Of a stretch of DNA of 64,000 nucleotides, positions 1-64,000 are shown piece by piece. The stretch spans positions 403,558,001 through 403,622,000 of the forward strand of contig OZ024741.1 in NCBI GenBank assembly GCA_964016885.1, written 5' to 3'. Each line of letters begins with the position of its first letter. Position 1 is the first letter of the stretch. Under the pieces are notes generated by a model. The model saw only the letters and a list, made by a program, of their open reading frames with translations, ran no database searches and was not told the DNA's origin. A program made the translations under genes and the position numbers. This stretch comes from Eledone cirrhosa. Taxonomy: Eukaryota.

Positions 1-19
1 TGACTGAGACTCAAAGAGT

Positions 20-83
<64 letters not shown>
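1..83 (+). mobile_element. 3' terminus of a Dong/R4-like element followed by (AAT)n
   Basis: TGACTGAGACTCAAAGAGTAATAAT matches the 3' end of the element at 5425-6510 (TGACTGAGATTCAAGGAATAACAAT), and both run into (AAT)n. Confidence 0.6.
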
Positions 84-88
<5 letters not shown>

Positions 89-1039
89 TGGAAGAAGAAC
101 CCCCCCCCCTCCTCTGTCTACACTATATAGAACAGCCAAACAACACCAATCTCACCAACACCAGAAACTAGATACACCACCTACCCTATCACCTCCCTGT
201 GTACACTAAACACAACAGCCAGATAACGGCAATTTCACCACCACCACTCACTACTGCCATCATTACCACCACTATGCCATCACCGCCGCCACCACTCCTT
301 TATTGCTACCACCGCTACAACACCATCACTACAGTAATACAATCACATCACCACCACCACAGCCTCGGTATCGACATCACCACCACCACTGTCTCAGTAT
401 CGATACCGCCGCTACTGTCTTCCACATCTCCACGCTGGCTGCTGCCACCACATTATAGAATTACTATTATTATTGTCTCAAATTTAAAAAAAATGTTTAA
501 TTCGAATTTTACGGGAATATGTCAACACAAAATATAATAAAAATATATATTAAACATACGAACACAAACTCATAGATACTACATATCAGTAACCACAACG
601 CCACCGCTGCCACCACCCCACCCCATCCATCATTGCTACCACTATCCCATCGTCGCCGCTACCACTCCTTCAATGCTACCGCCACTATTCCCCTGTTAAC
701 TTGAGAGAGAAAGGGGAAGGTGGCGGTATCACTAGACAAGGGAGAGGCTAGCAAAAGATATAAATAGATTGACTTAGTGACCTGGCCACCGTCAATATCA
801 ACAACTATGGGACTGCTGGCTCACCCCTTCCTCACCAACAATATAAAAAGCCCCGGCACCACCACCGACATAGCCAACAACAATAACAGCCAACTACAAC
901 AAAAAGTATATTATATTATTGTAATGCACTGGGTGATTGTTGGCCTTGTGCCTGGAGTGGAGACAATTATTAATAATTTCATTCTTAAGCCACGCAATGC
1001 TCACATTAAGGAACCACTCATGATAATAACAATTTAAAA

Positions 1040-4000
1040 AAAACAACAAAAAGAAAACCCCGTGACCAAGAAATACCGGGATGGTGGCCGGCGGGGAATA
1101 GCCGTGTCTCTAGGGGAGAACGACCCCGCTAGTCTTGGTTGACACTCGTTCTAGAAGTGGTAACACGAAAAGATTACCCCTTGGCGGATAAGGATAAAAC
1201 GCGACAAAATAAAGTAAATGTCTAATGATAAAATCTCATACCGGATCGGCCGTCACCCGGGTAAAAAAGGGCCGCGTCCCTCAGAGAGGAACCAGACTGG
1301 GGTCGAAAAATCAGCTAATGGTTCAAACCTTCCCATCACTTCGGAGCTGGAGACCTCCCATAACCGGAATACTCCTACTGTTGGCCCTCCATGCTCACCA
1401 CCAAGAAATCCAAAGAAAAAGAGAGAAAAATGGTCAAGGGAAGATAATAAAGAAGTCCTTGAGGCTTTCTACACTGCCATGTACTACCCATCAAATACAT
1501 CGAATACAGAACAGACATATATCAACTGGAAAAAGAAACATCCCGAAAACAGAGGCTATATTGACAGTAACAAACTAGCCAATATACGAAGAAATATTGT
1601 AAGAAAAAAGTTACTAACTGATATAGAAATTGATCAGATCAAGCTATTAGCACAAAGTCAGCGAAGGGAAAATGAAACATGTGTCAGTGAAAACGAGGTA
1701 AACTGTAACACTTCGAATCCCAGGGTTGGGGCGGAATCACTGGCAACAGAACAAATTAAAGAAAGGATCGAAAAAGTGGAGGGAGTGCATGCTCAGGATG
1801 AAACTCCAAATGAAAATAATGAGATCGTAAATGATAAAGAAATGAATGAGAATGAACTTGCCAACTTGAAGGATGAAATTATGATCGAATGGATGAAAAT
1901 GAAAGAATCTGACATGGGGCAACGAGACACCCTCCCTAAGATCCAGAACTCCAAACAGAACCAAAAGATAATACACAAGACTAACATAATTCTCAAAAAC
2001 ATTATCATCACAAACAAACTAAACATTACTGATTTAAATCATCTCTATTATGCATCGGCTAAAGTCACCACTCACTTATGTGGAGTGAAGATGAAAAAAC
2101 AAAGGAATTCCCACAAGAAATCTACTTGGCAAGAGAACATCAATCGCCAAATAAACCTTCTCCGATCTGACATAGAAATTTTAACAAACTATAAAGTAGG
2201 TGAACATATTAAACAAACTAAACTTAGAAAATTGAAAAAAAAGTACAGTATAAAATCAACATGTGACATAGACATGCTGATAGAAATAATCAAGCAAAAA
2301 GTGTCGGCCAAAGCTGCTCGTATAAGGCGCTTTGAAAAATGATCTAGATTCTATAAGGACAATAATATGTTCAAAAACAACCAAAGAAACTTCTACAGAA
2401 AAATTGGTAAGTCAACAATAACTGCTAAATCAATACCACCCAAGGAGGAAGTGCAAGAATTCTGGGAAATGATCTGGGCCGAAGAAAAAGTTCATAACAT
2501 ACATGCCCCATGGATAGACAGACAAATGAAAGATACAGCTCACCTTGAGGAACAAACATGGGAAAATATAACAGTTGAACAGTTGCGCTTGGCTCTAAGA
2601 AAAACCAGCAAATGGAAATCCTCAGGAAAAGACAAAATACAAAACTTTTGGATAAATGCCTTCACAGAGTCTCATGAGCTGTTAGCCCAACTTTACAATG
2701 AAATAGTTAAGGAGCCAGAAAAGATACCTTCATGGCTAGTTAACGGCATTACATTCCTGCTTCCGAAGAATGATGAGACAAACAATCCCAAAAATTACAG
2801 ACCGATAACTTGCTTGACCACAATGTATAAAATTTTAACATCAGTCCTAACTGAATACACATATGACCACCTGATAACAAAAGACCTATTTTCCATTGAG
2901 CAGAAAGGGTGTAAACGAGGCTCATATGGCTGTAAGGATCAGCTTCTGGTTAACAAAATGATACTGGAAGATTGTCATAATAGACACAAAAATCTATCGA
3001 TTGCTTGGATAGATTATAAAAAAGCATTCGATAGTTTGCCACACAGTTGGATTGAAAAATGTTTAGAGATTTTCAAAATATCCCCCGTTGTCAGGAGGTT
3101 TTTGTCATTCAGTATGAAGACATGGAAAACGACACTCCTTTTGAATAGTGAAACAAAATGACTGGAAGCTGGAGAAGTTAATATTAATTGTGGAATTTTT
3201 CAGGGTGACTCTTTATCACCGCTTTTATTCTGCATCGCACTTATACCATTAAGTAAAATGCTCAATGAAACAAAACATGGATATAAAGTCTATGACAAAA
3301 CCATTAATCACCTGTTCTACATGGATGACCTGAAACTATTTGCAAAAAATGATGAACAATTGCAAGGGCTATTATCCACTGTGAAGCAGTTCAGTGATGA
3401 CATTAAAATGGAGTTTGGACTAGATAAATGCGCCAAAGCAACGTTCACCAGAGGAAAGCTGCTGAAGAGTTCAGACATTAATCTTGATCGGGGGAACGTG
3501 ATAAGAGAACTTGATCAAGAAAAAACTTACAAATATCTAGGTGTTTGTGAAAGAGACGGAATCAAGCACTCGACAATGAGGGAAAGGATAAGGAAGGAAT
3601 GTTACCGCAGAGTAAGAGCAATCTTAAGAACGGAATTGAATGCAAGGAATAGGATCGATGCCATAAACACGCTTGCCATACCAGTAGTAACCTACAGTTA
3701 CAATGTCATCAACTGGTCAAGCACAGAGATCCGTAGGCTCGATACAAAAATTCGAAAATTCTTAACCATGCACAGAATGCATCACCCTAAGGCAGATATA
3801 GATAGAATATATCTCCCTAGGAAAGAAGGAGGACGTGGGTTAATCCAGTTAGACATTGCGTTGAAAACTGCAACAATTGGATTATCTACATATCTAAGGG
3901 AATCACATGATTGGATGATCAAACTCGTTTTGAAACACGAAAGCATCAAAAGATCATATTCCATTACAAAAGATGCACAAAGATACAGTAATGGACTACA

Positions 4001-5010
4001 AATTTCAGAAGTCCCTTTACTGCTGAAATGGAAAACACAGAAAAAGCAAAGCAGGTAAAAGTAACTGCAAAGAAAGAACTGCTACAGAAACTGGCTAAGA
4101 AATGGCAAGAAAAGCCTCTGTATGGAAAATACCCAGAGCGAGCTAACAATCCTGATGTTGACAAAACTTTAACCCATCAGTGGTTGGCATCCTCTGGACT
4201 GAAATCGGAGACTGAAGGACTGATTATATCGGCACAAGATCAGTGTCTGCCAACAAAAAATTACCAAGCCAACATAATAAAAAATGGGTGCAGCCCATTA
4301 TGCCGTGTATGCAAAAAACAACCAGAGACCATTGACCATATAATTTCAATGTGCAGTCCTATAGCTCCAACCGAATACCTAAACAGGCATGACAGAGCTG
4401 CACAATACATACATTGGATAATGTGTAAGCATTTTGACCTGCCCCATCAAAAGAATTGGTGGGAGCATCAACCACCTCCCATACTTGAAAAAGATCACAT
4501 CTCAATCTTGTGGAACTTTAGCATCCAAACAGACCGAAAAATAGATGCAAACAGACCTGATATAATATTGAAAGACTTTCAAAAGAGGGTATGCCTGCTA
4601 ATTGATATGTCTGTTCCAATAGACAAGAATCTATCTATAAAAACATTTGAAAAATTGAGCAAGTATAAGGACCTGGAGATAGAAATTGGAAAAATGTGGA
4701 AATTGAGAACTAAAACAATACCAGTGGTTGTAGGCGCTCTGGGAATGATACCTAAGGGGTCTAATGACTACTTATCGCAAATCCCAGGAAACCCGCGTAT
4801 AGGAGAAATACAAAAGATAGTACTAATGGGAACTGCCCATATACTAAGGAAGATTCTGTCAATATAAGTACATCACAAGTCTAAACACTAAAAATGCATG
4901 TGTGAGTATGTATGTTCTTTCTTGAACATGGCGGACCTTGTTGTCTCTTGAGGTCACTGGTTGTGACTTGGTGATAACTCGTATGAACATAAAGCAAGAT
5001 AAATGCAACT

Positions 5011-5012
<2 letters not shown>
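1040..5012 (+). mobile_element. Near full-length R4/Dong-clade non-LTR retrotransposon (RT + restriction-like endonuclease), decayed
   Basis: One long ORF with RT, CCHC knuckle and PD-(D/E)xK endonuclease; ~145-nt 3' UTR ending directly in (AAT)n at ~5013. The 5' boundary is uncertain. Confidence 0.9.
1218..4867 (+). pseudogene. Disrupted RT-RLE polyprotein ORF (~1200 codons)
   Basis: ORFs 1218-2342, 2367-3161 and 3258-4058 share a frame, split by TGA at 2340-2342 and 3159-3161; a frameshift near 4020 leads into 4028-4867. Motifs: NYRPITCL, IDYKKAFDS, GIFQGDSLSPLLF, FYMDDLKL, YKYLG, CRVC..ETIDHIISMC, RHD, RPDI..IDMSVP..KLSKY. Confidence 0.92.
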
Positions 5013-5053
<41 letters not shown>

Positions 5054-5174
5054 TTTCTTTATTAACCACAAGGGTTTACATAAAGTAGACATTAAGGACA
5101 ATGCAGGACAATACAGGACGGTACAAATGGGCATTTCTGCGTGTAAAAAACAAAAACAGAGGATGTAACAAAAA

Positions 5175-5249
<75 letters not shown>

Positions 5250-5336
5250 AAGAAAAAGAAGAGGAATAATAATAATAATAATAATAATAAGAAGAAGAAG
5301 AAGAAGCTGAAGAAGAAAAAGAAGCTGAAGAAGGAA

Positions 5337-5425
<89 letters not shown>
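5013..5425. repeat. (AAT)n / (AAG)n compound microsatellite
   Basis: Seen directly. Confidence 0.95.
5052..5105 (-). mobile_element. Short L1/Tx1-type 3' terminus remnant inside (AAT)n
   Basis: Minus strand reads CCCTTGTGGTTAATAAAGAAATC, nearly the same as the Tx1 3' ends at 29680 and 46137 (CCCTTGTGGCTAATAAAGAAATC). Confidence 0.5.
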
Positions 5426-5426
<1 letters not shown>

Positions 5427-6509
5427 TAGGAAGCTATTGACTATCTACAACATGTTCCACAAGAGGAGTGATGTCGATAGACTCTACCTAAGGAGATCTG
5501 AGGGTGGAAGAGGTCTTATCAGCATAGAGGACTGTGTTCAGATGGAGAAAAACAACCTATACAAATACGTGACCTATAGTAAGGAGCCAATGCTCAGAGC
5601 TGTACTGAAGGAGGGGACAGTAGGCCAGGGGATATCCAAGGAGGAAATAACATCAAGGAGGAAGAGCAGCCTTAAGGGAAAATCCCTTCATAGTACCTTC
5701 TTTGAGAAAACTGAATTTAGAGATCCACAGACATGGAACTGGTTGAGAAGAGGAGACCTCAAAAAGGCTACAGAAGGAATGCTAATGGCTGCGCAGGAGC
5801 AGGCCCTCAAAACGAAGTGGTTGAAGCACCATATCTACAAGGAGGAGGCTAGCCCACTGTGCAGGATCTGTGGAGAGAGAGAGGAGACTGTGGCTCACAT
5901 TGTGTCCGAGTGTAAACACCTAGCCCAGACCCACTATAAGGGCTGGAGACACGATGTGATGGGCAGGGTGATCCACTGGCACCTGTGCAAAGTAAACAAT
6001 CTACCACATTCTGAGAAATGGTATGAGCATAGGCCAGAGGCGGTGATGGAGAACAGTCAGGTGAAGGTGCTGTGGGATTTTAGGATACAGACGGACAAAA
6101 AACTGGAACACAATAGACCTGACCTGGTGGTTGTGGACAAAGAAAAAAGATCGTGCCTGATTGTGGATGTGGCCTGCCCGTTCGACACGAGAGTGCAAGA
6201 GAAGGAGAGGGAGAAAATTAACCGATACCAGGACCTAAAGTGGGAGGTGAAAATGATTTGGAACTGCCATGAAGTCAAAGTGATCCCGATTGTCATAGGC
6301 GCACTGGGGACTATCTCCAAAGGTTTCCAGGGATGGTTAAAGAAAATCGGCCCCTTCACGCTTTTTGGAACGCTTCAAAAGGCATGCTTGCTTGGAACAG
6401 CAAGAACCCTCCGATACGTCCTGAATATCTGAGGCTGCAGGTAGTGGCTTGATATTCAATCCAACGGACTTTCCAGTTAACCAACATCAATGACTGAGAT
6501 TCAAGGAAT

Positions 6510-6510
<1 letters not shown>
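5425..6510 (+). mobile_element. 5'-truncated R4/Dong-clade element (second family) flanked by (AAT)n
   Basis: ORF 5437-6432: DVDRLYLRRSEGGRGL, CRICGEREETVAHIVSEC, RHD, NRPDLVV, VDVACP, EKINRY; (AAT)n lies on both sides. Confidence 0.9.
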
Positions 6511-6816
<306 letters not shown>

Positions 6817-7099
6817 ATATATTAACTAAAACAACAACAAAGATAAAACCTGGAAATAATAAAAGCAAGAACCAAATTAGCTTTTATCTAAGATGAAACC
6901 GAAAAAGAAGAGATTTATTGTAAGAGTTGTGAACGGTTAACAAGGAGTTAATGGCTGACAAGCTGTTAAAATATATTGAAAAGATGTCTAGAATGGAAGA
7001 AAGGATTTGCATGTTTCGTTGACAATGAAGTACAGAAGTGTTATGACTTGTACGTTTTTATAGCAATATGTTAGTAAAACACTGAAATCGCCTACTTCT

Positions 7100-10000
7100 C
7101 ATATCTACTGAGTTACATACATACACATCTACTGAGTTACATACACATACATCTACTGAGTTACATACACATACATTTACTGTGTTACATACACACACAT
7201 CTACTGAGTTACATACATACACATCTACTGAGTTACATACATACACATCTACCGAGATACATACACACAGATCTACTGAGTTACATACACACACATCTAC
7301 TGTGTTATATACATACACATCTACTGAGTTACATACATACACATCTACCGAGATACATACAAACACATCTACCGAGTTACATACATACACATCTACTGAG
7401 TTACATACGCACACATTTACTGAGTTACATACATACACATCTACTGAGTTACATACACACACATCTACCGAGATACATACACACATATCCACTGAGTTAC
7501 ATACACACACATCTACTGAGTTACATACACACACATCTACTGAGTTACATACAGACATATATACTGAGTTACATACATACACATCTACTGAGTTACATAC
7601 ACACACATCTACCGAGATACATACACATACATTTACTGTCTTACATACAAACACATCTACTGAGTTACATACACACACATCTACCGGGTTACATACGTAC
7701 ACATCTACCGAGATACATACACACAGATCTACTGAGTTACATACACACACATCTACTGTGTTACATACACACACATCTACTGAGTTACATACATACACAT
7801 CTACTGAGTTGCATACATACACATCTAGCGAGATACATACACACACATCTACTAAGTTACATACACACACACATCTACTGAGTTACATACACACACATCT
7901 ACTGAGTTACATACACACACATCTACCGAGTTACATACGCACATCTACTGAGTTACATACACACATCTACCGAGTTACATACACATCTACTGTGTTACAT
8001 ACATATACATCTACTGAGTTACATACACACATCTACTGAGTTACATACACACACATCTACTGAGTCACATACACACATCTACTGTGTTACATACATACAC
8101 ATCTACTGTGTTACATATATATAATCTACTGAGTTAGATACACACACATCTACTGAGTTAGATACATGTACATCTACTGAGTTACATACACACATATCCA
8201 CTGAGTTACATACACACACATCTACTGAGTCACATACATACACATCTACTGAGTTAGATACACACACATCTACTGAGTTAGATACATACACATCTACTGA
8301 GTTACATACATACACATCTACTGAGTTACATACACATCTACTGTGTTACATACACACACATCTAGTGAGTTACATACATACACATCTACCGAGTTACATA
8401 CACATCTACTGTGTTACATACATATACATCTACCGAGTTACATACACATCTACTGTGTTACATACATGTACATCTACTGAGTTACATACACACATATATA
8501 GAGTTACATACATACACATCTACTGAGTTACATACACACACATCTACCGAGTTACATACACATCTACTGTGTTACATACACACACATCTAGTGAGTTACA
8601 TACATACACATCTACCGAGTTACATACACATCTACTGTGTTACATACATATACATCTACTAAGTTACATACACACATCTACTGTGTTACATACACACACA
8701 TTTACTGAGTTACATACACACATATCCACTGAGTTACATACACACAGATCTACTGAGTCACATACATACACATCTACTGAGTTACATACACACACATCTA
8801 CTGAGTTACATACACACATATATACTGAGTTACATACATACACATCTACTGAGTTACATACACACACATCTACCGAGATACATACACACAGATCTACTGA
8901 GTTACATACACACACATCTACTGAGTTACATACACACATATATACTGAGTTACATACATACACATCTACTGAGTTACATACACACACATCTACCGAGATA
9001 CATACACATACATTTACTGTCTTACATACAAACACATCTACTGAGTTACATACACACACATCTACCGGGTTACATACGTACACATCTACCGAGATACATA
9101 CACACAGATCTACTGAGTTACATACACACACATCTACTGAGTTACATACACACATATATACTGAGTTACATACACACATATATACTGAGTTACATACATA
9201 CACATCTACTGAGTTACATACACACACATCTACCGAGATACATACACACAGATCTACTGAGTTACATACACACACATCTACTGAGTTACATACACACATA
9301 TATACTGAGTTACATACATACACATCTACTGAGTTACATACACACACATCTACCGAGATACATACACATACATTTACTGTCTTACATACAAACACATCTA
9401 CTGAGTTACATACACACACATCTACTAAGTTACATACGTACACATCTACCGAGATACATACACACAGATCTACTGAGTTACATACACACACATCTACTGT
9501 GTTACATACATACACATCTACTGAGTTGCATACAAACACATATAGCGAGATACATACACACACATCTACTAAGTTACATACACACACACATCTACTGAGT
9601 TACATACACACACATTTACTGAGTTACATACATACACATCTACTGAGTTACATACACACATCCACTGAGTAACATACACACACATCTACTGAGTCACATA
9701 CACACATCTACTGTGTTACATACATACACATCTACTGTGTTACATACATATAATCTACTGAGTTAGATACACACATCTACTGAGTTAGATACATACACAT
9801 CTACTGAGTTACATACATGTACATCTACTGAGTTACATACACACATATATAGAGTTACATACATACACATCTACTGAGTTACATACACACACATCTACCG
9901 AGTTACATACACATCTACTGTGTTACATACATACACATCTACTGGGTTACATACATATAATCTACTGAGTTAGATACACACATCTACTGAGTTAGATACA

Positions 10001-10715
10001 CACACATCTACTGAGTTAGATACATACACATCTACTGAGTTACATACACACATATATAGAGTTACATACATACACATCTACTGAGTTACATGCACACACA
10101 TCTACTGAGTTGCATACATACACATCTACTGAGTCACATACACACATTTACTGTGTTACATACATACACATCTACTGGGTTACATACATATAATCTACTG
10201 AGTTAGATACACACACATCTACTGAGTTACATACACACACATCTACTGAGTTACATACACACACATCTACTGAGTTACATACACATCTACTGTGTTACAT
10301 ACACACACATCTACTGAGTTACATACACACACATCTACTGAGTTACATACATACACATCTACTGAGTTACATACATATAATCTACTGAGTTACATTCCCA
10401 CACATCTACTGAGTTACATACACACACATCTTCTGAGTTACATACACACACATCTACTGAGTTACATACATATAATCTACTGAGTTACATTCCCACACAT
10501 CTACTGAGTTACATACACACACATCTTCTGAGTTACATACACACACATCTACTGAGTTACATACACACACATCTACTGAGTTACATACACACACATCTAC
10601 TGAGTTACATACATATAATCTACTGAGTTACATTCTCACACATCTACTGAGTTACATACACACACATCTTCTGAGTTACATACACACACATCTACTGAGT
10701 TACATACACACAGAT
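7100..10715. repeat. ~24-bp minisatellite (ACATCTACTGAGTTACATACACAC), ~150 units
   Basis: Tandem unit of 20-26 bp that varies in its CA/TA content; it produces the spurious STELHTHT ORFs. Confidence 0.97.
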
Positions 10716-10745
10716 CGTCTGAGTTCCATGGTTTAAGAATTTTAG

Positions 10746-13700
10746 CAGAAAGTCATGACCTGGATTAAAGATAGAAGTCACGACCTTGATTAAAGATAGA
10801 AGTCACGACGTGGATTAAAGATAGACGTCACAACCTGTATTAAAGATAGAAGTCACGACCTGGGTTAAAGATAGAAGTCACGACCTGGGTTAAAGATAGA
10901 AGTCACGATCTGGATTAAAGATAGAAGTCACGACCTGGGTTAAAGATAGAAGTCACGACCTGGGTTAAAGATAGAATCACGACCTGGGTTAAAGATAGAA
11001 GCAACGACCTGGTTTAAAGATAGAAGTCACGACCTGGATTAAAGATAGAAGTCACGACCTGGATTAAAGATAGAAGTCACGATCTGGATTAAAGACAGAA
11101 GTCACGATCTGGATTAAAGATAGAAGTCCCTACCTGGGTTAAAGATAGAAGTCACGATCTGGATTAAACGTAGAAGTCAAGACCTGGATTAAAGATAGAA
11201 GTCACGACCTGGATTAAAGATAGAAGTCACGACCTGGATTAAAGATAGAAGTCACGACCTGGATTAAAGATAGAAGTCACGACCTGGATTAAAGATAGAA
11301 TCACGACCTGGGTTAAAGATAGAAGTCACGACCTGGGTTAAAGATAGAAGTCACGACCTGGATTAAAGATAGAAGTCACGATCTGGATTAAAGATAGAAG
11401 TCACGACCTGGGTTAAAGATAGAAGTCACGACCTGGATTAAAGATAGAAGTCACGACCTGGGTTAAATATAGAAGTCACGTCCTGGGTTAAAGATAGAAG
11501 TCACGACCTGGGTTAAAGATAGAAGTCACGACCTGGATTAAAGATAGAAGTCACGACCTGGATTAAAGATAGAAGTCACGACCTGGATTAAAGATAGAAG
11601 TCCCTACCTGGGATAAAGATAGAAGTCACGACCTGGATTAAACATAGAAGTCACGACCTGGATTAAAGATAGAAGTCACGACTTGTATTAAAGATAGAAG
11701 TCACGATCTGGATTAAAGATAGAAGTCACGACCTGGGTTAAAGATAGAAGTCACGACCTGGATTAAAGATAGAAGTCACGACCTGGATTAAAGATAGAAG
11801 TCACGACCTGGATTAAAGATAGAAGTCCCTACCTGGGTTAAAGATAGAAGTCACGACCTGGATTAAAGATAGAAGTCACGACCTGGATTAAAGATAGAAG
11901 TCACGACCTGGATTAAAGATAGAAGTCACGACCTGGATTAAAGATAGAAGTCCCTACCTGGGTTAAAGATAGAAGTCACGACCTGGATTAAACATAGAAG
12001 TCACGACCTGGATTAAATATAGAAGTCACGACTTGTATTAAAGATAGAAGTCACGACCTGTGTTAAAGATAGAAGTCACGACCTGGGTTAAATATAGAAG
12101 TCACGATCTGGATTAAAGATAGAAGTCACGACCTGGGTTAAAGATAGAAGTCACGACCTGGATTAAAGATAGAAGTCACGACCTGGATTAAAGATAGAAG
12201 TCACCACCTGGATTAAAGATAGAAATCACCACCTGGGTTAAAGATAGAAGTCACGACCTGGGTTAAGGATAGAAGCAACGACCTGGATTAAAGATAGAAG
12301 TCACCACCTGGGTTAAAGATAGAAGTCACGACCTGGATTAAAGATAGAAGTCACGACCTGGATTAAATATAGAAGTCACCACCTGGATTAAAGATAGAAG
12401 TCACCACCTGGGTTAAAGATAGAAGTCACGACCTGGGTTAAGGATAGAAGCAACGACCTGGATTAAAGATAGAAGTCACGACCTGGATTAAAGATAGAAG
12501 TCACGACCTGGATTAAAGATAGAAGTCACGACCTGGGTTAAAGATAGAATCACGACCTGGGTTAAAGATAGAAGTCACGACCTGGGTTAAAGATAGAAGT
12601 CACGACCTGGATTAAAGATAGAAGTCACGACCTGGATTAAACATAGAACTCACCACCTGGATTAAAGATAGAAGTCACGACCTGGATTAAAGATAGAAGT
12701 CACGACCTGGGTTAAAGATAGAAGCAACGACCTGGTTTAAAGATAGAAGTCACGACCTGGGTTAAAGATAGAAGTCACGACCTGGGTTAAAGATAGAATC
12801 ACGACCTGGGTTAAAGATAGAAGCAACGACCTGGTTTAAAGATAGAAGTCACGACCTGGATTAAAGATAGAAGTCACGACCTGGATTAAAGATAGAAGTC
12901 ACGATCTGGATTAAAGACAGAAGTCACGATCTGGATTAAAGATAGAAGTCCCTACCTGGGTTAAAGATAGAAGTCACGATCTGGATTAAACGTAGAAGTC
13001 AAGACCTGGATTAAAGATAGAAGTCACGACCTGGATTAAAGATAGAAGTCACGACCTGGATTAAAGATAGAAGTCCCTACCTGGGTTAAAGATAGAAGTC
13101 ACGATCTGGATTAAACGTAGAAGTCAAGACCTGGATTAAAGATAGAAGTCACGACCTGGATTAAAGATAGAAGTCACGACCTGGATTAAAGATAGAAGTC
13201 ACGACCTGGGTTAAAGATAGAATCACGACCTGGGTTAAAGATAGAAGTCACGACCTGGGTTAAAGATAGAAGTCACGACCTGGATTAAAGATAGAAGTCA
13301 CGATCTGGATTAAAGATAGAAGTCACGACCTGGGTTAAAGATAGAAGTCACGACCTGGATTAAAGATAGAAGTCACGACCTGGGTTAAAGATAGAAGTCA
13401 CGTCCTGGGTTAAAGATAGAAGTCACGACCTGGGTTAAAGATAGAAGTCACGACCTGGATTAAAGATAGAAGTCACGACCTGGATTAAAGATAGAAGTCA
13501 CGACCTGGATTAAAGATAGAAGTCCCTACCTGGGATAAAGATAGAAGTCACGACCTGGATTAAACATAGAAGTCACGACCTGGATTAAAGATAGAAGTCA
13601 CGACTTGTATTAAAGATAGAAGTCACGATCTGGATTAAAGATAGAAGTCACGACCTGGGTTAAAGATAGAAGTCACGACCTGGATTAAAGATAGAAGTCA

Positions 13701-16700
13701 CGACCTGGATTAAAGATAGAAGTCACGACCTGGATTAAAGATAGAAGTCCCTACCTGGGTTAAAGATAGAAGTCACGACCTGGATTAAAGATAGAAGTCA
13801 CGACCTGGATTAAAGATAGAAGTCACGACCTGGATTAAAGATAGAAGTCACGACCTGGATTAAAGATAGAAGTCCCTACCTGGGTTAAAGATAGAAGTCA
13901 CGACCTGGATTAAACATAGAAGTCACGACCTGGATTAAATATAGAAGTCACGACTTGTATTAAAGATAGAAGTCACGACCTGTGTTAAAGATAGAAGTCA
14001 CGACCTGGATTAAAGATAGAAGTCACGACCTGGATTAAAGATAGAAGTCACGATCTGGATTAAAGACAGAAGTCACGATCTGGATTAAAGATAGAAGTCC
14101 CTACCTGGGTTAAAGATAGAAGTCACGATCTGGATTAAACGTAGAAGTCAAGACCTGGATTAAAGATAGAAGTCACGACCGGGATTAAAGATAGAAGTCA
14201 CGATCTGGATTAAAGATAGAAGTCCCTACCTGGGTTAAAGATAGAAGTCACGATCTGGATTAAACGTAGAAGTCAAGACCTGGATTAAAGATAGAAGTCA
14301 CGACCTGGATTAAAGATAGAAGTCACGACCTGGATTAAAGATAGAAGTCACGACCTGGGTTAAAGATAGAATCACGACCTGGGTTAAAGATAGAAGTCAC
14401 GACCTGGGTTAAAGATAGAAGTCACGACCTGGATTAAAGATAGAAGTCACGATCTGGATTAAAGATAGAAGTCACGACCTGGGTTAAAGATAGAAGTCAC
14501 GACCTGGATTAAAGATAGAAGTCACGACCTGGGTTAAAGATAGAAGTCACGTCCTGGGTTAAAGATAGAAGTCACGACCTGGGTTAAAGATAGAAGTCAC
14601 GACCTGGATTAAAGATAGAAGTCACGACCTGGATTAAAGATAGAAGTCACGACCTGGATTAAAGATAGAAGTCCCTACCTGGGATAAAGATAGAAGTCAC
14701 GACCTGGATTAAACATAGAAGTCACGACCTGGATTAAAGATAGAAGTCACGACTTGTATTAAAGATAGAAGTCACGATCTGGATTAAAGATAGAAGTCAC
14801 GACCTGGGTTAAAGATAGAAGTCACGACCTGGATTAAAGATAGAAGTCACGACCTGGATTAAAGATAGAAGTCACGACCTGGATTAAAGATAGAAGTCCC
14901 TACCTGGGTTAAAGATAGAAGTCACGACCTGGATTAAAGATAGAAGTCACGACCTGGATTAAAGATAGAAGTCACGACCTGGATTAAAGATAGAAGTCAC
15001 GACCTGGATTAAAGATAGAAGTCCCTACCTGGGTTAAAGATAGAAGTCACGACCTGGATTAAACATAGAAGTCACGACCTGGATTAAATATAGAAGTCAC
15101 GACTTGTATTAAAGATAGAAGTCACGACCTGTGTTAAAGATAGAAGTCACGACCTGGGTTAAATATAGAAGTCACGATCTGGATTAAAGATAGAAGTCAC
15201 GACCTGGGTTAAAGATAGAAGTCACGACCTGGATTAAAGATAGAAGTCACGACCTGGATTAAAGATAGAAGTCACCACCTGGATTAAAGATAGAAATCAC
15301 CACCTGGGTTAAAGATAGAAGTCACGACCTGGGTTAAGGATAGAAGCAACGACCTGGATTAAAGATAGAAGTCACCACCTGGGTTAAAGATAGAAGTCAC
15401 GACCTGGATTAAAGATAGAAGTCACGACCTGGATTAAATATAGAAGTCACCACCTGGATTAAAGATAGAAGTCACCACCTGGGTTAAAGATAGAAGTCAC
15501 GACCTGGGTTAAGGATAGAAGCAACGACCTGGATTAAAGATAGAAGTCACGACCTGGATTAAAGATAGAAGTCACGACCTGGATTAAAGATAGAAGTCAC
15601 GACCTGGGTTAAAGATAGAATCACGACCTGGGTTAAAGATAGAAGTCACGACCTGGATTAAACATAGAACTCACCACCTGGATTAAAGATAGAAGTCACG
15701 ACCTGGATTAAAGATAGAAGTCACGACCTGGGTTAAAGATAGAAGCAACGACCTGGTTTAAAGATAGAAGTCACGACCTGGGTTAAAGATAGAAGTCACG
15801 ACCTGGATTAAAGATAGAAGTTACGACCTGGATTAAAGATAGAAGTCACGACCTGGATTAAAGATAGAAGTCACGACCTGGATTAAAGATAGAAGTCACG
15901 ACCTGGATTAAACATAGAACTCACCACCTGGATTAAAGATAGAAGTCACGACCTGGATTAAAGATAGACGTCACGACCTGGGTTAAAGATAGAAGCAACG
16001 ACCTGGTTTAAAGATAGAAGTCACGACCTGGATTAAAGATAGAAGTCACCACCTGGATTAAAGATAGAAGTCACCACCTGGATTAAAGATAGAAGTCACC
16101 ACCTGGATTAAAGATAGAAGTCACCACGTGGGTTAAAGATAGAAGTCACGACCTGGGTTAAAGATAGCAGCAACGACCTGGATTAAAGATAGAAGTCACG
16201 ACCTGGATTAAAGATAGAAGTCACGACCTGGATTAAAGATAGAAGTCACGACCTGGGTTAAAGATAGAATCACGACCTGGGTTAAAGATAGAAGTCACGA
16301 CCTGGGTTAAAGATAGAAGTCACGACCTGGATTAAACATAGAAGTCACGACCTGGATTAAAGATAGAAGTCACGACTTGTATTAAAGATAGAAGTCACGA
16401 CCTGGGTTAAAGATAGAAGTCACGACCTGGATTAAAGATAGAAGTCACGACCTGGATTAAAGATAGAAGTCACAACCTGGGTTAAAGATAGAAGTCACGA
16501 CCTGGATTAAAGATAGAAGTCACGACCTGGATTAAAGATAGAAGTCACGACCTGGATTAAAGATAGAAGTCACGACCTGGATTAAAGATAGAAGTCGCTA
16601 CCTGGGTTAAAGATAGAAGTCACGACCTGGATTAAACATAGAAGTCACGACCTGGATTAAAGATAGAAGTCACGACTTGTATTAAAGATAGAAGTCACGA

Positions 16701-19700
16701 CCTGGGTTAAAGATAGAAGTCACGACCTGGGTTAAATATAGAAGTCACGATCTGGATTAAAGATAGAAGTCACGACCTGAGTTAAAGATAGAAGTCACGA
16801 CCTGGATTAAAGATAGAAGTCACGACCTGGATTAAAGATAGAAGTCCCTACCTGGGTTAAAGATAGAAGTCACGACCTGGATTAAAGATAGAAGTCACCA
16901 CCTGGATTAAAGATAGAAGTCACCACCTGGATTAAAGATAGAAGTCACCACCTGGATTAAAGATAGAAGTCACCACGTGGGTTAAAGATAGAAGTCACGA
17001 CGTGGGTTAAAGATAGAAGCAACGACCTGGATTAAAGATAGAAGTCACGACCTGAATTAAAGATAGAAGTCACGACCTGGATTAAAGATAGAAGTCACGA
17101 CCTGGGTTAAAGATAGAATCACGACCTGGGTTAAAGATAGAAGTCACGACCTGGGTTAAAGATAGAAGTCACGACCTGGATTAAAGATAGAAGTCACGAC
17201 CTGGATTAAACATAGAACTCACCACCTGGATTAAAGATAGAAGTCACGACCTGGATTAAAGATAGAAGTCACGACCTGGGTTAAAGATAGAAGCAACGAC
17301 CTGGTTTAAAGATAGAAGTCACGACCTGGATTAAAGATAGAAGTCACGACCTGGATTAAAGATAGAAGTCACGACCTGGATTAAAGATAGAAGTCACGAC
17401 CTGGATTAAAGATAGAAGTCCCTACCTGGGTTAAAGATAGAAGTCACGATCTGGATTAAACATAGAAATCACGACCTGGATTAAAGATAGAAGTCACGAC
17501 CTGGATTAAAGATAGAAGTCACTACCTGGATTAAAGATAGAAGTCACCACCTGGGTTAAATATAGAAGTCACGACATGGGTTAAAGATAGAAGTCACGAC
17601 CTGGGTTAAAGATAGAAGCAACGACCTGGATTAAAGATAGAAGTCACGACCTGGATTACAGATAGAAGTCACGACCTGGATTAAAGATAGAAGTCACGAC
17701 CTGGGTTAAAGATAGAAGTCACGACCTGGGTTAAAGATAGAAGTCACGACCTGGATTAAAGATAGAAGTCACGACCTGGGTTAAAGATAGAAGTCACGAC
17801 CTGAGTTGAAGATAGAAGTCACGACCTGGGTTAAAGATAGAAGTCACCACCTGGATTAAAGATAGAAGTCACGACCTGGATTAAAGATAGAAGTCACGAC
17901 CTGGGTTAAAGATAGAAGCAACGACCTGGATTAAACATAGAAATCACGACCTGGATTAAAGATAGAAGTCACGACCTGGATTAAAGATAGAAGTCACGAC
18001 CTGGGTTAAAGATAGAAGTCACGTCCTGGGTTAAAGATAGAAGTCACGACCTGGGTTAAAGATAGAAGTCACGACCTTGTTTAAAGATAGAAGTCACGAC
18101 CTGGATTAAAGATAGAAGTCACGACCTGGATTAAAGATATTAGTCATGACCTGGATTAAAGATAGAAGTCCCTACCTGGGTTAAAGATAGAAGTCACGAC
18201 TTGGATTAAACATAGAAGTCACCACCTGGATTAAAGATAGAAGTCACGACCTGGATTAAAGATAGAAGTCACGACCTGGATTAAAGATAGAAGTCACGAC
18301 CTGGATTAAAGATAGAAGTCCCTACCTGGGTTAAAGATAGAAGTCACGACCTGGATTAAACATAGAAGTCACGACCTGGATTAAAGATAGAAGTCACGAC
18401 TTGTATTAAAGATAGAAGTCACGACCTGGGTTAAATATAGAAGTCACGACCTGGGTTAAATATAGAAGTCACGATCTGGATTAAAGATAGAAGTCACGAC
18501 CTGGGTTAAAGATAGAAGTCACGACCTGGATTAAAGATAGAAGTCACGACCTGGGTTAAAGATAGAAGTCACGACCTGGATTAAAGATAGAAGTCATGAC
18601 CTGGATTAAAGATAGAAGTGACGACCTGGATTAAAGATAGAAGTCACGACATGGATTAAAGATAGAAGTCACGACCTGGATTAAAGATAGAAGTCACGAC
18701 CTGGATTAAAGATAGAAGTCCCTACATGGGTTAAAGATAGAAGTCACGACCTGGGTTAAAGATAGAAGCAACGACCTGGATTAAAGATAGAAGTCACGAT
18801 CTGGATTAAAGATAGAAGTCACGACCTGGAATAAAGATAGAAGTCACGACCTGGGTTAAAGATAGAATCACGACCTGGGTTAAAGATAGAAGTCACGACC
18901 TGGGTTAAAGATAGAAGTCACGACCTGGATTAAAGATAGAAGTCACGACCTGGATTAAAGATAGAAGTCACGACCTGGATTAAACATAGAACTCACGACC
19001 TGGATTAAAGATAGAAGTCCCTACCTGGGATAAAGATAGAAGTCACGACCTGGATTAAAGATAGAAGTCACAACCTGGATTAAAGATAGAAGTCACGACC
19101 TGGGTTAAAGATAGATGCAACGACCTGGTTTAAAGATAGAAGTCACGACCTGGATTAAAGATAGAAGTCACGACCTTGATTAAAGATAGAAGTCACGACC
19201 TGGATTAAAGATAGAAGTCACGACCTGGGTTAAAGATAGAAGCAACGACCTGGTTTAAAGATAGAAGTCACGACCTGGATTAAAGATAGAAGTCACGACC
19301 TGGATTAAAGATAGAAGTCCCTACCTGGGTTAAAGATAGAAGTCACGACCTGGATGAAAGATAGAAGTCACCACCTGGATTAAAGATAGAAGTCACCACC
19401 TGGATTAAAGATAGAAGTCACCACCTGGATTAAAGATAGAAGTCACCACGTGGGTTAAAGATAGAAGTCACGACCTGGATTACAGATAGAAGTCAGGACC
19501 TGGATTAAAGATAGAAGTCACGACCTGGGTTAAAGATAGAAGTCACGACCTGGGTTAAAGATAGAAGTCACTACCTGGATTAAAGATAGAAGTCACGACC
19601 TGGGTTAAAGATAGAAGTCACGACCTGAGTTGAAGATAGAAGTCACGACCTGGGTTAAAGATAGAAGTCACCACCTGGGTTAAATATAGAAGTCACGACC

Positions 19701-20192
19701 TGGGTTAAAGATAGAAGTCACGACCTGGGTTAAAGATAGAAGCAACGACCTGGATTAAAGATAGAAGTCACGACCTGGATTACAGATAGAAGTCACGACC
19801 TGGATTAAAGATAGAAGTCACGACCTGGGTTAAATATAGAATCACGACCTGGGTTAAAGATAGAAGTCACGACCTGGGTTAAAGATAGATGTCACGACCT
19901 GAGTTGAAGATAGAAGTCACGACCTGGGTTAAAGATAAAAGTCACGACCTGAGTTGAAGATAGAAGTCATGACCTGGGTTAAAGATAGAAGTCACGACCT
20001 GTGTTAAAGATAGAAGTCACGACCTGGGTTAAAGATAGAAGTCACTACCTGGATTAAAGATAGAAGTCACGACCTGGGTTAAAGATAGATGTCACGACCT
20101 GAGTTGAAGATAGAAGTCACGACCTGGGTTAAAGATAGAAGTCACGACGTGAGTTGAAGATAGAAGTCACGACCTGGGTTAAAGATAGTCAC
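10746..20192. repeat. 25-bp satellite (TAGAAGTCACGACCTGGRTTAAAGA), ~375 units
   Basis: Uninterrupted head-to-tail monomers with recurring variants and no unique spacers. Confidence 0.98.
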
Positions 20193-20220
20193 TGCCTGGG
20201 TTCTAAAACGCTATTTATTA

Positions 20221-20341
20221 TTGAGTTCAAATCCCTCCGAGGTTAACTTTGCCTATCATCCTTACAGGTTCGATAGAATAAAGTACCAGCAATGCACTGG
20301 GGTAATTGCTGGCCTTGTGCCAAAAGTCGAAACAATTATTT
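20221..20341 (+). mobile_element. tRNA-derived SINE with Deu/Nin-like core (A-box end missing)
   Basis: B box GAGTTCAAATCC, core TTTGCCTATCATCCTTACAGGTTCGATAGAATAAAGTACCAG, tail GGCCTTGTGCCAAAAGTCGAAAC. Confidence 0.85.
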
Positions 20342-20579
20342 AGCGATAAAATAAGCATTCGGGACCCCGGCTAGAGTCGCGTCCATTTAGGTTTTACCGG
20401 TAAAATAAGTTTTAAAAACATGTTTGTTTATTTTGCCGGGACGGGCTACGTACCCCATTCCTACAATTGACACATTTTAATATTTTTTGTAATCTTCCTA
20501 CTTGTACTCTCCTGACGAAGGACTAAAGTCCGATACGTTGGCCTTCTTTCCTGTCTTCAAGCCTATGCCTGAACCTAAT

Positions 20580-20830
20580 AATACTAATATTAGTTATAAC
20601 ACATTTTATTAATAAAAATAAAAATAAGTCATAAACAAATCTATTTCAAATAACAACAACACTAGAGATATTTAGAAACGGAAAATGAAAGGAAGGGCAA
20701 GGACTTTGGGGGTCATAGAAGAATGGGGGAAGGGGGAAGGGGAGGGATTTTGGGGCTCTAGGCCTAGGGCGTGGCGGTGTTGGGACCACGGACAAGACCA
20801 TAAAAGCATTTCCGCGGACAATAGCCAAGA
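20580..20830 (-). mobile_element. 3' end of a CRE-like RLE retrotransposon (ORF terminus + 3' UTR)
   Basis: Encodes LAIVRGNAFMVLS, the same C-terminal motif as 54711-54928; the distal UTR matches 54310-54420. Confidence 0.6.
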
Positions 20831-20908
20831 CCCTCTTCCTGCTATATCAAGCGTTAACCTCATATATCCCTTCCATATACTGTACCGATTGTGTTGTTTC
20901 TGTTTACC

Positions 20909-20973
<65 letters not shown>

Positions 20974-21351
20974 CAGTGACACATGTTGATAACATTGTTA
21001 TTATGTGGTGAAATCTGACACAGACACACACACTGACACACACACACACACAGTGATTAGTCACTTGCTTGAACAATAACAACAATAACAACAACACAAA
21101 CAACGATAACAACAACAACAGTAACAACAACGACCACAAAAGCAAGTTTTAACCAATTGCAGTGGTCTGACCTTTACATGTTTTTGTTTAATTCCATGTA
21201 AGACCCAACAGTATAAAGCAAGTGAAACACTTCACAAATCTCTTTCATCTCCAGCAGATAAGTCATGTAAATAATTGTTAGAATCTGTCACTTTACATGT
21301 TGGTCCTGATAACATTTTAGTTTGAGAAAACAAGAAACGTTTACACAGACA

Positions 21352-21399
<48 letters not shown>

Positions 21400-21403
<4 letters not shown>

Positions 21404-21668
21404 AACGAGTAGGACCCCGACGGCTGAGCTCAAGCCGTTTCGACGGCTAATTCTGGATATATATATATATATATATAACAAAGTAAATGTGGTAAGGAAC
21501 CAGATGGTCCATAACGCACCAGAGTACTCAATACTTAGGGTAGTAGAGTGGGAATAGGAAAAAGTATGACCCCGACGGCAGAGCTCAAACCGTTTCGACG
21601 GCTATTTCTGGACCAGAAATAGCCGTCGAAACGGCTTGAGCTCTGCCGTCTGGGATCATACTTTTTCC

Positions 21669-21722
<54 letters not shown>

Positions 21723-21864
21723 ACGAAGGAAGTGTGGTAAGGAGCCAGGTGGACCATAACGTACCAGAGTACCCGATATCATGGGTAGTAGAGTGGGTAA
21801 TAGGAAAAGAGTTCAGAAATAGTTGTCGAAACGGCCGGAGCTCAACCGTCGGGGTGACTCTTTT

Positions 21865-21870
<6 letters not shown>
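21400..21870. repeat. (TA)n-bounded modular element cluster containing a 118-bp palindrome
   Basis: Four copies of a GACCCCGACGG..GAGCTC..CCGTTTCGAC module in both orientations and two copies of a GTGGTAAGGA..GGGTAGTAGAGTGGG module. Confidence 0.8.
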
Positions 21871-21923
<53 letters not shown>

Positions 21924-22017
21924 CAACAGTTATAGTAATTTCAACAGCATACAAATGCCATTCTTCTTCTTCTTCTTCTTCTTCTTCTTGAAGTGAGAAA
22001 GAGTTATAGAGGAAGAG

Positions 22018-22175
22018 TTAACCTCAGTACTTGAATGGTACTTTTTTCATCGACCTCGAAAGGATGAAAGGCAAAGTTGACCTCGGTGGGATTTGAACTC
22101 AGAGAGCAGAGAGTTGGAATAAATACCACAAGGCATTATATTCAACGTTCTTACAACTCTAACAATTCGCCACCT
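22018..22175 (-). mobile_element. Deu/Nin-like tRNA SINE
   Basis: Reverse complement of the core: GGTACTTTTTTCATCGACCTCGAAAGGATGAAAGGCAAAG..GGATTTGAACTCAG. Confidence 0.8.
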
Positions 22176-22671
22176 TATGCCAGGTTATTACAGAACTTTA
22201 ATGTGTATCAACTCAAAACTCTTTCGATACCAACCCATCAAAAATCACACCTATTACTATGAGATAACCCCATAAACTAAATAAGGCATCTTTCTCGTGG
22301 AAGTTCCATAGGTCCAAATAGCTGTAATTACTTTATTAAAGAAGGCAGGTATGTCAATTTTACTGTCTTTCATTTCTCCGCATTGATGGCGGGGCGCATA
22401 CCCAACACCACCACGCCCTAGACCCAGAGCCCCCCTCTCACCTTCACCCCCTCCTTTCTTCTGTGGCCTTAGAGTCTTGCTTTCCCCCTCCTTTTCCTCT
22501 CATTTATGGTATTCATAGTCCTTTCCTCTACTCTCCCATACAGCCAGATCTGCCCCTCTTTACCCCTTCACCATTTTCTCCATATTTAATTTTACTTTTA
22601 TCTTTCTTGTTCATATTTATGTAACCATGAATGGTTTTTAAGCCACCTTTGACAATGTTTGTAATGTTATT

Positions 22672-22853
22672 TTGGCAGTATCGGTAGAGGGTCAGACGCC
22701 ATGCTTTCCAGCATAGTTACGTCCCTTTACAATCTGAGTTCAAATCCCGCCGAGGTTGACTTTGCCTTTCATCCTTACGGGGTCGATAAAATAAAGTACC
22801 AGTAATGCACTGGGTAATTGCTGGCCTTGTGCCTAAAGTAGAAACAGTTATTT
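22672..22853 (+). mobile_element. Full-length Deu/Nin-like tRNA SINE
   Basis: A box TGGCAGTATCGGTAG, B box GAGTTCAAATCCC, core GCCTTTCATCCTTACGGGGTCGATAAAATAAAGTACCAG. Confidence 0.9.
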
Positions 22854-23072
22854 ATACAACTGTGAATGACGAAATAAACTTTTTGCTGTTGATTAGAAGG
22901 AATGTGCTAGGAATTGCTTCAAACGATTATGCTATTCCCTTTTAGATTTAGTGATGTACAGGGAATCGACTCATTTATGGTATTTATAGCCCCACCTCCT
23001 TTACTTTTCTATACAACCGGACCTGCCCTTCTTTAACACCCCGTTTTTTTCCATTATTTGATTTAGGGGCGG

Positions 23073-23260
23073 TGGATTTGCAGTATCGGTAGAGGGTCGG
23101 ACACCATGCTTTGCAGCAAAGAGTTAAGGCCCTTGCCATTCTGAGTTCAAATCCCGCCGAGGTTAACTTTGCTTTTCATCCTTACGGGGTCGATAAAATA
23201 AAGTACCAGTAATGTACTGGATAATTGCTGGCCTTGTGCCAATAGTAGAAACAATTATTA
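23073..23260 (+). mobile_element. Full-length Deu/Nin-like tRNA SINE
   Basis: Near-identical to 22672-22853. Confidence 0.9.
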
Positions 23261-23921
23261 ATCTTTAATATTTCTATGTCTATATTAGTTGTGAAACTTT
23301 GATAATCATGATGTTTGTCTTAAGGTCAACACCCTAATATTATGAATATTTATATTTTAGTTCGCTAATGATGTTATCAGTTGTATATATATAATTATGT
23401 ACAATCTAAGTTATTAGCTAAGAAATTTAAGCTGATGTAGAAATGGTCGCTCACTTCCTGTGTGGGAATATTTAATCAGTAATACAAGTCAATGATTTCC
23501 TTAAAGTATTATTTTATTCAGAATATTCTTAATCTATATTCTTGCCAGTAATAAATATTTCACTCTGACAACTAGGAAATCTGATAATAGTATATCAAAA
23601 ATGTCTAAAGTTTGTCTTGAGCTCTATTTACCGCAGGGGTAAAGTCTGCTTCGACCCCAGGGGCTAATCAGGCCGGTACTTTTCCTGTTTTCCCTGGCAT
23701 TAAGCGACTGAGTACAAGACCCCCTCGGGACAGGATGCCTGTCTATCGCAGTGTGGATAGCCACAGTTAGTAAGGTACTCAATACATTAGTAGAGTTTAA
23801 ATATGAGGTTTGATATAGAAATGGGTTCTGCAGGACTAGAAATGTTTCATTCAAAATAATAATTTCTTTTGAATGAAACAGTTCTAGTCTAGTCCTGTAG
23901 ATGCCATCTCTATATTAAACA

Positions 23922-24075
<154 letters not shown>

Positions 24076-24109
24076 GCATGGGTGCATATATATGCGCGAG
24101 GATATAGAC

Positions 24110-24445
24110 ATAGTCGGGCTGGATATCCGATCGCGCGGTTAAACCACTGGGGGTGAAAGACCCCTAGCTTTGTCAGGGCTTTCTTCTAGGAGAAGGCAAC
24201 TCAGGAAACTGGGGTAACTCCGATATAAAACCTGTGTCTCAGTAGTTACCGATGATGTTGATCTTTTCTTCTTTTCAGGTTATAGCTACTGTCTCTCAGG
24301 GAGTGGGATTGGCTCAGTGCACAGTCTTTCCTCACTTTAAAAGATATATTCACGCACAGGCATTGCACGATAGAATTAATTGATAATTATAAATTATAGT
24401 ATATCGTGCAATGGCCATACTCGATAACGAGGGGGCAGCTATCAT
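24110..24445 (+). mobile_element. Non-autonomous bipartite RTE derivative (5' UTR + 3' end)
   Basis: CTAGGAGAAGG..AACTC..ATATAAAACC resembles RTE 5' UTRs; colinear with the reverse complement of 49312-49865, including the terminus TGGCCRTACTCGA.AACGAG..GGCAGC. Confidence 0.65.
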
Positions 24446-24764
24446 ATATATATATATTATGTAACATTAGCAATATAAGACACCGAGTTCCTTTGAATTA
24501 AGTCATTCATCTACTGGAGTGGTGATTATCCCGTGTTTCCGTTACGCCAGGGCAACGAACATTTGTCAGTTTCTGGCGAGAGATTGTTCCTATCCTATGA
24601 CACCTATTTATAACTAACTGGACTTGACCAGTTGACAGTTCCACATTACCGACCTCTAGACAGATACTACTTGGAATACAAACAGGAAATAGACTAATCA
24701 TTCACAATTTACGTCTGTAGAGTTTACCAGTTCGAGTAAATTAACAACTTGTTAGATTGATTAA

Positions 24765-24925
24765 AAGGTGGTGCATTGGTAGAGTTAGAATGTCGGCTAG
24801 AGTTCTTTGTAGTATTCCTTTTGACTTTCTGCTTTCTGAGTTCAAATCTCACAGAGATCAACTTTGCCTTTTATCTGTTTGAGGTCGATAAAGAAAAGTA
24901 CCAGGCTAGTACTGGGGTCGATTTT
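24765..24925 (+). mobile_element. Deu/Nin-like tRNA SINE, diverged
   Basis: CTGAGTTCAAATC..GAGGTCGATAAAGAAAAGTACCAG. Confidence 0.75.
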
Positions 24926-25229
24926 TTCTCGGTATCTCTTTCTCACTTTCTCTCTCCCACGTTCTATCCTTCTTTGCTGTATTCAAACCTGCAGAGGGAA
25001 CACCGTATGCCACTATTGTGCCCCTACGACTCCCTTAGGAGTTATGGGACAATACCATACCTTACCATACCAGAGAAATTACTCGTTTGTCCAAGAGTTT
25101 AATGGCACTGGAAATATGATCATATGATATTCATGCCTGTACCAGTAATATGTACGTTGTAACTGGGATGAAAATGGAACTCGGAACGTCTTAATTGTGA
25201 AGCAAAATTCTTCACCATTCGGCTCTGCT

Positions 25230-25465
25230 GAGTCTGGAGGTTGGAAGGGCAAAGCGGATCCCGGTGAAGTTTTAATTCAGAAACTAGAGTGATGCACATG
25301 GATGTTATGTCACTTTACGTTCTGAGTTCAGATTTCACCGAGGCTAGCTTTACCTTTCATCCTTACGGGGTCGATAAAATAAAGTACCTGTAACGCACTG
25401 GGGTTTATTTAATTGATTTTCCCTTTCCCTTCAAATTGTTGAGTTTGTGTAAGTAGAAACATTTA
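25230..25465. mobile_element. Two SINE fragments (- strand then + strand)
   Basis: Intact core CATCCTTACGGGGTCGATAAAATAAAGTACC at ~25360-25390. Confidence 0.65.
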
Positions 25466-25599
25466 CCAGGAGTCTTATATCTAAGCAAGAAGGAAGAGAC
25501 CCTAGCGATATTTGAACTCAGAAGTAAAGAGATATTACAAAGCTCCACATCGCTGTTTATACACCTGACTATAAATATAAGTTTATTTCCATGTAACCT

Positions 25600-26050
25600 T
25601 CTATCTAGGGCGGATAAAATTCCCGAGATCCATGAACGAGTTCTCTCCAGCGGTCTCTGTCTTTCATCAACGCCACTATGTCCCGCATCTAACCAGAGAT
25701 CTGTGTCTTTCCTTAGTGCATTAATATATGTCATCCTTGGTCTTCCTCTTCCAGTGTGTCCGTGTAGAGGCTCCTACAGGAGCACTGAGTGCAGTGTCAA
25801 CTCTGAATGTCGGTGAGCATGTCTAGCCAACCTCAATCTCCTCTGTGTCACTTTCGAGCTGACTTTTTGGAGGCTCCCGTACAGCTCTGAGTTCTTCATC
25901 CTCAGTGTATACTGATTAATGTTCGTAAAGACCCTATGATCCGTCTCTTGGTCGCCATAATGGAGTCTGTGCTGATGTACGTGACTGAGACTTCAATACT
26001 GACCAAGAGACTCACTCAGATGTTGGATGAGTGCTATATGAGAACGGTGG
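25600..26050 (-). mobile_element. RTE-like LINE 3' fragment with an inverted 5' segment
   Basis: Minus strand encodes QRRLRLARHAHRH..GRGRPRMTYI; plus strand 25935-26045 encodes ESVLMYVTETSILTKRLTQMLDECY, which lies upstream in RTE ORFs. Confidence 0.65.
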
Positions 26051-26174
26051 CTATCCTTCTATAGGTGAAATTCTAGCGTGTTTTCATCTTTCTAAAGTAA
26101 AATTGAAAAATAATCGATTACATTTTCAAATCATCATCAATTTGTCAGAAAGGTGTGGTCTATTACACCAAATA

Positions 26175-26308
26175 CCTCTCTCTCTTACTCTCTCTTACTC
26201 TCTCTCTCTCACTCTGTTCTTCTCTCTCTCTATTTTTCTCACTCTGTTTCTCTCTCTCTCTTTGTTTTTCTCTCTCTTTCTGTTCTTCTCTCTCTGTGTT
26301 TCTATTTG

Positions 26309-26376
<68 letters not shown>

Positions 26377-26550
26377 TCTGTGTTTGTCTCTCTCTCACTC
26401 TCTCACTCTCTGTTTCTCTCTCTCCCTCTCTCTGTTTTTTTTCTGTGTTTCAATTTCCCTCTCTTTGTTTCTCTCTATCTCTTCCTATCTTTCTCTCTCT
26501 CTGTTTCTCTCTCTCTGTGTTTCTCGCTGTCTCTCCCCCCCCCCCCCCCC
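26175..26550. repeat. CT-rich low-complexity / (CT)n microsatellite
   Basis: Seen directly. Confidence 0.95.
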
Positions 26551-26929
26551 TCGGGTGGGGTATGACCCCGAATTAGGGCTAGAAGATCTATAAATCAGTT
26601 TCCTACTCAGTATATAATATTTATAAAGGAGACTTGTGGACTTAAGAAGCAGAGAATCTGAGATAACCGGGATCCAAGAAATAAATAAGCGAATGAGAAA
26701 TATTTACAGAAGTACTTATATAACGACTTAGTAGGGGGTAAAGTAGGTATCAAGGAACATAAGCACACACCCTATATCGACTATCGATAGATCCTACAGA
26801 ACAATTGATTTTCATGTTAAAGGAAATCTAGCGACAAGAAGACTGGTCTTTGAAATGATTAACACTTGTTTTATTGGTAAACTGGCAAATACAGACTTCT
26901 GACGTCTGTAGCTGCCGATAGCTTGGAAT

Positions 26930-27778
26930 AATAATTGTTTCTACTTTTGGCACAAGGCCAGTAGTCTTAGGGGAAACACAGTTGATTAAATCGACCCCGT
27001 ATGTGACTGGTACTTTATTTTATCGACTCTGTAACGAAGAAAGGCAAAGCCTAACCTCGGAAGGCTTTGAACTCAGAACACAAAGGGACGTTACTATATG
27101 CCAAAAACCATGTTTTTTGTCAAAGCATATTTTCATTGAGGCTATAAATAAGGATTTATATTTAAGGCAAAAGGTCAGCAATTTGTGGGGGGTGGGGCCG
27201 TTGATTATATCGATCTCAGTACTTGATTGGAACATTATTTTGTTGACCCTTAAAGGATGAAAGGAAAAGTTGACCTCGGAACTGGTGTTATATTAATATG
27301 TTGTGTTTTTAACAGCAAAGCTTAATTTCGGTGGGATTTAAACTCAGAGCGCAAAGGGCCGTAACTCTATGCCACGAAGCATGTTGTCCGACGCTCTACC
27401 GATACTGCCAATCCACTGCCCTTAACAACAATAATAATAATAGTTTCTGATTTAGGAACAAGGACAGCAATTTTAAGGGGGGGGAGGCAAAGTTGATTAA
27501 ATCGACCCCAGTGTGTTACTGGTGCTTTATTTTATCGACCCGGTAAGGATGAAAGGCTTAACCTGGGCTTGATTTGAACTAAGAACGTAAAGGGACGAAA
27601 CTATGCTAGAAAGCATGGCGTCCAACCCTCTACCGTACTGCCAATACACCACCCTTAGAGTACTAATAATAATTGTTTCTACTTTTGGCACAAGGCCTGC
27701 AATTATATCAGTACATTACTGGTTCTTTATTTTATCGGTAAAGGCACGTAACTATGCTGGAAAGCATGGCGTCCGTGA
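26930..27778 (-). mobile_element. Tandem cluster of about five Deu/Nin-like SINE copies and fragments
   Basis: Repeated TTTCTACTTTTGGCACAAGGCC tails and GATTTGAACT B-box complements, all in the same orientation. Confidence 0.8.
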
Positions 27779-28536
27779 CAAGCAATAATATAAAATCCTT
27801 TCTAAACGAGAGATATTTTACTGAACTGATGATAAAATACACGTATTTAACTGCCATCTGTAATTGATAGAAAAGCAAATATAATCAAGGAAAAGGGAGA
27901 ATAGGAAAAATAAAATAAAGAAAAATAATTGCAATCATTTATCTTCAGGAGCTTGTTATAGTCTGATATTGTGTTAAACAAGTTTTACTTTCGTTTCATT
28001 TAGTTTGCATGCTTTTACACATCGACTTCACATGCTGTTCCTTTCCATTTCACTTACTGATATATATTTTTTCTTCTATCTCTACACACCATTCTTTACA
28101 TCTGTTTCACTCACTGACACATTTTCTCGCTTTACATATATTTCTATTGACATAACTACATTATTTTTTTAATTCTTTTCTCTCTAGTGTTTTTCTTTTT
28201 TTTACATTTGACTGTCTACGAGACGTCTCAGATCGTTATATTTCTACTGACGAAGGAAAAAAAATATAGAATTGTGAAATAAAACATAAAAATAGTTTTA
28301 AAAAATTGCATTCGATCGACTGAGAAATCGAATTTCATCCGAGATCTGAATAGAATGTTAACTATCTCTGGTTCACTTAAGACAATTCTTTATCCATCTG
28401 TATTTTACAGCGTTATAGCAATAAATCGTTATTTTCTCGGGTCACAAATGCTGCTAAAAGTCTTTATGTTAAAATATAACAAAGAACAAAGCAAATACAC
28501 ATACACATATACACACAAATAATTGTAGATACTTGA

Positions 28537-28595
<59 letters not shown>

Positions 28596-29019
28596 AGAAT
28601 ATGGCTGTGTAGTTGCTATTTAAGGTAACTTAAAATACAGTGGGAATACGAAGAAAGCAATAACAGGGGGATCCTCATCAGTTGTCTACTGGGGGTCTAG
28701 GATATTTCTACGCTTTAAAGACAAGATACCACTTCACCCCAGGGCGTCAATAACTGGATAAGTTATTGGGAAAACGATGGAAGGAGGGAAGGAAAGCAAA
28801 GGGGAAGAAAAGAGAAACAATAACAAAACAGCGAAAAAACCCCACAAACCGAGCACTGTGCGAGCAACTATAGGTAGGAAATCCAAGACCACTCACTCTC
28901 TCTATATATATATAGAGAGAGAGAGAGAAAGAGAGATAGATAGATAGAGAGAGAGAGATAGGCAAGGATAGTTAGAAATGGATGATAGATAGACACATAG
29001 ACAGATAGATACATAGATA

Positions 29020-29650
29020 ATTTTCTTTTTATTTGCCACCAGGGCATCAAAAAGTGACACAAGTACAATGGGGGGAGTTTACATAACAAGGCGTCCTCAA
29101 TAAGGAGGAGGCAATAACAAGATATAAAAATAAAATAAAATATAGCAAAATAAAATTTATAACAAAATCCTCAATAGAGAGGAGGCGCCTTGGGAGGTCG
29201 CACACACCCCCGAAGAAAAATGTGCAACCCTTCTCCTCAGGAGCACAGAGAGGGGGTGCTCCCTTGGTCTTTCATCTGTCTCACCTATAGTCTGATGTAG
29301 AGTGAAGGCCCATTCACACGGGCCATTCTCGCCACTTTCACCCATCTTTCATAAAAAACGGCTAGGGTGCAGCACCTCTCTCTCCATCCTGATCCTTCTT
29401 CCGAAATGATATCGGAAGAAACGGACCAGTTGTTGGCCAGAGAGAAAGGTGTCTCACCTCAGTCCTTTCAGACGCGTCCACCATACAACCTCTTTCGCCA
29501 TGGCTATTACGCACAGAAACACCGCCTCTCCTTCGTTTTTGAAGAGAGGAGGCGGCTTGATCGTTACAATAGACTCGGTGGTCAACCGGATCGGTCCCAC
29601 CCTTGACAGCAGTTGTTCGACATAGCCCCACAGATCGGCAATGCCCGATG
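29020..29650 (-). mobile_element. Tx1-clade copy A (5'-truncated, ~630 bp)
   Basis: Nearly identical to 32972-33600; bounded by GATA repeats. Confidence 0.9.
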
Positions 29651-29679
29651 TATCTATCTATAGATAGATACATAGATAG

Positions 29680-31827
29680 ATTTCTTTATTAGCCACAAGG
29701 GCGCAACAAGAAAAGGGGACAATACAAAGACATGCCGGGGATTTTACATACAGTCGTGTAAAAAATATAAAAACAAACAATTTCAACAATCGAAATCCCC
29801 AATAGGGGGGAGGCGCCACAAATGGGTTGTTTAATACCCCGTCGATAGAACAACCCTCAACTTCAGGAGCGTGTTGTGCAAGTGCACCTTTCTTCCTTTT
29901 GCTCTCTTCCTCAACCTACAGGCTTATAAACAGAGAAGGCCCAATCACTCGGGCCATTTTCGCTTCATTCACCCACCTTTCAGTAAATGTACTGGGGTGC
30001 AGTGCCTCTCTCTCCACCCTGATTCTCCTTCTAAAGTGATACTTAAAGAAGGGAATCAATTGTTGTCCGGAGAGAAAGGCATCTGTCCTCAGTCCTCTCA
30101 ACCTCGTCCACCATATAACTTCTTTCACCATAGCCACCGTACAGAGGAAAACCGCCTCTCTTTCGTTTTTGAAAGAGTCTGGCGGTTTGATCCTTACTAT
30201 GGACTCGGCAGTCAACTGGATTTGTCCCATACGCGACAGCAGTTGTTCTGCATAGTTCCACAGGTCGCTTACGCCCGTGCAGTGTACAATTGCCTGCAGA
30301 ACTGTTTCAATGTCTTGCGCACATCTTGGACACGTCCTCTTGGAAGGATCCCTGCCAAGGCGTCCGTGCCTGTAGATCTTGTCATGAACCGGTAGAGCTC
30401 CTCGGTAGCACTGCCAGGCCAGGGACCTCTGGAAGTTGTCCATAGGTCCCGGGCGGAAAGTCCTACTAAACAGACTGGTGAGCTCATCGTCTTCGACGCC
30501 CAGAGTCTCTCCGAGCACGTCGTCGCCCTTGTAACGTACAATGCCTCTATAGAATGTCGAAGTGGAGTCTCCACTGATTGCTGTGCCCGCTTGCCAGAGG
30601 ACTGTGAGCGCCTGAGCGCATTCAATGTGCCAGGCGCCCATCGTTTTCGGTCTTTTCTTCACCCAGGACTGCAGCTCCGTTAGCGAGACCAGCTGTGGGA
30701 AAGCCTGTCTCACAAACGGTGCCCACACCGGTTGGGGGTCGGTGAGGAATACCTGGAGATGCCGCAGCCTCAGCGCATGTTTGCGCATCATCAGCCACGG
30801 CATTCCCAGCCCTCCGTTGGAAGGGTGCTGACAGCAGACGGATCTCCTCACCAGCGGAGCCTGCTTCTTCCACAGAAACTGGAAGAGCATGCGTTCCATC
30901 TTGGCGAGGTGTTCACGGGGACAAGGCACGACAGTTAAGCGGTAGTAGATGACGGACGCTATGAAAGTGTTCGCCACCTCCGCTCGACCTTTCAAGGACA
31001 GTTTGCACTCTGCCCACTTCTGAGTGAGTGCAAACACCTTGGCCGTGACCTCGTTCCAGTTTTTCTCCACCTGGAGGTCTGGACCGAATCAGACCCCGAG
31101 CAATTTCACCGGTCCATCCGTCCAGCGTCCAACGACGCTGTCGGATGTCATCGGTTTGCCTCTCCACGTACCGAGTTGCAAACCGACAGACTTGTCTGGG
31201 TTTAGTTTTGCTCCCGTCAGCGTTTCGTATTCTTTCAGTATGTTGCCGATCACCCCGATTTCCGAGGTGCTCGACACCATTACCGTTACGTCGTCGGCAT
31301 AAACCGTCGCCGCTTTGCGCAGTCACGGTTCTAGGGGGATGCCCTGCAACAACTCCAATTTCCGCAGTTGTGGCTCTAGAGTCAATACATACAGAATGGA
31401 GGAGAGAGGGCATCCTTGTCGAATGGAGCGCGTGATTGCGAACGGCTCCGATAGGTAGCCGTTCACCTTGACCCTCGAGCAATGCTGGTGTGCATCGCCT
31501 CGATCCATCCTCTGAACACGGGACCGAAACCGGCCGCCTTGAGAACCGCTTCCAAGTATCGATGGTCGACCCTATCGAATGCCTTAGACTGATCCAAGTT
31601 GATCAGAGCCCCACCGAAGCCGGGTTTACTACCCACCCTCTCTATGATGTATCGCATGAGGTGGATGTTGTCGTGTATGGACCTGGTCGGGATTGCACAC
31701 GTATGCTCTTTCCCTACCAGGTTCTCGACGACAAGCGCCAACCTCGTCGCTAGCACCTTGGCCAAAATCTTTAACTCTGTGTTGAGCAGAGTTATGGGCC
31801 TGAAGTTGTTAATTTCGTCCCCCTTGA
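29680..31827 (-). mobile_element. Tx1-clade copy B (5'-truncated inside RT, disrupted)
   Basis: NFRPITLLN, DQSKAFDRV, RQGCPLS, YADD (31276-31305), CPRC..HC; stops and frameshifts present; GATA repeats at both junctions. Confidence 0.92.
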
Positions 31828-31916
31828 TAGATAGATAGATAGAAATATAGACAGACATTGATAGATAGAAAAGCAGATAGATATATAGATAGATAGATAG
31901 ATAGATATATAGATAA

Positions 31917-32947
31917 ATTTCTTTATTAGCCACAAGGGCACAAAAGAAGGGGACAAATACAAATGGGGAGTTTACATACAGGTATATGAAAATAAAACTA
32001 TTAATAAAATAACAAATAACAATTGAAATCCCAATAGGGGGGGGGGGGGTCGTTACACACAGGTAACACATTCCCCCGAAAAAATGTGCAACCCTCATCT
32101 CCAAGAGTACGAAGAGTTTGTACTCCTTTCCTCTCCTCCTCCTTTTCCTCAATCTACAGGCTGATATAGACAGAAGGCCCATTCACTCGGGCCATTCTCG
32201 CCACTTTCACTCACCTTTTATAAAACTAGCTGGGGTACAGCACCTCTCTCTCCATCCTGACTCTTCTTCCAAAGTGGTATTTGAAAAAAAGAATCAGTTG
32301 TTGGCCGGAGAAAAAGGTGTCTGACCTCAGCCCTTTCAATCTCGTCCACCATATAACCTCTTTCGCCATAGCTATCACACAAAGGAAAACCGCCTCTCCT
32401 TCGTTTTTGAAGGAGGGTGGCGGTTTGATCATGACAATGGACTCGGTGGTCAACCGGATTGGTCCCACCCGCGACAATAGTCGTTCTACATAGCCCCACA
32501 GGTCGGTGACGCCCGGGCAGTGTATGAATGCGTGCGCAACGGTTTCTTCGTCTCGCACGCACCTCGGACAGATCTTTTTTGCAGAGTCCCTGCCAGGCCA
32601 GGGACTTTTGGAAGTTGTCCATCGGTCCCAGGCGGAAGGTCCTACCGAACAGACTGGCCAGTTCATCTTCCTCTACGCCTAGAGTTTCACCGAGCGCGCC
32701 GTCGCACTTGCTGCGGATCAACCCTCTATAGAATGACGAAGTGGAGTCTCCACTGATCGCTGGGTCCGCCTGCCAGAGGGCTGTGAACGCCTGAGCACAT
32801 TCAATGTGCCAGTCGCCCATTTTCTTCGGTCTTTGCTTGACCCAGGACTGCAGCTCGGTCATCGAGACGAGTCGTGGGAAGGCTCGCCTCACGAACGGGG
32901 CCGACACCGGTTGTCCGGTGAGGAATACCTAGAGATGCCGCAGCCTG
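31917..32947 (-). mobile_element. Tx1-clade copy C (5'-truncated, third subfamily)
   Basis: ORF2 C-terminus homologous to B and D but with a distinct 3' UTR and an internal deletion near 32590; GATA repeats on both sides. Confidence 0.9.
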
Positions 32948-33234
32948 ATAGACAGATAGATAGATAGATATGTTTCTTTTATTTGCCACTAGGGCATCAA
33001 AAGTGGGACAAGTACAAAGGGGGGAGTTTACACAAAAAGGCGTCCTCAATAAGGAGGAGGCAATAACAAAATATAAAAATAAAATAAGATATAACAAAAA
33101 ATAAAATTTATAACAAAATCCTCAATAGGGAGGAGGCGCCTTGGGGGGTCGCACACACCCCCGAAAAAAGTGTGCAACCCTTCTCCTCAGGAGCACAGAG
33201 AAGGGGTGCTCCCTTGGTCTTTCATCTTCCTCAC

Positions 33235-36200
33235 CTATAGTCTGATGTAGAGTGAAGGCCCATTCACACGGGCCATTCTCGCCACTTTCACCCATCTTTC
33301 ATAGAAACGGCTGGGGTGCAGCACCTCTCTCTCCATCCTGATCCTTCTTCCGAAATGATATCGGAAGAAACGGACCAGTTGTTGGCCAGACAGAAAGGTG
33401 CCTGACCTCAGTCCTTTCAGACGCGTCCACCATACAACCTCTTTCGCCATGGCTATTACGCACAGAAACACCGACTCTGCTTCATCTTTGAAGGGGGGAG
33501 GCGGCTTGATCATTACAATAGACTCGGTGGTCAACCGGATCGGTCCCACCCTTGACAGCAGTTGTTCGACATAGCCCCACAGATCGGCTACGCCCGAGCA
33601 GTGTACCAATGCGTGTGCAACGGTTTCCTCGTCGCACACGCATCTGGGACAGATCTTTTTGGCGGGGTCCCTACCCGGGCGCCCGTGTCTGTAGAGCCTT
33701 TCTCGAACGGGTAAAGCTCCTCGGTAGCACTGCCAGGCCAGGGACTTCTGGAAGTTGTCCATAGGTCCCGGGCTGAATGTCCTACCGAACAGGCTGGCCA
33801 GTTCGTCCTCCTCCATGTCTAGGGCTTCTCCGAGGGCGTCGTCGCACCTGCTGCGTACCAGCCCTCTATAGAATGTTGCGGTGGGGTCTCCACTGATAAC
33901 CGGATCCGCCTGCCAGAGGGCGGTGAGTGCCTGGGCACACTCGGTGTGCCAGGCGCCCAGTTTTCTCGGTCTTTGCTTGACCCAGGATTGCAGCTCGGTG
34001 AGTGAGACGAGTCTGGGAAAGGTTCGTCTCACAAACGAGGCCCACACCGGTTGTCCGGTGAGGAATACGTAGAGGTGCCGTAGCCTTAATGCGTGTTTAC
34101 GCATCATTAGCCACGGCATCCCCAGCCCTCCTTTCGAAGGGTGTTGACAGCAGATGGATCTCCTCACCATAGGAGCCCGCCTCTTCCAAAGGAATTGGAA
34201 GAGTCCGCGCTCCATCTTGGTGAGGGTTTCCCTTGGGCAGGGCACTACGGTCAGGCGGTAGTAGATGACGGACGCTATGTAGGTGTTCGCCACCTCCACC
34301 CGACCTTTCAGGGATAGTTTGCAACTGGCCCACTTCTGGGTCAGTGCAAACACCCTGTTCGTAACCTCCGCCCAGTTTTTCTCCACCTGGAGGTCCGGTC
34401 CGAACCAGACCCCGAGCAACTTCACCGGGCCCTCCGTCCAGCGTCCGACGACGCCATCGGAGGGCATCGGTCTGCCCCTCCACGTGCCGAGTTGCAAACC
34501 GATCGACTTGTCCCGGTTCAGCTTAGCCCCTGTGAACTTTTCGTACTCCTCCAGTAAGGTGCCGACCGCCTCGATTTCGGAGGCCGTCGACACCATTACT
34601 GTCACGTCATCGGCGTAGGCCGACACCGCTTTCCGCAATCCCGGTTCCAAAGGGATGCCCTGCAACAACTCCAACTTCTGCAGTAGTGGCTCGAGAGTCA
34701 ACACATACAGAAGGGAGGAGAGAGGGCACCCTTGTCGGATGGACCGCGCGATTTTGAACGTCTCCGAGGGGTAGCCGTTCACCTTGACCCTAGAGCAGAT
34801 GCGGCTGCTGTGCATAGCAGTGATCCAGCCCCTGAAAACGGGTCCGAAGCCTGCCGCCGCTAGCACCGCATCCAGGTAACCATGGTCGACCCTATCGAAC
34901 GCCTTAGATTGATCCAAGTTGATCAGAGCCCCACCAAAGCCGGGTTCGTTCCCAACCCTCTCTATGATGTATCGCATGAGGTGGAGGTTGTCATGGATGG
35001 ACCTGGACGGGATAGCGCATGTCTGCGCATCTCCCACCAGGTTGCCCACGACAAGCGCCAACCTCTTTGCTAGCACCTTGGCCAAAATCTGTAACTCTGT
35101 ATTTAGCAGAGTTATGGGCCTGAAGTTACTTATTTCGTCCCCCTTGTTCTCGTCCTTCCTCACTAGCGTGACTACGCCCTTGGTCACAGTACAGGGAATT
35201 CTCCCGTTCTGTTGCCAGTTGCAGTAGACCGCCTCGAGGAGATCGGGGAACAAGTCCGGCATAGCTAGATATAATTCGTAAGGAAGACCATCGAGACCCG
35301 GGGATTTGCGTTTGCCGCATTGGCTCAGCACGTCCTCTATCTCAGCGGCCGAAATCGGCTCCTCGCAGGACTTCGCCTCCCTGTCCGAGAGGCGCGGCAG
35401 GCCGTCGAGGTATGGACCGAAGTCCACGTTCCCAACCGGCTCCCCGCCCCTCCCGAACAGTCGGGCAAAGTGCCTTTGAAAGGCCTCACACATCTGCTTA
35501 GGCTCAAGAATCGCCTGTCCATCCAGGTCTCGCAAAGACCGGATGGTGGATTTAGTTCCACTGTTGGCCTCTGTCACGCGGGCCCAGCCAACAGCTTTGG
35601 TCCCCTCGTTCCCTAGAGCACGTATTTTACTTCGGACAACGCAGCCTTCGTGCTTCGCGTCGAAAAACTGGCTCAAAGCCGTTCTCGACGCTAGCACTCT
35701 GGCCACGTCGCCGCTTCTAATTGCCTCTTCTACTCTATCTATTAGCTCCCTTTCCTTCCTATTCCTATCCGCAGCTAGAACTTTACTAAATTCTATCGAG
35801 ACTACTCTAATCTCTCTCTTTAGAGATACCCACCACCTGCTGTTGACGATCGCTCCAGTCAACCGTTCCTTAACTAACGTACTAATCCGATTCCTGTTGG
35901 CTCTACTTGCCGGCAAGGACAAGTTGAGCTTCCAGTAACCGGGGCCCTGTCTATGGGTTCTGTCAAGGTTGACCATGCAGGTCACTAATTTGTGGTCTGA
36001 ATAGCCAACCATGCGCATTTTTGGACAACTTAAAAAGTCCTTATCCTTAATTCTAACTAAGAACCTATATAGGTACGACCTAGATGATCCGCTACGATTT
36101 CCCCAAGTCCAGGTTGGCGCAGTCGGAAAATCTAGTCGATATCTATCGGCCAGGTCAAATCGACCGATTAACCCTTTGAGGATATTACACCCCTCTCTAT

Positions 36201-36672
36201 CGGGTCAGGCCCCTACGTAGTCCCAGCGTGTATCTAGGATACCATTCCAGTCCCCCACTAATAGCAAGGAGCGGGACGTCCCTAGAAAAGTCTCCAGACG
36301 ATGGAAGAAGTCCGGCCGCATTGACCCGAAAGGGCCGTAGGCGGCTACCAACCTAAACGCTCCGCCTTTACCACTGCCAAGGTCCAGAACCACTAGTCGA
36401 CCCTCCGGGTCCAAATGTACCATCTGTGTTGCGAGACCCAGATGTTTTTGCAGCAGAACGACAACTCCACCCCCACCTCCGGGCTGACAGAGAGATGCGT
36501 GCATCTCAAAGTCATCAAAGGTGGGGGCCAGCTGTCGCACGTTGCTGATCCGGGCCTCGCAAATAACCATCACATCTATACGTTGTGACCTGAGGTCATT
36601 TAGAAGCATTGCTTGCTTCCAAGTTGAGCCCAGGCCACGCGCATTTAAACAGCCTACTCTTAGCATAGCCAT
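33235..36672 (-). CDS. ORF2: APE endonuclease + reverse transcriptase + cysteine-rich C-terminus (~1145 codons, one in-frame TGA at 36205-36207)
   Basis: APE motifs CLNARGL, ICE, VGDWN, WTW, SDH; GPGYWKLN; KSPGLDG, NFRPITLLN, KAFDRV, RQGCPLS, AYADDV. I read through the TGA and the frame continues into the 927-aa ORF. Confidence 0.92.
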
Positions 36673-36737
36673 GTTGGTGGTGAAGAGAAAAGGCACTTAT
36701 CTCTCTGCGTCCCGGGTATCGGGCTGCACAATTTCCA

Positions 36738-37991
36738 TTAGGGTGGGGGATGGGTTGTTTGTGGGGTGGTGGTTTGTGGAAGTGTAGGGGCATCAGTGTG
36801 TTGTGTGGTTGGGGAGTTTGGAGTTGTGTGGGTGTTTGGGGAGGGGGTGAGGTAGTTTTTTAGGAGGACGCGGTTAATGGGCCCGACGCAGGGGTGACCC
36901 ACGTCCTCTTTAAAATTGTTTTTTAAAGTTTTATAGGTGTCCTGTGGGGCCTTAATCATTTTGAGGTGGGGGAAATCCCCTGCCTGGGTGAAGTTAGGCC
37001 CTTGTGTTTTTATTAGATTGTTGTTGTACACAATGTTTAACAGTTTTTTGTTTCTTGTGTTTATGTATGTGTATGCATGTTTTTGTTTTTGTGTGGTGTT
37101 TTTTGTTTGCTGTTGTTGTGAGCTCTTTTGTGTTGGTGTCAGTGTTATGTTTTGGGGAGGGGTTTTTTTCATTTGTGTGTCTGAGGTGTGTTTTCTTTTT
37201 TTTCTTTTGATTGTGTGGAAGTGCTCCTCCTCGTCTGACGACGAACTAGGGTCATCTTCCGCGTTGGAGGGGAGGGGTATATTTTCGGGTTGTGTTTGCG
37301 GTACGGGTGTTTTGGAAATTGTTTTTGTTTTTTGAGTGGAGGGGATGGGTTGGACATTGTTTTGTTTTGGTTTGAGCTGTGGTGGTTGTTTTTGTAGTGG
37401 TAGTTGTGGTGATTGTGTTGGTTGTGCAGTTGTTGGTGGTGTAGGCAGGATTGGGGTTTTCTTATTAAGTTGAGGACAGACAGCCCTCAGGTGACCTCTG
37501 GTTCCGCAGAGGTAACACGAGGGCCGTCTACCCTCAACGGTAATGTTGATGAAGGTTAGATCATCCAGTATGACGCGTTCAGGGATCTGGGCGATCCTTT
37601 CGGGCCTCATTTGAACTACAAGTTCGAGGCTCGTTCCACTGAACGCGTCACCCGATGCCTTTCCCATGGACACCAGCATGTCATCCTCCAGGTCCAGAAA
37701 ACCTGTCAAAACCCACCATATGTCCATAATCGGCAGGATGGTGTGGATTTTTATTTTTTGTGTTCTTCTACCCATGTACGTAGGGTAGAAGGTGTATGCG
37801 GTGGATGTGATTGGTTTGATGGACAGTTTCACTGCTGTGTCCCTGTCCTTCATGAGAATGGATAGACTCCCGTAGAGTCTATCCTTCTGAATGAAGGTGA
37901 TGTCCTTCATGACGTCTTTTAAAACCAGCTCTATCTCGCTCTGTGATGGTTGAGCTGGTTTTTTACTTTTGTTCGAGATTGTCCTAAACAT
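36738..37991 (-). CDS. ORF1: gag-like nucleic-acid-binding protein with a CCHC zinc knuckle
   Basis: CYLCGTRGHLRAVC (CX2CX4HX4C) followed by a P/Q/T/K-rich tail; lies just upstream of ORF2. The frame is open up to the junction, so the N-terminus may be truncated. Confidence 0.85.
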   Translation of the reverse strand: MFRTISNKSKKPAQPSQSEIELVLKDVMKDITFIQKDRLYGSLSILMKDRDTAVKLSIKPITSTAYTFYPTYMGRRTQKIKIHTILPIMDIWWVLTGFLDLEDDMLVSMGKASGDAFSGTSLELVVQMRPERIAQIPERVILDDLTFINITVEGRRPSCYLCGTRGHLRAVCPQLNKKTPILPTPPTTAQPTQSPQLPLQKQPPQLKPKQNNVQPIPSTQKTKTISKTPVPQTQPENIPLPSNAEDDPSSSSDEEEHFHTIKRKKRKHTSDTQMKKTPPQNITLTPTQKSSQQQQTKNTTQKQKHAYTYINTRNKKLLNIVYNNNLIKTQGPNFTQAGDFPHLKMIKAPQDTYKTLKNNFKEDVGHPCVGPINRVLLKNYLTPSPNTHTTPNSPTTQHTDAPTLPQTTTPQTTHPPP

Positions 37992-38018
37992 GACCGTGTT
38001 TAGGAGTCTCTGGCTTAT

Positions 38019-38085
<67 letters not shown>

Positions 38086-38718
38086 GATAAGTAGAGATGG
38101 ATAGATAGATATCTGCATTAAAACCCCGTTGTATATCATCCCTCATCAGAGTTCGATGAAACTAATAACTAATCAATTATTGTGGTTGATATAATTAATT
38201 TTAGCTTCCCTTAAGCTCCTGGCTTTATGCCAACCTTAGAAGCTAATATTTATTTAATTAACAAAATCTTTAAAAAGTAAGAGCCGGTCGTTAACTTAAG
38301 GATTTTACTGCTGTGGGAACGACTATTGTGTCTTTTGTGGTACCTGCCTTCAAACGGACCAACAAGTTGCATCTGAATAGTGCTTGACCTGTTAAAGGTA
38401 GTAGCTAAAATCTGCTTCATAATAAGCCACACTGTCTTAAGACATTTAAACATCCATATACAGACGAATCAATGCTGCTTCACTTGCTGAAACTGGGAGC
38501 CAAATCTCCTTTAAGATATATCGTACCGTCTTAAAATATTTAAATATCCATAGGGAGGTTTTGTCCACTAATTACATGTAAGTCTTTATTCATCGTATAT
38601 TTTCCAACTCACTTGATATATGAAACCCTAGATATGTGAAATCCTACCGTATATGCATTTAGTATGCATATACTGAGGTTTCCCCTTGTTTATATACATT
38701 CCTTCTATCACTATATAT

Positions 38719-38971
38719 CTAAAGTCTGTCTAGAGCCCGATTTCTTTGGCGTAAAGTGACTGAGAGTACAATACTTCCCTTGGAAAGGACACCAGTCCTT
38801 CGCAGGGTTAAATCCCTAACTATTGCTGGTACTGATTTTCAGTTGAGTATACTGGAACAACGTGCAATGAAGTGTTTTGCTCAAGAACACAACACACAAC
38901 CCAGTCAGGAATCAAACCCACGACATTATGGTCGTAAGTCCAAGACACTTACCATGAGGCCACGCGCATCC
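38719..38971 (-). mobile_element. CORE-type tRNA SINE with 14-bp target-site duplication
   Basis: AAGTGTTTTGCTCAAGAACACAAC core complement; CTATCACTATATAT at 38705-38718 and 38972-38985. Confidence 0.85.
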
Positions 38972-39162
38972 CTATCACTATATATACACTGATCACTTTA
39001 TTGTATTGCCAACCGAGTAGAATAAGATTTGCTGAGGAGGTCTAAGACGGAAACATGTCCGGAGCTTCCACTAACTGGTTTTAAAAACAAGATATATCCA
39101 TATCTACATAGTATCTATTTTAGAAAAATATATTTTTGACAAATAAAATTAATTAAAAACAT

Positions 39163-39344
39163 AATTGTTTCTAGTTTTGGCACAAAGCCAGCAATGACCC
39201 CAGTGCATTACTGGTACTTTATTTTATCGACCCCGTAAGGATGAAAGGCAAAGTTAACCTCGGCGGGATTTGAACTCAGACCATAAAGGGCCGTAACTCT
39301 ATGCTGCAAAGCATAGCGTCTGACCCTCTACCGATACTGCCAAT
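39163..39344 (-). mobile_element. Full-length Deu/Nin-like tRNA SINE
   Basis: Reverse complement of 22672-22853. Confidence 0.9.
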
Positions 39345-39429
39345 CTATCATGTGATATAACGAACAGACCAAGTGACGCTTTCCCACCGAGACTCCAAGC
39401 TTATTGCCAACCGTTATTGCCAACCGTTA

Positions 39430-39519
39430 TTGCAGGCTTGCGTGTTCGTTACACGAGACACTGTTCGTGAGCCGATTTGTTCGTGATGCGAAGATTCGTG
39501 AACCAAGGTTCCACAGTAT
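39430..39519. mobile_element. pogo/Tigger-like DNA transposon terminus
   Basis: Minus strand reads TA-CTGTGGAACCTTGGTTCACGAA with repeated CACGAA subterminal motifs. Confidence 0.5.
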
Positions 39520-40028
39520 ATTGTAAAAACAAAGAAAAAAAGACGAACAAACAAAAGCACATAGCAACAAATCTACTTTAGCCTTGATCGTAATGAATAT
39601 ATCATGGCTGAGATTAATCATTTATCACCTGTAACCTATATTTACAGAGTAAAGACAAACATTGCGATATAACCTTCTGCTGTATTTTATATACAATAGA
39701 CATAAAATCTGGTCTCAGGTTGCTTATCAAAAGAACACAGTTAATATAATAATATACATTGTTAGCAATCTTTTTCCATAGTGATGACATTCAAAATATA
39801 TGTTACATAGACAATCTATGCCTTTTCTGTCATTATTAAGAACGTGTCATACCTATGTTGGTTACATAATACAATTTCAAGAGAGTTACCAAGGTTTTAT
39901 TATATAAATTTAAATTCCTTGACCAGATTTTTCGTGTTAATAAATCAGAATAAAAATACATACATGAATAAATGTGAATATATTAGTTTCAATAACAATA
40001 AATGTCAGACGATGTAGGTTAGACAACA

Positions 40029-40410
40029 TACGAGAGTCGGCTGAGAAATTCATAGGCTGAACAGTTTATAGACTGAACAATTTATAGGCTGACCAAGAAA
40101 CTCTCATGGAATGACCAAATGAGGTTTATTTATCAACATAGTCCATGGAAAGAAACAATGCAGTTATTAAGAAGAGTTAAAATTAATGTATGCAAGATTT
40201 CACAGCTCTAGCATCACTCTTTGAAAAGTTTATAGGCTGACCAAGATACTCTCGTGGAATGACCAAATGAGGTTTATTTTTCAACATAGTCCCCGGAAAG
40301 AAAAATTGCAGTTATTAATAAGAAAAGTTGAAATTAATGCATGCAAGATTTCACAGCTCTAGCATCAATCCTTCATAGCAGCCTATGAACTTTTCAGCAG
40401 CCTTTCCTAT
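40029..40410. mobile_element. Mariner-like MITE with internal duplication
   Basis: TIRs TACGAGAGTCGGCTGAGAAATTCATAGGCTG and CAGCCTATGAACTTTTCAGCAGCC; a ~145-bp internal segment occurs twice. Confidence 0.75.
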
Positions 40411-41419
40411 ATTGTCGAGAATGTTGCAGAGCTGTCGAAACCATTTGATTTCCCTACACTGTTAAAATTCTCCCGAAAGTCATGAACCTCACAACATCAC
40501 ACTATGTCCCCATTAAATCTATAGAGCTTTGTATTTAGACAAAAATGAAATAGAATATAACAGCAAAACGTTCGAAAATTTTGTCAGAGAGAGAGAAGAG
40601 AAAATATGACGTGTCATCATATAACCTATGGCATCAGATGGCATCAAATATATGATTCTCTTCACATAATAAATAAGTTACACCATCATACAGGTACCAC
40701 TTCTACAAACCAATGAAAATAACTCTTCCATAGACACCAACTTCTGTTTCACACACAGATCTAACTACCACAAACATCTGCCAAACAATCCCCGCACACT
40801 CGTTAGAACACAAAGACATTTCAAATATTGACAGCCAATGAGAAGCAGATTATATATAAGAAAATGAAAAAAAAGGAAAATGAGAGACACCATCATACAA
40901 ACACATACTCCCATAAATCAACGGGAGCAACACTTCCACAGATACCAACTTTTGCTATACACATACATCTAACTACCACAAATACTACCACAATTAATCC
41001 CGAAGGATTACAGTAGGAGCTATTCTGTAGTAGGTCTTCTCATGTTGCTGGCCAGGGTCCTCTCTCTCGTGTGCTAGGAGGTTTTCACGAGGAGGAGGCG
41101 ACAATGTATTCATACACGATCTAATACGATTGGTTTGTTTAACCAAATCACATATGAAATATTGCTATTGCAAGGTATGAAGTAGTTCCACTACACACTA
41201 TTAGACCACATATCAGCTATGATCTCAATACATTCACATCAACGAAGAAAGAAAAATCACTTTTACAAACTTAAAAAAGAGCATATTGTAAAGGGTTTCA
41301 CGAAATAACAGACCACAGATTCAGACCACTATACTTAACCCTACAATACTCACGAACTTTATTCGAAGATGGCTTCAAAAACAAACAATCTCACCCACAT
41401 ACCATTTTAACTACAATTG

Positions 41420-42722
41420 GAATCAGCCATACTCACGTCTCTATTCTCTACTCTCTAAAGTCTAAACTCTGTCTCGAGTCCGGAGTCTCACCATTAGAAT
41501 CAGCCATACTCTCGTCTCTGTTCTCTGCTCTCTAAAGTCTAAACTCTGCCTCGAGTCCGGAGTCTCACCATTAGAATCAGCCATACTCTCGTCTCTATTC
41601 TCTGCTCTCTAAAATCTAAACTCTGTCTCGAGTCCGGAGTCTCACCATTAGAATCAGCCATACTCTCGTCTCTGTTCTCTGCTCTCTAAAGTCTAAACTC
41701 TGTCTCGAGTCCGGAGTCTCACCGTTAGAATCAGCCATACTCTCGTCTCTATTCTCCGCTCTCTAAAGTATAAACTCTGTCTCGAGTCCGGAGTCTCACC
41801 ATTAGAATCAGCCATACTCTCGTCTCTATTCTCTACTCTCTAAAGTCTAAACTCTGTCTCAAGTCCGGAGTCTCACCATTAGAATCAGCCATACCCTCGT
41901 CTCTATTCTCTGCTCTCTAAAGTCTAAACTCTGTCTCAAGTCCGGAGTCTCACCATTAGAATCAGCCATACTCACGTCTCTATTCTCTACTCTCTAAAGT
42001 CTAAACTCTGTCTCAAGTCCGGAGTCTCACCATTAGAATCAGCCATACTCTCGTCTCTATTCTTTGCTCTCTAAAGTCTAAACTCTGTCTCAAGTCCGGA
42101 GTCTCATCATTAGAATCAGCCATACTCTCGTCTCTATTCTCTGCTCTCTAAAGTCTAAACTCTGTCCCGAGTCCGGAGTCTCACCATTAGAATCAGCCAT
42201 ACCCTCGTCTCTATTCTCTGCTCTCTAAAGTATAAACTCTGTCTCGAGTCCGGAGTCTCACCATTAGAATCAGCCATACTCTCGTCTCTATTCTCTGCTC
42301 TCTAAAGTATAAACTCTGTCCCGAGTCCGGAGTCTCACCATTAGAATCAGCCATACCCTCGTCTCTATTCTCTGCTCTCTAAAGTCTAAACTCTGTCTCA
42401 AGTCCGGAGTCTCACCCTTAGAATCAGCCATACTCTCGTCTCTATTCTCTGCTCTCTAAAGTCTAAACTCTGTCCCGAGTCCGGAGTCTCACCATTAGAA
42501 TCAGCCATACCCTCGTCTCTATTCTCTGCTCTCTAAAGTCTAAACTCTGTCTCAAGTCCGGAGTCTCACCATTAGAATCAGCCATACCCTCGTCTCTATT
42601 CTCTGCTCTCTAAAGTCTAAACTCTGTCTCAAGTCCGGAGTCTCACCATTAGAATCAGCCATACCCTCGTCTCTATTCTCTGCTCTCTAAAGTATAAACT
42701 CTGTCTCGAGTCCGGAGTCTTA
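41420..42722. repeat. 77-bp satellite, ~17 units
   Basis: Period measured as AGAAT 41496 to 41573; unit AGAATCAGCCATACTCTCGTCTCTATTCTCTGCTCTCTAAAGTCTAAACTCTGTCTCGAGTCCGGAGTCTCACCATT. Confidence 0.97.
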
Positions 42723-42932
42723 TCTGGTCAGTACTTACTCCGGTTGCCATGGCATGAAGCGACTGAGAACACATCACCGGGTTAAACCCCCAGCTACTGC
42801 TGGTACTCATTTTCTGCTAAGTATACTGGAGAAACGTGAAATAAAGTAGTGTTTTAGTGAAGAACACAGCACACAACCCAATCCAGGAATCGAACCTATG
42901 CCATTATTATCGTAAGTCCAACACACTTACCC
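42690..42932 (-). mobile_element. CORE-type tRNA SINE whose 3' tail merges into the 77-bp array
   Basis: Homologous to 38719-38971 and to the reverse complement of 52372-52680. Confidence 0.8.
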
Positions 42933-43039
42933 CTCTCCGTATATAAAACTACTCAACACCACATTAGGAAAACAACATAAAAGGTTTGGTTAGCAAAGTA
43001 ATTGCAAAGTGAACAAGCCTAAGTCGTGTACAAATGCAA

Positions 43040-43150
43040 AAATCTTCTAGAATTTGTAATTTCCAGAATGGAGTACCACAGAGATCCGTCTCCTCCCGCA
43101 CACTGTTCAAACTAAGTCTATACGATTACCCAACACTTCTAGTATAACTG
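43040..43150 (+). mobile_element. Highly decayed LINE RT fragment
   Basis: Encodes FQNGVPQRSVSSRTLFKL, resembling the GVPQGSVLSPLLF motif. Confidence 0.4.
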
Positions 43151-43754
43151 ACTGCATATATACACTTGTAAAAGAATACAACATACAAATAAAGACACTA
43201 CTTTACAGGTAGAACATTATAAAATATTAAAAACAAACGAAAATGTATAAAGTAATTAAAAATATTTAACTAGAGTCTTTAGAAAAATGCCTGAAAGTAT
43301 AAAACTTTAACTAGTAATGCATGAAATTATACTCTACAGTATAAATTATTTAAACCATGGACATCTCTTTGGTAGAGAAAAGCGGTGTTGTAAAAACCAT
43401 TAATTCTCTGGCCTTTGACATATTATTGTAAAGAAATGATACAGAAAACATACCGTTGGGCAATAAATATTACAAACAATTCTTTAGATTAAAATAAAGA
43501 ACGCCCTAAAGCCCTTCTCAACAATGCAGTGTAAAGGATTTTATTTTTGTTGAGATTTTATATCTTTTCATCTTCTATCAGCTAATTGGGAGAATTTGCG
43601 AATAAGAATAATGGTGTATGACAAAATGGTATTGACTTTCTATAGAATCTATTGATTATGAACATCAAAGCTACAGTACTATTTGGTGCAGTCATATAAT
43701 ATAGCTTCGCCAACACACATTTGAGTATTTGTGTCGTCTGCTTGACGAAAACAT

Positions 43755-43755
<1 letters not shown>

Positions 43756-43785
<30 letters not shown>

Positions 43786-44015
43786 AAGAAGAAGAAGAAG
43801 AAGAAGAAGAAGAAGAAGAAGAAGAAGAAGAAGAAGAAGAAGAAGAAGAAGAAGAAGAAGAAGAAGAAGAAGAAGAAGAAGAAGAAGAAAAATAATAATA
43901 AGAAGAAATGGAAAGAAAGAAAACATTTCTCATTTTCTATTGCATTGCCTGAAAGAGAGAGAAAAAGATAGATAGATACACACACATAGATAGATAGATA
44001 GATAGATAGATAGAG

Positions 44016-44088
<73 letters not shown>
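43756..44088. repeat. (AAG)n, (GATA)n and (GA)n microsatellites
   Basis: Seen directly. Confidence 0.95.
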
Positions 44089-44091
<3 letters not shown>

Positions 44092-44353
44092 TAGCCAATA
44101 TGATTTGGATATATTAATAATTGAAAACTGGAGAAATATTGCTGTACTTTGGGGAGACAATTACAGTGGAGTCTATATTTTTGAGTAGCGACATATCTTT
44201 TGTTGTTTAATGAACTTCTAACTGTATTAGTTGACAGCGAACATGAGTACAGCGTGAATAACAATTGAAAGAGATGTCTGAAGATGTATTGCATATATAC
44301 TAACATGCTTAGATTCTAATGGATCTCCGTCAGTTTCAACGATGAATGTTCCA

Positions 44354-44376
44354 GTTGTTGTCGTTGTCGTCGTTGC

Positions 44377-44425
<49 letters not shown>

Positions 44426-44590
44426 CTTCTTCTTCTTCTTCTTCTTCTTCTTCTTCTTCTTCTTCTTCTTCTTCTTCTTCGCTCACTTATTCCTGAGGGG
44501 GTCGTGTGGGAAGAGTTCTGAAACACTCCCTCCAGCGGGTCCTGTCAGAAGCAACTGTCTCCAACTGATCCAGCTGGATCATCAAGCTAA
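44354..44590 (-). mobile_element. RTE-like LINE 3' end with (GAA)n/(CAA)n tail
   Basis: Encodes QLDQLETVASDRTRWRECFRTLPTRPPQE*; the same terminus and tail occur at 50417-50640. Confidence 0.7.
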
Positions 44591-44784
44591 TGAAGGGGGG
44601 GGGAGGGAGAACCGACCCAGTACTAGACTGGTACATTTTTTTTATCAACTTTGATTGGATGAAAGGCAAAGGTGGCCTCGGTAGGATTTGAACTGAGAAA
44701 GTTCAGAGCCGAAAGGAATATCGCAAAATATTCTACCTGACATTAAAACGACTCTGTCATTTGCCCGCCTGCGTCTACACATAA

Positions 44785-45965
44785 AGACCTCGTCAGTCAC
44801 GAATGACCCTGGGATTAGCACCTAGAAAGTTTCCCTCCGTGGGACAAGTCCGGGCAAGGTTTGTCTGTGGAAGACCAGCAGTCACCCATACATACCAGTC
44901 TCTCCCCTCCACGCCCCCGGTGTTGGCCAAGGGAAAAGCAATGACTGATACAGCTTGACAACTGTGACATCACAACTCATATATACACTATAAGTACAGC
45001 ATATAATACACTATATATGATGTTGGCCAAGGGAAAGGCAATGACTGATACAGCTTGACAACTGTGACATCACAACTCATATATACACAATACGTACAGC
45101 ATATAATACACTATATATGATGTTGTTCAAGGGAAAGGCAATGACTGATACACCTTGACAACTGTGACATCACAACTCATATATACACAATACGTACAGC
45201 ATATAATACACTATATATGATGTTGTTCAAGGGAAAGGCAATGACTGATACACCTTGACAAATGTGACATCACAACTCATATATACACCATACGTACAGC
45301 ATATAATACACTATATATGATGTTGTTCAAGGGAAAGGCAATGACTGATACACCTTGACAACTGTGACATCACAACTCATATATACACCATACGTACAGC
45401 ATATAATACACTATATATGATGTTGTTCAAGGGAAAGGCAATGGCTGATACAGTTTGACAACTGTGACATCACATCTCATATATACACAATACGTACAGA
45501 ATATAATACACTATATATGATGTTGTTCAAGGGAAAGGCAATGACTGATACAGCTTGACAACTGTGACATCACAACTCATATATACACCATACATACAGC
45601 ATATAATACACTATATATGATGTTGGCCAAGGGAAAGGCAATGACTGATACACCTTGACAACTGTGACATCACAACTCATATATACACTATACGTACAGC
45701 ATATACATTATACATACAGCATATATATATACTGTGTACAGTATATATTATACACTATATATGATGTTGTCCAAAGGAAAGGCAATGGCCGTTACAACTT
45801 GGCACCAGTGACGTCGCAACTCATTTCAACAGCTGAGTAAACTGCAGCAACATGAAATAAAGTGTCTTGCTCAAGGAAACAATGCATCACCTGGTCCGAG
45901 AATAGAACTCACAACCTCTCAATTGCAAACCCAATGCTCTAAGTACTGACCCATGTCCCACATAC
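44785..45965 (-). mobile_element. CORE-type tRNA SINE split by an internal 100-bp tandem array
   Basis: Head and core at 45790-45965 (AAAGTGTCTTGCTCAAGG), tail at 44785-44940. Confidence 0.8.
44920..45790. repeat. 100-bp satellite, ~8.5 units
   Basis: Period measured as TGATGTTG 45018 to 45118 to 45218. Confidence 0.97.
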
Positions 45966-46030
45966 CTGCATATAAAACATGAATAGACACATAAACAGCA
46001 TAAATAATGTGTGTGTGTGTGGGTGTGTGA

Positions 46031-46075
<45 letters not shown>

Positions 46076-46136
46076 CGAGAGAGAGAGATAGAGATAGATA
46101 GAGATAGATAGATAGAGATAGATAGAGATAGATAGA

Positions 46137-46843
46137 TTTCTTTATTAGCCACAAGGGCGCACAAGAAAAGGGGACAATACAAAGACATGCCGGGGATTTT
46201 ACATACAGTCATGTAAAAAATATAAAACAAACAATTATAACAATAGAAATCCCCAATAAGGGGGAAGCGCCACAAATGGGTGTTTAATACCCCGTAGAAA
46301 GAAAAACCCTCAACTTCAGGAGCGTGTTGTGCTAGTGCTCCTTTCTTCCTTTTGCTCTCTTCTTCAACCTAGATGTTTATATACAAAGAAAGCCCAATCA
46401 CTCGGGCCATTCTCGCCACATTCACCCACCTTTCAGTAAATTTACTGGGGTGCAGTGCCTCTCTCTCCACTCTGATTCTCCTTTTAAAGTGATACTTAAA
46501 GAAGGGAATCAATTGTTGTCCGGAGAGAAAGGCATCTGTCCGCAGTCCTCTCAATCTGGTCCACCATATAACCTCTTTCACCATAGCCACTATACAGAGG
46601 AAAACCACCTCTCTTTCGTTTTTGAAAGAGGCTGGCGGTTTGAACCTTACTATGGACTCGGCAGTCAACTGGATTTGTCCCATATGCGACAGCAGTTGTT
46701 CTGCATAGTTCCACAGTTTGGTTACGCCCGGGAAGTGTACAATTGCGTGCAGGACGGTTTCAATGTCCTGCTCACATCTTGGACACAACCTCTTGGAAGG
46801 ATCCCTGCCGGGGCGTCCGTGCCTGTAGATCTTGTCTCGAATC
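46137..46843 (-). mobile_element. Tx1-clade copy E (5'-truncated, same subfamily as B)
   Basis: Colinear with 29680-30385; GATA/GA repeats on both sides. Confidence 0.92.
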
Positions 46844-46855
46844 GGTTAGATAGAT

Positions 46856-46944
<89 letters not shown>

Positions 46945-47011
46945 AATACATATATATACATCGGGAATTTTACCCGCCCTATATATATATATAATATATA
47001 TATATATATAT

Positions 47012-47049
<38 letters not shown>

Positions 47050-47619
47050 TGTGACTGTGAGATTGTACTTTGAAACTAGGTATATTTAATACGATCAACC
47101 GATTAGCAGACGTTGTAGCTATTACTGGAACTAAATCATTTGCTAGATAATTGACTTCGTTATTACACACTTCAATGGAGGTCCCATCAAACTACTTCAC
47201 TGCAGTTGTCTCAGATTAATCAATATTCTCGCCTTTAAAACACTTGCAACGGATTAAAGCGACGTAAATGTTACGTTAAACGACATTCAATAGTTTAGCT
47301 ATATTTCCGTTCTGTTGTCTATCCCGTAGTAGAACCGGTTAGTTCTACTTTCCATATAACCTCTGCAAGATACGAGGCATGAACAGCAGACTATGACATT
47401 TAAATTATTGAATTATATATAAACGTGGAACTCTCTAAAACCGCCCCATGTACAAGCTATTCTGTTCTCTTTCCACCTTCCCACTTGTGTGTGTGACAGC
47501 TCACACCTATGTGTGTGTGTGTGACAGCTCACACTTATGCAGGTTTAACTGGCCTCCTTCAAGGTATATCTCGTTGGCGGTGTCTTGGGAAATTTAATGA
47601 TAGGGACCCCAGTCCTATC

Positions 47620-47766
47620 ATCTCATTTCTACAGCTGAGTAAACTGGAGCAACGTGAAATAAAGTGTCTTGCTCAAGGAAACAACACATCACCCGCTCCG
47701 ATAATTGAACTCACAACCTTTCGATTGCAAGTCCAATGCTTTAACCACTAAGCCATGTGCCTTCAC
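47620..47766 (-). mobile_element. CORE-type SINE head and core
   Basis: CTCATTTCTACAGCTGAGTAAACTGGAGCAACGTGAAATAAAGTGTCTTGCTCAAGG..CCATGTGCCTTCAC. Confidence 0.85.
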
Positions 47767-47770
47767 AATT

Positions 47771-48258
47771 TAAGCTGTTCTGTTCTCTGTCAACCTCCCC
47801 ACTTACAGTTTAAGCTGTTCTGTTCTCCGTCAACCTCCCCACTTACAGTTTAAGCTATTCTGTTCACTGTCAACCTCCCCACTAACAACAGAAGCTATTC
47901 TGTTCTCTGTCAACCTTCCCACTAACACTATAAGCTATTATATTCTCTGTCAACTTCCCCAGTAACAACACAAGCTCTTCTATTCTCTGTAAACCTCCCC
48001 ACTAACAAGACACGCTATTCTATTCTCTGTCATCCTCCCCACTAACAACACAAGCTATTCTATTCCCTGTCAACCTCCCCACTAACAACCCAAGCTTTTC
48101 TATTCTCTGTCAGCCTCCCCACTAACAACACAAGCTATTCTATTCTCTGTCGACCTCCCCAGTAATACTACAAGCTATTCTATTCTGTCGACCTCCCCAC
48201 TAACAACCCAAGCTATTCTATTCCCTATCAACCCTCCCCACTAACAACCCAAGCTATT
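47771..48258. repeat. 40-bp minisatellite, ~12 units
   Basis: Unit AAGCTATTCTATTCTCTGTCAACCTCCCCACTAACAACAC; period 47772 to 47812. Confidence 0.95.
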
Positions 48259-48533
48259 TAAATGTGATCTCATCTATCAAACGATAGCCTTCAATGTTAT
48301 ATATTAAGATGTTAAATCGTTGAAAAGGAAACTTGAAGACGTTCTGTCACAAAGTAAACGTTTATTCTAATTATTGCCCCTCCCCGCTCACGTTGGTTTG
48401 TCTTCTTGTTGTGGTTCTTATTGTTTATATCGATGCCTGATGTTCTCTTGTCAACTTTAGCTAATCTTAATTCCAAAGAAAAGACATTACATGAGGCACT
48501 TGAACGTTTACAATTACAATGAAAGTTTTTATA

Positions 48534-48890
48534 TACGAGTGTCGACTGGAATGTCCATAGTTTGACTATGAAAGAATGATGCTAGAGCTGTGAAATCTTG
48601 CATGTATTAATTTTAACGCTTCTTATTAATAACTGCATTGTTACTCTCCAGAGTCTATGTTGAAATCAAAACCTCATTTGGTCATTCCAGGAGAGTATCT
48701 TGGTCAGCCTATGAAGGAATGATGCTGAAGCTGTGAAATCTTACATGTATTAATTTCAACTCTTTCTTATTAATAACTGTATTGTTACTTTCCAGGACTA
48801 TGTTGAAAAATAAACCTCATTTGGTCATTCCATGAGAGTATCTTGGTCAGTTTATGAACTTTTGAGTCTATGAACTGTTCAGTCACCCTT
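48534..48890. mobile_element. Mariner-like MITE, inverted relative to 40029-40410
   Basis: GATGCTAGAGCTGTGAAATCTTGCAT..AAACCTCATTTGGTCATTCC is the reverse complement of the 40 kb copy and is also internally duplicated. Confidence 0.75.
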
Positions 48891-49311
48891 CTAGGTCTAC
48901 AGTGACCTTCCTCGCTGTTGTTTATCTAGTTTACATTCCCCAAGAAATTCTTAACAGACACAACATCATACTGTGACCTTTTAGAAAATAAGAACCTTCT
49001 TCTTTTCTAACTGATCTTTCAATAACTTCATACATGAGAAGCTGGGTATTATTACTGCATATCTCTGTCTCATTTTATCTTTATATACATTGATACACAT
49101 ATACATACATGCATATATGTATATTGCATGTATACATATATACTATTATACATATATATACATATATACATATATACATATATACATATATGCATACATA
49201 CATATATGCATATAACATGCAAATACACACACACACATATATATGCGTACATGTACTAACATACACACACATACATACATATTATATACACACTTACATA
49301 CATACACATTA

Positions 49312-49865
49312 CATGGTGGCTGCCAACTCGTTTTCGAGTACGGCCACTACTTTATATCCATGTAAGAGAACCCCTACCGATGGGCTGAACGAGTGTGACT
49401 TTTTAGTCCAGCCAGCGACTTGAAAACTCTCGTACAAACACTACACTTGACAATTATTGACACATAGTGCTGGGCCCATGGTACCATATGACGAAAAGTG
49501 CAGAGAGATCTCCAGATATAAAGCAATGCCTGTGCCGTGAAGCTTTTATAGTGAGCAAAGGCACTGCACAAAGCCAGTCCCACTCTCTTAACCAAGATGA
49601 TATTTACCAAAAAGAAGAACAAGTCAACATCATTGGATACCATCAGGGTTGCAGGTGTTATATCAGAGTTTTCCTTCTCCTAGAATTCTGCCTTGACAAA
49701 GGCTAAGGGGTCATCTCTCCCGGTTTTGTTTTTAGTCCTGCAGGATGTCCAAAGTCACCCTCCTCACCAAGAAACCTTGGTGGGGTTGCCAGTTTAGTCG
49801 CCAACGACCCGACCATGAGACAGGTTGTACTGGGATACATGTTACCAGTAGCACCAACTGATGAC
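49312..49865 (-). mobile_element. Non-autonomous bipartite RTE derivative
   Basis: 5' UTR motif CTAGGAGAAGGAAAACTCTGATATAACACC joined to an ORF end with a C2H2 finger (CSVCTRVFKSLAGLKSHTRSAH); no RT in between. Confidence 0.7.
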
Positions 49866-50416
49866 CTGACATAACATATTACATACATACTAATATACAT
49901 ACATATATATTATATACACACATACGTACATACATATTACATATATATAAATGAGAGGTATAGAGATTGTTTTAGCGAGATATTACATATATATATATAT
50001 AGATATATTAGGCATTACATTTGTACAGGTAGAGCTATCATAAATGTGTAATATTTGACGTAATATTCTACATCAAAGCAGGAGTTGTTACATGACATGT
50101 AAACTAGAAGCAGACGATATATTGACTTAGAAGGTTAGTCTGCTGTTTGATGTAAAAGTTTGACATAAAAACTTAAGTTTTCTGAATGTTACAAATACTG
50201 TTGAAAATATAGTTGTCTTTGTCTGTATAAAGTGCTGGATGTAAATGTCACCGACTTATTCCTAAACTTTTACACTGAGATATTTACTTCACCATTGATC
50301 AATTTAATTATTGGGAATTCTGTGAAACTCGTCAACAGCAGATGTCTGCGATAGAGATATTAAACAAGTTGGTATTTAGAGACAAATATGTGTAAAGTAG
50401 TGAAGTCTGTAAATAT

Positions 50417-50930
50417 TTTCTTCTTCTTCTTCTTCTTCTTCTTCTTCTTCTTCTTCTTCTTCTTCTTCTTCTTCTTCTTCTTCTCCACTTATTCCTGAGA
50501 GGGCCGTGGGGGCAGAGTCCTCAGCGGGTTCTGTCAGAAGCAACCATCTCTAACTGACTGTTCCAGCTGGATCACCAAGCGAGACCAGCCAAGCTCATGG
50601 ATGTTATCCAAACATCTTCCTCGGGGTCTACCCCTGGGTTTTCTGTCGACTGACCTTGCTTCTTATTTTTCAGTACTCACCGTTGGCACAGTCTGACTCC
50701 TACATTGAATAGTTCCGATTTATCACCATTTATCCGAACACAAATACTCGGGTATCCGTATAGAGACAACAAGAAGCTGACCATTGATCCCCCACTCCTG
50801 CACAACCTTCCTCAGCAGGTCCAGTTGAACGCAGTTATAAGTTTTTAAATCTTTTATAAAATCTATAACCGCATCTGCTACTCTCATTCAAGAATAATCC
50901 AGAATATTTGCAATGATCTCTTGTATTTTT
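50417..50930 (-). mobile_element. Internally deleted RTE-like LINE with (GAA)n tail
   Basis: RT remnant (KVVQEWGING..SICVRINGDKSELFNVGVRLCQ) joined to KPRGRPRGRCLDNI and the shared 3' end. Confidence 0.65.
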
Positions 50931-51359
50931 GCAACCTCCAGTTGTTATATTTTCAATGTTTCCTTATTAGTAATATCTAACTTATTTTATAGACATAAGA
51001 GCATCTTTATCAATGAAGTATTAGATAAAGGCGCGAGGACCAGGTGATGTGTTATGTCCTGGAGCGCCGCTCTTTCTGCCAGAAGTTGCTACCGGTAGAT
51101 AGTATCAACAATGGAAACATTGTTTTCTTGATCAAATTTGACGAGTTCTACTCAACTCGGTAAGCGAATGAAGTTTCGGATCTTGTCAGTTATTAAAAAA
51201 AATAGAATTAGGGGATTCTCGGCAACTTTACTTGAGCGATGACCAAAGGGATTACTAGATAAAGTTTAACTTAACAATGCTGATCTTTTGACGAATGAAA
51301 TTCCATTCTTTTTGAACCTGGCATAAAGAAAATCTTGTGTTGCTCAGTAATTGCTGATA

Positions 51360-51825
51360 TCATTCTTTGTCTTTGCTATTGCTCGATGGGACTGGTGTCA
51401 TTCCCGGTTAGCGAGCTTAGAGGTGTCACCGTGCATAGATCCAACAAGCTCCACCAGTGCCCTCCACGCTGGCGGTTCCGTGCCAGCCTCTCTACATCCT
51501 CCACGGTGATGTCGAGCTTCTGGAGATCTTCCTTAATCACATCCAGCTAACTGGTGCGGGGTCTGCCGTGGGGCCTCTTCTAATCCGCAACTACTGCGTC
51601 GAACCCGCATAAGGCCCTGGTAGGGTGATCTAGCGAGATGCGAAAGACATGTCTGTACCAGCGCATGCAGTGGTTGGCTATGTGGTGGAACGCTGCGGGC
51701 TGATGAGTGCGCACATGCAGCTTTTTGTTGGAGATACGGTGGTGCCATCTGATGTTCTCGATGGTCTCCAGGACTCTGCTATCGAAGCCGTTGATCCTCT
51801 TCAACTGTGTCACTTGATGATATTA
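51360..51825 (-). mobile_element. RTE-like LINE 3' fragment
   Basis: TQLKRINGFDSRVLETIENIRWHHRISN..MRWYRHVFRI..; decayed. Confidence 0.7.
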
Positions 51826-52371
51826 AGGAATCTTTCGGAAAGGTTTCAATAGCGCAGTAAGGATCAATTCGACCGCGTAGATAACCCATGGATCGATTCT
51901 TATAAAATTTAAATCTATAGGCACATAAAAATAATCAAGTAAGTGCTTGTGTCAATTTAATCAACTATACTCCACTCCACAGCAAGTTAAGTTCTTGAGC
52001 TTACGTTATTCATCGATGTTTAGCGCAGTGAAATGACCCAACCGTTTGGGCGCCAGGAATAATGCATTGTGGTATTTAGTTACTGCAATGTTGTGAAATG
52101 AAATTCTGCCGGAATCGACTTGGCTTTTCATCTCCTGGATCGAGTACAATAAAGTAGATGTGAAGCTATAGGCTCGATTTAATCGATTATATTCTCCACC
52201 ATATTGCGTAGACTTGTGTCAATTTGAGAAACAAATATTTAAATCTGATTCTATGTTTTGTGTTGAAACCACAGGCTCAACCAGAAAGCTACCAGAGAGT
52301 GACTGATAACAGCCGAATTGGGAGTTCATCTGGAAAGAAAAATACTAATAAAGAGGCGGCAACTTAGCAGT

Positions 52372-52680
52372 GGAGGCACGTGGGCTAGTGGTAAACGTGT
52401 TGGACTTACGATCATAATGTCGTGGGTTAGATTCCTGGACTGGGTTGTGTGTTGTGTTCTTGAGCAAAACACTTCATTTCACGTTTCAGTATATTCAATC
52501 AGTATACTTCATTTCAGTATACTCTGCTGAAAATGAGTACCAGTAATAACTGGGGTTTTAACCTTACGATGGACTAGCGTCCTTTCTAGGGAAAGTCTTA
52601 TACTCTCTGTCACTTCACGCCACGGAAACTGGGAGAAGCACCTGTCTGATGAGCCGCCGAACTCGAGACAGACTTTAGAC
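52372..52680 (+). mobile_element. Full-length CORE-type tRNA SINE
   Basis: A box TGGGCTAGTGGT, B box GGTTAGATTCC, core GTGTTCTTGAGCAAAACACTT, LINE-like tail GATGGACTAGCGTCC..CTCGAGACAGACTTTAGAC. Confidence 0.85.
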
Positions 52681-52687
52681 CATTAGA

Positions 52688-53123
52688 AATTAGCAGAACC
52701 GGTAGAGCGCTGGACAAAACGTTTCGCTGTATTCAGCTACGACTTTCTATCTTGTGAGTTCAAATCCCACGGTCAACTTTAGTTTTTTTTTATCCTTGTG
52801 AGATCGACAAAATAATGTCCCAGTTAGGTGCCAATGTTCGAAAGAATTTAGAGTTACTAAAAATAGTTTTTTTTTTAGCTTAAACATTAATTGTAACACG
52901 AATTAAAAGTTATATGTAAAATCTAAACTATAATAAAGTAAGGACTGCATCCAGAATATATATTTTTTTATCCCGTTTGTAAAATAAGTTGGATTACTTT
53001 GAATAAATAATTGTTTCTACTTTAGGCACAAGGCCAGCAATTACCCAGTGCATTACTGGTACTTTATTTTATCAACCCCGTAAGGATGAAAGGCAAAATC
53101 AACCTCGGCGGGATTTGAACTCA
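52688..53123. mobile_element. Two Deu/Nin-like SINEs (+ at 52688-52830, - at 53008-53123)
   Basis: B box and core motifs as in the other copies. Confidence 0.75.
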
Positions 53124-54309
53124 ATAAATGAATATTACATAATTTATCTACTAAATTTCGTGGCTTCATTAAATATATTTTATTACTTATTTAAAAATTC
53201 ACTTCTTTAAAATTTTCAAATGTCAACACTTCCGGTTAGCGATCGCTTAAATAAACATTCATATATTTTCATCACTAATTTTCTCCTAATGCAGTTTATA
53301 TATAATATCGTCTTTTTTAAATGTATCATGGATTACGTTACTGATTACATAAGACAGTGTAACGCAGTCTTCTTTCAATTTCTGTATATATTGTCAATTA
53401 CGATGTTATTTGATGTATCATATCTACATGCATATAATATAAATATGCACACCATACATGCTAGCAGAAAAATCACCACGAAGGGTGGTTTTTCTGCTAG
53501 TATGATTTAATATTATAGAGTCTGTACTGCGTACGTTTATTGGTAAAACATTGTACGTAAATAAGAAAGTTCTTTAAGGCAGGTGAAAAGATTCTTTAAT
53601 GATGAGATCATGTCACACTGACATATTGACTGGGGGCTAAAGGTAAAACTCTAGCTGTGGACAGAAACGTGCTTCGAAGTGGCTCAAATTACACCATGTG
53701 AGGTTAGATTTTGAGCTTTCTCCCACGTTCGTGTTTACTTGTCACGTGATGTGCCACGATTAAAATTTGTGATTTAAATCTGGAGGACGGGACCAAGAAA
53801 GTTTAAATGTCAAGTTGAAAAAGAGAATTAAATTATATCAATTTTCTCTTTCCCTCTCTTTCTTCCCCTCTTTCCACTTCTCTCTCTTTCCCTCTCCCTC
53901 TCCTCTTTACCTTTCTTTCTCTTACTTTCTTTCTCTTCTCATCCCCCTCTCTCTCTCTCCCTTTTCTCTCTCTTAGTCTCTCCCCTCTCCCATCCTCTCC
54001 ACCTCTCTCTGTGTATATGTGTGTGTGTGCGTGGACACGGCAGTTGTAATTTACAAGACGTACGAATATTATTATATTAGAATGCCGTATTTAAAACACG
54101 TTTCTTTCCTTAATCTCAAATGTCGAAACCCATTTCAAATATATTTCCTTTCATTTAAAGATCAACTTCCGCCAGTGGAACTCACAAATAAATACGGTTA
54201 TGTGAAGATGTTAGCGATGTAGAATGTTAGGAAACTTATCTAGTGAGTCAAGGCTGAGTCAAACATTCACTTCATCATTCAACCAGTTTAATTTGTCTTT
54301 TTATTTTTA

Positions 54310-54928
54310 AATATTAGCTAAATATGTTTTATTAATAAAAAAAATAATCGTAAACAAATCTATTTCAAATAACAACGACACTACACTATTGAAGAACGAA
54401 AGGCTAGGCAAGGGCTCTGTCTTCTATAAAACTACAAATATCTCTCATAGTCCTAAGTCTATCATAGATTTATTAAAATAGTTTCATTGGAGATACAACT
54501 TTCTACCGTAGTCTCCAGCTGCAAGCAAACACAACTTTGGAATAGAGTAATAAGCCTGAGCTTCTTTGAAAAAAACTATAGTAGGCGAAAAATAAATAGT
54601 GATGCAGAGGAATACAAGAGCACGAACTCATAAACAAACTATCACATGCATACACATATCTATGAAAAGATACTTCAGTACAACTGACTCATAAATGACA
54701 AGTCAGTCAATCATATTGGTGGCCTCCCCACAGCCCCGGCGGACAGAATAGAGAAGGCGTTTCTCCGGATGACGGCAAGGGAGACGCGCTGGAAAAGCCA
54801 TTCCAGCTCACGAGACTCACACCTGTGGCTGGCCAGCTCAGCGCTTATGGTGGTGAGTAGGGAGGTAGCCCTAGGACCACGAACACCAGAAGTCACCACT
54901 GCCAAGGGTACAACCACAAACCTGTCGG
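54310..54928 (-). mobile_element. 3' end of a CRE-like RLE retrotransposon
   Basis: 54711-54928 encodes DRFVVVPLAVVTSGVRGPRATSLL..ELEWLFQRVSLAVIRRNAFSILSAG; 54310-54420 matches the 3' UTR at 20580-20700. Confidence 0.7.
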
Positions 54929-55026
54929 AAAAATATGGAACGCTTCACGAATTTGTGTGTCATCCTTGTGCAGGAGCCATGCTAATCTTCTCTATATCGT
55001 TCCAATTTTAGAATATGTACTGCCGA
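54929..55026 (-). pseudogene. RNU6: U6 snRNA retrocopy
   Basis: Minus strand: TCGGCAGTACATATTCTAAAATTGGAACGATATAGAGAAGATTAGCATGGCTCCTGCACAAGGATGACACACAAATTCGTGAAGCGTTCCATATTTTT. The first ~9 nt are missing and the ACAGAGA box reads ATAGAGA. Confidence 0.95.
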
Positions 55027-55091
55027 TGACATACTATCATAGATAGTATTCGGTTTAATGACATTTGACATGCGATAGAAGTACAGTTGAC

Positions 55092-56445
55092 GGTGCTGAA
55101 ATGGCACAGTGGTTAGAACGTCAGATGTTTTGTGGTATTTTGTGGTAGAGTGGGTAGAACGTCAGATGTTTTGTGGTATTTTGTGGTATTTTGTGGTAGA
55201 GTGGTTAGAACGTCAGATATTTTGTGGTATTTTGTGGTAGAGTGGTTAGAACGTCAGATGTTTTGTGGTATGTTGTGGTAGAGTGGTTAGAACGTCAGGT
55301 GTGTTGTGGTATTTTGTGGTAGAGTGGTTAGAACGTCAGATGTTTTGTGGTATTTTGTGGTAGAGTGGTTAGAACGTCAGATGTTTTGTGGTAGAGTGGT
55401 TAGAACGTCAGGTGTTTTGTGGTTTTCTGTGGTAGAGTGGTTAGAACGTCAGATGTTTTGTGGTATTTTGTGGTAGAGTGGTTAGAACGTCAGATATTTT
55501 GTGGTAGAGTGGTTAGAACGTCAGATGTTTTGTGGTATTTTGTGGTAGAGTGGTTAGAACGTCAGGTATTTTGTGGTATTTTGTGGTAGAGTGGTTAGAA
55601 CATCAGATGTTTTGTCGTATTTTGTGGTAAAGTGGTTAGAACGTCAGATGTTTTGTGGTATTTTGTGGTAGGGTAGTTAGAACGTCAGATGTTTGGTGGT
55701 ATTTTGTGGTAGAGTGGTTAGAACGTCAGGTGTTTTGTGGTATTTTGTGGTAGAGTGGTTAGAACGTCAGATGTTTTGTGGTATTTTGTGGTAGAGTGGT
55801 TAGAACGTCAGATGTTTTGGGGTAGAGTGGTTAGAACGTCAGATATTTTGTGGTAGGGTAGTTAGAACGTCAGGTGTTTTGTGGTATTTTGTGGTATTTT
55901 GTGGTAGAGAGGTTAGAACGTCAGGTGTTTTGTGGTATTTTGTGGTAGACTGGTTAGAACGTCAGGTGTTTTGTGGTATTTTGTGGTAGAGTGGTTAGAA
56001 CGTCAGGTGTTTTGTGGTATTTTGTGGTAGAGAGGTTAGAACGTCAGGTATTTTGTGGTATTTTGTGGTAGAGAGGTTAGAACGTCAGGTGTTTTGTGGT
56101 ATTTTGTGGTAGAGTGGTTAGAACGTCAGGTGTTTTGTGGTATTTTGTGGTAGAGTGGTTAGAACGTCAGGTGTCTTGTGGTATTTTGTGGTAGAGTGGT
56201 TAGAACGTCAGGTATTTTGTGGTATTTTGTGGTAGAGAGGTTAGAACGTCAGGTGTTTTGTGGTATTTTGTGGTAGAGTGGTTAGAACGTCAGGTATTTT
56301 GTGGTATTTTGTGGTAGAGTGGTTAGAACGTCAGATAATTTGTGGTATTTGTTGCAGGCTTTAGTTCAAATCCTGCTGCGATCAACTCCACCTTTTATCC
56401 TTTCGAGGGCGATGAAAAAGTACCAGTCTAGTACTGCGGTCGATT
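55092..56445 (+). mobile_element. Deu/Nin-like SINE expanded between its A and B boxes
   Basis: A box TGGCACAGTGG at 55102-55112; B box GTTCAAATCC at 56364-56373, followed by the core ..GATGAAAAAGTACCAG. Confidence 0.75.
55102..56350. repeat. 41-bp satellite (TGGTAGAGTGGTTAGAACGTCAGATGTTTTGTGGTATTTTG), ~30 units
   Basis: Period 55748 to 55789; 30- and 52-bp variants differ by an 11-bp subrepeat. Confidence 0.97.
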
Positions 56446-56542
56446 CTTCCTCTATATCTTTTACTCACTTCCATGGATGTTTACCTGTAAATATTTGGAA
56501 TATATTCATTTGGTTTTGTTATTCTTCAATTCCTGGAATAAT

Positions 56543-56720
56543 AATTGTTTAAACTTTTGGCACAAGGCCAGCAATTATCCCAGTACATTACCGGTACTTT
56601 ATTTTATCGACCCCGTAAGGATGAAAGGCAAATTAACCTCGGTGGGATTTGAACTCAGTCCGTAAAGGGACGTAACTATGCTTCAAAGCATGGCGTCCGA
56701 CCCTCTACCGATACTGCCAA
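56543..56720 (-). mobile_element. Full-length Deu/Nin-like SINE
   Basis: Reverse complement of 22672-22853; AATTCCTGGAATAATAAT occurs on both sides (56529 and 56738) as a possible TSD. Confidence 0.9.
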
Positions 56721-57048
56721 TCAACCACCCTTTCTGGAATTCCTGGAATAATAATGGTACCTTCCCATCAAATTACCAAATTAGTTTTACTGTTGAATAT
56801 TTTTATTATTATTTTATTGGTTTCATTCTTTTAACTGTGGCGATGCTGCGCACCTTCTTTAAGAGTTTTTGTCAATAATGTCAATCGAACTACTTTGATT
56901 GATACTAATTCTATCGATCTCTATTAATAAAATATGTATTTTGGTAATATTAGAAAAACTGAAATATGTAACACAACAGTTTCCTTGTCCAGGAAGAAAG
57001 ACTTCAATGTCTTTATTAGTTTTTTTTTATGGCTTTTTATTCTTGTAC

Positions 57049-57363
57049 ATTTTGTCTCATTTATGTTAGTATAATACTGATATAACTGAATAGGAGTTTT
57101 ATACAAAATAACAAATATCACAAATAGGGGTTTTATACAAAAAAAATATATTACAAATAGGGGTTTTATACAAACGGACAAATATCACAAATATTGAATT
57201 TATGTATAAGAATAAATAGCACAAATAACGGTTTTATATATAAGAACGCCCTATATGTGATATTTGTTATTATGTGTGAATCACCTATCTGTGATATTTG
57301 TTCTTTTGTATAAAAGTCCTATTCAGTTATATCAGTATTATACTAACATAAATGAGACAAAAT
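57049..57363. repeat. ~80-bp inverted repeat with ~155-bp spacer
   Basis: ATTTTGTCTCATTTATGTTAGTATAATACTGATATAACTGAATAGGA.. and its reverse complement at 57285-57363. Confidence 0.9.
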
Positions 57364-58255
57364 CTTAGCTATGCAGACGATCTGGCCACCATGAGTTACT
57401 CTAGAACTGATCTGCAAGACTTTCTGAATGTACTAGCCAAACATTCGCTGGAGGCTGGCTTACACATCAACATCTCCAAAACAAAGTGTATGACAACTGA
57501 TAAAAACAATGCCAGTCTCCAGCTCACAATCTACAACCAGCAAATTGCTCAAGTTATCTCGGTCACAAACTATCATTAAACAGCAATGGGATGGTTGCTG
57601 CGCAGTATTACATCGCTCTAGGTTGGGCAGCTTTCAACAAGAACAAGGAAGTACTAACATCAAAAACGAGTTTCTTATCATTTGAAGGTTAAGATCTTTG
57701 ATACTTACATCCTACCAGTTGTGTTATATGGTCTTGACTGTGTTAATTGGACGACAAGGTCACTTCAGAGGCTCTCTACATTCCAGAACCACATCATGAG
57801 ATTTATGAATGGCAAGTGGCTCAGCGACCATATCTGTATCAATGAGCTGCTCAACATTACCAGACTTAGACCCATTACATCAATTGTCAAGTCAAGAGAA
57901 CTCAAACTATACAGTCATATAAAATGATTAACTCGTGGTGTGAATAGGTTATGTCTGGAAGGAAGGTTGGCTGGTAAGAGAAGCAGAGGCCGGCAGCCAA
58001 AACGATGGCTTGACAATGACAACCTATGGACTGGACTTGATCTTTGCTCTTTGAACTCTGCTGTTGGTGATCGAAAGGTATTATATATTCCTGGAAAGAA
58101 GGTTGGTTGGTAAGAGAAGCAGAGGCCGGCAGCCAAAACGAGGGCTTGACAATGTCAACTTATCTCTTTAAACTCTGCTGCTGGTGACCAAACTTTGTGG
58201 AGAGAGATATCACATGTTATTGAGCAGTCTACAACTGGTGGAGTTTAGCGTCACA
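57362..58255 (+). mobile_element. 5'-truncated RTE-like LINE, decayed
   Basis: LSYADDLA, GLHINISKTKCM, YILPVVLYGLDC, GKRSRGRQPKRWLD; short internal duplication at 58093-58160. Confidence 0.85.
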
Positions 58256-59019
58256 AGAAAAATATAAGAACAAATAGCACAGATGTGAGTTTTATCATAG
58301 TACTAAATAGCACAGATAAGGGTTTTATACATAATGAAAAATAGTAAAAAGTTACAAATTTATATTATGATCTATTTTAAAGAACTGCATCAAAGAACTC
58401 TCCTATTTACGAACAATGTTTTACCAATAAACGCAAGCAGTCTCTAACATTAAACCATTTATTTTTACATATAGCCTCTAATTTATGGTAGAATTAATAT
58501 TAATATAAAAAATGATGTAGTCATGTGCGGAAATGGTAAAAAATATCTTATAAAATAGGGTGAAGACCATTACAAGGCGGTATCTGGGAGGTATGAGGTT
58601 CGATTCCTCATAGTGGCCAATGGCAACTTTGTCCATTTTTTACGTGTCTTCACCCTATATTTATAGCATCTCCGTGCATGGGCATACCACACTTTATATT
58701 AACTGTATATTATCAGCACTTAGAATCTGTGAGATCGGCTACATATCTGCTTTGTTACAATTAATATTTGACCCCCCCCCCCCTCCCCCCCCAAAAAAAA
58801 AAAAAAAAAATTAGACTAAATTATTTATAACATTGGCACATAACTGGTACATTATTTTATGAATCTCAGAAGGATAAAAAAAAGTAAAGTTGATCTCAGC
58901 GGAACCGTGGATCAGACAGTCGATCGACTTTCGTTTTATCGGACCGAGGAAACAATGTTTCCGTTGGTCTTTCCAATTGCTAATACTCTCCATCGGTCGG
59001 TCGCAATTCCAGATAGAAG

Positions 59020-59137
59020 GATCATTGTGAAATAAAGTGTCTTGCTCAAGGACATAACGCATCGACCGGTCCGGGGATCGAACGCACAAGCTCACGATTG
59101 CGAATCCAATTCTCTAACCACTCAGCCACGCGCCTTC
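59020..59137 (-). mobile_element. CORE-type SINE head
   Basis: AAAGTGTCTTGCTCAAGG..GGGATCGAAC..CTCTAACCACTCAGCCACGCGCCTTC. Confidence 0.85.
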
Positions 59138-59289
59138 GAAACAGAACACAGAAAGTCGTAAATAAATAATACAAAGCGCTTTCCCGGCGCTCTACCGATA
59201 TTTCTAACTTACTACCTCTCTATTAGTATTTTTATTTCCATATCAACTGCCAACTCACTGTAATAACTCGAAATAACAGCAATTCGGAT

Positions 59290-59470
59290 GTCATCAGCCG
59301 CTCTCTGATAGGTTTGTGGTTGAGTTTGTGACAGTGGAGACTTCCAGCGTTCTTGGCCCCCAGACTATCGGAGCGGAGTTGGTTACCCGTAAGAACAAGT
59401 GGAGTAGTTGTTCTAGCCTGTCCCCCTCACCCTCCCCGGGGCAATGTTTTCTTCATTCTCTCCACTGAGA
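59290..59470 (+). mobile_element. Decayed CRE-like ORF C-terminus
   Basis: LSDRFVVEFVTVETSSVLGPQ..CGGGGCAATG, homologous to 54711-54928. Confidence 0.55.
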
Positions 59471-59599
59471 CCACTGGACGGACTGGAACTTAAGTTACAT
59501 TTATGGTGGTGGCATGTGGAATAGGTTTACTTTCATAAGCAGGAGTAGGTTGAGAAACGAAACATATACACTTCACTTCTACTTCTTCTTCTTCTTCAT

Positions 59600-59690
59600 C
59601 GTCATGTAAAACCCCTGCCGTCATGTAAAACCCCCGTCTTGTAATGTCTCATTTTTGTACGCCCCTGTGGCAAATAAAGAAAGATATCTC
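59600..59690 (+). mobile_element. Tx1-type 3' terminus remnant
   Basis: CATGTAAAACCCCCG..GCCCCTGTGGCAAATAAAGAAAG resembles the 3' ends of copies A-E. Confidence 0.55.
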
Positions 59691-60162
59691 ATAATATATT
59701 TGTACATCAAAATATACATTAATCTGAAAGAAGCACACTTTCAACAATAGAAACAATACTGTCTATATTATACCAACCTGCTTGACCTGAAACTAAATCT
59801 GACTTTATCATGCCAAATTTCTTCTGTTTATGTTTAACTTAAAAACCATTCCAGCTTGTTTCCTCTGTGTAACTTGTCATGTACATTAAACCCGACAATT
59901 GAATTAGCTATATTTTCCTCTGTTAAACCTTCAAATGCTCTTCTATACTCATGTTAAGTTTGACGTAACTTAGATTTATTTCTTATTAAAAAGACATTAA
60001 ATGTTGTTCACTCATAAAATCTCTTTATACGTGAATATCTTATTTTCGTAAAGAAAAAAAAAAAGAAAAGAAAATAAATTACCCTGCATCTGGCTGCCAT
60101 TTCTAGCAGACGACCGTTTATTGTTTTAAAGTAATATGGTCGTTATCATATGAACAGAAAAT

Positions 60163-60376
60163 AGGATTGGCAGCATCGGTAGAGCGTCGGACACCATGCT
60201 TCGCGGTACAGATTTACGGCACTTTACGTTCTGAGGGTAAATTCCACCGAGGTTAACTTTGCTTTTCATCCTTACGGGATCGATAAAATAAAGTACCAGT
60301 AATATATTGAGGTCGATTTAATCTACTTTCCCCTCCCCCAAAATTGTCGGCCTTGTGTCTAAATCAGAAACCATTA
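60163..60376 (+). mobile_element. Full-length Deu/Nin-like SINE
   Basis: A box, core and tail are all present. Confidence 0.88.
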
Positions 60377-60452
60377 TGTGAACAGACAATAGTGATAACT
60401 GCAACGAAAAAGTCTCAACAGGAAATTTCATGAATACATCAGAGAGAAAGGA

Positions 60453-60506
<54 letters not shown>

Positions 60507-60870
60507 TGGGGGGGGGGGGGTAAGAGAGAGGGAAAGAGAAAGGGAGAGAGAGAGATAAATAGAGGGAGAGAGATAGTGAGGAAGAGAAATAGAGAGAGCG
60601 CACGCGCGAGAGAGAGTGTGAGGGGAGAGTGAGAGACGGGGAGAGAGAGCGATAGAGAGAGGGGGAGAGAGAAAGGGGGAGGAGGATGGTACATCACAAA
60701 CATTCCTATCACATAACCTTTTTATCGTCGTTAAAACTAATGTTTCTGACGTAATATTTAGAAAGAAAATAGTAAGCTCTTTATTTCCCCATCGTTAAAC
60801 TTCTAAACTCCTCCATTAACGTGGGTTAAATTGCTGAACTACTCAAGGATTATATTGTCCAAAGGTTTTT

Positions 60871-61540
60871 GGAATAGTTCAGCAGTTTAACGATAGGATG
60901 GTAAGAGAGTCTCAGGAGAGCTGGACAGTAAAAGGTCTTGAGAGAAGAAAACCCACTCAAGCGAGTGTCTCTTCTCTGAAGATCTGCTCTGGTCCAGTTT
61001 TCTTGAGAGTTTCTTTGGAGAAGAAACCACCAACACTCGCTTAAGGGTTTATTTTTCTCTGAAGGCCTTCTGCTGTCCAGCTCGCCTGAGAGTTTCTTAG
61101 AGAACACTCCCAACACTAGCTTGAGGGCAGAGTCTTCCCTGAAAACCTACCGCTGTCCAGCTCTTCTGGGAGTTTTTTCATGAAGAAACCGCCGACACTC
61201 GCTTGAAGGCAGAGTCTTCCCTGAAGGCCTTCTGCTGTCCAGCTCTCCTGAGAGTTTCTTAGAGAACAAACTCCCAACACTGCTTGAGGGCAGAGTCTTC
61301 CCTGAAAACCTACCGCTGTCCAGCTCTTCTGGGAGTTTCTTCATGAAGAAACCCCCGACACTCGCTTGAAGGCAGAGTCTTCCCTGAAGACCTTCTGTTG
61401 TCCAGCTCCCCTGAGAGTTTCTTAGAGAACAAACTCCCAACACTCGCTTGAGGGCAGAGTCTTCCCTGAAAACCTTCTGCTGTCTAGCTCACCTGAAAGT
61501 TTCTTACCACCCTATTGTTAAACTACCGAACTACTCCATC
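60871..61540. mobile_element. Foldback/MITE-like unit: ~70-bp inverted ends enclosing ~82-bp tandem repeats
   Basis: 60871-60939 is the imperfect reverse complement of 61470-61538; internal unit starts at about 61120, 61202, 61283, 61364 and 61447. Confidence 0.6.
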
Positions 61541-61679
61541 AATGTGGTGGGTTAAACAGACTTTGAACCATGCAATCGTTGATAGATAAAAAATAAGGAA
61601 TAGTCGGTCATAGCAGGAAGATGTTTGGTTATGCTTTACTTGATCGGAGCTCACCTGGTCGGGTTAAAAAAGCACAATG

Positions 61680-62612
61680 ACATCATCATAATCATCATCA
61701 TAATCATCATTATCATCATCACCATCATTACCATCATCATCACCATTATCATTATCATCGTCATCATCAACATCCTCATCGTCATCATCACCATCCTCAT
61801 CATCATCATCACAATCATCATCACCACCACCATCATCATCGCCATCACCACCACCACCACCACCACCACCACCACCACCACCACCATCACCACCACCACC
61901 GCCACCACCACTACCACCACCACCGCCACCACCATCATCATCACCACCACCATCATCATCATCACCACCAACATCTCCACCACAACCATCATTATATCCT
62001 CCTCACCATTACCATTACCACCATCACCACCACCACCACCACCGCCACCACCACCACCACCACCACCACTACCACCACCACCACCGCCACCGTTACCACC
62101 ACCACTACCACCACCACCGTTAGCACTACCACCACCACCACCGTTAGCACTACCACCACTACCACCACCACCACCACCACCACCACCACCACCACCACCG
62201 TTAGCACCACCACCACCACCACCACCACCACCACCACCACCACCACCACCACCACCACTACCACCATCACCACCACCGCCACCGCCACCACCACCACCAC
62301 CACCACCACCGTTAGCACTACCACCACCACTACCGCCACCACCACCACCACCACCACCACCACCACCACCACCACTACCACCATCACCACCACCACCACC
62401 GCCGCCGCCACCACCACCACCACCACCACCACCGTTAGCACTACCACCACCACTACCACCACCACCACCACCACCACCACCACCACCACCACCACCACCA
62501 CCACCACTACCACCATCACCACCACCACCACCGCCGCCGCCACCACCACCACCACCACCACCACCACCACCACCACCACCACCACCACCACCACCACCAT
62601 CGTTACCAACCA
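61680..62612. repeat. (CAT)n to (CAC)n trinucleotide tract with higher-order blocks
   Basis: Seen directly; GTTAGCAC marks the recurring blocks. Confidence 0.95.
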
Positions 62613-63112
62613 CAATTCGATCGAGACATTGCTCTCGGTTAAAGAATGAATTTTTTTTTCCTGCTGGAAAACAAAAATTTAAGATAAAAATATTTCAGTT
62701 CCTAGAGTTTTCCCAGAACATTTTAATGGAGTTCTTCTTTTGTCACGTTTTTACCATCTAGCTATTAACAAATTCGTGATGTTGATCAAACCTAAAATCT
62801 ACCATGGTAGATTGTTGTTGAGCACTAGGTCGAGTTAGGAATGAGGTAACACATCAATGCTATAGTCTTCTTTTATATCCATTATTTTACTTACAAATGT
62901 CGCTTCTTTTTAAAATGACAGGGATGGGATTTTAATGAAATTCGTTCGCTATTTCTAGCAGGTCTAACGACCACACATATTCCTCGTTGTTCTGATCAGC
63001 GGAGAAATCTCGTGGAGCTTTAAATAACCTCCCGTTTCTCTACTTTAACTCTCTTGGTTATAACCTAATTAGACCACGATTAGCTTTCCTGAATAAAGCT
63101 TTCTATATCTTC

Positions 63113-63300
63113 TTATGGTTTCTGATTTAGGTACAAGCCCAATAACTTTGCGAGATGGGAAAGTCGATTATATCGATCCCAATACGTTACTGGTGCTTCA
63201 TTTTATCGACCCTGTGAGATGAAAGACAGAGATAGTCTCGATGGTATTTGAACTCAGAACGTAAAGGGCCGTTAGTATATCTTGTTAGATACACTAATAT
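63113..63300 (-). mobile_element. Deu/Nin-like SINE, diverged
   Basis: TTTCTGATTTAGGTACAAG..TTTTATCGACCC..ATTTGAACTCAGAACGTAAAG. Confidence 0.75.
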
Positions 63301-64000
63301 CTACCAGCTGTTTTAATCTCTGAATCTATAAGGATATAAATCTATTGTAAGTCTTGCTTGATCATCTTCAAGTGAAGGTTAAAGTTAATGTTTAGGAAAT
63401 CAAAATATACAAAACATACAAAAGAAAAGTTTTAAAAAACATGAAAATAGTGGCCTAGCGTAATTGAAAACCTCCGTCGGTTTCGACGCTGAGTGCACCA
63501 CTGTATTGATCAACGGAACAGACTACTTATGACATTAACTTGCAAATGACAGATCATTCTACAGACATGCTCCCTTAATGTAATTAGCAGGGAGATTCAT
63601 CGTAACACACTAGTGACCAGGCTGGCCTTTTGACTTTCAAGTATTGCCTATTCGATGGGCTTTCGAGCAATTTCCATCAACCCAATTTCACAAAACCTGG
63701 ATCGACCCGGGTCTATGGTAAATGATAGCTATCTAAAATGACAGGCATTGCCAGGGGTAGAACTACTGATCAAAACAAGTGATATATTGCCATACTGAAT
63801 ATATAGGTTACCTATGCCAGTAAAAGACCCCATGATGAATATGAGAACTTTCATGGGACCCACAAGGTAACCTCTTCTTTAGCAGAGAAAGTACTCTTAA
63901 TTACTCTTTCCTCCATTCCAGTATTAGAGGAAAGGGCTCTTTGATCATAACTAACGAATAGTTTCCACCTGGCAAGTTCCACAACAAAGTACTAAGCCTG

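Follow-up and report, generated by a model that had tools for sequence, protein, structure and literature searches.

In a window of 64,000 nucleotides (the whole stretch of DNA analysed in this study) from the 3.0-Gb genome of Eledone cirrhosa, copies of one retrotransposon are stacked head to tail within a GATA microsatellite, and the question raised by this locus is whether the repeat represents the target selected by the element or the tail carried by it. An earlier note, made from the letters of this window, had described four co-oriented copies plus a GATA-flanked fifth, and all five (herewith designated A to E) were indeed found on the minus strand, those of the stack (A to D) being spaced by GATA tracts alone, 24-91 nt in length. 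Copy A (29022-29648) represents the 3′-terminal 627 nt of a D-type element, with 94.6% identity to the natural full-length copy L130, and is bracketed by a 17-bp target-site duplication (TSD) with one variant base, of which the downstream copy lies at 29003-29019 and the upstream copy, adjoined by the 3′ end of copy B, at 29662-29678; besides this TSD, its 5′ junction carries an 11-nt inverted repeat. Copy B (29681-31826) is a 5′-truncated B-type element of 2.1 kb with a broken reverse transcriptase (RT) frame, 98% identical to the natural full-length copy L143, and is followed by a spacer of degenerate (GATA)n (31827-31917, plus strand). Copy C (31918-32948), a 5′-truncated C-type element of 1.0 kb that has lost about 50 nt internally, belongs to an older subfamily, 89-92% identical to its relatives, and the (GATA)n tract that parts it from copy D (32949-32972, plus strand) consists of the D tail plus target.

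Copy D (32973-38016; 5,044 nt), 98.9% identical to the intact L130, is not full length, since it begins at nt 677 of the 5,718-nt natural copy and the first 676 nt are missing. Its ORF2 (33235-36672, minus strand) encodes an APE endonuclease, an RT and a C-terminal CCHC motif, and is interrupted by a single in-frame stop at 36205-36207; the ORF1 remnant (36738-38016, minus strand) retains a CX2CX4HX4C zinc knuckle (zf-CCHC E=0.05, below the cut-off). The 5′ junction of this copy is formed by a (GATA)n tract (38017-38111, plus strand). Copy E (46137-46843) is a solo B-type copy of 0.7 kb within a GATA/GA tract, and a 140-nt 3′ fragment of a sister family, T, was located within a (TAA)n tract of the same window (5054-5192, minus strand).

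The absence of poly(A) and the AATAAA(A)GAAA ending, both reported in the earlier note, were observed for all five copies, in which the ending is followed by 0-2 subfamily-specific nucleotides and then by TATCT. Over 260 nt of the 3′ UTR, the identity was 0.92 between A and D and 0.91 between B and E, against 0.51-0.69 for the remaining pairs, in good agreement with the three subfamilies (A with D, B with E, and C) proposed before. Tandem duplication or assembly also builds arrays, as indicated by one array of family T with four identical spacers, and the window stack could in the same way be a single copy duplicated in tandem or misassembled; this candidate, to which we assign almost no probability, was rejected, as it is contradicted by the subfamily mosaic (four copies from three subfamilies, with 3′ UTRs 51-69% alike between subfamilies), by the different truncation points and by the separate TSD of copy A.

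The five window copies are 5′-truncated members of one Tx1-like APE-RT LINE group, about 5.7-5.8 kb in length, with an ORF1 carrying a CCHC knuckle and an ORF2 of the order APE-RT-CCHC. In the Pfam scan of L130 ORF2, Exo_endo_phos (E=6e-8) and RVT_1 (E=5e-26) were detected, together with zf-RVT below the cut-off (E=4e-5), and the alignment with human L1 ORF2p extended over 850 aa (E=2e-48); the catalytic residues of APE are retained. The domain set of ORF2 and the signature of target-primed reverse transcription (TPRT), i.e., 5′ truncation and TSD, identify the elements as APE-type non-LTR retrotransposons of the L1/Tx1 group. The CX2CX4HX4C knuckle was seen in the ORF1s of D, B, X and Y (zf-CCHC E=0.013-0.05, below the Pfam cut-off). 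The ZCCHC3-type domains PF23057 and PF23058, as present in the fish Tx1-type protein P0019, gave no match at E up to 0.1 in five ORF1s, for which divergence may be the reason. The family is young, because 122 of the 150 scored endonuclease matches sit in an intact ORF2 frame of 1,153 codons, and carries many intact copies, 8 of the 20 long ones retaining both ORFs intact. A search for a 5′ ribozyme by Rfam scan of four long loci yielded only low-complexity miRNA-type matches below the gathering scores. Contigs from four sequencing runs, compared with L130, were informative neither on the element ends nor on other species, and in runs X5 and X6 the pieces were shallow.

Within the stack, target and tail are inseparable, because the 5′ flank of A is formed by the tail of B and that of C by the tail of D; copies collected from the whole genome do separate the two. 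We analysed 107 other copies (the best-matching 30 of 40 scored, from 1,009-1,455 candidates per search, and thus not a random sample), of which 105 were resolved and 81 of these were 5′-truncated. At least two TATC units were present at the 5′ junction in 51 of the 81 truncated copies in the sense orientation and in none as antisense (GATA), while two units occurred in the preceding 30 nt at only 0.24% of 398,800 random positions. The junction carried TATC also in 30 of the 59 truncated copies without a family 3′ end in the upstream 200 nt. The remaining 30 of the 81 junctions lacked two units, including at least five (L004, L009, L017, L040 and L054) with boundaries blurred by divergent ORF1 and scored as misses. 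On the 3′ side the flank was repeat in 79 of 107 copies in the sense and none in the antisense orientation, the repeat persisted at +15 to +45 beyond the 3′ end in 47 of 107, and an A7 run was found within 60 nt of the 3′ end in 0 of 107. A neighbouring copy within 250 nt had the same orientation in 59 of 105 cases and the opposite in one. Both controls were associated with other repeats: family T with (ATT)n, while for a second LINE GATA/TATC was detected at 0 of 10 5′ junctions.

The duplications gave the same answer. Non-periodic TSDs ≥12 bp long, with a median of 17 bp, were identified for 29 of 105 copies, compared with a mean of 6.3 and a maximum of 12 in 200 shuffled pairings; they were mostly 13-21 bp long, started at TATCT/TCTAT, and in L015, L019, L024 and L085 took in unique sequence. 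A TSD of this length was absent in 49 of 105 copies, and in a further 27 only a pure-repeat match was present. On the GATA strand, the first nick probably falls at or beside the T-A step, with the register uncertain by 1 nt; in L122, where the duplication is at most 1 nt, the register is off by 1 nt. Since oriented 5′ junctions exceed the background and non-periodic TSDs exceed the shuffled control, the TATC/GATA repeat is a target. Of the three outcomes that the earlier note had set against its own reading, neither a lack of GATA at most 5′ junctions nor a random orientation was observed, and the third, a family and target already catalogued, was not encountered in open-access papers; its proposal of independent oriented insertions was supported.

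Its view of the repeat as target rather than just tail needs one qualification: TATC units are also element-borne at the element's own ends, and full-length heads carry them into non-GATA sites (L122, L137). This observation, together with micro-insertions of the 3′ end alone (L016, L027, L063), agrees with an alternative in which the repeat would be nothing more than a tail or an addition made by the RT, as in CR1/L2, at sites hit nearly at random, and in which the 5′ TATC would stem from very small previous insertions or from template jumps. We regard such an origin as highly improbable, as the TSDs span repeat plus unique sequence, with the repeat extending far beyond the 5′ TSD on its upstream side (L015, L024, L077), and stacking is strictly co-oriented (59 versus 1).

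The targeting is a strong preference and not a strict specificity, which qualifies the apparent (GATA)n specificity of the earlier note. In 87 of 105 copies at least one flank was TATC-dominated, above the level of one sequence type in >20% of flanks used by Kojima to define target-specific Tx1 (PMC4494074), and in 18 of 105 neither flank was. Although in 400 kb (TA)n tracts outnumber TATC tracts by 564 to 7, TA repeats flanked both sides of only 5 of 105 copies, and one copy was TC-dominated on both sides. Besides TATC, insertions were found in (TA)n, (TACC)n, (TC)n and unique sequence. Few TATC tracts at random positions adjoined a family fragment (1-2 of 7).

Taken together, we consider it probable that the copies belong to a young LINE group, likely of the Tx1 clade, which enters TATC/GATA microsatellites in a single orientation. 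The mechanism would likely be TPRT, through an APE nick combined with pairing of the repeat tail. The endonuclease would nick the GATA strand, and the repeat tail of the RNA itself would pair with the nicked end. Transcripts would span from upstream to downstream repeat, leaving UAUC units at both RNA ends, and priming within the 3′ repeat would leave no poly(A). Because each insertion would duplicate the target and add units, later copies would strike the same tract, giving head-to-tail stacks of mixed subfamilies.

The main selector is probably the endonuclease, reinforced by tail pairing: recognition by the enzyme is favoured because non-repeat sites are motif-like (TATCT in L085, TCTAT in L122, TACC in L005) and in some insertions (L059, L019) the tail shares just 1-3 nt with the site. 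Sister family T, which inserts in (ATT)n, appears to do likewise with its own repeat; its 3′ terminus is identical and its endonuclease 59-62% identical to that of the TATC family, and each of the two has more than 100 copies with open ORF2 in one genome. No cross-use of targets was seen among the copies examined, and two apparent cross-target 3′ ends turned out on inspection to be misclassified. Family T shares tracts with a local Dong-like LINE on the opposite strand, often lying inside the Dong-like tail. An endonuclease hairpin loop steers specificity in L1 and R1, and the putative loop differs little between the TATC and ATT families. This similarity, the repeat units on element ends (L122, L137), the T-A step as a nick position that would fit both families, and the influence of 3′ repeats on site choice described for RTE-clade elements (PMC6007223, in the available text) are in line with APE being a relaxed T-A-step nicker, specificity arising mainly when the UAUC (or AUU) repeat at the RNA 3′ end anneals to the nicked strand, and the GATA/ATT switch being a change of RNA tail, not of protein. 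We think this unlikely in view of the motif-like sites used with a tail match of only 1-3 nt (L059, L019, L005), and of the 39% of APE sites that differ between the TATC families and T, including positions common to all four TATC families but changed in T.

Placement of the family in the Tx1 clade is probable, as judged from an RT tree of 57 of 58 rows (the short Aldrovandia row being left out) that includes neither a vertebrate L1 row nor a confirmed named Tx1 row. In this tree the family joins a group of 48 rows (UFBoot 86, SH-aLRT 95) with Tx1-type proteins of fish, amphibians, turtle and lancelet, separate from plant, fungal and algal rows, and an ORF1 CCHC zinc knuckle is a feature of the Tx1 clade. 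The RT is 33-36% identical to the fish elements BAD04856.1, BAC82621.1 and P0019 and forms a separate branch, not nested with the fish clade containing BAD04856.1 and BAC82621.1, which we take to be from the Kibi/Koshi/Keno/Dewa deposit series. For the sister clade P0077, a metagenome scan gave no locus; in the ESM Atlas, RT/APE clusters were matched, listed without taxa.

The family resembles human L1 ORF2p in its APE-RT-CCHC order, TPRT and TSDs of similar length, but L1 ends in poly(A) and inserts at T-rich sites, while here a repeat tail replaces poly(A) and ORF1 carries the CCHC knuckle. Waldo and Mino, of the R1 clade, and Dong share the microsatellite targeting but belong to other clades. 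The L1 site is 5′-TT/AAAA (PMC6007223), and Waldo, Mino and Dong, the last with a snail member, target (ACAY)n, (AC)n and (TAA)n, respectively (PMC3812793). Within the Tx1 clade, Kibi and Koshi of teleost fish are likewise APE-RT LINEs in pyrimidine-rich microsatellites as read on the element strand, with (TC)n and (TTC)n as targets (PMC4494074, PMC3812793) instead of TATC/GATA. Crocodilian families such as Tx1-1_Crp and Tx1-2_AMi, placed near Kibi/Koshi by description, prefer the tetranucleotides (TTCC)n/(TTTC)n (PMC4494074); the present family differs from their description in repeat and host. The tetranucleotide-targeting lineage suggested in the earlier note is supported for TATC/GATA, and such targeting by Tx1 is already published. 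The ATT-using sister is an addition of the present analysis, and no GATA- or ATT-targeting Tx1 was found in open-access papers. In Octopus vulgaris, 80 L1-Tx1 repeat families, 13 of them recently active, have been reported (PMC13282606), and the GATA family may be among these or their orthologues; the word 'target' is absent from the body of that report, and the supplementary entries consulted name no site of insertion.

As a wider and tentative reading, on balance doubtful, octopods may harbour a radiation, so far undescribed, of active Tx1-like LINEs in which sisters divide the microsatellites of the genome, (TATC)n versus (ATT)n, with a targeting evolved independently of the fish Kibi/Koshi, the elements seeding and lengthening their own targets and the tail co-determining the target, so that a switch could begin as a tail change. 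In 2013, a review described microsatellite target choice by APE-type LINEs as 'not well understood' (PMC3812793). A sister pair with the same 3′ terminus and non-overlapping targets offers a clean test of endonuclease swap against tail swap, and the TATC/ATT pair is thus likely to serve as a test of how such elements change target. In Eledone cirrhosa itself, the GATA family likely continues to generate large insertion polymorphisms at loci with GATA microsatellites and to drive repeat growth in the genome.

The five LINE copies of the window (C2:403,558,001-403,622,000 in the 3.0-Gb genome) were located in the sequence, all on the minus strand, at 29022-29648 (copy A), 29681-31826 (copy B), 31918-32948 (copy C), 32973-38016 (copy D) and 46137-46843 (copy E), essentially as claimed in the earlier note, and between copies A to D only GATA tracts are present. 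All five lack poly(A) at the 3' end and share, as had also been claimed, the terminal AATAAA(A)GAAA, followed by 0-2 subfamily-specific nt and TATCT. The proposed division into three 3' UTR subfamilies (A with D, B with E, and C) agrees well with identities of 92% for A/D and 91% for B/E, against 51-69% for the remaining pairs. Copy D, 5'-truncated by 676 nt, carries an ORF2 with APE, RT and C-terminal CCHC, including one stop, and an ORF1 cut at its 5' side with the zinc knuckle present, while copy A shows a 17-bp duplication with a variant base on both sides. Elsewhere in the window, 154 repeats of a 24-bp unit and 378 of a 25-bp unit form large tandem arrays over 7103-20188, followed farther along by minisatellites of 77 bp, 100 bp and 41 bp. 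A short 3' end that combines the family terminal motif with a tail of GA-TATCT type, found at about 59630-59682 (+) and at three other genomic loci (L121, L131, L008), belongs to another family.

Genome searches with the 3' ends of D, B and C and the 5' end of D gave 1,009, 1,419, 1,183 and 1,455 candidates, respectively; for each search 40 candidates were scored and 30 sequences taken. The test set of 107 focal copies was composed of 29 each from the three 3' searches, window copies excluded, and 20 from the 30 D 5' matches, extended to full length; for 2 of the 107 the 5' junction was missing from the DNA obtained. At least two TATC units were found within 30 nt upstream of 51/81 truncated copies, and the GATA orientation in 0/81, the background for two TATC units being 0.24% sense and 0.25% antisense (398,800 positions); the misses include at least five copies with the boundary obscured in divergent ORF1. 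At least two TATC units were likewise upstream in 30 of the 59 truncated copies without a family 3' end in the preceding 200 nt, and in 22/24 full-length copies. The 3' flanks were sense TATC in 79/107 copies and antisense in none, and an A7 run after the 3' end was detected in 0/107. Non-periodic target-site duplications (TSDs) of at least 12 bp (median 17) were identified in 29/105 copies, against a mean of 6.3 and a maximum of 12 for shuffled pairings; a pure-repeat match only was found in 27/105 and none in 49/105. Several single TSDs (L015, L024, L043) include the repeat end plus unique sequence or the head of an older copy, and two TSDs at non-repeat sites (L085, L019) start at the motif itself or at a form of it differing by one base. 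A family neighbour within 250 nt was in the same orientation for 59/105 copies and in the opposite one for 1/105. Taken together, the oriented junctions on both sides, the TSDs, the co-oriented neighbours and the lack of an A7 run indicate that the TATC/GATA repeat is the insertion target rather than just the tail. For the 107 focal copies, the tabulation of flanks proposed in the earlier note gave mostly sense-oriented TATC on both sides, orientation is far from random, and the repeat is present at most 5' junctions; the observation made there is real and its reading correct in the main.

An unrelated LINE at window 1218-5011 (+), with 1,039 candidates, is likewise young (copies 99% identical) and has an RLE-type C-terminus, from which we take it to be Dong/R4-like. 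Its 5' junctions carried GATA/TATC in 0/10 cases and, judged by eye, (TAA)n in 8/10 truncated ones, indicating that repeat-rich DNA alone does not yield the GATA signal. Another fragment of RLE type is present at about 5430-6500.

The preference for TATC is not absolute. A TATC-dominated flank was found on at least one side of 87/105 copies, the remaining 18 lying within (TA)n, (TACC)n, (TC)n or outside any repeat. Since (TA)n tracts are about 80-fold more common than TATC tracts (564 vs 7 in 400 kb), the preference per tract is large; 1-2 of 7 random TATC tracts touch a family fragment, and most are unoccupied. The repeat is also element-borne: at L122 a 49-bp satellite is interrupted by a full-length copy that brought TATC-type repeat of 18 nt at the head and a few nt at the tail, with a duplication of 1 nt at most.

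The architecture, orientation, TSDs and absence of poly(A) are direct observations, and the following mechanism may be proposed. The APE would nick the GATA strand at, or one base from, a T-A step, as placed by the off-repeat sites and by the TSD starts, which for D and C lie 2 nt past the terminal motif and for B 0 nt; this register fits the ATT-inserting sister family (T) too. Transcription likely continues into the downstream repeat and, because the AATAAA signal lies about 10 nt before the element end, UAUC units would precede any poly(A) in the RNA. Reverse transcription would be primed where the nicked strand pairs with these units, leaving poly(A) out. The RNA repeat tail may also steer target choice, in line with the similar endonuclease hairpin loop of the TATC and ATT families and with an RTE precedent in PMC6007223, although insertions with a tail match of only 1-3 nt favour endonuclease recognition. 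Every nick-primed insertion would duplicate and lengthen the tract, so that later copies could enter the tails or heads of earlier ones and build a mixed stack.

Some TATC tracts contain micro-insertions limited to the final 10-20 nt of the element (L016, L027, L063, L065, L079), suggesting repeated abortive attacks on one tract. Microhomology marks the junction, inside the TSD, between the 5' end of a newer truncated copy and the older copy directly downstream at L043, L057 and L024. Arrays grow by duplication as well as by insertion: at C14:18.98-18.99 Mb (L327-L328) three head-to-tail D-type copies have differing TATC spacers, and at C2:188.05-188.08 Mb (L323-L326) five tandem full-length T copies with four identical spacers represent tandem duplication or an assembly effect and not separate insertions. 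Comparable spacings of 6.1 kb recur among the scored T matches.

The natural full-length D element (L130) is 5,718 nt long, with an ORF1 of about 590 aa and an ORF2 of 1,145 aa; the 20 long D copies are 98-100% identical to it, and 8 of them have ORF1 and ORF2 both open. In the endonuclease search, identity was 99-100% across 150 scored matches, 122 of them within an open 1,153-codon frame, which marks the TATC-targeting family as very young. Full-length elements are of at least four types (D, B, X, Y) with different 5' UTRs, each beginning directly after (CTAT)n. As a rough gauge only, 40 arbitrary 10-kb stretches contained about 2.9 kb of the TATC group and 3.5 kb of the sister family. GC-rich hairpins lie 100-170 nt from the start in all five distinct 5' UTRs (L130, L143, L157, L154, L331), a splice-donor-like GTAAG near the start in four of the five, and the four 5' UTRs scanned gave no Rfam match.

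The closest named RT relative is an Argonauta hians protein (67% identity), which points to an octopod host. In the RT tree (57/58 rows, one being too short; UFBoot/SH-aLRT supports), D, B and X group together (100/99); T, the Argonauta protein and one NCBI protein without a name join them in a six-row clade (100/99), whose sister group consists of unnamed ENA/JGI proteins (100/100). A 48-row group (86/95) adds Tx1-type proteins of fish, amphibian, turtle and lancelet; the six-row clade falls outside the fish clade, with 33-36% identity to the fish proteins. As the rows include neither vertebrate L1 nor confirmed Kibi, Koshi, Keno or Dewa, placement in the Tx1 clade is probable but not proven. 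Microsatellite targeting may have arisen independently here.

Microsatellite targeting itself is already known: the accessible part of PMC4494074 gives (TC)n for Kibi, (TTC)n for Koshi and (TTCC)n/(TTTC)n for crocodilian Tx1, in contrast to TATC/GATA here, and that of PMC3812793 catalogues ACAY, AC, TC, TTC and TAA, with a targeting mechanism "not well understood". Octopus L1-Tx1 families are given without targets in the portion available of PMC13282606, and those of PMC10294476, PMC9004415, PMC4889948 and PMC2684134 held nothing further on targets. A GATA- or ATT-targeting Tx1 was not found in the literature as far as accessible, and a Repbase/Dfam entry may exist; judged from this literature, GATA as a target appears new.

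The sister family T was identified in the arbitrary stretches as a 70%-identical element (L186) with the same terminal motif, then (ATT)n, and the window carries a 140-nt T 3' fragment of the same arrangement at 5054-5192 (minus strand). The 3' flanks of 29 further copies were (ATT)n in 27 and TATC in none; 11 resolved truncated 5' junctions gave 6 ATT, 1 TAA and 0 TATC/GATA (background 0.27%), and the long copies obtained had an ATT-type tail in 14/14 and a full-length head after (ATT)n in 13/14. ORF2 is open in about 126 of 150 scored matches. The element, of about 6.0 kb, has several 3' UTR subfamilies (L186, L329-L342, window 5054-5192) and often lies antisense inside the (TAA)n tail of the Dong-like LINE. 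Between T and the TATC families, APE is 59-62% and RT 76-79% identical, and no cross-use of targets was detected among 221 distinct 3' ends. The switched target of this sister family raises the usefulness of the GATA-targeting variant.
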